The notes below the pieces were generated by a model, which saw nothing but the letters and a program-made list of their open reading frames with translations, was not told where the DNA came from and ran no database searches. From Chiloscyllium plagiosum (lineage: Eukaryota), in NCBI RefSeq assembly GCF_004010195.1, contig NC_057752.1:6445956-6509955 (forward strand): DNA of 64,000 bases, read 5' to 3'. Position numbers and translations under genes: made by a program. Positions 1-64,000 of this stretch are shown here, piece after piece. Positions within the stretch are counted from its first letter, which is position 1. Every line of letters starts with the position of its first letter.

Positions 1-222
1 AAGGGTGTAAGGTATAGGGGAGATGTCAGGGGTGGGTTCTTTACCCAGAGAGTGGTGGGGGTATGGAATGCGTTGCCTGTGGGAGTGGTAGAGTCAGAAT
101 CTTTGGTGACCTTTAAGCAGCAATTGGATAGGTACATGGATGGGTGCTTAAGCTAGGACAAATGTTCGGCACAACATCGTGGGCCGAAGGGCCTGTTCTG
201 TGCTGTATTATTCTATGTTCTA
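1..222 (+). mobile_element. CR1/HER1-like LINE 3' end
   Basis: RT C-terminal (F.TQRVV..WN.LP) sequence followed by the gggccgaagggcctgt hairpin and a (ttctatg)n tail. Confidence 0.85.
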
Positions 223-403
223 TGGTGCTGGAAGAGCACAGCAGTTCAGGCAGCATCCGAGGAGTAGTAAAATCGACGTTTCGGAAGGGCTTTTGCCCGA
301 AACATCAATTTTACTGCTCCTCGGATGCTGCCTGAACTGCTGTGCTCTTCCAGCTCCACTAATCCAAAATCTGGTTTCCAGCATCTGCAGCCATTGTTTT
401 TAC
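223..403. mobile_element. Penelope-like element terminal fragment, fold-back palindrome
   Basis: gctggaagagcacagcagttcaggcagcatccgaggag followed by its reverse complement; same family as the terminus of the GIY-YIG element at 42386-43275. Confidence 0.75.
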
Positions 404-1080
404 CTCTCTTCTCTTGTGCTTTGTGCTCCTATTAATGAAGCCTAGAACACTGTATGCTTTATTAACTCCTCTCCCTCTCTTTAATGGCCTCTGCACAAAT
501 ACACCTGGTCTCTCTGCTCCTGTACAGTCTTCAGAGAAAAGTCTTTTATTTAATACTGTCTCCACTTCTTTTGTAACAAAATGTATTACATCACACTTCT
601 CTGCATTGATCTTCATCTGGCACTTATCCACCCCATGCACCAACTTCTTAGTGTCCTTTTGAAGTTCTATATACTGTCCTCCTCACAGATTACAATTCTC
701 CCAAGTTTTGTATTGTCCACACACTTTGAAATTGTTCCCTGCACATGAAGCTCTGGATATTTTATATCACAGACAGAAAGGGAGCCAATACTAACCTCTT
801 GGGAACTCCACCACAAACCTTCTTCTAGCCCAAAGGTTACCCATTAACCATTACTCTGTTTCCTTAGCCAATTTTGTATCCATGTTGTCACTGTTCTTTT
901 TATTCCATGCGCATTACTTTTCTTACTAGTTTGTTGTGTGACACTGTATCAAATGCCTTTTGGAAGTCCATGTCTGCATATCAACAGCATGACCCTCACC
1001 AACCCTCCCTGTTATCTCTTCAAATAACTCCAGCAAGTTAGTTAGACACAGCATTTCCTTGAGAACTCCATGCTGATGTG
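404..1080 (-). mobile_element. Degenerate CR1-type LINE RT fragment
   Basis: ORF fragments MKINAEKCDVIHF, ..YSVLGFINRS, CLTNLLELFEEIT. Confidence 0.8.
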
Positions 1081-2678
1081 GCTGAACAGACCGCTTAAAT
1101 TGATGGATTTCTGAGAAATGGAAAATAAATGAGGCATGCTGCAAAATTGAAACAGGCCTTGGCCAAAAGTGACTGTGCTCAAAGATTCTAGAATAAACAT
1201 GCTGCATCACAAAATTACAAAATTGTTCTGATGCAGAGGAGGCTATTTGGCCCATCATGTCTGCATTAACTCTCAGCAGGCTGCAGCTGCAGACAGACAG
1301 TATGCAACTGATCCAGCAGCTGCAGACAATACAATGTACACTTGAATTGGAATTGAATAGAATCAACTTGAATGCCATCCCCAGGACAATTGGAAACATC
1401 AAGTTATTTACCAGACACAAGGCCTACTCTTATTTGGAGAGGCTACCTGACTTATGTGCGCCCAACGCCCTCAGGAATGGATGGCCAAGGTCCACCATGC
1501 CACCGACATGTCAACTCGTGGTTGAGTCTGATTGATCAGGGTGATCAAGCCCTGATCAATCTACTGGTAGACGTCAAAGACCCTCCCAAAAGGGCATGAA
1601 GACTTCTAAGTTTAAGAATCACTGCAACACTACCCTCAGGGTCAGTAATGCGAGACCAACCACCGTGAAGAGAACACACCCCTGGGTCCTTGGGGAGAAG
1701 AAGGCCAGACGATCATTGCTATGTAGATCAAGGCCAAAATCTAGTGTAGTGGTATATGATCATCCAGAGTTAAGTTAAAGTACTAGATAGTTGATCAGAT
1801 TTATAGTGTAAATTGTTAGTTTGTAGTATATTTTATTGTAATATTAATTGTGTTTAATAAATATTATCATTCATTATTATTCAGAGTTGACTCGCAGTTT
1901 TTTTGCTAGATATAAGAGTTAAAAATACACTATGTGGCACGCACAACACTGACCCCTCCGAATTAACCCATATTTTTCCATGTGAAGATTAATGCCATCC
2001 TGAATAATTGTTTCTAGAAGTTTCCCTCCTACCAAAGGTAAAATGACTAGTCAATATAGGAACAGGAGTAGACTATTCTGCCCCTTGAGCCTGTTCCACC
2101 ATCCTGTGTGATCATGGCTGATCTGTGGCCTAACTCCATATATCTGCCTTGGGCCCATATCCCTAAATACCTTTGCTTAAGAAAAATGTATCTATCTTAG
2201 ATTTAAAATTAACAACTGATCCTGCATCCAATGCTGTTTGTGGAAGAGAGTTCCAAATATCTACCACCCTCTGTGTGCAGAAGTGCTTTCAAACATCTCA
2301 GGTTAACATTCTGGCCCTAATTCTCAGACTATGCCCCTAATTCTAGAATCCCGAACCAATGAAAACAGTTTACCTTTATCTACTTTGTCTTTACCTTGTT
2401 AATATCTTGAAGTCTTTGATCAGATCATCCCTTAACCTTCAAAACACATCCATGTCTCAATCCCCTTTTTGGTTCTTTATGGCTCTATCAATTGAGGTTG
2501 GAAGTGTGGGTGATGTGTGAGCAGGTCAGTGGACATGGATCCCAGAGAGAGGGAGAGATATGAAAAGGTTAGGTAAACAAAGACATTATGGTTAGTAGAC
2601 TAGGATAGAATCTGAATGTGATAATAAGAGCTAAATGTCAGTGAGAATGGGTGAGCTGTACTGAAAGCAACCCATATA

Positions 2679-2791
2679 CAGAATAACCTCGATTATCCGA
2701 GCATCAATTATCTGAATTTCAGATTATCTGAACAAGATCTCAAGGTCCCGTAAAAACTCTATCCATTATCCGAACAATCCGTTATCCGAAC
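2679..2791 (+). mobile_element. Tc1-mariner/Tigger-like DNA transposon end fragment
   Basis: ta-cagaataacctcgattatccga followed by several subterminal ttatc(c/t)gaa repeats, typical of pogo/Tigger ends; no second end seen. Confidence 0.5.
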
Positions 2792-2869
2792 TCTCAGATG
2801 TCTGAAGGGCTTTTGCCCGAAATGTCGATTTTGAAGCTCCTTGGATGCTGCCTGAACTGCTGTGCTCAT

Positions 2870-5800
2870 CCATGTCGTCCAGACATCCTAAATTGATCTA
2901 GTCCCATTTGCCAGCACTTGCCCCATATCGCTCTTAACTCGACCTATTCATATACACATTCAGATGCCTTTTAAATATTATAATTGTACCAGCCTCCACC
3001 ACCTCCTCTGGCAGCTCATACCATACAAGCTCCACCCTCTGCGTGAAAATGTTGCCCCTTAGGTCACTTTTAAATTTTTCCCCTCTCACCCTAAATTTGT
3101 GCCCTCTTGTTCTGGACTCCCCCACACCAGAGAAAAGACCTTGTCCATTTACCCTATCCAGGCCCCTCATGATTTTATAAACCTCTATAAAGGTCACCCC
3201 TCAGCCTCCAACACTCCAGGGAAAACAGCCCCAGCCTATTCAACCTCTCCCTATAGCTCAAATCCTCCAACCCTGGCAACATCCTTGTATATCTTTTCTG
3301 AACCCTTTCATGTTTCACAACATCTTTCTGATAGGAAGGAGACCAGAATTGCACACATTATTCCAAAAGTGGAGTAACCAATTGTCCTGTACAGCCACAA
3401 CTCCTATACTCAATACTCTGACCAATAAAGGAAACCATACCAAATGCTTTCTTCACTATCCTAGCTACCTGAGACTCCATTTTCAAGGAACTATGAACCT
3501 GCACTCCAAGATCTCTTTGTTCAGCAACACTCCCCAGGAGGTTACCATTAAGTGTATAAGTCCTGCTCTGATTTGCCTTTCCAAAATGCAGCACTTCAGC
3601 GCATTGGCCCATCTGATCAAGATCCCATCGTACTCAGAAGTAATCTTCTTCGTTGTCCACAACACCTCCAGTTCTGGTATCATCTGCAACCTTACTAACT
3701 ATACCTCTGATGCTCACATCCAAATCATTTATATAAATGACGAAAAGTAGTGGACCCATCACCGATCCTTATAGCACACCACTGGTCACAGGCCTCCAGT
3801 TTGAAAGGCAATCCTCCACCACCACCCTCTGTCTTCTACCTTCAAGCCAGTTCTGTATCCAAATGGCTAGTTTTCTCTTAACTCCATGAGATTGAAGTCG
3901 AGTGGAAAAGCACAGCAGGTCAGGCAACTTCTGAGGAGCAGGAGAATTGATGTTTCGGGCATCAGCCCTTCATCAGGACTGAGACCTAACCTTGCTAACC
4001 TGTCTACCATGAGGAACCTTGTCGAACGCCTTATGAAGTCCATATAGATCACGTCCATCGCTCTGCCCTCATCAATCCTCTTTGTTACTTCTTCAAAAAA
4101 CTCAATCAAGTTAGTGAGACATGATTTCCCATGCACAAAGCAATGCTGACTATCCCTAATTAGTCCTTGCCTTTCCATGTAAATCCTGTCCCTGAGGATA
4201 CCCTCCAATGACTTTCCCACCACCGATGTCAGGCTCACCAGTTGCTAGTTCCCTGGCTTTTCCTTACCACCTTTCTTAAATGGTGGCACACGTTAGCCAA
4301 CCTCTCGTCTTCCGGCACCTCACCTGTGACTATCGATGATACAAGAATCCTAGCAAGGGCCCAGCAACCACTTCCCTAGCTTCGCACAGAATTCTAGGGT
4401 ATTTATCCTTTTATGTGTTTCAAGACATCCAGGATCTCTTCCTCTGTAATGTGGACATTTTTCAAGAGGTTACCATCTATTTCCCCACAGTCTGTATCTT
4501 TCATGTCCTTCTCCATAGTAAACACTGATGCAAAATACTCGTTTAGTATCTTCCCCATCTCCTCCGGTTCCACACATAGGCTGTCTTGCTGATCTTGAGG
4601 GGCCCTATTCTCTCCCTAGTTACCCTTTTGTCCTTCATGTATTTATAAAATCCCTTTGGATTCTACTTAACCCAATTTGCCAAAGCTATCTCATGTCCCC
4701 TTTTTGCCTTCCTGATTTCCCTCTTAAGTATACTCCTTCTGCCTTTATACTCTTCTAAGGATTCACTCAATCTCTGCTGTCTATACCTGACATATGCTTC
4801 CTTCTTTTTCTTAACCAAAACCACAATTTCTCTAGTCATCCAGCATTCCCTGCACCTACCAGCCGTGCCTTTCATCCTAACAGGAATATACTGTCTCTGG
4901 ACTCTCGTTATCTCATTTTTGAAGGCTTCCCATTTTGCAGCGGTCCCTTTACCTGAGAACATCTGCCCCCAATCAGCTTTTGAAAGTTCTTGCCTAATAC
5001 CATCAAAATTGGCCTTCCTTCAATTTAGAGCCTCAACTTTTAGATCCGGTCTATCCTTTTCCATCACTATTTTAGAATTAGTAGAATTATGGTCGCTGGC
5101 CCTAAAGTGCTCCCCGACTGAGACCTCAGTTACTTGCCTTGCCTTATTTCCCAAGAGTAGGTAAAGTTTTGCACCTTCTCTAGTTGGTACATCCACATAC
5201 TGAAACAGAAAATTTTCTTGTACACACTTAACAAATTCCTCTCCATCGAAGCCCTCGTCACTATGGCAGTTTGGACTGGGGCTGTTTTCCCTAGAGCATC
5301 GGAGGCTGAGAGGTGACCTTATTAGAGGATAGGATAAATAGACAAGATCTTTTCCCTGGTGTGGGGGAGTCCAGAACTAGAGGGCATAGGTTTAGCGTGA
5401 GAGGGGAAAGATATAAAAGGGACCTAAGGGGCAACTTTTTCACACAGAGGGTGGTGCATTTATGGAATGAGCTGCCAGAGTAAGTGGTAGAGGCTGGTAC
5501 AATTATAGCATTTATGGCATTTAAAAGGCATCTGGATGGGTATATGAATTGGAAGGGTTTAGAGTGATATGGACCAAGTGCTGGCAAATGGGACTGGGTT
5601 AGGTTAGGATATCTGGTCAGCATGGACAAGTTAGACCATGCTGTACATCTCTATGACTCTGTCCTTAGTTCCAGTGTGTACAGTGATCTCCTGCTAGTCC
5701 CTGTCTCCTTTGAGAACATTCTGCACCTTCTCTGAGATATTCTTGATTCTGGCACCAGGGAGGCAACACACCATTCTGATTTCTCAGTGCCGGCTGCAGA

Positions 5801-6860
5801 AATTCTGTGCCTTTGACTGGAGAGTCCCCTATCACAAACGATCGCTTGGCACCTGACATACCTCTCACTACATTAGAGCCATTCTCGGTACCAGAAACTT
5901 GGCTGTTTCTGCTACATTCCCGAGAGTCCATCACCCCCTACATTTTCCAAAACAGCATACCTGTTTGAGATGGGGATAGCCACAGGAGACTTCTGCACTA
6001 CCTACCTCCCTCTCCTACCTTTCCTGGAGTTTGTCCATCCACCTGACTGTATCTGCGGCTTTTCTCTCTTCCTATAACTGCCTTCCATCATATCCCCTAG
6101 CTCCTGTAAATTCCTTATTGCCTCTAACTGCCACTCCAACTGATCCATGCATGGTTATAGGATTCGCAGCCAAAGACACTTCCTACAGACATAATCATCA
6201 GTAACATGGAAACTCTCCCTGAACTCCCACATCCGACAGGAAGAGCACATCACTCTACTAAATAATTTGTTCCTTCTCAATGTACAGATCCAGAAACTAA
6301 CAATAGAACTTTTCTTATTGTTCTAAAAGAACACTGCTCCAGGCTAATTTAGTACTTATGGTTTATATTATTAAAATTTAATCAAGAGACAGATCTCATC
6401 AAGAAAGAACCCCTTCTACTCACTATTGTAGATCTACAACAAGGTTACACTCAAAACCCATGCACTTATCTGATACTGTGCTGTGAGCTGCCCCACACAG
6501 ATTCCGCCAAGGTCAGCTGTGAATTTTGCTGTTGTTAACTTTTCTTGGACGCACTCCAATGTCCAGAGATATTTGAACTCAAACAGCAAAGGCGGTAACT
6601 GTGCAGATTCACTCTGTGTCAAACAACAATATAGGGTTTTTTTCTGACCATGTGGTCGCTGCCTTTGTCTGTCTTCCTCCTTTTTAAAGTGCCATTGTTT
6701 TGATCTTTTTACCCCCAAAGTTCCATACAGTGCAACAGCTTATAAAACAGTAATTGCTGCTCTTGGAATTTGAGGAAATCATCTCCAACACCCAAAATAC
6801 CTCAAAAAAAAAAGCAGATCTTCCAGCCACAATCTTTTCCCCGTCCTCCATCATGGATTA
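2870..6860 (-). mobile_element. Long decayed CR1 LINE (5' UTR, ORF1 SGNH-esterase remnant, ORF2 RT, 3' end), interrupted by an opposite-strand CR1 3' fragment (about 5271-5660) and a Penelope fragment (about 3895-3978)
   Basis: ORF fragments FVIGDS, WEAFKNEITRVQ, SLTSVVGKSLEGILRDRI...KSCLTNLIEFFEEVT, IEVYKIMRGLDRVN; multiple frameshifts. Confidence 0.85.
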
Positions 6861-6889
6861 CCTTCGCTGCTTAATAAAAAATCGTAAGG

Positions 6890-7925
6890 AATAAGACCAT
6901 AAGATATCGGAGCAGAAATTGGTCATTCTGCCCATTGAGTCAGCTCCGATATATAATGCGATCATGGCTGATCCGATAATCTTCAATTCCACTTTCCTAC
7001 CTATTCCCAATCACCCTCAATTCCCTTGTTGATCAAAAATCTGTCTATCTCAGCCTTGAATAATGACCTAGCCTCAACAGCCATCTATGGTAAATAGTTA
7101 AACAGATTCACTACTCTCTGAAATAAGAAATTCCTCCTAATTTAAGTGTCTTAAATGTACAAAGGCTTACATTGAGTTTACATCCTCTCGTGCAAGACTC
7201 TCCTAAAAGGTGAAACAACCACTCCACATCTACCCTCTCAAATCTCCTACGAATCATGCATGTTTCCATAAGATTGCCTCTCATTCTTCTATTTGAACGA
7301 GTACAGGCCAAACTACTCAACCTTGCCTCATAAGTCCCTCCTTACTTAATATCAGCTTAGTGAGCCTTCTCTGGATTGCCTCTAATGCCAGTGCATCTTT
7401 CTGTCGATAAGAGGCCCAAAACTTCACAGATTTACATCTGTAGTCTGAGTAGTGCCTTCTACAGTTTCAGCAAAACTGCATTATTTTGACACTCCATTCC
7501 CTTCAAAATAATAGCCAACATTCCATTTGCTTTCCCTTTTACCCACAATTTGGATGCTAGCTGTTTCTGATTCATGGACGAGGACTCCCAAATTCTTGTG
7601 TTCCCTAGCTTTCTGCGTCTTCATTAAGTAATATTCACCTCCTCTATTCTTCCTGCCAAAGTGCATGACCTCACATTTCTCCCACATTATATTCCACCTC
7701 AAACCTTTTGCTCACTTGCTTAACCTATCCATATCTGTCTGCAGACTTCATATCATCCTCACCACTTGCCTTCCCACTTATCTTTGTGTCATCTGCAAAC
7801 TTGACTATTATACATTCACTTTCTTCATCCAAGTCATTAATATAGATTGTAAATAATTATGGCACCAGCACTGATCTCTGTGGCACTCCACTAGCTATAG
7901 GTTGCCATCCTGAAAATGCCTCTGT
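6890..7925 (-). mobile_element. CR1-type LINE 3' portion (older subfamily)
   Basis: EKCEVMHFGRKN and RRMRGNLMET fragments; ataag-type tail near 6890. Confidence 0.8.
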
Positions 7926-7939
7926 TATCAATAGTGCTA

Positions 7940-9670
7940 TCAAGTAGCACCTGCTGAGCAACAACCTGCTCACTGACACCCAGTTTGACCTCTTCCTGGG
8001 CCAATTACCTCCTGACCTAATTATAGCCTCGGTTCAACATGGACAAAAGAGCTGAATTTCAGCATAAGAGACTGACAACCCTTGACATCAAAGCTTAAAA
8101 ATGTGTTGCTGGAAAAGCGCAGCAGGTCAGGCAGCATCAAAGGAGCAGGAGAATCGACGTTTCGGACATAAGCCCTTCTTTTCCTGATCTCCAGTATCTG
8201 CAGTCCTCACTTTCTCCTAGTTGATTTTAACCCTTGACATCAAGGCTGCATTTGACCACGTGTGGAACCCCTGGAAAACTGGAACCAATGGGTATCGGGG
8301 GCAAATACTTTGCTGGTAGGAGTCATACCTGGCGTATAGAAAAATGTGTATGGTTGCTGGAGGTCAGTCACCTCAGATCCTGATGAAGAACTTATGCCTG
8401 AAATGTCAACTCTCCTGCTCCTCAGATGCTGCTGAACCGGCTGTGCTTTTCCAGTGCCACACTTTTTGATTCCGATCCAGGACAACTCCGCAAGAGTTCG
8501 TCAGGGTAGTGACCTTGGCCTAACCATCTTCAGCAGCTTTATCAACGACCTTCCTTCCATCATAGGGTCAGAAGTAGGGAAGTTTGATGATGTCTGCACA
8601 ATGTTCAGCACCATTCGCGATTCCTCAGATACTGAAGCAGTCCATGTTCAAAGGCAACAAGATTTGAAAAATATCCAGGCTTGGTCTGACAAATGGAAAG
8701 TAACATTCACACCACACAAATGCCAGGCTATGACCATCTCTAATAAGAAACAATCTAACTACTGCTCCTTGACATTCAATGGTGTTACCATGGCTGAATT
8801 CCCCATTGACAATATTCTAGGGCTTACCATGACTAGGAACTCACCTGGAATTGCCACTTAAATTCAATGGCTATAACAGCAGGTCAGAGACTAGGAATGC
8901 TGACTCCCCAAAGCATATCCACCTCTACAAGGCACAAGTCAGGATTGTGATGAAATATTCTCCACTTGCCTGGATGGGTGCAGTTCCAGTAACACCCAAG
9001 AAGCTTGACTCATCCAGAACAAAATAGCACACTTCATCACAAACATCCATTCCCTCCACATTGATGCTCAGTAGCTGCACTGTGTACTATCTCCAAGATG
9101 CACTGCAGAAATTCACCAAAGATCCTTAGACAGCACCTTCCAAATCCACAACTATTTCCATCTAGAAGGACAAAGGGAGCAGATACTTGGGACTTGATAA
9201 AGTGTGGCACTGGAAAAGGCACAGCAGGTCAGGCAGCATCCGAGGATCAAGAGAGTCGATGTTTCGGGCAGAACCCTTCAGGCCTGAAAAAGGGTCCTGC
9301 CCGAAACATCGACTCTCTTGCTCCTCGGATGCTGCCTGACCTGTTGTGCCTTTCCCACTGCCATGCTTTATCAACTCTGATTTCTCCAGCATCTGCAGTC
9401 CCCATTGTCTAGCAGATATGTGGGAACACTAAACTCCCCTCCAAGCCACTCACCATCCTGATTTGGAAATATGTCGCCGTTCCTTGACTGTCACTGGGTC
9501 AAGATTGTGGAATTCCCCCCCCCCCCAACGGCATTGCGAGTGTACCTACAGCGCATGGAGTTCAGCAGTTCAAGAAGACAGCTCACCACTAATTTCTCAA
9601 TGATGACAAGGGATGGGCAATAAGCATTGGACAGCCAGCGGTACCTATGTCCCATGAGTGAACAAATAAA
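7940..9670 (+). mobile_element. CR1/L2-superfamily LINE fragment with nested Penelope-derived insertions (about 8092-8228, 8379-8470, 9193-9410)
   Basis: ORF 8454-8861 GSDLGLTIFSSFINDLP...KFDDVCT...WSDKWKVTFTPHKC; 15-bp duplication aacccttgacatcaa at 8077-8091 and 8229-8243 brackets one nested insertion. Confidence 0.8.
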
Positions 9671-10404
9671 GCAATAAACCCTTAATAGGGATCTCATCAT
9701 TGCCTTGCAAGAATCCTATCTTGATGTCTTGAATTTTGTTGTAAAATGCAGTTAGTTGCTCCCAATTCAAGAAAAGCCATGTCTGACAGCTCTCACAATT
9801 CTCCCAGGTTTCTCGCCATAGCCCATGTTGTTCAGAGCCATGTAAGATTCAGCCCAGTGTATTTAAAGGAAATGTATGAATTAAATGAACATGTGGTACT
9901 GGGGCATCAATGATGCATTCAAACCTAAAGGTTGTGTAGATGGTATCAATCACTCTGGCAGACACTGCATGCTCCCTCTACAGGGATGGCCAGGCACAAT
10001 CATAGGCAGAGAATGGAGGATGGCTCGAAGTTAGGTCAAATGACCTTCTTGCTGCCAGGACTTGTGGATGGACAGCATGGATTGTTCAGCTTTATTCTTG
10101 TTAGACAGTTTGGCTTGAAAGGTGGAGTATTTCTGAAGGGCCTTTGTAAAGATTTGGGGCAATGGGGATGGGGCTTCTCAGATATAGAAACAGTACAGTA
10201 TTAGGTGTTGGGTCTCAGAATTGGTAGGGATGCTGAGACTTTAACAATAGTGGCTGGAGGATCTATTGACATAGGGACAATCCTGGGATCTAGCAGAACT
10301 GGAGTGGTGGACAGTGCAGGATCTGACAAGAGAGTATCCCAAAACCAGTTGGCATTAGTCGGTGGAAATGGATAGGCCTGGCAGTATAAATTAAACTCTT
10401 GTAA

Positions 10405-10822
10405 GGGAGAGGTTGAATAGGCTAGAACGTCGGAGGCTGAGGGGTGACCTTATAGAGGTTTATAAAATCTTGAGCGGTGTGGATAGGATAAATAGACAAA
10501 GTCTCTTCCCTGCGGTGGGGGGAGTCCAGAACAAGGCATAGGTTTAGGGTGAGAGGAGAAAGATATAAAAGAGACCTAAGGGGCAACGTTTTCACGCAGA
10601 GGGTGGTATGTTTATGGAATGAGCTGCCAGAGGAAGTGGTGGAGGCTAGTACAATTGCAACATTTCAAAGGCATCTGGATGGGTATATGATTAGGATGGG
10701 TTTAGAGAGATATGGGCTGGGTGCTGGCAGGTGGGACTAGATTGGGTTGGGATATCTGGTCGGCATGGACGAGTTGGACCGAAGGGTTTGTTTCTGTGCT
10801 GTACATCTCTATGACTCTATGA
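10405..10822 (+). mobile_element. CR1 LINE 3' fragment
   Basis: RGERYKRDLRGNVFTQRVVCLWNELPEEVVEA and the ctctatgactctatga tail. Confidence 0.88.
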
Positions 10823-10899
10823 TAACAACTGCCCTTCTATCACCATGCTTTTGTCAGTGACAAACCATAACTCCCTCTAATTAAGTGTTTCATTGACTT

Positions 10900-11310
10900 A
10901 GTTTATAGCATTCTCACCCAAGCCAAAAGGTTCTGCGTTCAAGCTTAACTCCAGAACTTGAGCACGTGATCTAGGCTGACACTTCAGTATAGCACCAAAA
11001 GCGTGCTCTGCTTTTGGAGATGCCATCAGATATGACATCAGTTGGAGGCCTTGACTGCTCTTAGGTAGACATAAATGATCCTGTAGCTCTGTTTGAAGAA
11101 AAGAATTCTCCTGGTGTTGTGCCCAATAGTTATTCCTCAACTAACATCAACAGAAATAGATGAATTTCTTCAGTTACTGATTGTAGAACATTCCTGCGTA
11201 CAAACTGGCTGCTGTTTCCTTACAAAACATGTGACTGAAAAAGATAGTCAGCTGATTGTAAAGTGTTCTAGGATGTATTGAGCAGGTGATAAGGCACTAT
11301 ATAAATACAC
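10900..11310 (+). mobile_element. Old tRNA-derived DeuSINE (SacSINE1-like); related copies at about 22050-22460 (-), 37930-38270 (-) and 56725-57090 (+)
   Basis: gttcaag...ccagaacttgagcac...ctaggctgacacttcagt head and ...gaagaa...ctggtgt...ccaata.ttat.cctcaac core; family assigned from memory of the consensus. Confidence 0.55.
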
Positions 11311-12403
11311 CTCCTTTCTCTTTACTTCCATACTTTGCAATCCCCTCTACCATTGCTCGAACAGGCCAATTGATGTGATCCTTGTACTGCCACATCAGAA
11401 GTCCATCAACCCATTACTGTCTCATCTTATCTCAGCACCTCTCTCACTGCTTCCATGCCATAGCCTCTTTTACTGCTGTCTTGCCATGGTGCCTCCTTTT
11501 CAGTGGTCCTAATCACTGCTGCAAACCCATCCTGGATTCTCCCAGACTCCTGGTCAACATTCCCACAACTCTCAACCTTATCAACAGAACTCTGCCCCCA
11601 CCTTGCAGAACAACTGTCTCAGCTTTCCCCCAGTTCAACACCCATCGTTCCACTGATCTATTTGCAACCTGGAAATCTTTGCTACCATTTTATGTTCTAC
11701 TACCATTTTACTCTCTTTTCGAGGTCTTGAACAAATGTGAGAGATAAAACTGCCTGTGATTAAATTAAGTTTTAAGTAGTAATCGTAACCATTGATTTGC
11801 ATGCAAACATGGACTGAATCAAGGCGGACTATGTTGGAACATGTGCTCATGCTCACTATCTCAATTTGCACACAATGAATTACTATACTGGAACCCAAGG
11901 ACTATGCTCCAGCTAATGTGAGGGCCAACTCTATGGCTTCTTCTCCCTAGAGACTAAGAATTGGTGACCTCAGTAGATTTGCTGTGTGTACAAAGCATTA
12001 AGACTCTTTTCTCCTCACTCCCCCAACTCTTTGTAGAGAATTAGTGGCATGATCCTATGTTTTACTATCCTATAGAACATTTCCATTCTAATTGTTTCTG
12101 TTAATTCCTTGTTCTGGTGCAGGACAATGCCTCTTTACAATAGTCTTTGTCATGTACTTTTGTTCTGTGGGTCAAACTCCCCATTCCTCTTAGCATTTGT
12201 CTGCGAGCACTTCGTGAAATAAGTCTTATTTCCAAAAAATATAGTTTGCATATTAATTTTCCAAATCTTAATGAAGTCGATTCAGCCAGCAGATAGAAAT
12301 ATCACAATTACAGTCTAATAAATGAGGTGCAAAGTGAACTGATGGCTTTAATTAGTTGCTGTGCTTTTTAACTTCTAATTACACATATGTCAATCATGCT
12401 TCA

Positions 12404-12885
12404 CAGAAAGATTTACAAGGATGTTGTTAGGGTTGGAGGATTTGAGCTATAGGGAGAGGCAGAATAGGCTGGGTCTGTTTTCCCTCGAGCATCAGAGACT
12501 GAGGGGTGACCTTATTAGAGGTTTATAAAATCGTGAGAGGCATGGATAGAATAAATACACAATGTCTTTTCTCTGGTGTGGGGGAGTCCAGAACTAGAGG
12601 GCATGGGTTTAGGGTGAGGGGGGAAAGATATAAAAGGGACCGAAGGGGCAACGTTTTCACACAGAGGATGGTGTGTGTATGGAATTAGCTGCCAGAGGAA
12701 ATGGTGAAGGCTGGTACAATTACAACATTTAAAAGGCATCTGACTGGTTATATGAATAGAAAGGGTTTAGAGGGATATGGGCCAAGTACTGGCAAATGGG
12801 ACTAGATTAGGTTAGGATATCTGGCCGGCATGTACGTGTTGGACCAAAGGATGTGTTTCCATACTGTACATCTCTATGACTCTAT
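12404..12885 (+). mobile_element. CR1 LINE 3' fragment
   Basis: LEVYKIVRGMDRIN...TQRMVCVWN; ctctatgactctat tail. Confidence 0.88.
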
Positions 12886-13079
12886 CTAAACAGTGCAGTA
12901 TCAATACACAAGCACTGAACACCTGTTGGAGATCTCATTACAAATCTCTCTGACAAGAATAGAGACAAAGCTGCTGCACACAAAATCTGAATTGGATTAG
13001 ATAGGCGAGTTTTGTATCCTACGTTCAGCAATTATCTGACAAGACAATGGCATATCTCATTTTCTGACAGAACATCTTG

Positions 13080-14740
13080 CAAGAACATCAGTGCAAGATA
13101 GCAGATGATGACTCATCCCTCCCAGATCGTCTCAACGTCTTCTATGCTCACATTGAGCAGAATTTCGGTGGAGAGGTAACACCTATTCCGACAAGTCCTC
13201 ATGAACCTATCCCAACAGTCACTTCATCAGATATCAGACCAGTTTTTCTTCATGTGAATCCAAGGAAAGTGATGGGACCAGACGGAGTACCAGGTCATGC
13301 ACTCAGGACATGCGCAGATCAACTGGCAGAGGTATTCTCGGGCATCTTCAACATCTCCCTGCAGCAGGCTACTTGTCCCTACATGTCTCAAGAGAGCCAA
13401 CATCATCCCTGTACCTAAGAAGGCTCATGCAGCATGTCTCAATGACTACCACCCAGTGGCCCTAACTTCGGTGGTCATAAAGTGCTTTGAAAGGCTGGTC
13501 ATGGCATTAATCAACTCCAGCCTCCCCACTACTCTTGACCCACTCCAATTTGCCTATCGGACCAACAAATCTACATCAGATGCCAAATCACTTGCCCTTC
13601 ATTCCTCCCTAGAACATCTTGACACCAAGAACAGCGACATAAGAATCCTACTCATTGACTGCAGTTCAACCTTCAACACTATTATCTCTCGAGACTGATT
13701 ACTAAATTTAGTGAACTCGGACCACGCCCCACTCTCTGTAACTGGATCCACAGGCCACAATCAGTGAAGACTGGGCACAATATTTCATCCTCATTAACAC
13801 TCAACACTGGAGCCCCGCAGGGGTCCGTACTCAGCCCCCTACTGTACTCCCTGTCTACCCATGACTGCGTCGCCAAATACCAGACTAATGCCATTTACAA
13901 ATTCGCTGATGACACCACCACCATAGTCGGTCGAATCTCAGATGGCGATGAAACAGACTACAGATGGGAGGTGGAAGACCTGGAAAAATGGTACACTGAG
14001 AACAACCTAGCTCTCAATGCCAGCAAAACCAAGGAACTCATTATTGGCTTTCGGCAGGATGTTACTCATGTCCCCCTACACATTAACAGCACAGAGGTGG
14101 AACGAGTGGAGAATGTCAAGCTCCTGGGAGTAGTCATCACAGCAAGCTTTCTTGGACTCTTCATGTGGACGCACTGGTTACAAAGGCCCAACAACGTCTC
14201 TTCTTCCTCAGGCAGCTGAGTAAATTTGGCATGACAGCGAATACCCTTGCCAACTTTTATAGATGCGCCATCGAGAGCATTCTGTCTGGATGTATCACTA
14301 CCTGGTATGGCAACTGTACCATTCAAGATCGGAGATGATTACAGAGAGTGGTGAACTCAGCCCGGGCAATCACTAAGGCCAACCTCCCATCTATAGAATC
14401 TGTCTACCAGGCCCACTGTCAAGGAAAGGCCACCAGCATTCTTAAAGATCCATCTCACCCTGGCAATGCTTTTCTACAACCTCTACCATCGGGGAAAAGG
14501 TACAGAGGCCTGGACACACACACCAGCCAGTTTCAAAACAGTTTCTACCCTACTGTTGTTAGAATACTGAATTGACTCACAGACTCTTAACATTCGCCTG
14601 TACCTGTGTTTTTATTTTTGCCACTGTTTACCTATTATTTACTTATCTATGCTACTTAACTCTATGGTCTACCAGTATTGCTCGCAAGACAAAGCTTTTC
14701 ACTGTGCCTTGGTACACGTGACAATAAATTCAATTCAATT
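13080..14740 (+). mobile_element. Rex1/Babar-type non-LTR retrotransposon, 5'-truncated and frameshifted
   Basis: [69 protein letters not shown]; aataaa plus (ttcaa)n tail; catcttg duplicated at 13073-13079 and 14741-14747 (candidate TSD). Confidence 0.88.
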
Positions 14741-15179
14741 CATCTTGAGCAGAAAATGCAGTCTCTTTCCTCAGTCTTGAATCAAATTCCTGATTTCATA
14801 CAGGTTGTAGATCAGCAGAAATTCAGTGACAAAGAGGGTGTAGAATTTTTAAAAAGGCCAAGCTTCTAGTTAACTAAAAAGTGGCAGTGGCAGAGGTCTC
14901 CTGGCAGCAAGGTATCTGCCACCTAATGATCATTAGGAAAGGAGTCGGCAAAGGAGAGGAAATGTGGAAAAAAAAGCTTCAGTCCTGAAATTACACTGAG
15001 AGAAAATAGTATGTAAACATGAAATACCTTCATCTGAAATTTCTTGCTGTTATGATATCAAAGCAGTAATTAATTTATTTTGCTCGTTAACACTTCTCGT
15101 AAAATAGCAGAGGAAGGAATTCCAGCTGTTTGGATTAAACATTCTGATGATATATTGTTAGCAATCCCTCAATTTGAGG

Positions 15180-15960
15180 GTGACATTTACTCAGAGTTGT
15201 GAATTTCTCCCATGGCCCTGTGTGACTGAACAGACGTATTTTAGGCCAATGGATATTTGGGAATATAGGAAAAGATGCCCCATGAGGTCATGGGATCAGG
15301 GGTAAAGGATTTGCTTCCTTTTCTTTCCTTCTCTGCCACCATCCTGCCTCAGATGCCTCACATTAAGATATGATTCAAAACATGATGCAGCTAGATGTAT
15401 ATGTTTTCACCATTTTGAATGATTGGTAGCACGCTCCTCCCAGTCATCAATGTCACTGCTGTTATGCTTCAAGGGGAGCTTTAGAATTTTTTTTGTCATA
15501 TTTTCTTTCTCCTCTCCTGGAATGCTGCCTATTTGAGAGTGGAGAAAACAGGACCTGGCAGGAAAAATGCATTTTGGCCATCTGGACATTGTGCACACTC
15601 AATCATAGTTGATTTTGCAGGATTCTTTGCTGAACACTTGTGGAGCTGTCTTCAAGAAGGACGTGAGCAATTCTTCAATGGTCTGATTCATGATCATGGA
15701 GGATGCAGCAGAGGCTGGTGGAATTTCTCTTTCGATATTTGTATTGCCTCACTGTACTACACGACTGTGGTGACAACAACTATTAATGTACCATCGGACA
15801 TTTGTGGACTTGAGGAGGTCTCCCTTGCCAAACACTCACTGCTGCAGTTTGTAGAAGGCTGAGCTCACACAGCCAGTCTGGTGTTTGATCTCATCAATGG
15901 TAATCTTTTGAGAGAGGTGACTACCAAGATATGGCCTATTCTAAACATCATCTATTTTGA
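15180..15960 (-). mobile_element. Decayed RTE-clade LINE 3' fragment
   Basis: Minus-strand remnants LGSHLSQKITIDEIKH, EKFHQ, KKILKLPLKH...DIDDWEERATNHSKW resemble the RTE ORF C-terminus. Confidence 0.65.
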
Positions 15961-17339
15961 GCGAGATCAATGGAGAATCCAAACTTGGAACTTTCCTGGT
16001 ACACACACATTATATGCGTAGGATGTATAGCATAGAAATAGGCCTTTCCAGAGTCCATGCTGGTGTACATACTCCACTTGAGTCTTCTATTTTTATCTAA
16101 AATCTATCATTGTAACCATTATTCCTTCCTTCCTCAGATGTTTGTCTAGTTACCTGTAGGTATAAAAGTGTGCTTAGTAGTAGTTTGTTTTAGGAGTCTC
16201 AGGGGAACACATCAACTGAACAAAATAACATTAATTGAGTGCACAGCAATTTTGTGAAAGGAAATCAATTGTAGCCATGTCAGCTGAGCAAAAAGCTTTA
16301 GCATGTAAGATAGAGGTAACTGTCTATATGGATATTGCTGGGATAAAAGACGTGAACTTTTTTTTAATGTTTGTGATGAAATTGTTCCAGTAGCTTTTGG
16401 CTAATTTAAATAGTTTATGTTTTCTTTTATGTAATAAACTTGTGTTCTTCTGTTAAAAGTACATTGGCAGCCTCTTTGGAATATATTCAGTGATTCACCA
16501 CCACAGTAAACAAAAAGAAACACAAAACCGAAGGTATATCAGGCCAGATTTCACTCTGGGATCTAACTTGTCTGGTATTACCATCATCCGAGATCACAGC
16601 AAGATTTCCAGGCGTAGGGGTTAATATCTTTCTTGGATTTGTCTGCCAAAGACCACGGTGGAGGTTCCTCTGGAAGGCCACACTGTTTCTGGAAGGATTT
16701 CCTCAGCCCCAAGAAGTAGCCTACTGTAATACTGTTATATCACGGTATAACCTCAAGGTTATTGAAATGAAGGGATTAAATAAACTGCAGTTTTGCTTTG
16801 AATTTCACTCACTGAATCAGAAATGCCAGGAATTCAGGAAGACTTTCCCAGAATTGTAAAATATCTAGCATAGTCTGTTCTTGGAATTTCACAGTATGCA
16901 CTGTAGGTTTAAGTTTCCAGTAAAACTGTGCTGTTGCGATTATTATTAGAAGCTCCAGTGTAAATGTCTGCATCATAGGCATAGGCAGCAAAATTCTTCT
17001 GATCATTAGTATTGCTACAGTCAACTCAACAGTGGCCAGAAGATTTGGTGGCTACTGTACAATGGCTATAGGCTGTTCTGCCCCTTGTCCAGTTTCTGAT
17101 CAGGGTTTATCTATTCCTCAATTCCAGTTGCTCACCTTTGATCCATATTACTGGACACCCTCAACAAAAATAAATCTGTGATCTCGCTTTTGAAAACTTC
17201 AATTGTTCCCCAGCATCCACAGTCTTTAGGAGAAAAGCAGTATTTTCTAGGTTTCCACTACCTTATTTGCAAAGAATTGCTTCCCAATTAGCCTTCTGAA
17301 TTGTTTGGCTCTAATTTTAAGATTGTGCCCCTTTGGCAC

Positions 17340-17622
17340 AGGATTCCCATTTCTTTGTTTGCCTTAGTGTCTCTTGCCCTTAGGTGTTCAAGGTTTGTGT
17401 AAAGATTTGTAGCTCTGGTGCTGGTTGTCGTGGTTGTAGGTATGTTTGCCGAGCTGGGAAGTTGATTTGCAGATGTTTCATCCCGTCTGGGTGACATCTT
17501 CAGTGCTCTGGAGCCTCTTGTGAAGCTTCACAGGAAGCTCCAAAGCACTGAAGGTGTCACCGAGATGGGATGAAACATCTGCAAATCAACTTCCCAGCTT
17601 GGCGAATGTACCCACAACCACG
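17340..17622. mobile_element. Second family of Penelope-derived palindromic insertion with hammerhead-like core
   Basis: Imperfect inverted repeat about 17428-17622 centred on tgtgaagcttcaca; gattgtgcccc(c)tttg present on both flanks (candidate TSD). Confidence 0.65.
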
Positions 17623-18259
17623 ATTGTGCCCCTTTGTTCCATCAAAAGAAATATTTTCCCAGCACCTTTATAACCAATCCTGAACCGTGACCAATTTGTG
17701 GTATTTGATTCAACACTTTACAATCTTCCGGCCTCAACATCAAGTTGAATCATTTCAGATCATAACCACTGCTCTCATTTTGTTTTGGACATTCCACTAA
17801 ACATGATTTTAACCATTCAGAGACCCTCCTTTTTGTTCTTTCCCCCTTCCATACTTGCTTAAAATTTGCTATATGCCCATCAGATTTCAGGACATTGCAC
17901 TGAAACATTAATTGTTTCTTTTAACTCAGATGCTGCCTGGCTTGCTGAATCTTTCCAGCACTTAGTGTTCGCAGTTTAAGCAACCTCTCCTTAAATTTTA
18001 ACACTTTGAACTTTAGAATTGCGAAAGAGAGAAAGCCTTCTGGCATAGAGTAGAAAAGGAAAAGGGCAATGACAAACTGTCCTGCCAAACCTGTGCTGGA
18101 ATTATGTTTCTGATGCCACGTTAAACCTGTTCAATTCACTTCTGTCCTGCAAAGTCGAACAAGAAGATTAGCAAGAATATACATAATACATGGAAAGAAC
18201 ATATATGCTTGACCAAAATAGCTTTTAAAAGTTGTCACCCCTGAAAACTAGTACAGATT

Positions 18260-21200
18260 TTTTTTAAAAACAAATATTTATTTGACTTTCACAAAAAGGG
18301 CGGAACACTCCAGCGTTTTCAACCAGTCCCTTAAAATTGTATAAAAACAGCATTAAGTACACAGAAATTAAGAAACTATTCTTATGGATATTAACAAGGA
18401 AGAGATAATCTACCTGTCTCCCCCATTTCATACTACAATCAGTTTTTTGCATTTAATACTCAGCTACTCATCGGTCACAAACTGATACTCTGAAAAAACA
18501 ATCACTTCAATGCTGATAGATCTTTAAAAAATAGACTATTAATTAAAAGGTTTATTTGACTGGTGTTCTTCATTACAATTTGCTTAATATATTAAGCATT
18601 GTTGTCTCCGAAAAGGAAATCAGTCCTGTCGGTACTGTATTAGAACAGGTTTATGTACTTCAAGGCACAGTGGATTTTAAGTAATCACAGGGTTAAGTGA
18701 CATGAAACACCCCTTTCAAACATGTTGCAAACTGTGAGCAGCAAAGCACTCTTTTTTGAAAAAAAAACTTTTGCTCATCACCATTTTGTCCCTTCCTTTC
18801 TTGAAGGCACTGCTTAGTCATGGGGTTTAGCTACCCTTCAGTATTTCACTCAAGCAGCAATTTTTCCTTTTGAGAGTCCAGATAAAACAAGTAATCAAAG
18901 CTCAGCTCAATTACGTTCGTATCTGGAATTCACACACGAGCACGCATTTTCCAGTAGGAGGCACTAGAAATAGTGATAAGGAATGGAAAGCCTGGTCAAG
19001 TTCTTCTTGGGCCCACTTATATCCACACACACAAGAAGGGGTATTTGAGCAAGGTACTGAAAGTGACAAGCTCTTGTTGATGCTGTCCCCTAATCAACAG
19101 GCAGTGCTATCAGGACAGAATAGGGAGGAGAAAAGATGAACACAAAATCATTTCGCTCCCTCAACAGTTTCGTGGAAAAAGGCACCTTCTGTTTGTACAT
19201 TGTCATGCAGTGCACAAGAGGAAAAATACAGAATTAGCTGATCTCTGCAATGGCAGCAGCAGCTCTGGGCTAGACAGTAGATAAAAAACATGCAGGTTTC
19301 TCACTGTTTATTGCCATCCGGTGACCCCTCCCCACCATTGCCTTGCTGGTACATGCACAAATAAGACAATCTAGGTGAGGATGGGATTACTATGACCTGT
19401 GTAGAATCATCCTTCAATATATCAGTCATTTTCTCACACATGAAAAATGGTCATTTTTGTGTTACTGTACACCATAACCTGAATGAAAGAGAAAATATAT
19501 TAAAAATTTGATTATGTAAGACACCTTGATAGGTGCTAAATTTGAAATTTGACTATGAATTGGTCATAGTCTTTCCCTTTCAAATAACACCCAAAGGAGT
19601 CTGAGACAAATTGGCTCGTATACTTGTCACTGCTGCTTCACTTGTGAAAGGCAAGTAAAGAACATACAGTATAGGACTTAATTCATGACTATTCATAACA
19701 GGTTCCTAGATCAATGGCTTGTGATCTTTAGTCCCTATCAGGGTTACTTTTTAAAACACTGATCACACATCATTATCTTCAAGTATCCCAGCTTTTCATT
19801 TATGTACACACAAAAATGTCGAATTTCTCTCACTACTGTGTATGATAATCAGATACAATCACAGAGGATGTTTTGTTGGAGAGTAGTTAAAAGCAGTGAA
19901 ATCAGTCCATATTATAGTGACTTCATTAATAGATGTTAGAAACACACTGCTCAAATAGAGGAACATTTGAGGAACAAATAAGACTTCATACTACTTATTA
20001 AACAATTATGGAATTCAACAAGAACTGTAGAATCACATTCATCAAAAACACCTCTTAAAACTTTGAGAACAAAATGAGCTATTAAAGATCCAGGTTTGGA
20101 CTTCTAACGACAGAATGATATGACATGCAGTGCTATCGAAATGACCCTTTATTCTAGAGTTTTATTTGTAGCCAGACTGAGGCTAATTATTGGCTCAATA
20201 GTGAAACCACCAAAATTCTTACAAAATTTGGCAAAGGGACCAGTTTGTTCCACAGAATCAACAATGAGTCTGAGCCCACATCTCCATTCACTTTTACTGC
20301 CTTTAAATTTGAAGTGTTAAAAGTGTAATTATTTTAATTGTGAAGTCATTCTGAAACTTCCTGAAAATGTGATATGCTCCCAGTTTCTTGTGTCATAACA
20401 TGCATGGCTAACTGAAAGACCAGGCTGCTCCACGAAGAATATAATCAACCCTTCCCTTCCTGACTGATAATTTGAGCACAGCCATGAGGTAGAGAGTGGA
20501 GTTGAGAAGGAAAGGTCTCTTTCCACCTTGCCCTTCAGAATAATTTTCAACGTATTTTATATTCTCCCTCCAAATTACAGAATTAGCCATGATGTCACCC
20601 ATCTTCCCAAACTGCTCATATGGCCTCTGCTTTGGATGAGTGATAATCAAACAATTTGGAGAAAAAGATCCATTTCAGAGCTAAGCACTTTAAAACACAA
20701 TAAACATTTGAAAACATAGTTCCAGAAAAATAAAATTGGTACCAAATTACCAAGTATTAACCTCTGATCACAAGCCAGTTAATAGCTTCACTTAATGGGT
20801 CTTGCAGAGTTTTTTTCCCCCCAAGATGAGCCTCACAATCTTCATGTATTCCACGAGAGGGCAAATCTTGTGACACAAAAGCATTCCTTCCCCCTACTGC
20901 ATGTCAAAGGCAAGAGATAGGAAGCTCTACTAACTAAAGGATTGTTTGGTGAGTTTACTCCATGTTTCATGAAGATATGCAACAAGATGCATTGAACATT
21001 TGCATGTTTGGCAGGTATCTGGTTTAAACACAGCTCTCTCATCCCATGACTAAAACACAGCAACATTATTCCTGGACATTCACTAGTGCATGTGAGAGAA
21101 AGAGAGAGAAAACTGACATAATGGTAGGTGTATGGGTCAGCATCACTGTACATCATGTAAGGATCCAAACTGGATGGCATTACACACAATGAAAATAAGT

Positions 21201-21360
21201 AAAACAGTCTTTATCTTTAGTTACAACGTAAACACTTCTGATTCAGAGATTTAGGATTTCGTATTTTCTTTCCTCTTCCCACTCCCCCACAACCTACATT
21301 TCAAAGTTCAGAAATCAACTTATTTTGCTTGTTGTATGTTAGCTCTCTAAATAGGATCCT
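18260..21360 (-). other. Putative ERBB3 3' UTR (about 3.1 kb) with candidate AATAAA signals at 20161-20166, 20148-20153, 18551-18556 and 18277-18282
   Basis: Repeat-poor AT-rich stretch directly downstream of the stop codon; tttatt on the + strand at those positions; the true 3' end cannot be fixed without transcript data. Confidence 0.5.
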
Positions 21361-21653
21361 TTATGTCCTCTTTATTTCTGACTTTGCTGGGAGACTGCTG
21401 TGCCAGTAGTCTGGGTTATCAAAGGCATGAATGTCACCCTCAGTAACAAAGACAGAACTGTCATCCAGATATTCAGGGTTCTGCACGACGCTCACACAGC
21501 CGTTGAGGTAGGCCTGTTTGTTCATGTACTCATATTCCTGATCACTTGGTTTCGAGTCAGATTCTTTTTGACTCTCGAGTGACTGGGTATTATTCACATC
21601 GCTGACTTTGTTATTCAAGGAATCGACTTCATTGGCAGACCTCATCAGACTCT
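21361..21653 (-). CDS. ERBB3: ERBB3 last coding exon (28 homologue) with TAA stop
   Basis: ESLMRS...DQEYEYMNKQ...VQNPEYL...[21 protein letters not shown], compare human [21 protein letters not shown]; acceptor gtttctag. Confidence 0.95.
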
Positions 21654-22613
21654 CTAGAAACACAACATAAAAACTCATGAAACATGAAAAAAGTAAACAG
21701 ATGTTAAGAGATGTTTTACACTGCTTCATTACCGTAAGGCTCTAGCTTGTACCGACAGTCAGTTCCTTGGATTATGGCTATCCTACTGGAGAGGTATCAC
21801 ACACAGCCATTATCCATCATGTTTGCATTGGCTCTCTCAGCATTTTAGCTTAGCGTCAATCTTTTGCCTTTTCTCATAACCCTGCACATTATTCCTGCAC
21901 TACCCTCTTGAATACCTCAACTGAACCAACTTCCATCATACCTCCTGGCAGTGCATTATCGATCCTAATTACTGTGACAAAAAGATTTTTATTTAATCTT
22001 TTAATTTTACATTTAATTTTATTTACAATTAAATGAAAGAAGGATCTTGCACCTTGTCACATCTTCAAGCAATTTACACTTTGGGAATTACTTTTAAATT
22101 ACAGCCACACTTGTTATTTAGGCAACTATAGCAGCCTGGTTGTGCACACCATGATCTCAAAAATCAGAGAATTAGACAAACAACAAGTTAGCCTGCTTGT
22201 AGTGGTGTTGCTCAATGGCGGAATGTTGGTCAAGACATTAAACAAACTTGCTGCTCTTTGAAATAGTGTTGTAGGATTATTAATTTCCACTGGATTAATT
22301 AGATGAGGTTTTGATTTAATAGTTCATGCTAAAGCTGCACGACTGACTCCCTTAATACTGCATTAGATTGTCAGCATAGGTTTTGCACTCATGTCCTGGT
22401 GTAGCATTAAAACACACAAACGACTGGCTTAGGTGAGAAAATCTATTACTGATTCCAGCTGATAGACAAATTACACCAAATTCAATGGGGCTATTTAGTT
22501 CTTTTTTTAATAGAACAAGTCTTACTGTTTCAGTATTCTTGAAAACAGAACTCTTTTTACTTTTGTGATTGAATGCAATCATTATTCTCAACGATTATAT
22601 GTTTGATGCTTAC

Positions 22614-22899
22614 CAGCTGTAGAGTTTCTTTGTTCTGGCATCACATAGCCATTAATGTCCACCTCTGCTTCATCAGAAGGGGAAATTATCATGTTTGTGC
22701 CATTGGAGAAACGTGCACTGCTATCCCTTGAGCGGTGGCCACGGAGCTGGAGTGTTCCGTTCAAAGATATGTCTTCATATAGATCAAGTGAAGATGCTGT
22801 ACCTCGACCTTCCGAGGACTCTGAGATAGTTCGAGTTGTAGACTCATTCCGTATCCTCAGGGAGCGCTTTGACCCCAGATCTCCATTCCTCATCCCAGT
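22614..22899 (-). CDS. ERBB3: ERBB3 exon 27 homologue (tail)
   Basis: TGMRNGDLG...ISESSEGRGT...DINGYVMPEQRNSTA, matching the human SESSEG and DVNGYVMP motifs; acceptor ttgttag, donor gtaagc; 286 nt, phase 0-1. Confidence 0.93.
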
Positions 22900-23499
22900 C
22901 TAACAATTGAAACGGTCACTTTGTTACACATCATTGAATCTCAGAAAATATACACTCTTCCTCTTGCATATAAGTATGGGTGAAAGAAGAATTTTATTGT
23001 TGGGCTAGTTACTTACTCTTTGTGCCCTACAGGTCATTTTCTCCATTTATTGGATTTCATTGTTGCTCTCTCAAAGCTTCAATTTCAGCTACTAAACAGT
23101 GAATTGGATACTGGTCAAGACCCACTCACAGACTATCATAGCCTTTTTTTTGAAAAAAAGAGGTCTGATACAGATTCCTGTTTTTCTTTTCAAGGTAATA
23201 TTCTCTCTCATACTTTTATTTTCTCTCTCATATATAGTTCTCCTTGAACCATTAATAATCTACTCATACAACTCAACTAAACAGAACTCACTGAGACCCA
23301 AGGAAGTTATTTTTGTTTTTAAACACTTCTGTTAGGACCACTCAGGGCACTTTCTTGGAACACTATGCATACAACCCAGTCTGCATCTAAAGCTGGAGAA
23401 GTGCACCCAACTCCCTTCTTCATCTATACTCTAGAACAGCATTGTATACCCAACAACATATGAGCTTTATGATTCTGCTCCCAGGGAAGGGAAAGCAGA

Positions 23500-24800
23500 T
23501 TCAGTCAAATAAACAGAGGAATTCTCAAGGGACAGTGGACCCGGTCATTGAGAAAGTTTGACATAGGGAAAATGTTAGAGGTTATTGTAAAGGATGTAAC
23601 AGTACAGCATTTAGAAAAACATAACATAATCAAGCAGCATGGCTTCATGAAGGGAAAATCATCACCATCAAACTTATTGGAGTTCTTTGAGCAGGATATA
23701 TAAATGGTAACCAGTAGATGTAACATATTTGAATTTTCAAAAGACATTTGATAAGGTGCTGCGTGTAAAGCTATTTATCTTATTAATGGCAACTTTCCCC
23801 CAATGTTGGGGGTAGAATATTAGTATGGATTGGCTAAGTAATAGTGGACAGATAAAGAGGATGGCAACCTGTAATTAGTGGTGTGTCACAGGGGTCAGTG
23901 CTGGGGGCACAGTTAGTTACAATATATATTAATGACTTGGATGTCAGAAGTGAATGTACTATTGCAAAGTCTGCGGCTGACCCTAAAATAGATGGGAAGG
24001 CAAGTGGTGACAACAATACAGATTCTAGAAAGGGATATAGACAAGTTAAGTGAGTGAGCAAAAACTTAGCAGGTAGAATATGATGTGGGAAAATGAGAAG
24101 TTATGCACTGTGACAAGAAGAACAGAAGAGCTAAATGTTATTTAAATTGGGAAAGACTGCAGAAAGCCGCAGCATAGAGGGATTTGGGGAGTCCTCTTGC
24201 ATGAATCACAAAATTACCATCCAAGTTCATCAGGTAATAAGGAAAACAAATGGACTGTTATAGATGTGAGGAGATTCTTTGTCCTTGTGGGAGAGTCTAG
24301 AACTGATGGTATAATCTCAGAGTACAAGGTCTTTTAAGACAGTGGAGAAATGTTTTGTTCGCACTGCTGCTTCATAGTGCCAGGGACATGGGTTCAATTC
24401 CAGCCTTGGGTAACTGTCTGGAGTTTGCATGTTCTCCCTGTGTCTGTGTGGGTTTCCTCTCACAGCCCAAAGATGTGCAGGCTAGGTAGAATAGCCATGG
24501 CAAATGCAAGGTTTTAGGGCTTGGGCTGGATGCTCTTCAGAGGGCCGTTTCAGACTTGATGGACTGAATGGCTTCTATCTCCGCTGGAGGGATTCTATGA
24601 ATCTGTAGAATTCTTGACTGTTGTGGTTGGTTCGTTAAGTGTATTCAAGGCTGAGATAGACTGTTGATCAGTAACGGAATTGGGGTTATGGGGATGAGGC
24701 AGGAAATTAGATTTGAGGATTATCAGATCAACAATGATTTCATTAAATGGCAGAGTAGACTCATGAGCCTATTCGTAATCCCACCTTTTACAGTCTTATA
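23500..24800 (+). mobile_element. Decayed CR1 LINE with nested HE1-like SINE (about 24360-24600) in ERBB3 intron 26
   Basis: HGFMKGKS, ggtgtgtcacaggggtcagtgctgggg, tctgcggctgaccctaaa RT motifs; SINE gcactgctgcttcatagtgccagggacatgggttcaattcc. Confidence 0.8.
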
Positions 24801-25188
24801 ATGATCTGATTTTGTGCCTTCATTCAAGTCAATAATTCTTTCAACAGTACATAGTTTTCATGTTTTGCTAGGATCACCAGGAAGTACAGAAAAATAGAAT
24901 TTACTTGAAAAAAAAAGACAACTGCAAGTAGATGACTGCTTAGTGTTTGCAGTCAAAAAAATTTAGTACACTAGTTAATAAACACAATAATTACACGAAA
25001 GATTCAAATAATTCAAGCTCAAATGAGCATCCAGACCTAGACATTAAAATACTAAAATGAAGAATATGCTGCAAAATCTTAACTGCTTTTAAGAGCTGTC
25101 GTTTTTACTGGTTTTCTTGTGAAAACAAGATATGATATTTTTGGCACTGTTCATCGGAAACTCTGAATAAACATCTTTCTATGCCTAC

Positions 25189-25251
25189 CTGTCGAGAGCC
25201 ATTTGGACCAATCCCATTCATTGGCATGTACCCTGCTGGCAAACTGTTACT
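25189..25251 (-). CDS. ERBB3: ERBB3 exon 26 homologue (YMPM PI3K p85 site)
   Basis: SNSLPAGYMPMNGIGPNGSRQ, compare human SSGYMPMNQG; acceptor tctttgcag, donor gtaggc; 63 nt, phase 0-0. Confidence 0.92.
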
Positions 25252-26475
25252 CTGCAAAGAGAAATGGAAAGCAAATTTGAAATGGTACTGTTACCAGGAG
25301 CTATGTGCAGTCAGTCATGAACCAACATTCAGGTCTTGGGATATTAGAATATGAACTTTAAATTTCAATTAATTAGCAAAGAAAAAAATTGCAAAGAAAG
25401 ATATTTCTGATCAATTTGTCAAGGATTTGTACACAATTCACCCAATAGGGTCACAACCAGTTCAGTTTTGAAATAGCCAAATAGCTATCAATACTGAAGG
25501 CACCAATTCTTGCTATGGTACAGATCCACTGCCATTGGGCAATCCTCTCAAGTGGCCAGTTCTTCATATGCTGGCCAAGATTGTTAATAGTTTTTCGTTA
25601 ATTGGCCTAGGAAAGGAAAGAAAGGAAAACCCAGCACAGCTAAACATAATGTCACACAATATATTTAGAGCAAGGAGTCATTAGATACTGACAAGGAGCA
25701 GAAACCCTGGCTGATTTTTTTTTCTCTCCCAATTCTATGGGTACTAAGCCCCTACTGCTACCCCAGCTGAGACCATCCAATTGGGGTTTCAAATCTAGGA
25801 TCTTGAGATCTGTATCATTGAACCATTCAGGAATTTCCTGTTTCTTTCTCATCATGATACTGAAATGTGACAGGAGAGATCGAGATTCCAGTTCCGTAGT
25901 TTGTAATTGGTTGATGGAAAAGACCAACAAAGAGTAATTTATTCTCAAGTTTACTTTAGCTGGCTTTATATTGCTGCTAATTTAGTTTTGATTCTGGCAC
26001 TTCTGGCACTTAAGTGTTTCCAAGCTGGCTCCCTGTATTTATGCTGCTGTATCTAACTCCTATATCCAGTATCAGCAATATACTGAAGTTTTCAGTGGGC
26101 CTTTGACTCTGCTGCTGGCATAATTGACATAAATGTCAGGAATTAACTGACAGAAGCTGGTTTCCTGAAATCAAAATGATAAAACAAAGTGTGGGAGTGT
26201 TCTCCACACTTCCTTTCCAGTGCCACACTTCCTTTGTGTTACAGTCAACTAGCAGGAAATGTATTTTGGTTTTCCACCAACTGGTTTGACTTTGAACCAA
26301 GAAAAGTTATCCCAAATGAGATAGTCTGAATGACAGAGAGATTCAAGCCACAGCAAATGCTCAGTTTAAGCTGACATGTGACATCAATGTTTAGCACAGG
26401 TGAAAGAAGAGGAACAATTGCCCAAAATAATTGCTCTCATCACAAATTCTTTGCCTTTGTTAGCTAGTTTCATAC

Positions 26476-26637
26476 CCTGTTGGATTCAATTCTTAGTCTA
26501 ACTCCTGCAGATGTTGGGTTATCCATTATGGTTGCCATCAAATCTTCATCAAGGTCATCATAATCCATCAGGTCTTCCTCGTATTCACGTAGAATCCTCT
26601 GATCACCAACATGTGTATTGCTGGCCCGGTCATCACC
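26476..26637 (-). CDS. ERBB3: ERBB3 exon 25 homologue (acidic proximal tail)
   Basis: GDDRASNTHVGDQRILREYEEDLMDYDDLDEDLMATIMDNPTSAGVRLRIESNR; acceptor ttcctcag, donor gtatga; 162 nt, phase 0-0. Confidence 0.9.
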
Positions 26638-26749
26638 CTGAGGAAGGATACAGGAAGGTTCAGAAAACAGCTGATGACTTAGTAATTGAAGGGGTATAGA
26701 GTCAAATAACTAAAAACACTGTTAAACCATCAGAATACAAGCAATATAA

Positions 26750-27668
26750 TGGTATAGTTAGTAAGTTTGCAGATGGCAGCAAAATTGGAGGTGTAGTGGA
26801 CAGCGAAGAAGGTTACCTCAGATTACAACAGGATCTTGATCAGATGGGCCAATGGGCTAAGAAATGGTAGATGGAGTTTAATCTAGATAAATGCGAGGTG
26901 CTGCATTTTGGAAAAGCAAATCTTAGCAGGACTTATACACTTAATGGTAAGGTCCTAGGGAGTGTTGCTGAACAAAGAGACTTTGGAGTGCAGGTTCATA
27001 GCTCCTTGAAAGTGGAGTCATGAGTAGATAGGATAGTGAAGAAGGCGTTTGGTATGCTTTCCTTTATTGGTCAGATTATTGAGTACAGGAATTGGGAGAT
27101 CATATTGCGGCTATGCAGAATATTGGTTAGACCGCTGTTGAAATATTGCGTGCAATTCTGGTCTCCTTCCTATCAGAAAGATGTTGTGAAACTTGAAAGG
27201 GTTCAGAAAAGATTTACAAGGATGTTGCCAGGGTTGGAGGATTTGAGCTAAAGGGAGAGGCTGAACAGGCTGGGGCTGTTTTCCCTGGAGCGTCGGAGGC
27301 TGAGGGGTGACCTCATAGAGGTTTACAAAATTATGAGGGGTATGATTAGGATAAATAGTCTTTTTCCTGGGGTGGGGGAGTTCAGAACTAGAGGGCATAG
27401 GTTTAGGGTGAGAGGGGAAAGATATAAAAGAGACCTAAGGGGCAACCTTTTCACACAGAAGGGTACGGAATGAGCTGCCAGAGGAAGTGGTGGAGGCTGG
27501 TCCAATTGCAACATTTAAAAGGCATTTGGATGAGTGTATGAATAGGAAGGGTTTGGAGGGATATGGGCCGGGTGCTGGCAAGTGGAACTAGATTGAGTTG
27601 GGATATCTGGTCGGCATGGACAGGTTGGACTGAAGGGTCTGTTTCCATGCTGTACATCTCTATGACTT
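26750..27668 (+). mobile_element. Young CR1 LINE 3' fragment in ERBB3 intron 24
   Basis: KKAFGMLSFIGQIIEYRNW...CVQFWSP...LERVQKRFTRMLPGL and the 3' tail. Confidence 0.9.
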
Positions 27669-28349
27669 TATAATAGTATACCAATAGGAGACAATCCAAC
27701 AAAAACTAACTATCTTCAAGCCTGCATAAAGGTAGACTTGGAAATCAGAATGGAAATTGGGAAACCTGCTAAAACATTCCATTTTGGTTCCCAAAAATCA
27801 AAATATTAAAGGGGCCAAATAAATCTGGAGCATTCTTGATGTGTAATGTTACTCTACACTCACTTAATGAGCTACTTTTAGTTATTCTGTGCACCGTGTC
27901 TGTGTAAGATTAAGTATATTTAGAACTTTGACAGTGTATTTTAGAATCTTACAACTACAGTGATGAATAAATTTAATCGTCTACAGACCCACTTTTTAAA
28001 ATGTTTAACTTTGTTATAATTTAGACAACTAGGACATCAATATTAAATCATTGCTTTGTGTGTTAACAAACTCTAAACTTGCCATTCTTTTAACTCTAGT
28101 CTCTTGTCTTGAGACCATTCCCGTTCATCCCAGCATTAGTGGTTATACCTTTAGCTGTTTAGATCCTTTGCTTTCAAATTCCCTTCACAAACTTTTTGTA
28201 ACCTCCTTTAAACCACTCCTTATAACCCAGCTCTTTGACCAAGCTTTTGAATGCTCATCCTAAGATCTCCTTCCTTGGCTCAGATTTTTTTATTTGTTAA
28301 TATTTTTGATTGTACAATGGGACATTTTTCTACATTAAAAGGCATTGTA

Positions 28350-29090
28350 TAAACATTGGGAAAACCAAAGTCATTGTCATTGTCCCTGTCACAATTTTCA
28401 TTCTCTAGTCATGACTCCATCCCTCTTCACAGCAGCTCTCCCTTTGAACTAGACTGTTCAAAAACTCGGTGCTGTATTTGACCCCTAATTGAGCTTCTGA
28501 TACATATCCACCGCATCACCAAGATCATTTGTTTCAACCTCTAACATTGCCCAACTCCACCATTGCCTCAGCTCATCTCCTGCTGCCTTTGTTACCTCTA
28601 GACATGATCATTTCACCACTCTCCAATCTGCCCTCCAATCTTCGACCCTCCATAATCTTGAACTTATCCAAAACTCTTATCCTAACTCAACTTCAAAGTT
28701 CCATTCACCTATTACTCTTGCGCTCACTGACTTACTGTGGCTGTGCTCCAGGTCTGGCAACACCCTGATTTTAAAATTCTCATTTTTGATATAAATTCTC
28801 TCCATGGCCTCAAACCTCCTCTCTCTGTAACCTTCTCTAGCCTGACAACCCTGCAAGGTCTTTATGCTTCTCCAATTCTGACCTCTTGCACATACCATAA
28901 GTTCTGGAATTCCCTTTCTACACCTCCCTACTTCTCTTTCCCATAATAAGATATTCCTTAAAACCCACCTCTTTAACCGAGCTTTTAGTCATCTATTCTA
29001 CTATCTCTCCACATGACTCTGTCAAATATTTGATTACACTCCTCTGAAGCACCTTGGGATATTTCATTATGTTGTAGGAGCGAGAGGCAA
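28350..29090 (+). mobile_element. Old L2-like LINE 3' fragment; related pyrimidine-rich copies at about 41470-41940 and 61690-62340
   Basis: Shared degenerate blocks (tttgaccc...gagct, ccatcaccaagat, ttttaaaattctcat, tctggaattccct, aaaacc.acctcttt) among the three copies. Confidence 0.55.
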
Positions 29091-30022
29091 GTTGCTGCCA
29101 TAATCATCTTATTGAATTGTCCTCTGGAAATCTATTTGCGTTGCTTAAGCTACAATATACTTACTTACACCAGTCACTTCCTCAAAAAGAATTTAACTAA
29201 TTTTGATAAATGGAATCTGCCTTTGACAAATCAATGCTGACTATTTATTTATCTTGTTCATCTCTAAATATTGATTTTCTGGTATGGATTCTATCAGTTT
29301 GTCCATGACTGGCATCAGAGATGAATTTCCAGCAAGGGTCACCAAAGCGGGATGACAAGTGGTAACCCCAGTTGATAAACCTCTCCTCAATTCAGGAGTG
29401 CCGAGGTCCCCTAATATCTCGTTCGTCAAGATCAGGTAATACAGTTCAAAGTATAAACCTACTTAGCTATAGTGAGAACCAGGACTGGTATCTTGAACCC
29501 AAACATCATTCTAGGATTTACACATTGATTGATCAAAATCAAATGACGTAACAAAAAGAATGGGTTTCTTTTCTCTTGAATAGAAAAGACTGAGGAGCAT
29601 CTTAATAGAACATCTTTAAAATTATAAAAGTTTTTGACAGAGTAACCACAGGGAGACTGTTTCCATGTGTGGGGGAGAGCAAACCGAGAGGCCATCAGAA
29701 ATTCAGAATTCACTCTCTCTATTAAAAGAGTCGTTAGAATGTGGATTTCACTACCACAAGGAGTGGATGAAGCAAATAGTGCAGATGCATTTAAGGGGAA
29801 GCTAGATGCATATGAGGGAGAAGGGAATATATGATTATGTTGATAAATGAAGACTGCAGGTGGGAGGCTCGACTGGAACATAAACACAGAGATTGCTGTA
29901 CATTCTATGGGACTTCATGAAATAATGCTGTTTTCAGAATTCCTCAAGTACAGTACTAATTTAGTTTTTGGAATGTTCTGGACTTTGTTCCAACATTCTC
30001 AAGAGACTTAACAGGAACAAAC

Positions 30023-30120
30023 CTCAATAACTAAGTATCGAGCCGGATCGCGAGCCATCCGGGAAAATTCTGCGCCAAGCTCTTTGAACGTTGGGCGACT
30101 GTCTTCGTCGATCATCCAGC
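30023..30120 (-). CDS. ERBB3: ERBB3 exon 24 homologue (kinase C-lobe end)
   Basis: [33 protein letters not shown]; acceptor caatcag, donor gtttgt; 98 nt, phase 1-0. Confidence 0.97.
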
Positions 30121-31628
30121 CTGATTGAGAAATATTATTAAAATCATGTTTAGTCTGCTTGTTTATTGAAATTGAAACAGAGAGAAAAGCAGATCCCAGA
30201 AAATCAATTCTTCCTTGTGACTAATTAAGGAACAATTTGAAATGTAAATGTCTGAAACAGTGGGTCCAAGGAGAAAGCAGGACAAACAACACTTAGAAGC
30301 AGTGTTTTAATGAGGCAGGGTAAAGTTTTATTTAGGCTTAAAGGCCTCTGTCTAAATCCATGTTAAGTTTTCCATCATGGCTGTTAATGTGAGAATGGAT
30401 GGGTCACGACTCTCTTTATAATGAGCTAGTCTGTCATTTTTTATTCATTTATTGTCGTGCGTATCTTGTTACAAAATCCACTGAAAAGTGTTGTATAGAC
30501 TAACTGTCTCAGCTTATAAAGAATAACTACTTAAACAATATAGTAGAGCGATTTTGCTGCCTTAATAACTGCAAACATATATTACACATCATGGTAAACC
30601 TTTTCTTCTCTCTCCAATTTCAACCCACATGGAATATAACAGCTTCTGCTGAAGCCAATTTCATAACTTGTTCAGGAAAATTTCATTTTGTTGTTTCAAT
30701 GTGAATGTCTTTTCAACTGAACAGGTTTAGCCGAATGAATATATTATTTGTTTAAGATTCAACTATGTTCTCTTTGCAACCTCAGCATATTTCATAATTT
30801 AAAAGCTTTGGCTCAAAACACTCTGATATAGTCTCATATCATAAGCATGACAATGTAACATTGTATTCCATGGCATCTTCCCTTTTTTAAAAAAAATCCA
30901 TTCACTTTATTCCCTCCACTCCATTACAATATCATTTCTGAATAAAAATGAATTGATTTCAATTCTGTTTCTTCCAACATGGTGTTTGTTGGTTGTGAGA
31001 CTGGATCGTTTAAACTTGCCTTCCTTGCTTTTGGGATGTGAGAAATATTTAATTCCATATCTTTTACTTTTCACTCCCAATTTTGGAGAGATTCTGGATG
31101 GAGGATAACAGGAAACCTGACAGAGAGAATTAGAAGTTTTTGCCACTTCTGTGATTTTGTAGAAATTAATGGCTGATGTTGAAAATATCCACCCATATTT
31201 GGATGGGTTTGTGAAAATGATTGCTGAGTAGAAGCAAGTCATTTTGACATAGTTCCCATCAGTAATACCTTGGCGAGGCTGGACATCAGGAATAATGCTG
31301 GGTTCCTGATATCTAGTCTGACACCTGGAATCTTAAATCTGGAAGCAGATGAGTAATTTGGATTAAAATTACTCAGTTTCAGTTTTTTTTTTACTTTCGA
31401 ACAAATTGTATCATATTCCAAAAGTATCTGAATTCTTCATTGCATTATATCAGCAACAGGGAGTTCAGTGGGAATCGAACTATCTAAGTGCCACTGCACT
31501 GTAAAAGGGTTGTCCCTTATTCATATCCAATTGTCTAGCCTTCACTCTCTGGCAGCTATATACACAGTAATGTTCCATAATCTGTCTTCCCAAGTTGCTT
31601 TTGAAACTATTTTTAATCATATACTTAC

Positions 31629-31775
31629 ATTTCACCATGACCATGTAGACATCAACGGTACAGATCTGAGGCTGCGGCAGGCGTTCGCCTTTCTCCAAGA
31701 GACCAGGGATTTCACGAACGGCAATTCCTTCATATGGTTTATTACCAAATGTCATCAACTCCCAAACAGTGACGC
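31629..31775 (-). CDS. ERBB3: ERBB3 exon 23 homologue
   Basis: [49 protein letters not shown]; acceptor ttcacag, donor gtaagt; 147 nt, phase 1-1. Confidence 0.97.
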
Positions 31776-33879
31776 CTGTGAAGAGCACATCATATTTTAA
31801 AGTTGGGAACTCAGTGCCAAAAATCAGCTAAAAGATGGATTTTTTAAAAAAATTAATAACCTCCTAATTGTTGCAAAGGTGTAGGCAATGGAACTCAAGG
31901 TTGTGTCCAGAGGAATGTGCACAAAGCTGATATTCAAGCTTAGAAATTACTGTTGATTAGGGCCTTTGTAGTGCAGTGGTAGTGTCTCTACCTCTGAGCC
32001 AGGAGCCAGGTTCAAGTCCCACCTAATTCAGAGATGTGTCATAACATCTTTGAACAGGTCAATCAGGAAATATTTTTGACTTGTAATTGAAACATTAGAA
32101 GTTGCTGAATGATGCAATTGAAGGGTTAATTTGAGAATTACTTCAGGCTTTTGAGAGTTTCAAAGAAAGTTGCTTTACTGGGAGCTCACTTTTTTTTGGT
32201 AGATGCACTAAAACATGTGCCTTAATGCTTGCACAATGGGTCAGCCAATGTTACAGAAGAAGCAATAATCATCATTAACTGACCATAAACTCCAATTAGA
32301 AGCTATTCAAACAGTGGGATAGCCCTAGAGAGGTCAGGACAGCTGTTAGCAGAGCAATGTTGTTGAGACATTGAGGGCCACAAAGAAAAGCCAGCTTTTC
32401 CAATTAGGAAACCCAAATGGAAAGGCAAGGAGAGGAGGAATTGAATAGGACTGATGGTCATTCGCCCCATTTGTCCTCAGTATCACAGACATGATGAAAG
32501 GTGGAAGAAAATGTCAGTGCAGCAATTGAGTCCCACATGAACTGGAAAGAGACCAGCAAAAGGATGTCAGAACACAAGAAATGCACTACAGCAAGTCATC
32601 AATACATGATCGGGACCAGGCCCAAGCACAAGATGTCGACGCTACTAACAGTCTTATACTTGAATATTGGAAGATGCTAAGTAACTGGATTTGATTGTTT
32701 TAGTACTTTTCCATCATAATAAAACATTTCATTTCAAGAAACACTATGTTTGAATAGGAACACTGAGGATGTATGTTACATTTACAATTAGGACTTTATA
32801 AGGGGACCTATATGCAAGGCAACAATTCTTAATGATATTTCACATATCAGCAATTTGTAGCATGTAGTGTGCCCCTCAACTGCCCTGTATCACTGTTTTG
32901 TGTTCTTTTCATAACCACGTACTATTACTATCTTTTGTATTGATCTCCTTGCAGGACAGGAAAACCTTTAACAAGAGAGAGCACACCCATGCCCACTTGG
33001 TGGTTTTAAGCAACTTAAGCCTTTGACAGTCTCCGATGAGGCTACCTTGGAATTACTTGTCTGGGGAAGGGGTGGTATCGGGGGAGTGGGGGATGGCAAA
33101 CGTGGATTTAATTCACCAGTTCATTGCCAACACCATAATACTCATGTCCTGCAACGTTTTATCGAGCAACTGTCACAGACTCAACTGCAGTAGCATCATA
33201 TTTCACTGAAAGATGTCCTTAAAAATGATTATTGCAAGCTGCATTGTGATGTTTTTGTTCACTTGTATATATTCCTGAGACAATGAGATGGCAGCAGCAG
33301 CCAGTATAGCCGAGCAAGCCGACACCTCACAATATCATCACCATTTTTTTAGCAAGCTGAAGCGGAGCTGCACGGATTTTCGAGGACGGCAACAAGGTCT
33401 CAATCCGAGGGCAACATCCAGCTAATTAATCATATTGGACAGTACAGGTGTCAGAAAGCAGGCTAGACAAGTCAGTCACAACAGAACTAGGCTTGGTAGA
33501 ATCAGATACAGGGCCGTCTTGGGATATAGCACAAGAAAGTCATAAGACACATATAGTCAATCAGCAGACTTACATCTTCTGTAAGGACTCATTAGGAGTA
33601 TTTGATTCAACCACTTCAGAAACAAAGTGAAAGCACAACGGTCAATCACATTCACACATTACACAGTGATGAAATAAATGCACAACAATGGATTGGAACA
33701 TTGTGCTTATACATTTATTTGCAATTTCTTTAGAATGATGACAAAAACCCAACAAAAGATGGGAATATATGAGGAACTGTGAAGGACAATGTTAAAGAAG
33801 GTGGTTTGGGCATAATTACTTTTCATACACAGACCTCAACTTTAAGAAATTACACACACTTGAATCCATCCTAAATTAG

Positions 33880-34546
33880 AGTCACAGAGTCATAGAGTCA
33901 TAGAGATGTACAGCATGGAAACAGACCCTTCGGTCCAACCCGTCCATGCCGACCAGATATCCCAACCCAATCTAGTCCCACCTGCCAGCACCCGGCCCAT
34001 AACCCTCCAAACCCTTCCTATTCATATACCCATCCAAATGCCTCTTAAATGTTGCAATTGTACCAGCCTCCACCACATCCTCTGGCAGCTCATTCCCTAC
34101 ACATACCATCCTCTGCATGNNNNNNNNNNNNNNNNNNNNNNNNNNNNNNNNNNNNNNNNNNNNNNNNNNNNNNNNNNNNNNNNNNNNNNNNNNNNNNNNN
34201 NNNNNNNNNNNNNNNNNNNNNNNNNNNNNNNNNNNNNNNNNNNNNNNNNNNNNNNNNNNNNNNNNNNNNNNNNNNNNNNNNNNNNNNNNNNNNNNNNNNN
34301 NNNNNNNNNNNNNNNNNNNNNNNNNNCTATGAACCTGCACTCCAAGGTCTCTTTGTTCAGCAACACTCCCCAGGACCTTACCATTAAGTGTATAAGTCCT
34401 GCTAAGATTTGCTTTCCCAAGATGCAGCACCTCGCATTTATCTGAATTAAACTCCATCTGCCACTTCTCAGCCCATTGGCCCATCTGGTCCAGATCCTGT
34501 TGTAATCTGAGGTAACCCTCTTTGCTCTCCACTATACCTCCAATTT
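33880..34546 (-). mobile_element. Young CR1 LINE 3' fragment spanning an assembly gap (N 34120-34326)
   Basis: KIGGIVESKEGYLRLQQDLDQMGQWAEKWQMEFNSDKCEVLH; (agagtcat)n tail. Confidence 0.9.
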
Positions 34547-35594
34547 TAAATTTCAAATTAATGTCAAAACAACAAACTTTACTTGCTGCACTGATGGGTT
34601 AGTATCAAATTTATTGTCACTTGCATGCTTCCACTTGTGCTGTTCTATGCCTTTACCATATTATTCTTCAATCTGCAGAGCAAGTTCTTTTTGCAGGCTT
34701 AAGTAAAGGAACAGATCATCAACCAACACTTGTTCATAAAACCCCAGGTAGGAGAGAACAGTACTGTAAAGTCACATATCAGTCAAAGCCTGTGAAGCCC
34801 TGCTTTAAGATCCTTGCGATTTTTCCAAAGATGATTCTGATGGCATCATAGGAATTTTTGTGCCAATTTTTGCTTTTGTATTGAGATGGTATAATGCTGT
34901 GATCCAAGAACCATCCTTCTTTTGCTCTTTCCCCTTCAAGTAGGTTTGTGTGGATGATTGCAATTGAATGAAGGGACAGGACAATATCTCAGGAAAGAAG
35001 CATGGATCTGCATGACTATGTAGCACACTATGAAGTGGTAGGATTTTCTTTTCTTAAAGAGGACACCATTATGGCCCAGAGAGCTGAATGATGAGACTGG
35101 GAGCACTGATGACCCTGCATTCTCTGGGAAAGCCAGCAGTCTGATCAAATAAGAATAGCCCATCTTGTTGTTGCTTTCAGGCTTGTGGTGAATGAAATAA
35201 AGTTGTTGGACCCTGCTGCATAATTTATCCATGACCTCCTCTGTCATGTACTTGAGGAAGCTAATGGCAAGTCCTAAACAATACTCACCAAAGTACTCAT
35301 CAGTAATACTTCAACAACCCAGGCATTTTATTTAATGGCAGTTCCCAGCCTTATACCTCTTCATCCACATATCTTGTCCAATATGAGTTGTTGACCTGTT
35401 CCTGGCCTCTTGTCTGTACTTGTCTGGTTAAATTCCAGAAAGTGAACAAGTATGCTCCAGATAACGGCAGTTCCAGATTTTCTCAGTACATATGCATGGG
35501 AAACATCTGGTTTCTATTCCTGAATACTGATATTAGCAAGAAACCATTTGAGAATCTCAACGTCAAGTATAAAAGACACAACAACCAGATATGT

Positions 35595-35804
35595 AAAAAC
35601 GAGGATTGCAGATGCTGGAAACCAGAGTGTAGATCAGAGTGGTGCTGGAAAAGCACAGCAGGTCAGGCAGCATCCGAGGAGCAGGAAAATCGACGTTTCA
35701 GGCAAAAGCCCTTCATCAGGAATCTATTTCTGATGAAGGGCTTTTGCCCGAAATGTCGATTTTCCTGCTCCTCGGATGCTGCCTGACCTGCTGTGCTTTT
35801 CCAG
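35595..35804. mobile_element. Penelope-derived fold-back insertion with target-site duplication and two head-to-head hammerhead cores
   Basis: Long inverted repeat about 35642-35807; cacaacaaccagatatgt duplicated at 35577-35594 and 35805-35822. Confidence 0.8.
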
Positions 35805-36748
35805 CACAACAACCAGATATGTCAACCATGTTAGGCTGGCATCTGGCAATTTTCCAAGCTGTACTGGATAGCCAATCACATCACCTGGTACTACACTAAG
35901 TAATTAAGTTGGGAATGCTTCCTCTCACTGACAGAGCACAATGGCAACATAAACGCAATTCCTCCTGTTATCCAACCCAATGTGCCATTTGCTTCCTTGA
36001 CAGTGGTCAGACACCAACTTGATAGCTTGAAGAATTTACCATGGATGACTCCCAGATCCCTTTCTTGATTCAACCTTGTCAGCATTTGCCCATTACTCCT
36101 AGCTTCCATGCATCAATTTATATTCATAAGTGCACAATTTCACACTTCCTGATTGCAGCAGTAGGCCAATAACTGGCAAACAGACTGAGTTCTCATGTGA
36201 ATTGTCTCCCCTTTTCAGATATTAACCACCCTTACTATTCTGCTGTTCATCCATAAACTGAGGTGAAGCTCCCAACACACTTTCTGATATGTATGGAAAC
36301 ATTGAAACTACCAAACCCAAAACTGGTCCTCTCACGACCTCAGCTGTCACACCATACACTAAACTTGTTATTTATACAAGCCTGTTTGTCTCCCATAGGC
36401 CAGCCATGGTTTGATCTCAACTTGTTTTCCATGGAACCCTTCATTATCAACTTTACTAAAGTCTAGGTAAACCACATTTCCATTGTAGCTCCTGTCATGA
36501 GCTACAAAATGTAGAAATTCTAATGAAATAATTGGGTCTTTACTGCTGTTCCCAGAATCTAACTTCAGCATCTCCAACAACAGACAAATATCTCCCCTGA
36601 CCCAGATACCAATACAATTCTTGTATTACCACAGTCATTAAGTTGTATTTTGGATCAGAAGTACAAGCTATTGAAAATATTTGGTTTAAAACTGCAACAC
36701 TTCAGCTTTTTTAGTACAAAATAATGCTTCCATAAGTATATGACTCAC

Positions 36749-36824
36749 CATAACTCCACACATCACTTTGGTGGGTGTATCTTCTAAAGTGAATGCTCTC
36801 TAGTGCCATCCATTTAATGGGCAT
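36749..36824 (-). CDS. ERBB3: ERBB3 exon 22 homologue
   Basis: [25 protein letters not shown]; acceptor ctgtag, donor gtgagt; 76 nt, phase 0-1. Confidence 0.97.
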
Positions 36825-39185
36825 CTACAGCAGGCAACAGACAGACATACTCAACAACAAAGCACAACAGCTTGGGCAATTTTCAAAAAATAGGGCAAAA
36901 TTTTGCCTTTGTGGCTCCATGTGCAGAGATTCACATGCCTGGAGCACATGTCAGGAATTTGGATGCATGTCTCATTCAAGTTTCCTGAGATTTTAATCAA
37001 ATAAAATTGGCAGAAAATCATGGACGCTGTGAATCGAGCGGAATCCCAAATTCCTGCTGTGCGCTCCCAGCACTTGAAGCTCCTCCATGAAGGAGCTTTT
37101 TCTAAAAAAAAACTATATATAAAACAAATCTGAGTTTAATCACAAGCAAGTCACCTGGTATTTTATCTTGTAACAAGATAATGTTGCATAAGTTGGTTTG
37201 CTGAAAAGAAAATCCTGATCACAAGTACCAAAAATTTGATACTCGCAATGGATTTCTCTAGACCATAAAAATATTGGAAGCTTTCAAATCTAGTATCAGC
37301 TTGATGGTCATAAATTGACACTGTTGCCTCTGATCTCAGTGATCGTTATGTGAACCAGATCACACTACTTTTTGACTCCTGATATTGCTTAGAACAGTTC
37401 AGACCTAAAACAAAGTAGCAACTCAATTTTGGTGATTCAAAACATGTGTACATCTGATTCAGTGGTCTGCTGAATATACATTTTGCGCTCTTGTAGTTCA
37501 CATCAGCTACCTCTGTGCTAGTATCCTTAACCTGATGACAAAATATGTGATCTGATTCAGCTTGTGGGATTTCAGAGCCAGTTTTAATTATATAAAGTCT
37601 CTTTTAGTGAAAAATTGATTTACAATATCAAGTTAGTATACTTAAATAGAATGCAAATTTAATGTTAGCCACCATTATTGGGTTTACTCGAAATGTGTCT
37701 CAGCAAAGCTCATTTTGCGCAAAAGCGGACTCAGCAGCTCCAGATTGCGCAAAACATTGTTCCTCAATTTGCAAATTGTTTGCAGTGAAATTCTCTTCTA
37801 AATTAATGAAATGGGTTTGTTTGGAAATATCACTCTTTACAGACAGCATTTAGACATGTAATGTAGATCAAACCCCAGAACCCATTAGGAAATGGGCACT
37901 GGAGAACTGCAGCACGTTCAGAACTAAAAGAAAGCCTTGCATTTAAATAGCGCATGAGCACGTCTCTCAGATCTACAAAGAAGTAATTTGAAATGCAGTC
38001 ACTGTTGCTCTGTAGATAAATGGAGCAGCTAATTTGCGCACAGCAAGGTCTGACAAGAACAATGGCATAAATGACCTGTTAAATCAATTTTTGGTGGTGT
38101 TCGATGAAAGAAGCATGTTGGCCAGGATATCTGGGGTGTTCACTGGTCTTCACTGAATAATGGCATGGGATCTTCAACATCCACGTGATCCAATGGAACA
38201 GGCTGACAGGACCTTGATTTAAAGCTCAGTTGAAAGGTAGTGAACAATCTGCTCTTCACTCAATACTATTTGCGCAACATCAGTTACAAAATGGCACACA
38301 CCATCCAGAACAAGCATCTGCATGAGATGCTTTTTTTTAAAAAGCATCTCATGCAGATGCTTTTTTAAAAAAAATCCATTTTTCTATATGTCTGCTGAGG
38401 TTAGAGTAGTGAGATCAATCTTTGAAGGTGAGAGGATAAACAGTTCAAGCTTCCTGTTTGTAAATGACAGGACACAGAATACAGTCAAGACTGAGATCAA
38501 TAGTGTTTTGTACTCTGAAGGAATCACTGGAAATGGAGATAGTTGCACCTTTCCTATACTGAGGTAAGTCAGCTGTGATCTTGTTGAATGGGAGAACAGG
38601 CTTACAAGGCCCTCCTGATACTGTTCTTTATTTAGATAGCTCTTCCTGAAGAACAAACTCCACGTCTATTTATTATCTCATCTTATTTTTCCAATTTTCT
38701 CCCATCTCCTGAAGCATTGTGTCATTTTGGTGTAAAATTCCTTGGTCACCAAGTGCCCATTATTTACATGAACTTTCCTTCTGGGTAGATTTGAACTTTC
38801 ATGGATGGATGTATTAAGATGGACTGAATGGCCTTCCTGAACTATAATTATGTTGTGAAATTTAGTGTCACTTGATTGTGGGTGACAAAACACAGTCCAG
38901 TCCTACCTACAACCAACTTCGCAGAAACTGGGACCAAAACCTGGGACATTCCCAACCTAAGTTACTCATTCAGTACACTCAGCAAGCTATTAGAGAGTGT
39001 TCACAATTACAAGAAGGACATAAGAAGAATTTTGTTTTTAGATATCAATAATAAATCAAGGAAAACCTTTTCCCTGCATCACAACACTGGCATAGCAAAA
39101 ATAACATTTGAACAAAAAGAAGTGATAAAAGAATAACTTACTATTTTCTACCAGAAATTAAACACTTAACCGACAGATGACTAAC

Positions 39186-39341
39186 CTTCACTTCATCGAA
39201 GAAATACTTCTTCTCATCTAATGCCAAGAGGTTGGTGATGCCAAAGTCTGTGATTTGAACATGGCTGGGAGATTTTACCAGTACGTTTCTGGCGGCCAGG
39301 TTCCGATGTACCATCTTCTTCTCCTCCAGATATCTCATACC
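39186..39341 (-). CDS. ERBB3: ERBB3 exon 21 homologue (catalytic loop HRN, DFG, activation loop)
   Basis: [55 protein letters not shown] instead of HRD is the ERBB3 hallmark; acceptor ccacag, donor gttagt; 156 nt. Confidence 0.98.
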
Positions 39342-39533
39342 CTGTGGTAAAAGTTCAATTGGTTTAATAGAGACATAAGCAGCTGGTGTTTAATCATTAG
39401 CCCATGAGTCCATCATTATCAAAGTTCACCACCACGCAATTGATGTTCACCAAGGATATACAGATTCTATTATGCTCCTCCTTTGCTAATCATGGGATTT
39501 TTGTGTAAACCATTAATTTGAAGTCTCGCTTAC

Positions 39534-39719
39534 CTTGGCAATCTGAACACACCAGTTGAGAAGCAGCTGAGATTGGATGTTACCCTTGTTTTTGTGGAGA
39601 TATTCAAGCAGAGAGCCAAGTGGCAGGAGCTGCGTGACTATCTGGAGTGGTTCCCCAGGGCAGATTCCAAGAAGCCGTAAAACATGGTGGTGATCTAGAC
39701 TGCCCACCATCAGCATGTC
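39534..39719 (-). CDS. ERBB3: ERBB3 exon 20 homologue (alphaC, hinge)
   Basis: [62 protein letters not shown]; acceptor tttacag, donor gtaagc; 186 nt. Confidence 0.97.
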
Positions 39720-42211
39720 CTGTAAATAAAACAGTGCACACTATGAAACACCAACAGAGCACACACTAATAGTAGATCCCCTCCCTCTAAATTGACAGAT
39801 GTTACTAATTAAGTTAGAAATACAAAGATCTATTTTCTCCACCAGTGGTCAATTCCACGCTCCCTTTCTAAACTTGTAGGGCAGAGAATAAAAGACAGAC
39901 CCTCATAACCATAAACTTCAGTACAAGTAACTTGACCCTTAAGTTTACAGAACTTACCCACGACAGGGAAAGCCAACTCCTTATTGTTTTCTGGTCCAAA
40001 CTCTCTTTTATCTCAAGGGGAGACATTTCACATAAGAGGCACTATCTTTGCCACATCTCCCCACCTCTTACTTCTGCTCTTCTGATTCACTCCTGTTGTT
40101 ATGCTCAGATCCCAAGCAAGGTTCTCCAATTTATTATGATTCTAGATGGAGTACCCCAGATTGTTAAGCTCCTGGGAAAGGAGGGATGAACTGGCTTGCT
40201 TTCTTTATTCATCTGTTCCATCATTTGGTTACAAAACGGTTAATTTAAATGCATAGATTCCTTCTCTTGTGCATACCTTAAATTAACTTACATTTTAAAA
40301 GCAGCCAATTTAACCAGATTTTCTTGACTAAACCAATTAATTAATTACTAAACAGAAGAAGAATTAGTAACACAACACACGTGCAAATAGATTAGAAATA
40401 ACAGGCAAGCCCAAAAAGATACAAGTTTAGAGAACAATATACAAATTGTTTGTGAAGAGCGGACAGTTGAACATTACGGCCATTACAGCAGAGGTCACTA
40501 GTATCTTGGTAACTGAACAGTCAATTTCAAGATTCTTAGTTTTTCAGATTGGTTGAGATTCTGTTATTTTGACTACTTTCAACTATAACTGAACTCCAGC
40601 TTTCAGAGCAAGACAGAATCCTTTAGTTGTCTGGTTTCCATTTGTCTGGCTTACTAATTAGCTGGCTGCTAGCACTCAGAGTGAGAGGGTTCATTTACCT
40701 GCCACATAGGGGAGACGAGGGGATAGTTCTTCAATTCCAAGAACATTCACTAGCATCATCCAGTTATTAATCCCTGTCTCTGTGTATTCTTCAAAGGGTA
40801 AACCACAAAATGTGTCTACAGTTTGGGACATAATCCGCATAGGGTTATCAATCCCTTGTTACCTTTGTAGTCACAAGAGATCACAGTCCAGTCTGTTTTG
40901 ATTTGCCTCTTTCACCTTTTGAGGGTCATTGTTTTAAGTTACTTTCGTATCTTTAGTTTTGATGCTCTGTGGGTCTCTCTTTCTCCACACAAACACTCAA
41001 TTTAATTCTACAACCATTTTTGCCTGTATTAACACTCTTAAAAAATACATTTTGGATTTACAAACTCAAGATGCTTAGAGTACGTTGGGGTTCTGGACCT
41101 ATGGTCATCACAGTACTAACATTGTGGTAATTTTACAAATTCTCTGCACTGTTATTTGTCCTTCAAAGGTTGACAGTACAGACTGAGGCTGTGTCAAAAC
41201 TGTAATATTAATAGCCCACTCTTTAAAAAATATTCATGTGACTGGATATTATTTCCTAAGTCAGAAAATGACAGGCTGGTTATTGAAAGAGCTTCCTAGC
41301 TAAGAGATAGAAAATTCTGGTCCTATTTTAAGATGGTTACCTACTATCCAATACGAGATACAGAATAAAGCCATGGAGGAACCAGATAAATTACAATGCC
41401 CGGTTAGCTTTGGATTGGACAATATCAGTATCCCTGGCTTCCCATTTGCCATTCCATAAACGTGAACTCATTTAAGCTGCTTGGATCCTAACTCTCATCA
41501 AGTCCAGTTCACCCTTCATCTCTGTATTTACTGACCTGTTTGACACTTAGACCGCTGATACCTCAATTTTAAAATCTTCATCTTCAAATCACTTGGTAGC
41601 CTCATCCCCCAATGCCTCTGTAACCTCCTCCAGTCCTACAACCCTCCAAAATCTCTGTACTCCTCCAATGTTGGCTTCTCACACATCCCCAATTTTGATT
41701 ATTTCACCATTCACAATTATGCCTTCAGCGGCCTGGGACCTAAACCCTGAAATTCAGTCTCTAAACTACTCCATTTTCTTTCTCTCTTTTACAGCACTTT
41801 TTAGAACCTACTTCTTCAACCAAGCTTTTGACCACCTGCCCTAATACATCCTTATGTAGCTTCATATTAAGGAAGTGTTCTCTGATAACACATTATCACA
41901 ACATTTCACAATTAAACATGTTATATAGATGAGAGTTGTTGTTCAATACTTCAGCTGTACGTTCCAACTGGGCTCATAATTTTGTTTTTAAGTTGGTTTT
42001 GCTCCACCAATATTCTTCCATCCTCTCCTTTCTTCAGAAACAGTTCCATAAGTATTGAACATGTGCTCAAGGTCTGCGCTGTTTGCATCACCGATGGAGC
42101 TTGACACTGGATCCTGAAGGCCGGAGGTCAGATCATGCCCTTTGAACAGTTAGTCCTGGCCTTTCCGAAGGGTCAGGGGACAGTACTTCCTCTACTATTT
42201 TAGATTGAAAG

Positions 42212-42326
42212 TACAGCTCCCCCTATGCTGTCCCCATCAAATACTCCCAGGACAGGGACAGCACAGGTTAGGTACAGAGTAAAGCTGTCTCTACGCTGTT
42301 CCTCATCAAACACTCCCAGGACAGGA
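42212..42326. repeat. Short remnant (under two units) of a roughly 70-bp satellite-like repeat
   Basis: gctgtccccatcaaatactcccaggacagg recurs as gctgttcctcatcaaacactcccaggacagg about 69 bp downstream. Confidence 0.65.
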
Positions 42327-42385
42327 GTACTGATCGGAGGCATGATTTGGCGGTGCTGGTGTCGGACTGGGGTGTACCACGTTAT

Positions 42386-43275
42386 AACAGAAAATGTGTT
42401 GCTGGAAAAGCGCAGCAGGTCAGGCAGCATCCAAGGAACAGGAGAATCGACGTTTCGGGCATAAGCCCTTCTTCAGGAATGAGGAAAGTGTGTCCAGCAG
42501 GCTAAGATAAAAGGTAGGGAGGAGGGACTTGGGGGAGGGGTTTTGGAAATGCGATAGGTGGAGGGAGGCCAAGGTGAGGGTGATAGGCCGCCGGTTGGCC
42601 CAGAGGTGCTCTCTGAATCGCTCTGCAAGTAGGCGGCCTGTCTCCCCAATATAGAGGAGGCCACACCGGCTGCAGCGGATGCAGTAGATGATGTGGGTGG
42701 AGGTGCAGGTGAATCTGTGGCGGATATGGAAGTTTCCCTTGGGGCCTTGGAGAGAAGTGAGGGGGGAGGTGTGGGCGCAAGTGTTGCACCTCCTGCGGTT
42801 GCAAGGGAAGGTGCCGGGAGTGGTGGTTGGGTCGGTGGGGGGTGTGGAGCTGACAGGGGAGTCGCGGAGGGAGTGGTCTCTACGGAAAGCTGGTAGGGGA
42901 GGGGAGGGAAATATATCCTTGGTGCTGGGGTCTGTTTGGGGGTGGCGGAAGTGACGGCGGATGATGCGCTGTACATGGAGATTTCTGTTTGGAGGTGGCG
43001 GAAGTGACGGCGGGTGATGCGCTGTACATGGAGATTGGTGGGGTGGTAGGTGTGGACCAGTGGGGTTCTGTCCTGGTGGGGTTTGGAGGGGCGGGGCTCA
43101 AGGGCGGAGGAGCGGGAAGTGGAAGAGATGCGGTGGAGGGCATCGTCGACTATGTCTGGTGGGAAATTGCGGTCCTTGAAGAAGGAGGCCATCTGGGTTG
43201 TACGGTTTTGGAATTGGTCCTCCTGGGAGCAGATGCGGCGGAGACGAAGGAATTGGGAATATGGGATGGCGTATG
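42386..43275 (-). mobile_element. Penelope-like retroelement 3' part: RT thumb, Cys-rich linker, GIY-YIG endonuclease (truncated) and terminal repeat with hammerhead core
   Basis: MASFFKDRNFPPDIVDDAL...RTPLVHTYHP; hand translation FPCNRRRCNTC and FTCTSTHIIYCIRCSRCGLLYIGETGRLLAERFREHL (GIY-YIG signature); internal tandem duplication around 42940-43035. Confidence 0.9.
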
Positions 43276-44244
43276 GGATGTACCAAGTTATAAATCACAC
43301 AACACTAGGTTATAGTCCGACAGGTTTATTTGAAAGCACGAGCTTTTGGAGTGCTGCTCCTTCATCAGGTGGTTATGGAGTATAAGATCGTAAAACAGAA
43401 TTTATAGCAAAAGTTTACAGTGTGCTGCAACTGAAATGATACTTTGAAAAAGACTTGGTTTTGTTTGTTAAGTCTCTCACCTTTTAGAATGACCATGTTG
43501 CTTTCAGTTCTTTCATATGTAAATTCCAGAACTTTTTTTAAAGTTACATTCTCAAGTGAACATTAACAATAGTTGCCATTTCAGTAGAGATAATGGATTT
43601 TTTTTAAGGTGAGAGGAGAAAGATATAAAAAAGACCTGAGGGGCAATTTTTTTTACACAGAGTGGTTCATGTGTGGAATGAACTTCCAGAGGAAGTTGTG
43701 GATGTGGGTACAGTTACAATGTTTAAAAGACATTTGGATAAGTACAAGAATAGGAAGGGTTTAGAGGGATATGGGCCAAATGCGGGCAGGTGGGAGTAGT
43801 TTAGTTTGGGAACATGATCGGCATGGATTGGTTGGATCAAAGGGTCTGTTTTCATGCTGTATTACTCAATGTGCAGGACAACAAAATTAAAGCCAACTTC
43901 TCTAATATTTTGTGAGGACATGCTCTTCTAGTGGCTCAGCGTGACAATAAGCCATCAATCATATTCAGTTGGCCAGTGATGAATTCATTGATATCAGCCG
44001 AGTCTGCACAAGGAATCTTAGTGGCATGGGTTAGAGAAGGGAAATCTGTCTAGGCTCTTTTCCATGCTCACTTATCCAGCAATATTTACTTGGGCCCAGA
44101 TGTGATGCCCCCATGGTTCAAAATCCTCTTATTACTAATTAGAGTTTACACATGCCAAATAATAACTTACACAATAAACCAGAAGGCTGCTAGTTAGGAT
44201 TCATGCATGAATTTTCACATAGACCTGAAGGAAAGCAGACTTAC

Positions 44245-44343
44245 TTCACTCACGCCTCTTGAAGTCTCACAGTCACGCCCTTCCTGCAGGACTTTGATGG
44301 CCACTGGAATCTTCACAGTCTCTCCCTCAGGAATCCAGAGCCC
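44245..44343 (-). CDS. ERBB3: ERBB3 exon 19 homologue (beta3 Lys, start of alphaC)
   Basis: GLWIPEGETVKIPVAIKVLQEGRDCETSRGVSE; acceptor tttttag, donor gtaagt; 99 nt. Confidence 0.97.
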
Positions 44344-44747
44344 CTAAAAACAGGAACATTATCAGATCATCAACAGTAAAGGTGAATTTCCAATAGCATT
44401 GGATCTGGCTCAATACCATATGACCAGTCTGACACTGTTAGTTAAGCCAAACATCACTTCATCCCTGAACTGTTTACACAAAGATCTTTATCAGCAATTT
44501 CACATCCTGTCACTGAAACTCTTTCCAAGGTATCACAGTGTCTCACCAAGAAATGTTAGCAAGTTTAGGTTGGTAAATGAGCAACCTGATTCCACTCTTG
44601 CATCAGTTCTATATTGACATAAGTACATTGTCTTACCTTAAATTCCTGTACTGTATTGAGAAGCTAAAAGTCACTTAGAATAGAATCTGTTCTTGTGTAA
44701 GAAGTGAAAACAGTTCATCACTTGGAGATGCCAGTGTTGGACTGGGG

Positions 44748-44926
44748 TGTACAAAGTTAAAAATCACACAACACCAGGTTATAGTCCAACAGGTTTAATT
44801 GGAAGCACTAGCTTTCGGAGCGACGCTCCTTCATCAGGTAGTTGTCAGCGGCACTCCGAAAGCTAGTGCTTCCAATTAAACCTGTTGGACTATAACCTGG
44901 TGTTGTGTGATTTTTAACTTTGTACA
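44748..44926. repeat. Perfect 73-bp inverted repeat (third Penelope-derived family) in ERBB3 intron 18
   Basis: 44748-44820 is the exact reverse complement of 44854-44926, with a 33-nt spacer; a related non-palindromic copy lies at about 43277-43380. Confidence 0.9.
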
Positions 44927-45628
44927 TCCCACTGTTAACAAGCTGCACACATTTATAACAATATCTCCCTAATTTTGGCATCATGCAAATCAAGCAGTAT
45001 CAATGTCAGATCTAGAGGGACTGGTCATTTGTTTTGGTTTGGTCAATAATAAGTTGCCTAAACAAAATAGGCAGGAATGCATAATTTGCAAAGAATGGTC
45101 TTTAAACAAAAAGTAAGCAGTCTGAGTAGAGACCAGGGGTATATTCGACTGCTTGTTAATACTCATTAAAAAAAAGAGTATGAGGATCATGTGGGGAAAG
45201 TACCATATAGTTGCATAGGATCTTTTGGGGTGGGGCAAGGCAAAGGTCATAAAATTAGTCTGCAGTCTCTACTAGAAGTACTGGATCATGTAACCATGCA
45301 CATAGGTCACAGGGATTTTATCCTGGAGGCTTGGGTGGGGCTGTCTTCCATCTTCTTTTGAACCAATAATAATTTTCTCACTGCACATTAATAGCTATTC
45401 ATTTCTTTGGTTTTGTTCTGAATGTAAAGCCATATATAATTGATAATTGAAGTGACCATCAACTTCAACTGCAAGAGAAAGGAATGCCCCTTCTCAGCCA
45501 TGTAGTTACAATTCAGCTGTCCTGAGCATCACAGGAACACCTCAACACCACTTTTTCAGAAAATTGACGTTTAAAGAAAGGGAGCATTGACTTTGTAATT
45601 TCACACATACAATCCTTCCCCAAATTAC

Positions 45629-45751
45629 CTTGTACACTGTTCCAAATACTCCAGATCCCAGAACCTTAACTTTCCGCAATTCTGTCTCCTTCAGAATTCG
45701 TGTGTTTACTTGATTGGGCGAGTCAGCATTGGGATCAAGGGGCTCAAGTAT
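45629..45751 (-). CDS. ERBB3: ERBB3 exon 18 homologue (JM-B latch, Gly-rich loop)
   Basis: [41 protein letters not shown]; acceptor tttcattag, donor gtaatt; 123 nt, phase 0-0. Confidence 0.97.
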
Positions 45752-46016
45752 CTAATGAAAAGAAACGAAAATCATCAAGTCGAAATGTCATCCTTCTATC
45801 AGTAATGGAGATGACTCCATCTAAATCCATGAAGTGAACTTTTCCCAACTGCTCATGAAGTTTAATATTTCTTTGTGTTTACTCAGCCCATGCAACTAAC
45901 AAGATTTAGTGAAGCTCCATGCAACCTTGAGAAAACAAGTTCAACTCAAATATAGTGGCTTCACTCACACTTCGAAAAACTCCCCCCCTAAAGCAATCAA
46001 TCTGTGGACCTCTTAC

Positions 46017-46152
46017 CTCAGTCTCCAAGTATCGACGCATTGCTCTCTTCTTCCGAATGATCTGCCTTCTCCAGTAAATGAGGCCCAGCAGCACCACAAG
46101 CATCACAGCCATCTGCCCTCCAACCACTGCTGCCACAATCTGAGGGATTTGT
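46017..46152 (-). CDS. ERBB3: ERBB3 exon 17 homologue (transmembrane helix and basic juxtamembrane segment)
   Basis: QIPQIVAAVVGGQMAVMLVVLLGLIYWRRQIIRKKRAMRRYLETE; acceptor aacacag, donor gtaaga; 136 nt, phase 2-0. Confidence 0.96.
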
Positions 46153-46848
46153 CTGTGTTCAAAACAATGCATGTCAAAGCAGGTGTGTCACACACAATGG
46201 AGCATGAAATTTCTGTTGTTCATGTTTCCTTGAATATTGAGTAACCACATGCAAGCAAGAGGTTAGAACAAGGGAAGCCACCCGGACCTTTAAAACATAT
46301 CAAATTCACTGTCAGAAAAGAGAAAAGTGTTTGTTAAAAGTTGCAGAAATGAATAAGGGCATTTGGAAAATGGCTAGAACTCATGGAGACATTTGTGAAA
46401 CTGTTAAGGTAGAATGTATCCTGGTAACCTGTTAGTTTACACTGCTTGTCTCACACCAGCATTTGCAGGGTCAAGCTCCCCATGGAATAAGGAACAGCTC
46501 CTCATGCTTGGAACCAATTTTCTTTGCTCGTTTTCTGATGCAACTGATTCTTGCAAGGAAAGCGTATTGCAGGTATCTGCTTCCCTGCAGTGTCTCCACA
46601 AAATGGCCATTTTTTATGTGACTGTACCCAGCAGATGTCAGCTATTTACTTATAGGGAATAAGAAGGTGTAGGTGCACTGTAGGAACGGGCAGCCAGCGA
46701 TGCAAACATCCCATGAATGAATAACAAAACATCAAATGAGACTGTCTTCCAATAACATGAATTTCCCAACAAATGCTAATTGGGAGCGGAAACTATGTTT
46801 TACCCCTCCCTAACCCAGAGGATGCAATATATTGGCCATGGTATGAAC

Positions 46849-47058
46849 CAGAGTCAAGATTAGAGTGGTGCTGGAAAAGCACAGCTGCTCTGGCAGCATC
46901 CGAGGAGCAGGAAAATTGAGGTTTCAGGCAAAAGCCCTTCATCAGGAATGGCCGAAACGTCGATTTTCCTGTTCCTTGGATGCTGCCTGACCTGCTGTGC
47001 TTTTCCAGCACCACTCTAATCTAAACTCTGGTTTCCAGCATCTGCAGTCCTCACTTTT
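46849..47058. mobile_element. Penelope-derived fold-back insertion with 14-bp TSD
   Basis: gccatggtatgaac at 46835-46848 and 47059-47072 flanks an inverted pair of the gctggaaaagcacagc terminal repeat. Confidence 0.8.
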
Positions 47059-49732
47059 GCCATGGTATGAACAAGCTCTGTGCTGCTACTCACAAAACTC
47101 AGTAATCCAAGCCATAAGTAGCAAAGAGCAAAGTGCATCACAGTAATTAAGTTGATTAAATGTGGTCTTTAAAGCTCTGGGGAAGGAGGAGAATGAGGTA
47201 TGAAACAAAAATCACAGGGGATTTTCAGGTGTATACCAAACAAGAAGTTCATTATCCAATGAGCAGGAATTCCCCTGCTGACAGGACGGAAAACTTTGAA
47301 GATATGTTGCTTTATGTGGAAAAATGGTTAGGTTTGTCACTTCTCAGCAAACAAATACCAGTGTCAGCATTGCATTCCCAGGCTAGGAGCGGTACTGCTG
47401 CAGTGAGCATAAATCTCTCTCTGCTCTGCTTCAACCCGAGACACAGGTGGATACGTGCTTTCCATTTAGCAAACTGGGAGTTCAATTTTGGATGACATGG
47501 ATTTTAATATTTCTTTAACTCACAGAAGCTTACTGCACTGAAAGATGTTGGTCACCCCTTCATGCCTGTAGCAGCTCTCCATAGGAGCTACATTTCATTC
47601 CACTCATCTGCTCTTTTCCCATAGCTTTGTGAATGTTTACCTTTTATATTTGTATCCAATTTCCTTTTGACTGTTAGTAATGTTCCTATAATATTCAATT
47701 TAAATTCTGAGTTTATCATTAAACAAAAATGGCAAAGAACTGCAGATGCTGGAAATCAGAAACAAAGGTAGAAGCTGCCGGAAAATCACAGCAGAGTGAG
47801 CTTCAGTAGGTCTGGCAGCATCTGTGGAGAGAAAGCAGAGTTAATGTTTCTGATTCAGTGACCCTTCTTCAGAACATTCTGCTGAGATTTTCCAGCAATT
47901 TCTACTTTTGTTTCTGATTTCCAGCAATTTCTATTTTTGTTTCTGAGTTTATCATATTTGGACTTTCTCCAGATTGCATTCATCATCAGGTGTTTATATC
48001 ACCTGAAACCCTTTATTTTACTTTTGAATCTTAGCCCAAAAAGTGTAATCATTCTGCTTCTTTCCTTAATAGTTAGCATATGTTACACCTATCTTACTGG
48101 GTGACTTGTATATTGAAATATTTTTACACACTTATAGGAATCCCTTTGGAAATGGCACAAAACTATAGCAAAATATTTCTGATGAGACTTGATTTGTCAG
48201 AGGTTTATTCAGAATCAGGCAGCTTTATTTTGCTTATTACACTAAGCATTTGCGCTTGTCTTTAGAATCTGGCAAAATAAGCTAAAAATAGTTACAAAAT
48301 GATAAGGATTGCCATGCATCCTACTCTTCTCAGTCTGAGAAATATCCAGGCCATTAGATAAAACCAAACACTCAGCAAACTCCCAATGAAAATGTTGAAT
48401 GATTCCAGTGAAACATGAAACCAAATTAACATTGCTTTAAAAAAATACACAATAGCTAGCATAATCAAATGAGCAAATTATCTCTTATGGAAGGTTTTAG
48501 ATTTTTATATTTGCTTTTTTTTTATTCATTTGTCACTGACAAAACCAGCATTTACTGCCCATCCCTAAATGCCCTGAAGGTGGTGGTGAGCCGCCGCCTT
48601 CAACTGCTGCAGTCCTAAAGGACACTCACAGTGCTGCGAGGAAGGGACTTCCAGGATTTTGAACCTGTGACAGTGAAGGAATGATACATTTTCAAGTTAG
48701 GATGGTGTGTGACTTAGCAGAGAACCTGCACATGCTGGTATTCCCATGTATCTGCTTTCCCTGTCCTTCTAGGTGGCAGAGGTCTGGAAAATGCTGTTGA
48801 AGAAACCTTGGTGCTTTGCATCTTGTAGAAGTCACGCACTACTACTTTAATGCACTGGTGATGGAGGAAGCGAATATTTAAAGTCATGTGAATGACCTTA
48901 TGAGTAAACATTTTATCAATGATTTGTTTATAACAATAAATATTTTTTTATAAACAAATCATTGATCAAATGTTCATTCATATGACCTTGAATTCCTTTC
49001 TTTACAGAACTAAGGATTGGAAGTAATAAATTCAGTCTTCCTATTTATCCCTCCCTGAACAATGTTGCACAAGCTTCTAAGCTGCCCTAACAAGAAGCTA
49101 AGCATTCTTTTGTGAATTAACTTTCGCAAACATATTTTAGAATGGGAGCAAGAGTCACTGAGTAGCAGTAAAAACAGGACATTTTTTCTACTTTGAACTA
49201 GACTTCTTCTCCTGTTTGTTCAGTTTTCTTTTCTGATAAACTTTACTGACTAAGCTTCCAAGAAACCATTCAGCTGTACTGCATTTTCAGTGGCAGAGCA
49301 CAGTGGTAGAGGAGGGAATTACAGCAAGGACCACAGAGGGGTTGGAGAATGAAATATTATTTCCAATACTGCACATGCTTCTCTAGACAAACAAAACTTG
49401 GTCGGTGAGTAGGAGATTTCTCCACAGGTAATGAAAATGTTTGAACAATGACGTTGTAACACAGACAAACGTGAATGGTGTTTGCTGCAAAGTGAGCTTA
49501 CCTTACTCAGTGAATGCAAGATTAAGAGGAGACATACATTTTGTCACTCTGCTTTCTCCACTTTGGACACTCCATTATCTTTGTCTTTAAATTCGCACAA
49601 TAGAGAAAGGAAATAATTCATGTTTCTCAGCCAGACCTTTATACTATTTTTCCGAATGAGTAGGCAGGCAGTACTGTTCTGTGTTAAGGTGGTGTGAGAG
49701 AGGGGATTGGGTTGACTTGTTCTCATTTCCTA

Positions 49733-50655
49733 GGCAAAAGTGAGGACTGCAGATGCTGGAGATTAGAGTCGAGAGTGTGGAGCTGGAGAAGCACAGCAGG
49801 TCAGGCAGCATCCGAAGAGCAGGAAAAATCGACGTTTTGGGCAAAAGTACTTCACCAGGAGTGAGGCTGGGAGCCTCGGGGTGGAGAGATAAATGAGAGG
49901 GGGGTGGGGCTGNNNNNNNNNNNNNNNNNNNNNNNNNNNNNNNNNNNNNNNNNNNNNNNNNNNNNNNNNNNNNNNNNNNNNNNNNNNNNNNNNNNNNNNN
50001 NNNNNNNNNNNNNNNNNNNNNNNNNNNNNNNNNNNNNNNNNNNNCATTTCCGCCACCTACAAACGGACCCCACCACCAGAGATACATTTCCCTCCCCACC
50101 CCTATCCGCTTTCTGTAAAGACCATTTCCTCCACGACTACCTCGTCAGGTACCCTCCAACCCCAGGGCATCAATGTGGATTTCACCAGTTTCCACATTTC
50201 CCCTTCCCCCCACCTGACCCCAATTCCAACCTTCCAGCTCAGCACCGCCCTCATGACCTGTCCCACCTGTCAATCTCCCTTCCCACCTATCCGCTCCATC
50301 CTCCCCTCTGACCTATCACCTTTACCGGAGGAGAAAGTGAGGTCTGCAGATGCTGGAGATCAGAGCTGAAAATGTGTTGCTGGAAAAGCGCAGCGGGTCA
50401 GACAGCATCCAGGGAACAGGAGAATCGGCGTTTCGGGCATAAGCCCTTCTTCAGGAAGGGCTTTACCCCCACCTCCATCCATCTACTGCACTCTCAGCTA
50501 CCTTCCCCCCAGCCCCAAACCCTCCTATTTATCTCTCCGCCCCTGAGGTTCCCAGCCTCATTCCTAATGAAGGGCATTTGCCCGAAATGTCGACTTTCCC
50601 GCTCCTCAAATGCTGCCTGACCTGCTGTGCTTTTCCAGCACCACACTCTTGAATC
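49733..50655. mobile_element. Composite Penelope-like insertion spanning an assembly gap (N 49913-50044)
   Basis: HFRHLQTDPTTRDTFPSPPLSAF coding remnant plus three copies of the terminal repeat in both orientations. Confidence 0.8.
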
Positions 50656-52344
50656 TTGCTCTCATTTCTTCCTCCTCTTCCTGGGAAAGTGGCTCACCTC
50701 AACTAATCACTGTTCCTTGATAGCTTGATAGCTCATTATATGGTAAATTATGGGCACATACCCACATCTCTCACCCTGCGATTCAGGAAGGTGTTAGATT
50801 ATTTAGTGGTGTCATCAGCTGCTTATTTCACATTTGCAAATTTCCAAACTAAAAGATGGAACTTTCCACACAAAACACACGGTGCGATCTGGCAACTGAA
50901 TTAATTCCAAACACTGTACTCCTTGAATGACAAGAGTCAAATTGACAATGTTTGCTTGAGTATAAAGCCAGAAATACCTCATCTGTAAGAACTCTCCATA
51001 ACTAAGCTCAGTTGAAAAATTTGATTTAGCAAAGAATACAGTAGAATCTATCCACGTCTTTTCGTCCAAATTTCTCCCTTCAGCTTGAGATCAGTTAACA
51101 CAACTCAGAGGTGGGTCAGCTGTGAGCCCTGTGTGGCCCAACAGGTTTGGCAGTGCACTCTGCAATGGAACCACCAGGGCAGCTCAATATAATGTTAACC
51201 AAAACTAGGGAGCCAGCAGCTGAATGATTTCCAGCCAATTCTTGTTAAGAAGACTTTACAGATGAGGTTTGACTGAAAGAGGAAAGACCAGCAACCAAAG
51301 CAAGACAAAGAAATGCAATGTGAAGGCATGTTGCTGTGCAGTGATCAAAGCCCTGGTTAATGAAAGCACTGCCAAAGACACAAAAGGAAGCATCCCATTT
51401 CTGGGGCATGAGGTTGATGGCAACAAATTATGCAATTGAATGGCTGTTACATGCTACACAGATTATTGTTGCAAATAAATGGTTATTTTCTGTTGTACTC
51501 TGATCAACAGAGATAACTTATAGTGAGTGCTGTGACAGGAAGTGAAACATCCAGATTTGATTGACAAATTATTTATCTCTTCATATCCCAAAATAGAACA
51601 TAGCATAAGATCCTTTCTTGATGTGGGAAATCTAAAAGTATAATAACAACTGGAAGAGGCGGCTTTTCATTTTCTATCCAGTAGCAGCATCAGATATTGG
51701 ACAGGCAACCTCCAACACGGAACTCTCTGACTTAATGTAAAAATCCCAACCTCTAAAACAGGGCCTCTCTTAATGCAGAACCCTCTTTCTCTGATACTGG
51801 GTGCTGTTACGCTGATTCAGGGTGCTGTTACGCTGCAGATTTAATGTTGGTCCACTGTATCACAAACATTACCTTTGTTTTCTTGTGTGAAACATAGCAA
51901 AACCTTTGTATCCAATCCACCCTGTTTCTACTAAATCTTTCCCATTTGTCTTTCAATTTCAATATGATACTTGTTACCAGCAAGTTTCCAAGTTCCACCT
52001 TTCCATTCTGTCAGTATTTCTCCGCACTGCTCTGTCTCCTTGCTGGAGTTTAGTTTTATAGACATGAGCTATGCCACATCACTTGAGGGGCAGTTATTGC
52101 TATGTAATGTTGCAGATAGCGAGTGCCACTAGGCCGGGTGACCATAGATCATGTTTATGGCTGAGTGAGCAGACAAGACACTGGAGGAGGAGTGGGAATC
52201 CCGGTTGATTTACCCCGACTCACTTCTAGCCTAGACATGCTGAATCCAAACATCAAATATATCATCCCAGTTTCCAAGTCCATTATGAGCAACTTGTTGA
52301 ACACACAGATCAGGCACTCAAACACCTTACTTGTGAAGTAATAA

Positions 52345-52857
52345 TAGAGTCATAGAGATGTACAGCATGGAGACAGACCCTTCGGTTCAACTTGTCCATG
52401 TTGACCAGATATCCCAACCCAATCTAGTCCCACCTGCCAGCACCTGGCCGATATCCCTCTAAACCCTTCCTATTCATATGCCCATCCAGATACCTTTTAA
52501 ATGTTGTAATTGTACCAGCATCCACCACTTCCTCTGGCAGCTCATTCCATACACGTACCACCCTCTGCGTGAAAACGTTGCACCTTAGATCTCTTTTATA
52601 TCTTTCCCCTCTCACCCTAAACCTATGCCGTCTAGTTCTGGACTCCCCCACCCCAGGGAAGAGACTTTGTCTATTTATCCTATCCATATCCCTCATGATT
52701 TTATAAACCTCTATGAGGTTACCCCTCAGCCTCCAACGCTCCAGGGAAAACAGCCCCAGCCTATTCAGCCTCTCCCTAAAACTCAAACCCACTAACCCTG
52801 GCAACATCCTCATAGATCTTTTCTGAACCCTTTCAAGTTTCACATCATCCTTCCGAT
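52345..52857 (-). mobile_element. CR1 LINE 3' fragment about 170 nt downstream of the JM-a-like exon
   Basis: KLERVQKRSMRMLPGL...TQRVVRVWNELPEEVV. Confidence 0.9.
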
Positions 52858-53024
52858 AATATGTAAAGGCTTTTTAAATGTGAGCCACCAGGAGATACCC
52901 CGAAGCATTGTTCAGTAGAATAGAAAATGGTGACATTTTCTTCTCAAATCTTTTCTTTTTGCCATTCAAGTGTAATGTTCCACTCTCATGTCACAGCTTG
53001 GATCCAAAGTGGGGAGGATGTTAC

Positions 53025-53096
53025 CTATTGTGTAATGCTTTGATGGGAGCCATCCAAGGATAGCGAGAACAGTCCAGCACAGTAGAACCCTTACAC
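53025..53096 (-). CDS. ERBB3: ERBB3 extracellular juxtamembrane exon, long form (ERBB4 JM-a-like), candidate alternative exon
   Basis: ccag|g tgt aag ggt tct act gtg ctg gac tgt tct cgc tat cct tgg atg gct ccc atc aaa gca tta cac aat ag|gtaaca = CKGSTVLDCSRYPWMAPIKALHN(R); 72 nt, phase 2-2; same Cys spacing plus YPW as ERBB4 JM-a. Confidence 0.88.
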
Positions 53097-53161
53097 CTGG
53101 ATTTAATCAGAATAAAAGATGAAAATCACAAGGCAGCATGCACACACACAGTCAACTGTAC

Positions 53162-53206
53162 CTATGGACAACCTCGCCACAGTCCGCAGCCGTTGAACCT
53201 CGGCAC
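53162..53206 (-). CDS. ERBB3: ERBB3 extracellular juxtamembrane exon, short form (ERBB4 JM-b-like), candidate alternative exon
   Basis: ccag|g tgc cga ggt tca acg gct gcg gac tgt ggc gag gtt gtc cat ag|gtacag = CRGSTAADCGEVVH(R); 45 nt, phase 2-2; supplies the last C-x-G-x4-DC of domain IV. Confidence 0.88.
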   Translation of the reverse strand: MPRFNGCGLWRGCP

Positions 53207-54213
53207 CTGGTGTCATGGCAACAAAAGAAAACAAGTAAAAACCACAAAGCATTTCTCAAACCAACATTCAAAAAAGAAGCAACAACTTGATTTAAATGTA
53301 AAGTGATGCGGAGAAAATCTCAGGGATTCAAAACATAGTAATAAATCAACAGGCAGGTTTTATTTTGCCCTGTCGTTCATGTAAAACAAAATCTGAAATG
53401 TCAGACTGACAGATTGTCAGGTGAGCACATCAGCCATCAACAGCTAGGAAGAGGGAAAACTCATCCAGGGTTCTTGAGTGTTATCATGATATAACAACTC
53501 CCAGCTGGGACATCACAAAATCAAGACAAGATTAATCATGATCTTGATGCCTCTTGTAATGAACAGCACTCCTCTCAAAGGCTGGTCAAAATTGGGAATT
53601 TGCAGATAAATGCTTATGCTTGTTCCAACTCTGCTGTGGCACTGCAGTGATAGTACACAAATGCAAATGAATATCCTGGAAGGAGCCGGTTTTTGGAATT
53701 TGAGTGTGTGACTTCAGGATTTTAAAAAAATATTCTAATTTTCTCTCCTGAGTCCTCATTGGAATACAAGCTGAAGTAGCTACTATTAATGCATGAGTTA
53801 ACTGTGAGTATTGCCTGCTGTTCACGACATGAGGCATCAAGATTATGACTGGTCTTGTCTTGATCCTGATGTCCCATCTGGTGGGGGGGGTTGTCATAGT
53901 AATAAGACTCGAGAGTCCTGAATGAGTTTTCCTTCCCTAAGCCAACAGTCCAGAGAGTAATTACTGCTCCAGTTGAGGGGATAGTCAGCCTATTCAGTGT
54001 AGAGATATTCCTCACATCCAATCAGTTTGTGGGCTCCCCTCCTGCTCATTGTTTGGGCTGTGGGAGACCATAACAAACCTTTTCACAACTTTTGGACTTG
54101 CAAATCCTTCCACTGCTTCACATTTCTCTCCAAGGGAGGAAAGAAAAGATAGAAAAACATAATGTTTGAAGAGGTGAAATGTGGGAATTCAGAGGTAGTT
54201 ACTGTATACCCAC

Positions 54214-54368
54214 CCCTGGGTACAGTTCTCATGGCAAGGTTTGCATTCTTTGTTCTCATCTGGGTATTTGAAGATGAGACCCCTCTCTCCCTGGATTCCC
54301 TCTGGACACTTTGCCACACAGTTGGGTCCATCTTTGTAATGAGCACATTGAAAGCAGTGAGCAGGTCC
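54214..54368 (-). CDS. ERBB3: ERBB3 exon 15 homologue (domain IV)
   Basis: [52 protein letters not shown]; acceptor ctcttcag, donor gtgggt; 155 nt, phase 0-2. Confidence 0.96.
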
Positions 54369-55054
54369 CTGAAGAGAACAAAAAAAATCGATGAGGTTAG
54401 ATCAGACAAAATTGGTTTCTTTTTGGATAAATGGCACCCTTCCTCTTCTCTGCATTCTCAGTCAGTTGAAATTAAGACTCAACACTCCAGCTTCTATTGT
54501 GACCCCTTTCCTGAAAACTACAGATCTCCTCATTCCCTCGGTTTCTTCACCTCAACCGCTCCCAGTCCACAACAAACAATCTGATCTTCATCTCAATGAA
54601 TTGCTACTCACTGATTCATCCCATATTTCCTCCAAATCTTTTTCAATCCAGGCATGTCCTGTATTGTGGACCTTGGGCCATGGACTTGGTTCTCTCCATT
54701 TTTATGGTCAAATTGGAATACATGCTTTTGCAATTGCACTGAACACACCTTGTTTCGAGAAACAGGCAAGTGCATAACTTTGAGTTGTGACCAAAATAGC
54801 CCAGTCACTTGGTAACAGCTGGTTACTTGTGAGTTACAACACATTGTGCCATGGGTTGGCAGGACAGGATTTCATGCTTGCCATTGCCCAGACAGTGTCA
54901 CTGTGGGAAGCTAACACAGAAGGTAGATCCTTCTTGTGCAACTCATGATGAACAGCAATCAAATAAGAACAGCAAAGGCCTGGGAGGAAATCACCCATCA
55001 CTTGTTTGGCTAAGTCACAAAACAAGGAAGAAAATAAATTATGGCTGTGAAGAA

Positions 55055-55940
55055 AAGGTGAGGTATGGCATTGAAGGTGAGTTGGAGGTTTGGATTCGGA
55101 GTTGGCTGGCTGGAAGAAGACAGAGGGTAGTAGTTGATGGCAAAGGTTCATCTTGGAGTGCCGTCACTAGCGGTGTTCCGCAAGGATTTGTTTTGGGACC
55201 ATTGCTGTTTGTCATTTTTATAAATGACCTGGAGGAGGGGTTAGAAAGTTGGGTGAGCAAGTTTGCGGATGATACGAAAGTCGGAGGAGTTGTAGACAGT
55301 GAGGAAGAATGTGGCAGGTTACAGCGGGATATAGATAAGCTGCAGAACTGGGCAGAAAGGTGGCATAGAGTAAAAGGGAGGATGTTAAACTTGTATGAGG
55401 CTTGGTAGATCTTGGCTGGAGTGCTATGAACAATTGTGGGCATCACCTTACAGGAAAGATGCAAATGCATTGGAGAGAGTTCAGAAGTGATTGAAAAAAA
55501 TGGTTCCAGGAATATGCATTCTGGGTAATCCAAGATGGAGGGTGGGAAAGATTTCTGGCTGTAACAGGCTGCTCCTTTTTTGAGGTATTTCAGGTGTTGG
55601 AGGTGGTTTCCTCAAATTCCAGGAATAACAATTACTGTTTTACATGCTGTTGCATTGTTCTGGAACTTTGGAGAAAAATAATAGTCAAAACAACAGCACT
55701 TTTAATGAGCTGCCAGAGGAAGTGGTGGAGGTTAGTATGATTGCAACATTTAAAAGAGTTCATGGAATGCCCTGTCAGTAGCAGTGGTGGACTCTCCCTC
55801 TTTGTGGGCATTTAAGCGGGCATTGGATAGGCATATGGAGGATAGTGGGCTAGTGTAGGTTAGGTGGGCTTGGATCGGCGCAACATCGAGGGCCGAAGGG
55901 CCTGTACTGCACTGTATTCTTCTATGTTCTATGTTCTAAA
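55055..55940 (+). mobile_element. Patchwork of CR1 fragments (RT core 55055-55362, 5' UTR-like 55520-55700, 3' ends to 55940)
   Basis: [21 protein letters not shown]...[11 protein letters not shown]; 55520-55700 resembles the reverse complement of 6710-6860. Confidence 0.85.
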
Positions 55941-56344
55941 AGAGAAAAACAAATTTGCTTTCTTACGTAACATCAGTTCAAAGTATCACCACTTTTAATT
56001 CTGTCCCTGCACCTTCCTGAAAGTATCCTTTGAAATTTTATAAAAAGGCAACAGATTCATACCATCCCAGGCTCAGATACCTGCAGAAGTAGGTGCTGCG
56101 TGATAAGAACTCATTTCAAACATTGCAGCCTGATGATGTTAAACTGAGAACAGCTGATATCTTCTCATTAGTCATGTGGAAACCTAAAATATATTGATCC
56201 ACACTATAGCACCCTCCCCTCCCACTGACTCCACCTAAAATACAGAAACATTCTTTAAAATTAACTTTTAATTATGAAAACCAAAGTGAGTTAAACCGCA
56301 CGTAACCAGTTCTGACCCACAGTAAGTGTCACTTATCCTCATAC

Positions 56345-56435
56345 CGTCCCATTGCAGGTTGGGCCTCCCTCGATCTTCTTACACTCTGGGTGACACTGCA
56401 TACACATGGAGCCATCAGCATACTCTCTCTCGTCG
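56345..56435 (-). CDS. ERBB3: ERBB3 exon 14 homologue (domain IV)
   Basis: Hand translation DEREYADGSMCMQCHPECKKIEGGPTCNGT; acceptor tttctacag, donor gtatga; 91 nt, phase 2-0. Confidence 0.95.
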
Positions 56436-57099
56436 CTGTAGAAACAACAGTAGAATGGGTACTGATTCTGCATCCTTCCCTGCACATATGTAAGATCCCC
56501 CCATGATATGACTGATATTTAGCTCACATCAATCTGGAGTTGCTTCTGTTCATGACTTACTTGTTCACCTTATTAGATTGGAACGTGAAACCTATTTGAT
56601 TTGCTCCAAGATCTTTAGAAGCAGCACTGACATATTTCTTAAGATGGTTCTGGCCTTAGCCACTCTTCCTGACAACTCTCTCAAGCTGCTTAGATCCATG
56701 TTGAATAAATGGAGCATGTGGAAGATCGGTTAGCTCAGTCAATAACACTCTCACATCTGAGTCAGAAGGTTGTAGGTTTGACACCCTCCCTCCACCCATT
56801 CTAGGACTTGAGAAAATAACCTAGGTTGACATTCCAGTAGGGTATTGGTGGAATGCTGCAGTTGATGCTATTAAACTGAGGTGGTGTTATTAAACTGAGA
56901 CCTTATGACCTGTTTTAGTGGTTCTAGTGGACATGATGATCCTTTGGCACTATTTGGAAAAAACAAGGAGATGGCAGTGTCATTGCCGATATTCTTCCAT
57001 TATCTAACAACCAGTATCAAATAACAGATTTACCATTCAGTTACTATTTGTGATTCCTGCCCAGTGCAAAACAATGCCACATTTCCCAACATAGAAACA

Positions 57100-58790
57100 A
57101 ACATAGAATAGCAGGAGGACTAGGCCATTCAGTCCTTTGAGCCTGCTGCATCTTTCAATGTAATCATGGGTGATCATCCAACTCAGAATCCTGTTCCCGC
57201 TTTCTCCTCATATCCTTTGATCACTTTAGATCTAAGAACTATATCTAACTCCTTCTTGAAAACATTCAATGTTTTGGTCTCAACCGCTTTCTGTGGCAGA
57301 GAATTCCACAGGCTCACCACTCTGTGGGTGAAGATATTTCTCTTCATCCTTGTCCTTAGACTGTGATCCCTGGTTCTGGACTCCCCAGGCAGCGAGAACA
57401 TCTTTCTTGCATCTACCCGACTAATCCTGTTAGAATTTTATATGTTTCTATGGGGTTCCTCCCCCCTCACCTCATTCTCTCAACTCTCGTGAATATATTC
57501 CTAACCAATTCAATCGCTCCCCCTACGTCTGTTCCGCCATCCTAGGAATCAGTCTGGTAAAACATCTTTGCATTCCCTCAATGGCCAGACATCCTTCCTC
57601 ATATAAAGAGACCAAACTGCACATAATGCTCCAGATACAACTGCAGCAAGACATCTTTGTTCCTGTACTCAGACCCTCTCACTATAAAGGCCAACATACC
57701 ATTTGCCTTCTTCATCTTTCAGCAAGAAAATAAAGTGAGGAAGTGTGGATGTTAGAGATCTGAAACAAACAAAAACAGAAATTGCTGGAGAAATTCAGCA
57801 GCTCTGGCAGCATCTGTGGAGAAAAAGAAGGGTCACTGGACATTATACCTGTTTTCTCCAGAATTTTCTCTGATGCTGCCAGAGCTGCTGAATTTCTCCA
57901 GCAATTTCTGTTTTTGTTTGTTTCAGATCTCTAACATGGTGGTGGATTGGGAAAGGGGGAGGTGCAATGACACTTGGGTGTCTGCGTACATCAGTTACTG
58001 AAACTTGGCAAACAATAACAATTTTCTCCAGAATTTTCTCTGATGCTGTAGACCTGATGAGTTTCTCCAGCATTTGCTGCTATTGTTTGCCAAATTTCAG
58101 TGACTGGTGTACGCAGACACCCAAGTGTCATCACACCTCCCCCTTTCCTTGGATTTAATACTATCCCTAATCTCCATTGACAGCCACGTTTTCAGTTTTA
58201 TTTTTATGCCAGACTTGATTAGATTAGATTCCCTACAGAGTATAAATAGGCCCTTCGGCCCAACAAGTCCACACCGATCCTCCGAAGAGCAACCCACCCA
58301 GTCCCATTCCCCTACGTTTACCCCTGACTAATGCACCTAGTACTACGGGCAATTTAGCATGGCTAATTCACCTAACCTGCACATCTTTGTGACTGCGGGA
58401 GGAAACCGGAGCACCCAGAGGAAACCCACGCAGACATGGGGAGAATGTGCAAACTCCACACGGACAGTTGCTCGAAGCGGGAATTGAACCCAGGTCCCAG
58501 GCACTGTGAGGCAGCAGTGCTAACCACTGAGCCACCGTGCTGCCCCCTTGAATGAACTTTTGCAGCTCATCCACACACTTTTTAAATGTTTGCCATTCCC
58601 TATCTACCATCATTCCCTTAAATAACAATCCCCAATTTATCATAGCTAGTTCGCACCTAATACCACCGTAATTTCCTTTATTTAAATTCAGGACCCTAGT
58701 CTCAGAAACAATTTTGTCACTCTCATCTTAATGAAGAATTTTATCCTATTATGGTCACTTTTCCCTCAGGGCCCATGCAAAACTAGATTG
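57100..58790 (-). mobile_element. Decayed CR1 LINE hosting nested Penelope palindromes (57749-58148) and an HE1 SINE
   Basis: NIFTHRVVSLWNSLPQKAVE at the 3' end; INWGLLFKGMMVDREWQTFK further upstream. Confidence 0.75.
58217..58547 (-). mobile_element. HE1-type tRNA-derived SINE, full length
   Basis: Minus strand reads gggggcagcacggtggctcagtggttagcactgctgcctcacag...gggttcaattcc (A and B boxes)...gggccgaagggcct hairpin and (aatct)n tail. Confidence 0.88.
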
Positions 58791-59617
58791 GGCATTATGT
58801 AATAAAGAAAAAATAATTGACAATCAAGGAAACCTTTGAATTGAATTGAAGTACTCTAGGATGTTTGAGAAAAATGATCTGGTGCTTTTTGAATACAAAA
58901 CTTTCTACCTTTCACAAAGCACAGATCGAATCAAGGGGAGATCTGATGATATCATAAGATTTAGAAATTTATTGTCTTACAAGACATTTTTTAACATTTA
59001 TGTATTATTTTAGAGACAATGATAATTGTTCTCCGAGCGGGCAATCAGAATCTGACTCTCTTTCAGGGTGGTGTAAGTGCAGAATATCTAACAACTAAGA
59101 GTATGTTACAAAGCAAGGTTTAGAGAACAAAGCTTTAATAGTTGATCAACAGGATGAACAGCCTTTGAAATGCCTTCCTACTTGTCATATCCCCTACACT
59201 GTGTGGTTTTAAATCAGCTCTTGGTGTGACAAAGTCAAAGTGAACATGTGATTGAAAGACACAATTTGAACTGTCGTGCTGTTGCATCAGAGGGTTTGAA
59301 AAGCTGTGATAAAAGAATCACTCCTGAGATAAATAAACAATAATAGGGTAATTTCACAGTACAAGCAACTTGTAGTAGAAAGCTCTCTCATAAGGACCAA
59401 AAGGTAGTTTTCTCTACTCAATGATTGTGGGCTGCAGGTACTCCATATGACTGAGGTCATGAATGCAGGGGGAAAAAGGCTACTGGAAATCTTTTTAATC
59501 CTAAGTCCATACAGGAAGATGAAATTGGATGTAGCAGCGTTGAGAGAAGACATCGATGCAAATAGGACATTTCAGGAAGTGACTAGGGATAATGCAGTAA
59601 GTGTCACAGCAACTCAC

Positions 59618-59750
59618 CCTTCCTGGAAATTACAGCTCTTCACACAGGTGCCACCACGACTGTGGAAGGCACAGGACAGACACTGACTTGGGCCTGGCCC
59701 CCAACATCCATCACTGGAACACAAAGGATCACACACCTTTTTCTCAGCCT
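59618..59750 (-). CDS. ERBB3: ERBB3 exon 13 homologue (Cys-rich domain IV)
   Basis: [45 protein letters not shown]; acceptor ttttccag, donor gtgagt; 133 nt, phase 1-2. Confidence 0.96.
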
Positions 59751-62377
59751 CTGGAAAAAGAAAGAAGAAAGAGATACATGCACAAATCAGTATGGACATA
59801 CAGCAAGTTTGACCTAATATTTAGATATAACCCAGCTCCACCCACCAACTTCAGTCAGGAGGTGGCTACTCTTTCCTGACCTCAAATATCCATCGACAAT
59901 TTGCTGTTTGCAAAAGATTCAGAGCAGAATGCCTCCTACCCCTTAATGTTAACACCTAGCTTCCTGATGGCATAGTGAATGTTCTGTGTACTATCGTATC
60001 CTATTAAAGTCCAGGTGTGATTAAGATTTTAGTATCAGATGAAGCAATAATAGCATTACAATTGATCTGTATTTAGGGACATGAGGAGGGATATTAACAT
60101 CAGCCAGGATTCCTATCACTGATTGCTAAACATTGACTTCCCCACTTCCTAGGTATGCATGCATACGGACTTAAGATAGGGACAAATGGCCCACAAGGTC
60201 AAAGAGTCATCAGTGACTCAAATGAGATATCAGAGAGCTATACAAAAGCAACCTCATTCCAGTGAGGTGTTATGTCTCTACAACAGAGACGATGCTTCAG
60301 ACGTTCTCTACTGGCCTCCAGAGATCAAATGCAGAATATGTGATGAAAGCAGGAACAGTAAGTGATAGAACGAGCAGCACTGGCAAAACATGCTGCAGCC
60401 CACTTTTATTTTGTAATCAGAAGGATATTCTTCACCAGCAACTGGTGAACAAGTTGAATTTTTCATTCTTCACCATGGAAGCAATGACAACAATCTTCTA
60501 TAGTCCAGGCACTTCCTCATGTATAAATGTAGTGTGCTTCAGGGCTTAGGGACAGAAGTTTGCTAAATTTTCTTGTCACTGATGTAGCTAGGTCATCATT
60601 ACCAGAGAAGAATTGTGTGCTTAAGATATTAGCACTGTTTTAGTACCAACTAAACTCAACAGAAAAAAATGCACTCTGCAGTTCAGGATTGCTATTAAAC
60701 TCCAGCCTGTGATTGTTGCCCACAGAACTGGAATTAAGCTTCATGTTTTAAGGCCAGTCATCAATCACAGTACCTGTTAAATGTGCTTTTTCTATTTGAG
60801 CCATTTTCTCATGACACATTTAGGACTCATTACAGGTTTGATATGCAAGCCGCAGCTAATTTACTTTCTTCTTTCAAACATACTGACTCTTACTTGGGTA
60901 CAGTGCCACAGCACTGACAATTCCCCAGTGCATTGCGCAAGGGGACCATGTCATTCAATTCGACAAACATGGTTAGCCTGTCCATCAGCTTGAGGCATCA
61001 CAGCCAAGTTGATCACAAACTCACACCCAACAGGGGCTGCTGGATCATGATCAGGTGTAGGGGTTGACATTTACCCTTCTATAAACCAGGGTCACTGCCG
61101 AACAGTCTGGCTGCACTTGGCTAACTCAGTTCAAGACCAGAGTCAAAACTGGGTGCTCTTACATCGTACAGGCAGTGAACAGAGCTGCTCAATCAGTCCT
61201 CAGTCTGGAGTGTCTCTTTCAATATCACACTATGACAAGCCAAAACAGTATTACAAAAGCAGTATCAGTTCTTACACCTGCTAACTTTCAAGCTCAAGGT
61301 CTCTTTCCCTCCTTCCTTTTCCATTAAGATTAAAAGCTTTGACAAAATCTTTCTTTTTTCAACAATAATCATTTTCAAGATAAATATTCATTCAGATAAT
61401 TGCATTACAAATTATTATTTTAGGTAACACATATTTATTCATTCATTCTGTGTGCAGGAGTTTGACCTGATTATTACCTTTAATTTAATACACTTACTCA
61501 AGGGGTATATTTAAGAGATGGATACTCAGTTAGCATAGTACTACAATAAATGTACCTTTGCCTCAAAGATACCCTTGAATAACATAATAAAATTGAAGTA
61601 GTAAATATTCAACTCCACAATCTCGCTGTTCCCAAACTGCTTAACTGACATTCAATCCTGAGACACCAATAATTTCCTCTTTTTAACATTGGGAAGATTG
61701 AAGCCATTGTCTTCAGACTCAGGCACAAATTTCATTCCCTCACTGATTCTATACCTTGACCTGTCTCACGTTGAACCAGACTGACCATAAGCTCTCTGTC
61801 TGATTTGACCCGGAGCTAAGCCTCTCACTCATGAACATCTCCATCACAAAGACCATATACTCCTAACTCCATAACATCTTCCGTTAGTGCTCCTGCATCA
61901 ATTCATCTGCTGCTGAAACTCTCATTTCCACTTTGCTTTCCTCCAAGCCAAACCATTCCAATAGTACCTTGGTACCCGTCCAACCAATGCCTTGATTTTT
62001 AATTTATCATTCCTTGTGTTCAAATCCCTCTATTGTCTCAACTCTCCCTATAATTTTTAACCTTCTCCAGGTCTACAGCCCTCCAAGAACTCTGCATTCC
62101 TCGAATTCTGGCCTCTTCTGCACCTCTCACTTCTGTTACCCACCACTGTCTTGAATTGCCTAGACCCTAACTTCTGGAATTCCTCTTTAAACCTCTATTC
62201 CTTTAAGTTGTTCCTTAAAGCTCTCTCTTTGGTTAGCTGCTCCAATGTCCTGTTATATTGCTCAGTGTCAATTTTAAAAAATCTTGCTATAGTGAAGCAC
62301 CTTGTGTTAAAGATGCTTTATAATTACAGATTGCTATTGAGTTTCAGAGAGAAAAGAAATGTATTCCTCTCACTTAC

Positions 62378-62586
62378 TGCAGGTTGCTTCTGGTTTGTTT
62401 CTCTTGATGATGGGTTCAGGGATCATTGTCCTCCGACTGTATAGTGCTGTCCAGTTCAATGTGTGATAGTAGCAGAGTAATTTATTGAACGCCACGTACA
62501 CCTGTCCAGCACCAATCTCTTTTAACGACTGAAACCCAAGAGATGTCACTTGCTTCAACTTCATGATCATCAGAGACAAACCACGG
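62378..62586 (-). CDS. ERBB3: ERBB3 exon 12 homologue (L2 domain III end / start of domain IV); the gene continues beyond the right edge of the window
   Basis: Encodes RGLSLMIMKLKQVTSLGFQSLKEIGAGQVYVAFNKLLCYYHTLNW...KRNKPEATC, similar to human ERBB3 [27 protein letters not shown]; acceptor ttttgtag, donor gtaagt; 209 nt, phase 2-1. Confidence 0.95.
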
Positions 62587-62882
62587 CTACAAAAAAGGCA
62601 GTGAGGATCATAGTGAGGGGTCTTGGGACTAATTATAGTGGTACAGTACTTGATTTTGCTCATCCACTTCTATTCCCCACCGTCACCCTCCCATGCAACA
62701 TAGGATGACACCTCCAATCAAGAGCTCACTGTGCAGGGACTCTGGAAGCAAAAACTCTTATGTTCCGGTAGATTAATGCAGACTAGTTGATTTGTATATT
62801 TGTAGGTATATTCCTATGTGTTACTGTATGACAGCAAGGAACTGACCACAGATCGCTCAATTATGGGTAGGGTAACAGTGAA

Positions 62883-63230
62883 TCATAGAATCCCTACAGC
62901 TTGGAAACAGACCCTTCGGCCCCACAAGTCCACGCCAACCCACGAAGAGTATCCCACCAAAACCCATTCCCCAACCCTATCACTCTACATTTACCCCTGA
63001 CTAATGCATCCAACCTATACATCCCTGAAGACTATGGGTAATTTAGCATGGCCAGTTCACCTAACCTGCACACCTTTGAACTGTGGCAGGAAACCAGAGC
63101 ACCCGGAGGAAACCTGCGCAGACACAGGGAGAATGTGCAAACTCCACACAGACAGTTGTCCAAGGCTGGAATTGAACCCAGGTACCTGGCACTGTGAGGC
63201 AGCAGTGCTAACCACTGAGCCACCATGGCT
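62883..63230 (-). mobile_element. HE1-type tRNA-derived SINE
   Basis: Same structure and sequence as 58217-58547. Confidence 0.85.
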
Positions 63231-64000
63231 CCGGGGTTATGTTATTGATAATCCAGAGGCCTGCCTAATGACCCAGAGACATTACAAATCTCAATAGCAG
63301 GCATCTGGGCAATTGATTCAATAGGTCTGCAATAAAAAGCTATTATCAGTAATAGTGACCATGAAACCAATGGATTGTCTCAAAACAAAAAATCTGGTTT
63401 GCTAATATCCTTTTGAGAAGGAAACCAACTATTCATATCCAGTCTGGCTGACAGGAGATTGTATGTAATTAGACCCGACCCATACTAATGTGGTTTGCTT
63501 CTAACTACCCTGTGAAATAGCCTGACAAACATTCAGTTGTATTCAAGAAGGTAACAACTCAACACCACCTTTGGACAATCAGGGATGGAAAATAAATGCC
63601 TGCCTTGTCAGTGACATCTGCATTCCATTCTAAAAGATCACTCCAAGGCTCTTTTATCATTCCCTCTTCTGAAGGCACTGACTCTCACAGGGGTATATTC
63701 CATATTTAACAATGACTCACCTATAAATGTCCACTCTTCATGTTTAATTTCAGACAGTGTATGTGGGCAGCTGCAGGGGAGGGGGGTTGGAACGTCCTCA
63801 TCACACTTGAGCCCAATCCTATTCTCATCCACAATCCAATGAGGGAGTTACAACAGGAACCACTTGATTCTGATTAGAAATTTTGAGCTGACATTTCACC
63901 AGCCTCTCTCCCTTATCAGGTTAGGATACTGAAGCTACCTGGGCAACCCCTCAATTGTCTGACTGAGATTTGATACCTTCACATCACTAAGCCTCTTTTT

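What the first reader, a model, noticed from the sequence alone, without database searches (positions are those of the whole stretch)
53025..53206. ERBB3 with an ERBB4-style JM-a/JM-b juxtamembrane exon switch
Seen: between exons 15 and 17 there are two stop-free, AG/GT-bounded, phase 2-2 exons. Each supplies the final C-x-G-x4-DC of domain IV: 45 nt (CRGSTAADCGEVVH) and then 72 nt (CKGSTVLDCSRYPWMAPIKALHN). Neither appears in the ORF track. Known: ERBB4 has, in this order, a 45-nt JM-b exon (CIGSSIEDCIGLMD) and a 75-nt JM-a exon ([24 protein letters not shown]). Only JM-a is shed by ADAM17 and then cut by gamma-secretase to release the intracellular domain. Mammalian ERBB3 has a single exon here. 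Length, order, Cys spacing and the YPW motif all match. Inference: the switch predates the ERBB3/ERBB4 duplication and survives in this ERBB3, which may therefore have a sheddable isoform releasing a soluble neuregulin-binding ectodomain and a pseudokinase ICD (basic RRQIIRKKRAMRR follows the TM). I know of no description of this for ERBB3 but cannot search the literature.
Basis: partly seen in the sequence, partly recalled or inferred. Interest (0 to 1): 0.92.

Follow-up and report, generated by a model that had tools for sequence, protein, structure and literature searches.

The report
Shark ERBB3 has ERBB4-style alternative exons
A shark's ERBB3 receptor gene carries two interchangeable mini-exons coding the short stalk just outside the cell membrane, the same switch known from its sister gene ERBB4, so the switch is probably older than the two genes and was later lost from ERBB3 in land vertebrates.

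Summary
On the minus strand, between a 155-nt exon 15 and the transmembrane exon, lie a 45-nt exon (53206..53162) and a 72-nt exon (53096..53025). Both are AG/GT-bounded and in the same phase, and they are 65 nt apart. Each encodes the last C-x-G-x4-D-C of domain IV.

The gene is an ERBB3 orthologue. It groups with ERBB3 with SH-aLRT 100, an AU test rejects an ERBB4 placement (p 1e-5), and it has [12 protein letters not shown] nevertheless labels most shark and ray copies "erbB-4-like".

Both exons are conserved. Among 46 chondrichthyan protein models from 21 species, 27 carry the long exon, 14 the short, 4 neither, 1 a truncated long exon and 0 both. Coelacanth ERBB3 also has two forms. No tetrapod ERBB3 sequence printed here has a YPW-type form.

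The long exon resembles ERBB4 JM-a in sequence (YPW). The short exon matches JM-b only in size, order and phase.

Six literature searches found no description, but the isoforms already sit unremarked in RefSeq and UniProt. This is a new member of a known kind, of moderate interest.

The parts
54214..54368 (-). Constitutive exon 15 (155 nt). It encodes GPAHCFQ...CHENCTQ and ends with GG of the Gly codon that either alternative exon completes.
   Evidence: sequence. (tblastn of P0040, P0037 and others). Its size equals that of human ERBB4 exon 15.
53162..53206 (-). Short alternative juxtamembrane exon (45 nt, CRGSTAADCGEVVH). It occupies the JM-b position and has the JM-b size.
   Evidence: sequence. 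The peptide is identical to that in Hemiscyllium ocellatum isoform X2, P0033. A short form is present in 14 of 46 chondrichthyan models.
53097..53161 (-). 65-nt intron between the two alternative exons. It is probably too short to be spliced out, which would enforce use of one exon or the other (inferred).
   Evidence: sequence, counted. 0 of 46 models carry both exons.
53025..53096 (-). Long alternative juxtamembrane exon (72 nt, CKGSTVLDCSRYPWMAPIKALHN), JM-a-like with the YPW motif.
   Evidence: tblastn gives 100% identity over 24 aa to Chiloscyllium models P0037, P0040 and P0032. A long form is present in 27 of 46 models. Identity to ERBB4 JM-a is 0.52, against 0.32 to JM-b.
46017..46152 (-). 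Transmembrane plus intracellular juxtamembrane exon (R-QIPQIVAAVVGGQMAVMLVVLLGLIYWRRQIIRKKRAMRRYLETE).
21364..62588 (-). The part of the ERBB3 gene held in the window, corresponding to residues 378-1205 of P0040, up to the stop codon.
   Evidence: 17 tblastn pieces in order. The best match is the Chiloscyllium plagiosum model P0040.

Best explanation
The window holds the 3' two thirds of a bamboo-shark ERBB3 orthologue. Between exon 15 and the transmembrane exon it has two mutually exclusive alternative exons that are homologous in architecture to ERBB4 exon 15b (JM-b) and exon 16 (JM-a). Splicing joins exon 15 to one of them and then to the transmembrane exon. This gives two receptors that differ only in the extracellular stalk: 10 residues between the last cysteine and the membrane span in the short form, and 19 residues, with YPW, in the long form. 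The pair was most likely present in the ERBB3/ERBB4 ancestor. It is kept in ERBB3 of cartilaginous fishes and the coelacanth, and reduced to one exon in tetrapod ERBB3. Shown here: exon anatomy, orthology, conservation, and one-at-a-time use in gene models. Inferred: mutual exclusion by the 65-nt intron (steric hindrance between the 5' splice site and the branch point). Also inferred, at about 35-40%: the long-stalk form is open to an ADAM-type sheddase while the short one resists, as in ERBB4.
For: Anatomy and chance.

Orthology:
- [14 protein letters not shown] and KRAMRRYLE are present.
- The tree has 36 rows and 1241 columns. The chondrichthyan group plus bony-vertebrate ERBB3 has SH-aLRT 100. 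It is sister to an ERBB4 clade (100) that holds the true shark and skate ERBB4.
- An AU test rejects the group joined with ERBB4 (delta lnL 197.7, p 1e-5).
- The best solved structure is human ERBB3, 7mn5_A, at 1427 bits.

Use and conservation:
- Of 46 chondrichthyan models, 27 are long, 14 short, 4 neither, 1 truncated and 0 both.
- 10 of 21 species have both a long and a short model among those listed.
- The long peptide is nearly invariant from sharks to rays.
- The chimaera has both forms (P0005 and P0006). The coelacanth has both (P0007 against P0067 and P0068).
- One short-form protein (P0046) is also tagged as seen in a Logan assembly.

Likeness to ERBB4:
- Sizes are 155/45/72 nt here against 155/45/75 nt in ERBB4. 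Order and phase are the same, and so are the first codons TGC and TGT.
- Long exon against JM-a gives identity 0.52 over positions 1-14 and 0.42 over positions 10-14. Against JM-b it gives 0.32 and 0.00.
- Stalk lengths are 19 and 10 residues here, against 19 and 9 in mouse-type ERBB4.

Stalk length as a determinant of shedding, with ERBB4 JM-a and JM-b named as a case: passages of PMC5385562.
Against: No splice junction was read from RNA of this species. The lay of four runs was swamped by repeats, and the junction rows were cut from the tables.

The gene models are predictions. I did not see the evidence behind them.

The short exon shows no sequence preference for JM-b (0.34) over JM-a (0.36).

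The ERBB4 JM-a residues tied to glycan binding and STAT5a (H631-D632; passages of PMC9663514) read L-D in the shark long exon and A-D in the short one.

The stretch aligned to the part of JM-a in which ERBB4 is cut is not conserved (MAPIKALHN against [10 protein letters not shown]).

Human ERBB3 gave no gamma-secretase-dependent fragment (passages of PMC5662267).

Human ERBB4 keeps mutual exclusion with a 121-nt intron, and models with both exons exist. Intron length is therefore not the only control in this family.
Confidence: 0.85

Rival explanations
1. The two exons are real alternatives, but the switch does not govern shedding. It tunes something else that depends on the stalk, such as dimer geometry with ERBB2, cell-surface compartment or glycan contacts, or downstream selectivity as reported for the ERBB4 JM isoforms.
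For: Passages of PMC9663514 show that the ERBB4 JM isoforms differ in STAT5a/STAT5b activation and surface localisation through the extracellular juxtamembrane stretch, independently of cleavage. The residues around the ERBB4 cleavage region are not conserved in the shark long exon.
Against: The donor-acceptor pair said to be essential for the JM-a motif (H631-D632) is absent from both shark exons (L-D and A-D). The clearest conserved difference between the two exons is stalk length, 19 against 10 residues. That is the feature linked to shedding.
Confidence: 0.35
2. The pairs arose by separate exon duplications in ERBB3 and in ERBB4 (convergence), not by inheritance from their common ancestor.
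For: The short exon shows no specific likeness to JM-b. Lamprey and hagfish ErbB3/4-like models show one cassette exon, skipped in one isoform, and no pair. Listed chondrichthyan ERBB4 models lack a JM-a form.
Against: Both genes have the same order (short upstream, long downstream), the same 45-nt size and the same phase. YPW sits at the same offset after the second Cys in the long exon of both. Both forms occur in ERBB3 of two deep lineages and in ERBB4 of sturgeons and tetrapods.
Confidence: 0.12
3. One of the two exons is a pseudo-exon or an annotation artefact that is not used in vivo.
For: No junction-level reads were seen here. Many models come from one prediction pipeline.
Against: Both exons keep frame, length and cysteines across sharks, rays and a chimaera (7 distinct long and 10 distinct short peptides). 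The chimaera short form is a separate UniProt record (V9K829, P0006). One short-form protein is also tagged as seen in a Logan assembly.
Confidence: 0.03
4. The gene is an ERBB4 paralogue, as its commonest database name says, so the switch is simply the known one.
For: NCBI names it 'erbB-4-like' in most sharks and rays. Its kinase domain is about as similar to ERBB4 (70-72%) as to tetrapod ERBB3 (70-73%). Its ectodomain scores 908 bits against ERBB3 and 891 bits against ERBB4.
Against: The tree and the AU test argue against it. It has HRNLAARN and ICPG. A separate true ERBB4 with HRDLAARN exists in the same species (P0159, P0176, P0181).
Confidence: 0.02

Closest known systems
ERBB4 JM-a / JM-b mutually exclusive exons (exon 16 and exon 15b)
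   Same: Both have a 155-nt upstream constitutive exon ending in GG. Both have a 45-nt exon upstream of a 72-75-nt exon in the same phase. Each exon supplies the last C-x-G-x4-D-C. The long exon has YPW. The stalks are about 19 and 9-10 residues.
   Different: It sits in the pseudokinase paralogue ERBB3. The intron between the exons is 65 nt, not 121 nt. The long exon is 72 nt, not 75 nt. The tail of the long exon and the whole short exon differ in sequence. The H-D pair of JM-a is absent. Cleavage is untested.
Tetrapod (including human) ERBB3
   Same: It is the orthologous gene: [21 protein letters not shown] and YxxM sites in the tail.
   Different: Tetrapod ERBB3 has one juxtamembrane form of about 21-23 residues with no YPW. 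The shark protein has Asp where tetrapod ERBB3 has His in the C-helix, and 2 YxxM sites against 6 in gibbon.
Stalk-exon control of shedding (CADM1 exon 9, CD166, SIRP-alpha)
   Same: A small alternative exon changes only the length of the membrane-proximal stalk (passages of PMC5385562).
   Different: Those are cassette exons that are included or skipped, not a mutually exclusive pair. Function is shown there and not here.

Membership tests
ERBB3 orthologue group | Groups with ERBB3 to the exclusion of ERBB4, EGFR and ERBB2 in a protein tree | tested here: met
   SH-aLRT 100 for the chondrichthyan group plus ERBB3; the AU test rejects a clade with ERBB4 (p 1e-5). This was a quick search under LG+G4, and the group was tested after the tree had been seen.
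ERBB3 orthologue group | Catalytic-loop Asp replaced by Asn (HRNLAARN) | tested here: met
   The shark, skate and coelacanth proteins have HRNLAARN and the chimaera has HRNLSARN. All ERBB4 sequences have HRDLAARN.
ERBB3 orthologue group | C-helix Glu lost (His in tetrapod ERBB3) | tested here: inconclusive
   The aligned residue is Asp in shark, skate and chimaera, Pro in coelacanth, His in tetrapods and Glu in ERBB4. It is not Glu, but it is still acidic.
ERBB3 orthologue group | Several YxxM (PI3K p85) sites in the C-terminal tail | tested here: met
   2 in shark (YMPM, YEYM), 6 in gibbon ERBB3 and 1 in ERBB4. The shark has fewer than mammals.
ERBB3 orthologue group | Conserved neighbours (synteny) | not testable with these tools
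   42 of the 122 ORFs of 55 aa or more in window 1-21400 were scanned, and only reverse-transcriptase-type repeats matched. No vertebrate genome is on hand.
ERBB4-type JM-a/JM-b exon switch | Two adjacent small exons between exon 15 and the transmembrane exon, short upstream and long downstream, in the same phase, each coding the last Cys pair | tested here: met
   compared.
ERBB4-type JM-a/JM-b exon switch | Mutually exclusive use in transcripts | tested here: inconclusive
   Gene models: 41 of 46 carry exactly one exon and 0 of 46 carry both. Direct junction reads were not obtained.
ERBB4-type JM-a/JM-b exon switch | Long exon homologous in sequence to JM-a | tested here: met
   0.52 identity to JM-a against 0.32 to JM-b. 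YPW lies at the same offset.
ERBB4-type JM-a/JM-b exon switch | Short exon homologous in sequence to JM-b | tested here: not met
   0.34 to JM-b against 0.36 to JM-a. Only size, place and phase agree.
ERBB4-type JM-a/JM-b exon switch | Only the long isoform is shed by ADAM17 and then cut by gamma-secretase | not testable with these tools
   This needs cell assays. Human ERBB3 gave no such fragment.

The most novel reading that the evidence does not exclude
After the ERBB3/ERBB4 duplication the ancestral long/short stalk switch was partitioned in opposite ways. Cartilaginous fishes kept the cleavable long form on the pseudokinase ERBB3, and their listed ERBB4 models show only the short form or none. 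Tetrapods kept it on ERBB4. If so, in sharks the neuregulin receptor that signals by ectodomain shedding and release of an intracellular domain would be ERBB3, and the released fragment would be a pseudokinase.
Probability: 0.15. Interest if true: 0.8.

Novelty: new member of a known kind. Interest (0 to 1): 0.55.

Why it matters
The JM-a/JM-b switch is the textbook example of splicing deciding whether a receptor tyrosine kinase can signal by proteolysis, and it has been treated as peculiar to ERBB4. A 2006 evolutionary study read the long form as a tetrapod feature (passages of PMC1618406).

Finding the same two-exon module in ERBB3 of sharks, rays, chimaera and coelacanth dates it to before the ERBB3/ERBB4 split. 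It makes tetrapod ERBB3 a case of loss. It also offers a natural swap experiment: the same module on a pseudokinase background, to test whether stalk length or sequence confers shedding.

It also shows that the RefSeq name 'erbB-4-like' for these genes is misleading.

Tried and rejected
RNA evidence.
- One search listed no RNA holder on record; the run kinds are guesses.
- In one search I laid X1-X4 on window 45500-56600 at 90% likeness. That choice let high-copy repeats (46.6-47.4, 49.6-50.7, 52.2-52.9 and 54.8-56.3 kb) fill the tables. 529 joints and 77093 pieces were not shown, and none of the four junctions of interest could be read.
- What remains is weak. X3 and X4 have zero depth in the unique intron bins 50694-52177. 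They have depth in the bins holding exon 15 (29.3 and 8.1), the two alternative exons (9.24 and 2.73) and the transmembrane exon (3.61 and 1.09).
- A 2-kb contig in each of X3 and X4 stops at 54211, three bases (GTG) past exon 15. That is exactly where the short exon (GTGC), the long exon (GTGT) and the unspliced intron (GTGG) diverge. So it shows a branch but not which branches.

Synteny. In one search, Pfam on 42 of the 122 ORFs of 55 aa or more in window 1-21400 gave only RVT_1 and ALKBH8_N-type repeat hits, so no neighbouring gene was found.

Ray-finned fishes. One search (82-aa query, 105 hits of 150 candidates) returned no actinopterygian ERBB3. The three fish ERBB3 representatives (P0192, P0194, P0214) and the isoforms of one of them (P0339-P0341) show one form. 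The state in gar, bichir, sturgeon and bowfin ERBB3 stays open.

Cyclostomes. Lamprey and hagfish models show one cassette exon and no pair.

Earlier notes of this scan. Searches returned nothing.

Literature. Searches found no paper describing juxtamembrane isoforms of ERBB3. Subscription journals are not covered.

Full report
What is in the sequence.

On the minus strand the window carries the 3' two thirds of an ErbB-family receptor gene. tblastn with shark protein models lays 17 ordered pieces from 62588 down to the stop codon at 21364. The Chiloscyllium plagiosum model P0040 fits best, with its last exon at 100% identity.

Exon 15 is 54368..54214 (155 nt) and ends with GG before gtgggt. 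Downstream lie two small exons:
- 53206..53162, 45 nt, cag|G TGC ... CAT AG|gtacag, encoding CRGSTAADCGEVVH.
- 53096..53025, 72 nt, cag|G TGT ... AAT AG|gtaaca, encoding CKGSTVLDCSRYPWMAPIKALHN. It follows the first after an intron of only 65 nt.

The next exon (46152..46017) supplies the membrane span and RRQIIRKKRAMRRYLETE. Joining exon 15 to either small exon and then to the transmembrane exon keeps the frame.

The motif C-x-G-x4-D-C occurs exactly twice in all six frames of the 64 kb, at these two places. 200 shuffles gave a mean of 0.165 and a maximum of 2.

Which gene it is.

A search with exon 15 found 26 proteins of 26 candidates. The nearest are shark, ray and chimaera models that NCBI names 'erbB-4-like', 'erbB-4', 'erbB-3' or 'erbB-3a'. 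Coelacanth and reptile ERBB3 follow.

The kinase domain is about equally similar to tetrapod ERBB3 (70-73%) and to ERBB4 (70-72%). That probably explains the names.

Several results place it in ERBB3:
- The protein has [14 protein letters not shown] and KRAMRRYLE, as ERBB3 does. ERBB4, including the separate true ERBB4 of sharks and skates (P0159, P0181), has HRDLAARN.
- A tree of 36 proteins and 1241 columns used lamprey, hagfish, gar ERBB2, an EGFR-type protein and more distant representatives as outgroups. It puts the chondrichthyan group with bony-vertebrate ERBB3 at SH-aLRT 100. That clade is sister to an ERBB4 clade at 100.
- Forcing the group together with ERBB4 costs 197.7 log-likelihood units, with AU p 1e-5.
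- The best solved structure is human ERBB3.

The tree was a quick LG+G4 search, several outgroup branches are long, and synteny could not be tested. The ERBB3/ERBB4 split itself is short-branched and well sampled.

Are both exons used?

I read the juxtamembrane stretch of the cluster members listed for the chondrichthyan hits: 15 of 26, 15 of 21, and all of four smaller clusters. Of the 46 models from 21 species, 27 carry the long exon, 14 the short, 4 neither, 1 a truncated long exon, and none both.

Ten of the 21 species have both a long and a short model among those listed: Scyliorhinus canicula, Mustelus asterias, Cetorhinus maximus, Hypanus sabinus, Amblyraja radiata, Leucoraja erinacea, Mobula birostris, Pristis pectinata, Narcine bancroftii and Callorhinchus milii.

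The window's own two peptides recur letter for letter. The long one is in the Chiloscyllium models. The short one is in Hemiscyllium ocellatum isoform X2.

The long peptide is almost invariant from sharks to rays, with 6 variants differing at one to three sites. It is recognisable in the chimaera (CKGPALLHCSLYLWKDPSKVLSD). The short one keeps C-R-G/S-...-D-C-G-E-V/I-V/A-H in sharks and rays, and C-Q-G-...-C-G-E-P-I-N in the chimaera.

Coelacanth ERBB3 likewise has a long YPPW form (P0007) and a shorter form (P0067, P0068).

Two exons that keep frame, length and cysteines over such distances are under selection. From general knowledge, not a call, sharks and rays are separated by some hundreds of millions of years.

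These are gene models, however. The only hints of transcript origin that I saw are a 'Logan' source tag on one short-form skate protein and the separate UniProt record V9K829 of the chimaera short form.

My attempt to read the junctions directly failed through my own choice of a long, repeat-rich stretch and 90% likeness (see Tried and rejected).

Comparison with ERBB4.

Passages of PMC2944867 give the human ERBB4 layout:
- Exon 15 is 155 bp, constitutive, and ends in GG.
- Exon 15b is 45 nt (G TGC..., CIGSSIEDCIGLMD) and lies 121 nt upstream of exon 16.
- Exon 16 is 75 nt (G TGT..., [24 protein letters not shown]).
[quoted passage not shown] ERBB4 proteins returned show JM-a, JM-b, both (b before a) and neither.

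Over the first 14 residues the ERBB3 long exon is 0.52 identical to JM-a and 0.32 to JM-b. Over residues 10-14 the values are 0.42 and 0.00, because of YPW. The ERBB3 short exon shows no such preference (0.34 against 0.36). Its equation with JM-b therefore rests on size, place and phase alone.

The number of residues between the last cysteine and the membrane span is 19 (long) and 10 (short) here. In mouse-type ERBB4 it is 19 (JM-a) and 9 (JM-b).

Distribution.

Every tetrapod ERBB3 printed (amphibians, reptiles, birds, mammals; human) has one form of about 21-23 residues without YPW, apart from a few odd read-through models. Lungfish ERBB3 is of that type too.

Three fish ERBB3 representatives show one form. 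Non-teleost ray-finned fishes were not reached.

Sturgeon and paddlefish ERBB4 have JM-a, JM-b and both. The teleost ERBB4 models seen have JM-b or none. This matches the 2006 remark that teleosts have only the short form (passages of PMC1618406).

Among the 15 of 68 chondrichthyan ERBB4 models listed, 11 are JM-b-like, 3 have neither exon and 1 could not be read. None is JM-a.

Lamprey and hagfish ErbB3/4-like models show one cassette exon.

The simplest history is a pair present in the ERBB3/ERBB4 ancestor of jawed vertebrates, followed by lineage-specific losses. Separate duplications in the two genes are less likely (about 12%) but not excluded.

How it probably works.

Shown: two exons, one reading frame, and two stalks.

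Inferred from established splicing biology: an intron of 65 nt leaves too little room between the 5' splice site and a branch point. A candidate gtgAt lies about 36 nt from the donor and 29 nt from the acceptor. The two exons therefore cannot be joined to each other. This fits 0 of 46 models with both.

Inferred by analogy: sheddases need a stalk of sufficient length, and ERBB4 JM-a/JM-b is cited as a possible case of stalk-length control (passages of PMC5385562). The long ERBB3 form may therefore be shed, giving a soluble neuregulin-binding ectodomain and a membrane stub.

Against this, the part of JM-a in which ERBB4 is cut is not conserved. The H-D pair of the JM-a motif is missing (passages of PMC9663514). 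Human ERBB3 is not a gamma-secretase substrate (passages of PMC5662267).

I put shedding of the long form at 35-40% and further release of the intracellular domain lower.

Novelty.

Six full-text searches found no description of juxtamembrane isoforms of ERBB3. So did passages of two ErbB evolution papers (PMC1618406 and PMC9120683; the latter used only the longest isoform of each gene).

The isoforms do exist as unremarked X1/X2 models in RefSeq and UniProt. This is a new member of a known kind. It is a solid evolutionary point and a usable experimental handle, not a new mechanism.

Noticed in passing
window 21364-62588 (-); proteins P0001, P0002, P0004, P0040: RefSeq names this gene 'erbB-4-like' or 'erbB-4' in most sharks, rays and the chimaera, and 'erbB-3' or 'erbB-3a' in a few. 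The tree and HRNLAARN show it is ERBB3. The same species have a separate true ERBB4, which is also named 'erbB-4-like'.
   Followed up: yes
kinase exons, about window 39183-45751 (-); alignment: In chondrichthyan ERBB3 the C-helix position that is Glu in ERBB4 and His in tetrapod ERBB3 is Asp. The tail has 2 YxxM sites against 6 in gibbon. The kinase domain looks closer to ERBB4 than tetrapod ERBB3 does, so this may be a less degenerate pseudokinase.
   Followed up: partly
proteins P0159, P0169-P0182: The 15 of 68 chondrichthyan ERBB4 models listed show only a JM-b-like exon (11) or none (3), and one could not be read. No JM-a form is seen, the reverse of the situation in ERBB3 of the same animals. 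The list is partial.
   Followed up: partly
proteins P0007 against P0067 and P0068: Coelacanth ERBB3 has two juxtamembrane forms: a long one with YPPW and a shorter one of 17-18 residues that resembles the single lungfish and tetrapod form.
   Followed up: partly
proteins P0409, P0385, P0383: The single frog ERBB3 exon begins C-I/K-G-P-G-I-x-N-C-I-G-M, close to ERBB4 JM-b (C-I-G-P-R-I-Q-D-C-I-G-M-M-D). This hints that the exon tetrapod ERBB3 kept is the b-type one, lengthened.
   Followed up: no
window 54264: All four runs laid show A where the window has G (one contig each). On the coding strand this is TAC>TAT, a silent change in exon 15.
   Followed up: no
window 46613-47354, 49581-50693, 52178-52919, 54775-56258; also 8436-14335: The introns hold very high-copy repeats, with summed contig depths of 10^3-10^5 in all four runs. 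There are reverse-transcriptase ORF remnants (RVT_1, plus an ALKBH8_N-type match at 14087-14335). The window has 339 N in all, and the run seen lies near 49.8-50.05 kb, inside the intron after the long exon.
   Followed up: no
proteins P0342-P0349: Lamprey 'erbB-4-like' (ErbB3/4-like) has a single juxtamembrane cassette (CNGAGSVNCHLIGQHLRG) that one isoform skips.
   Followed up: no
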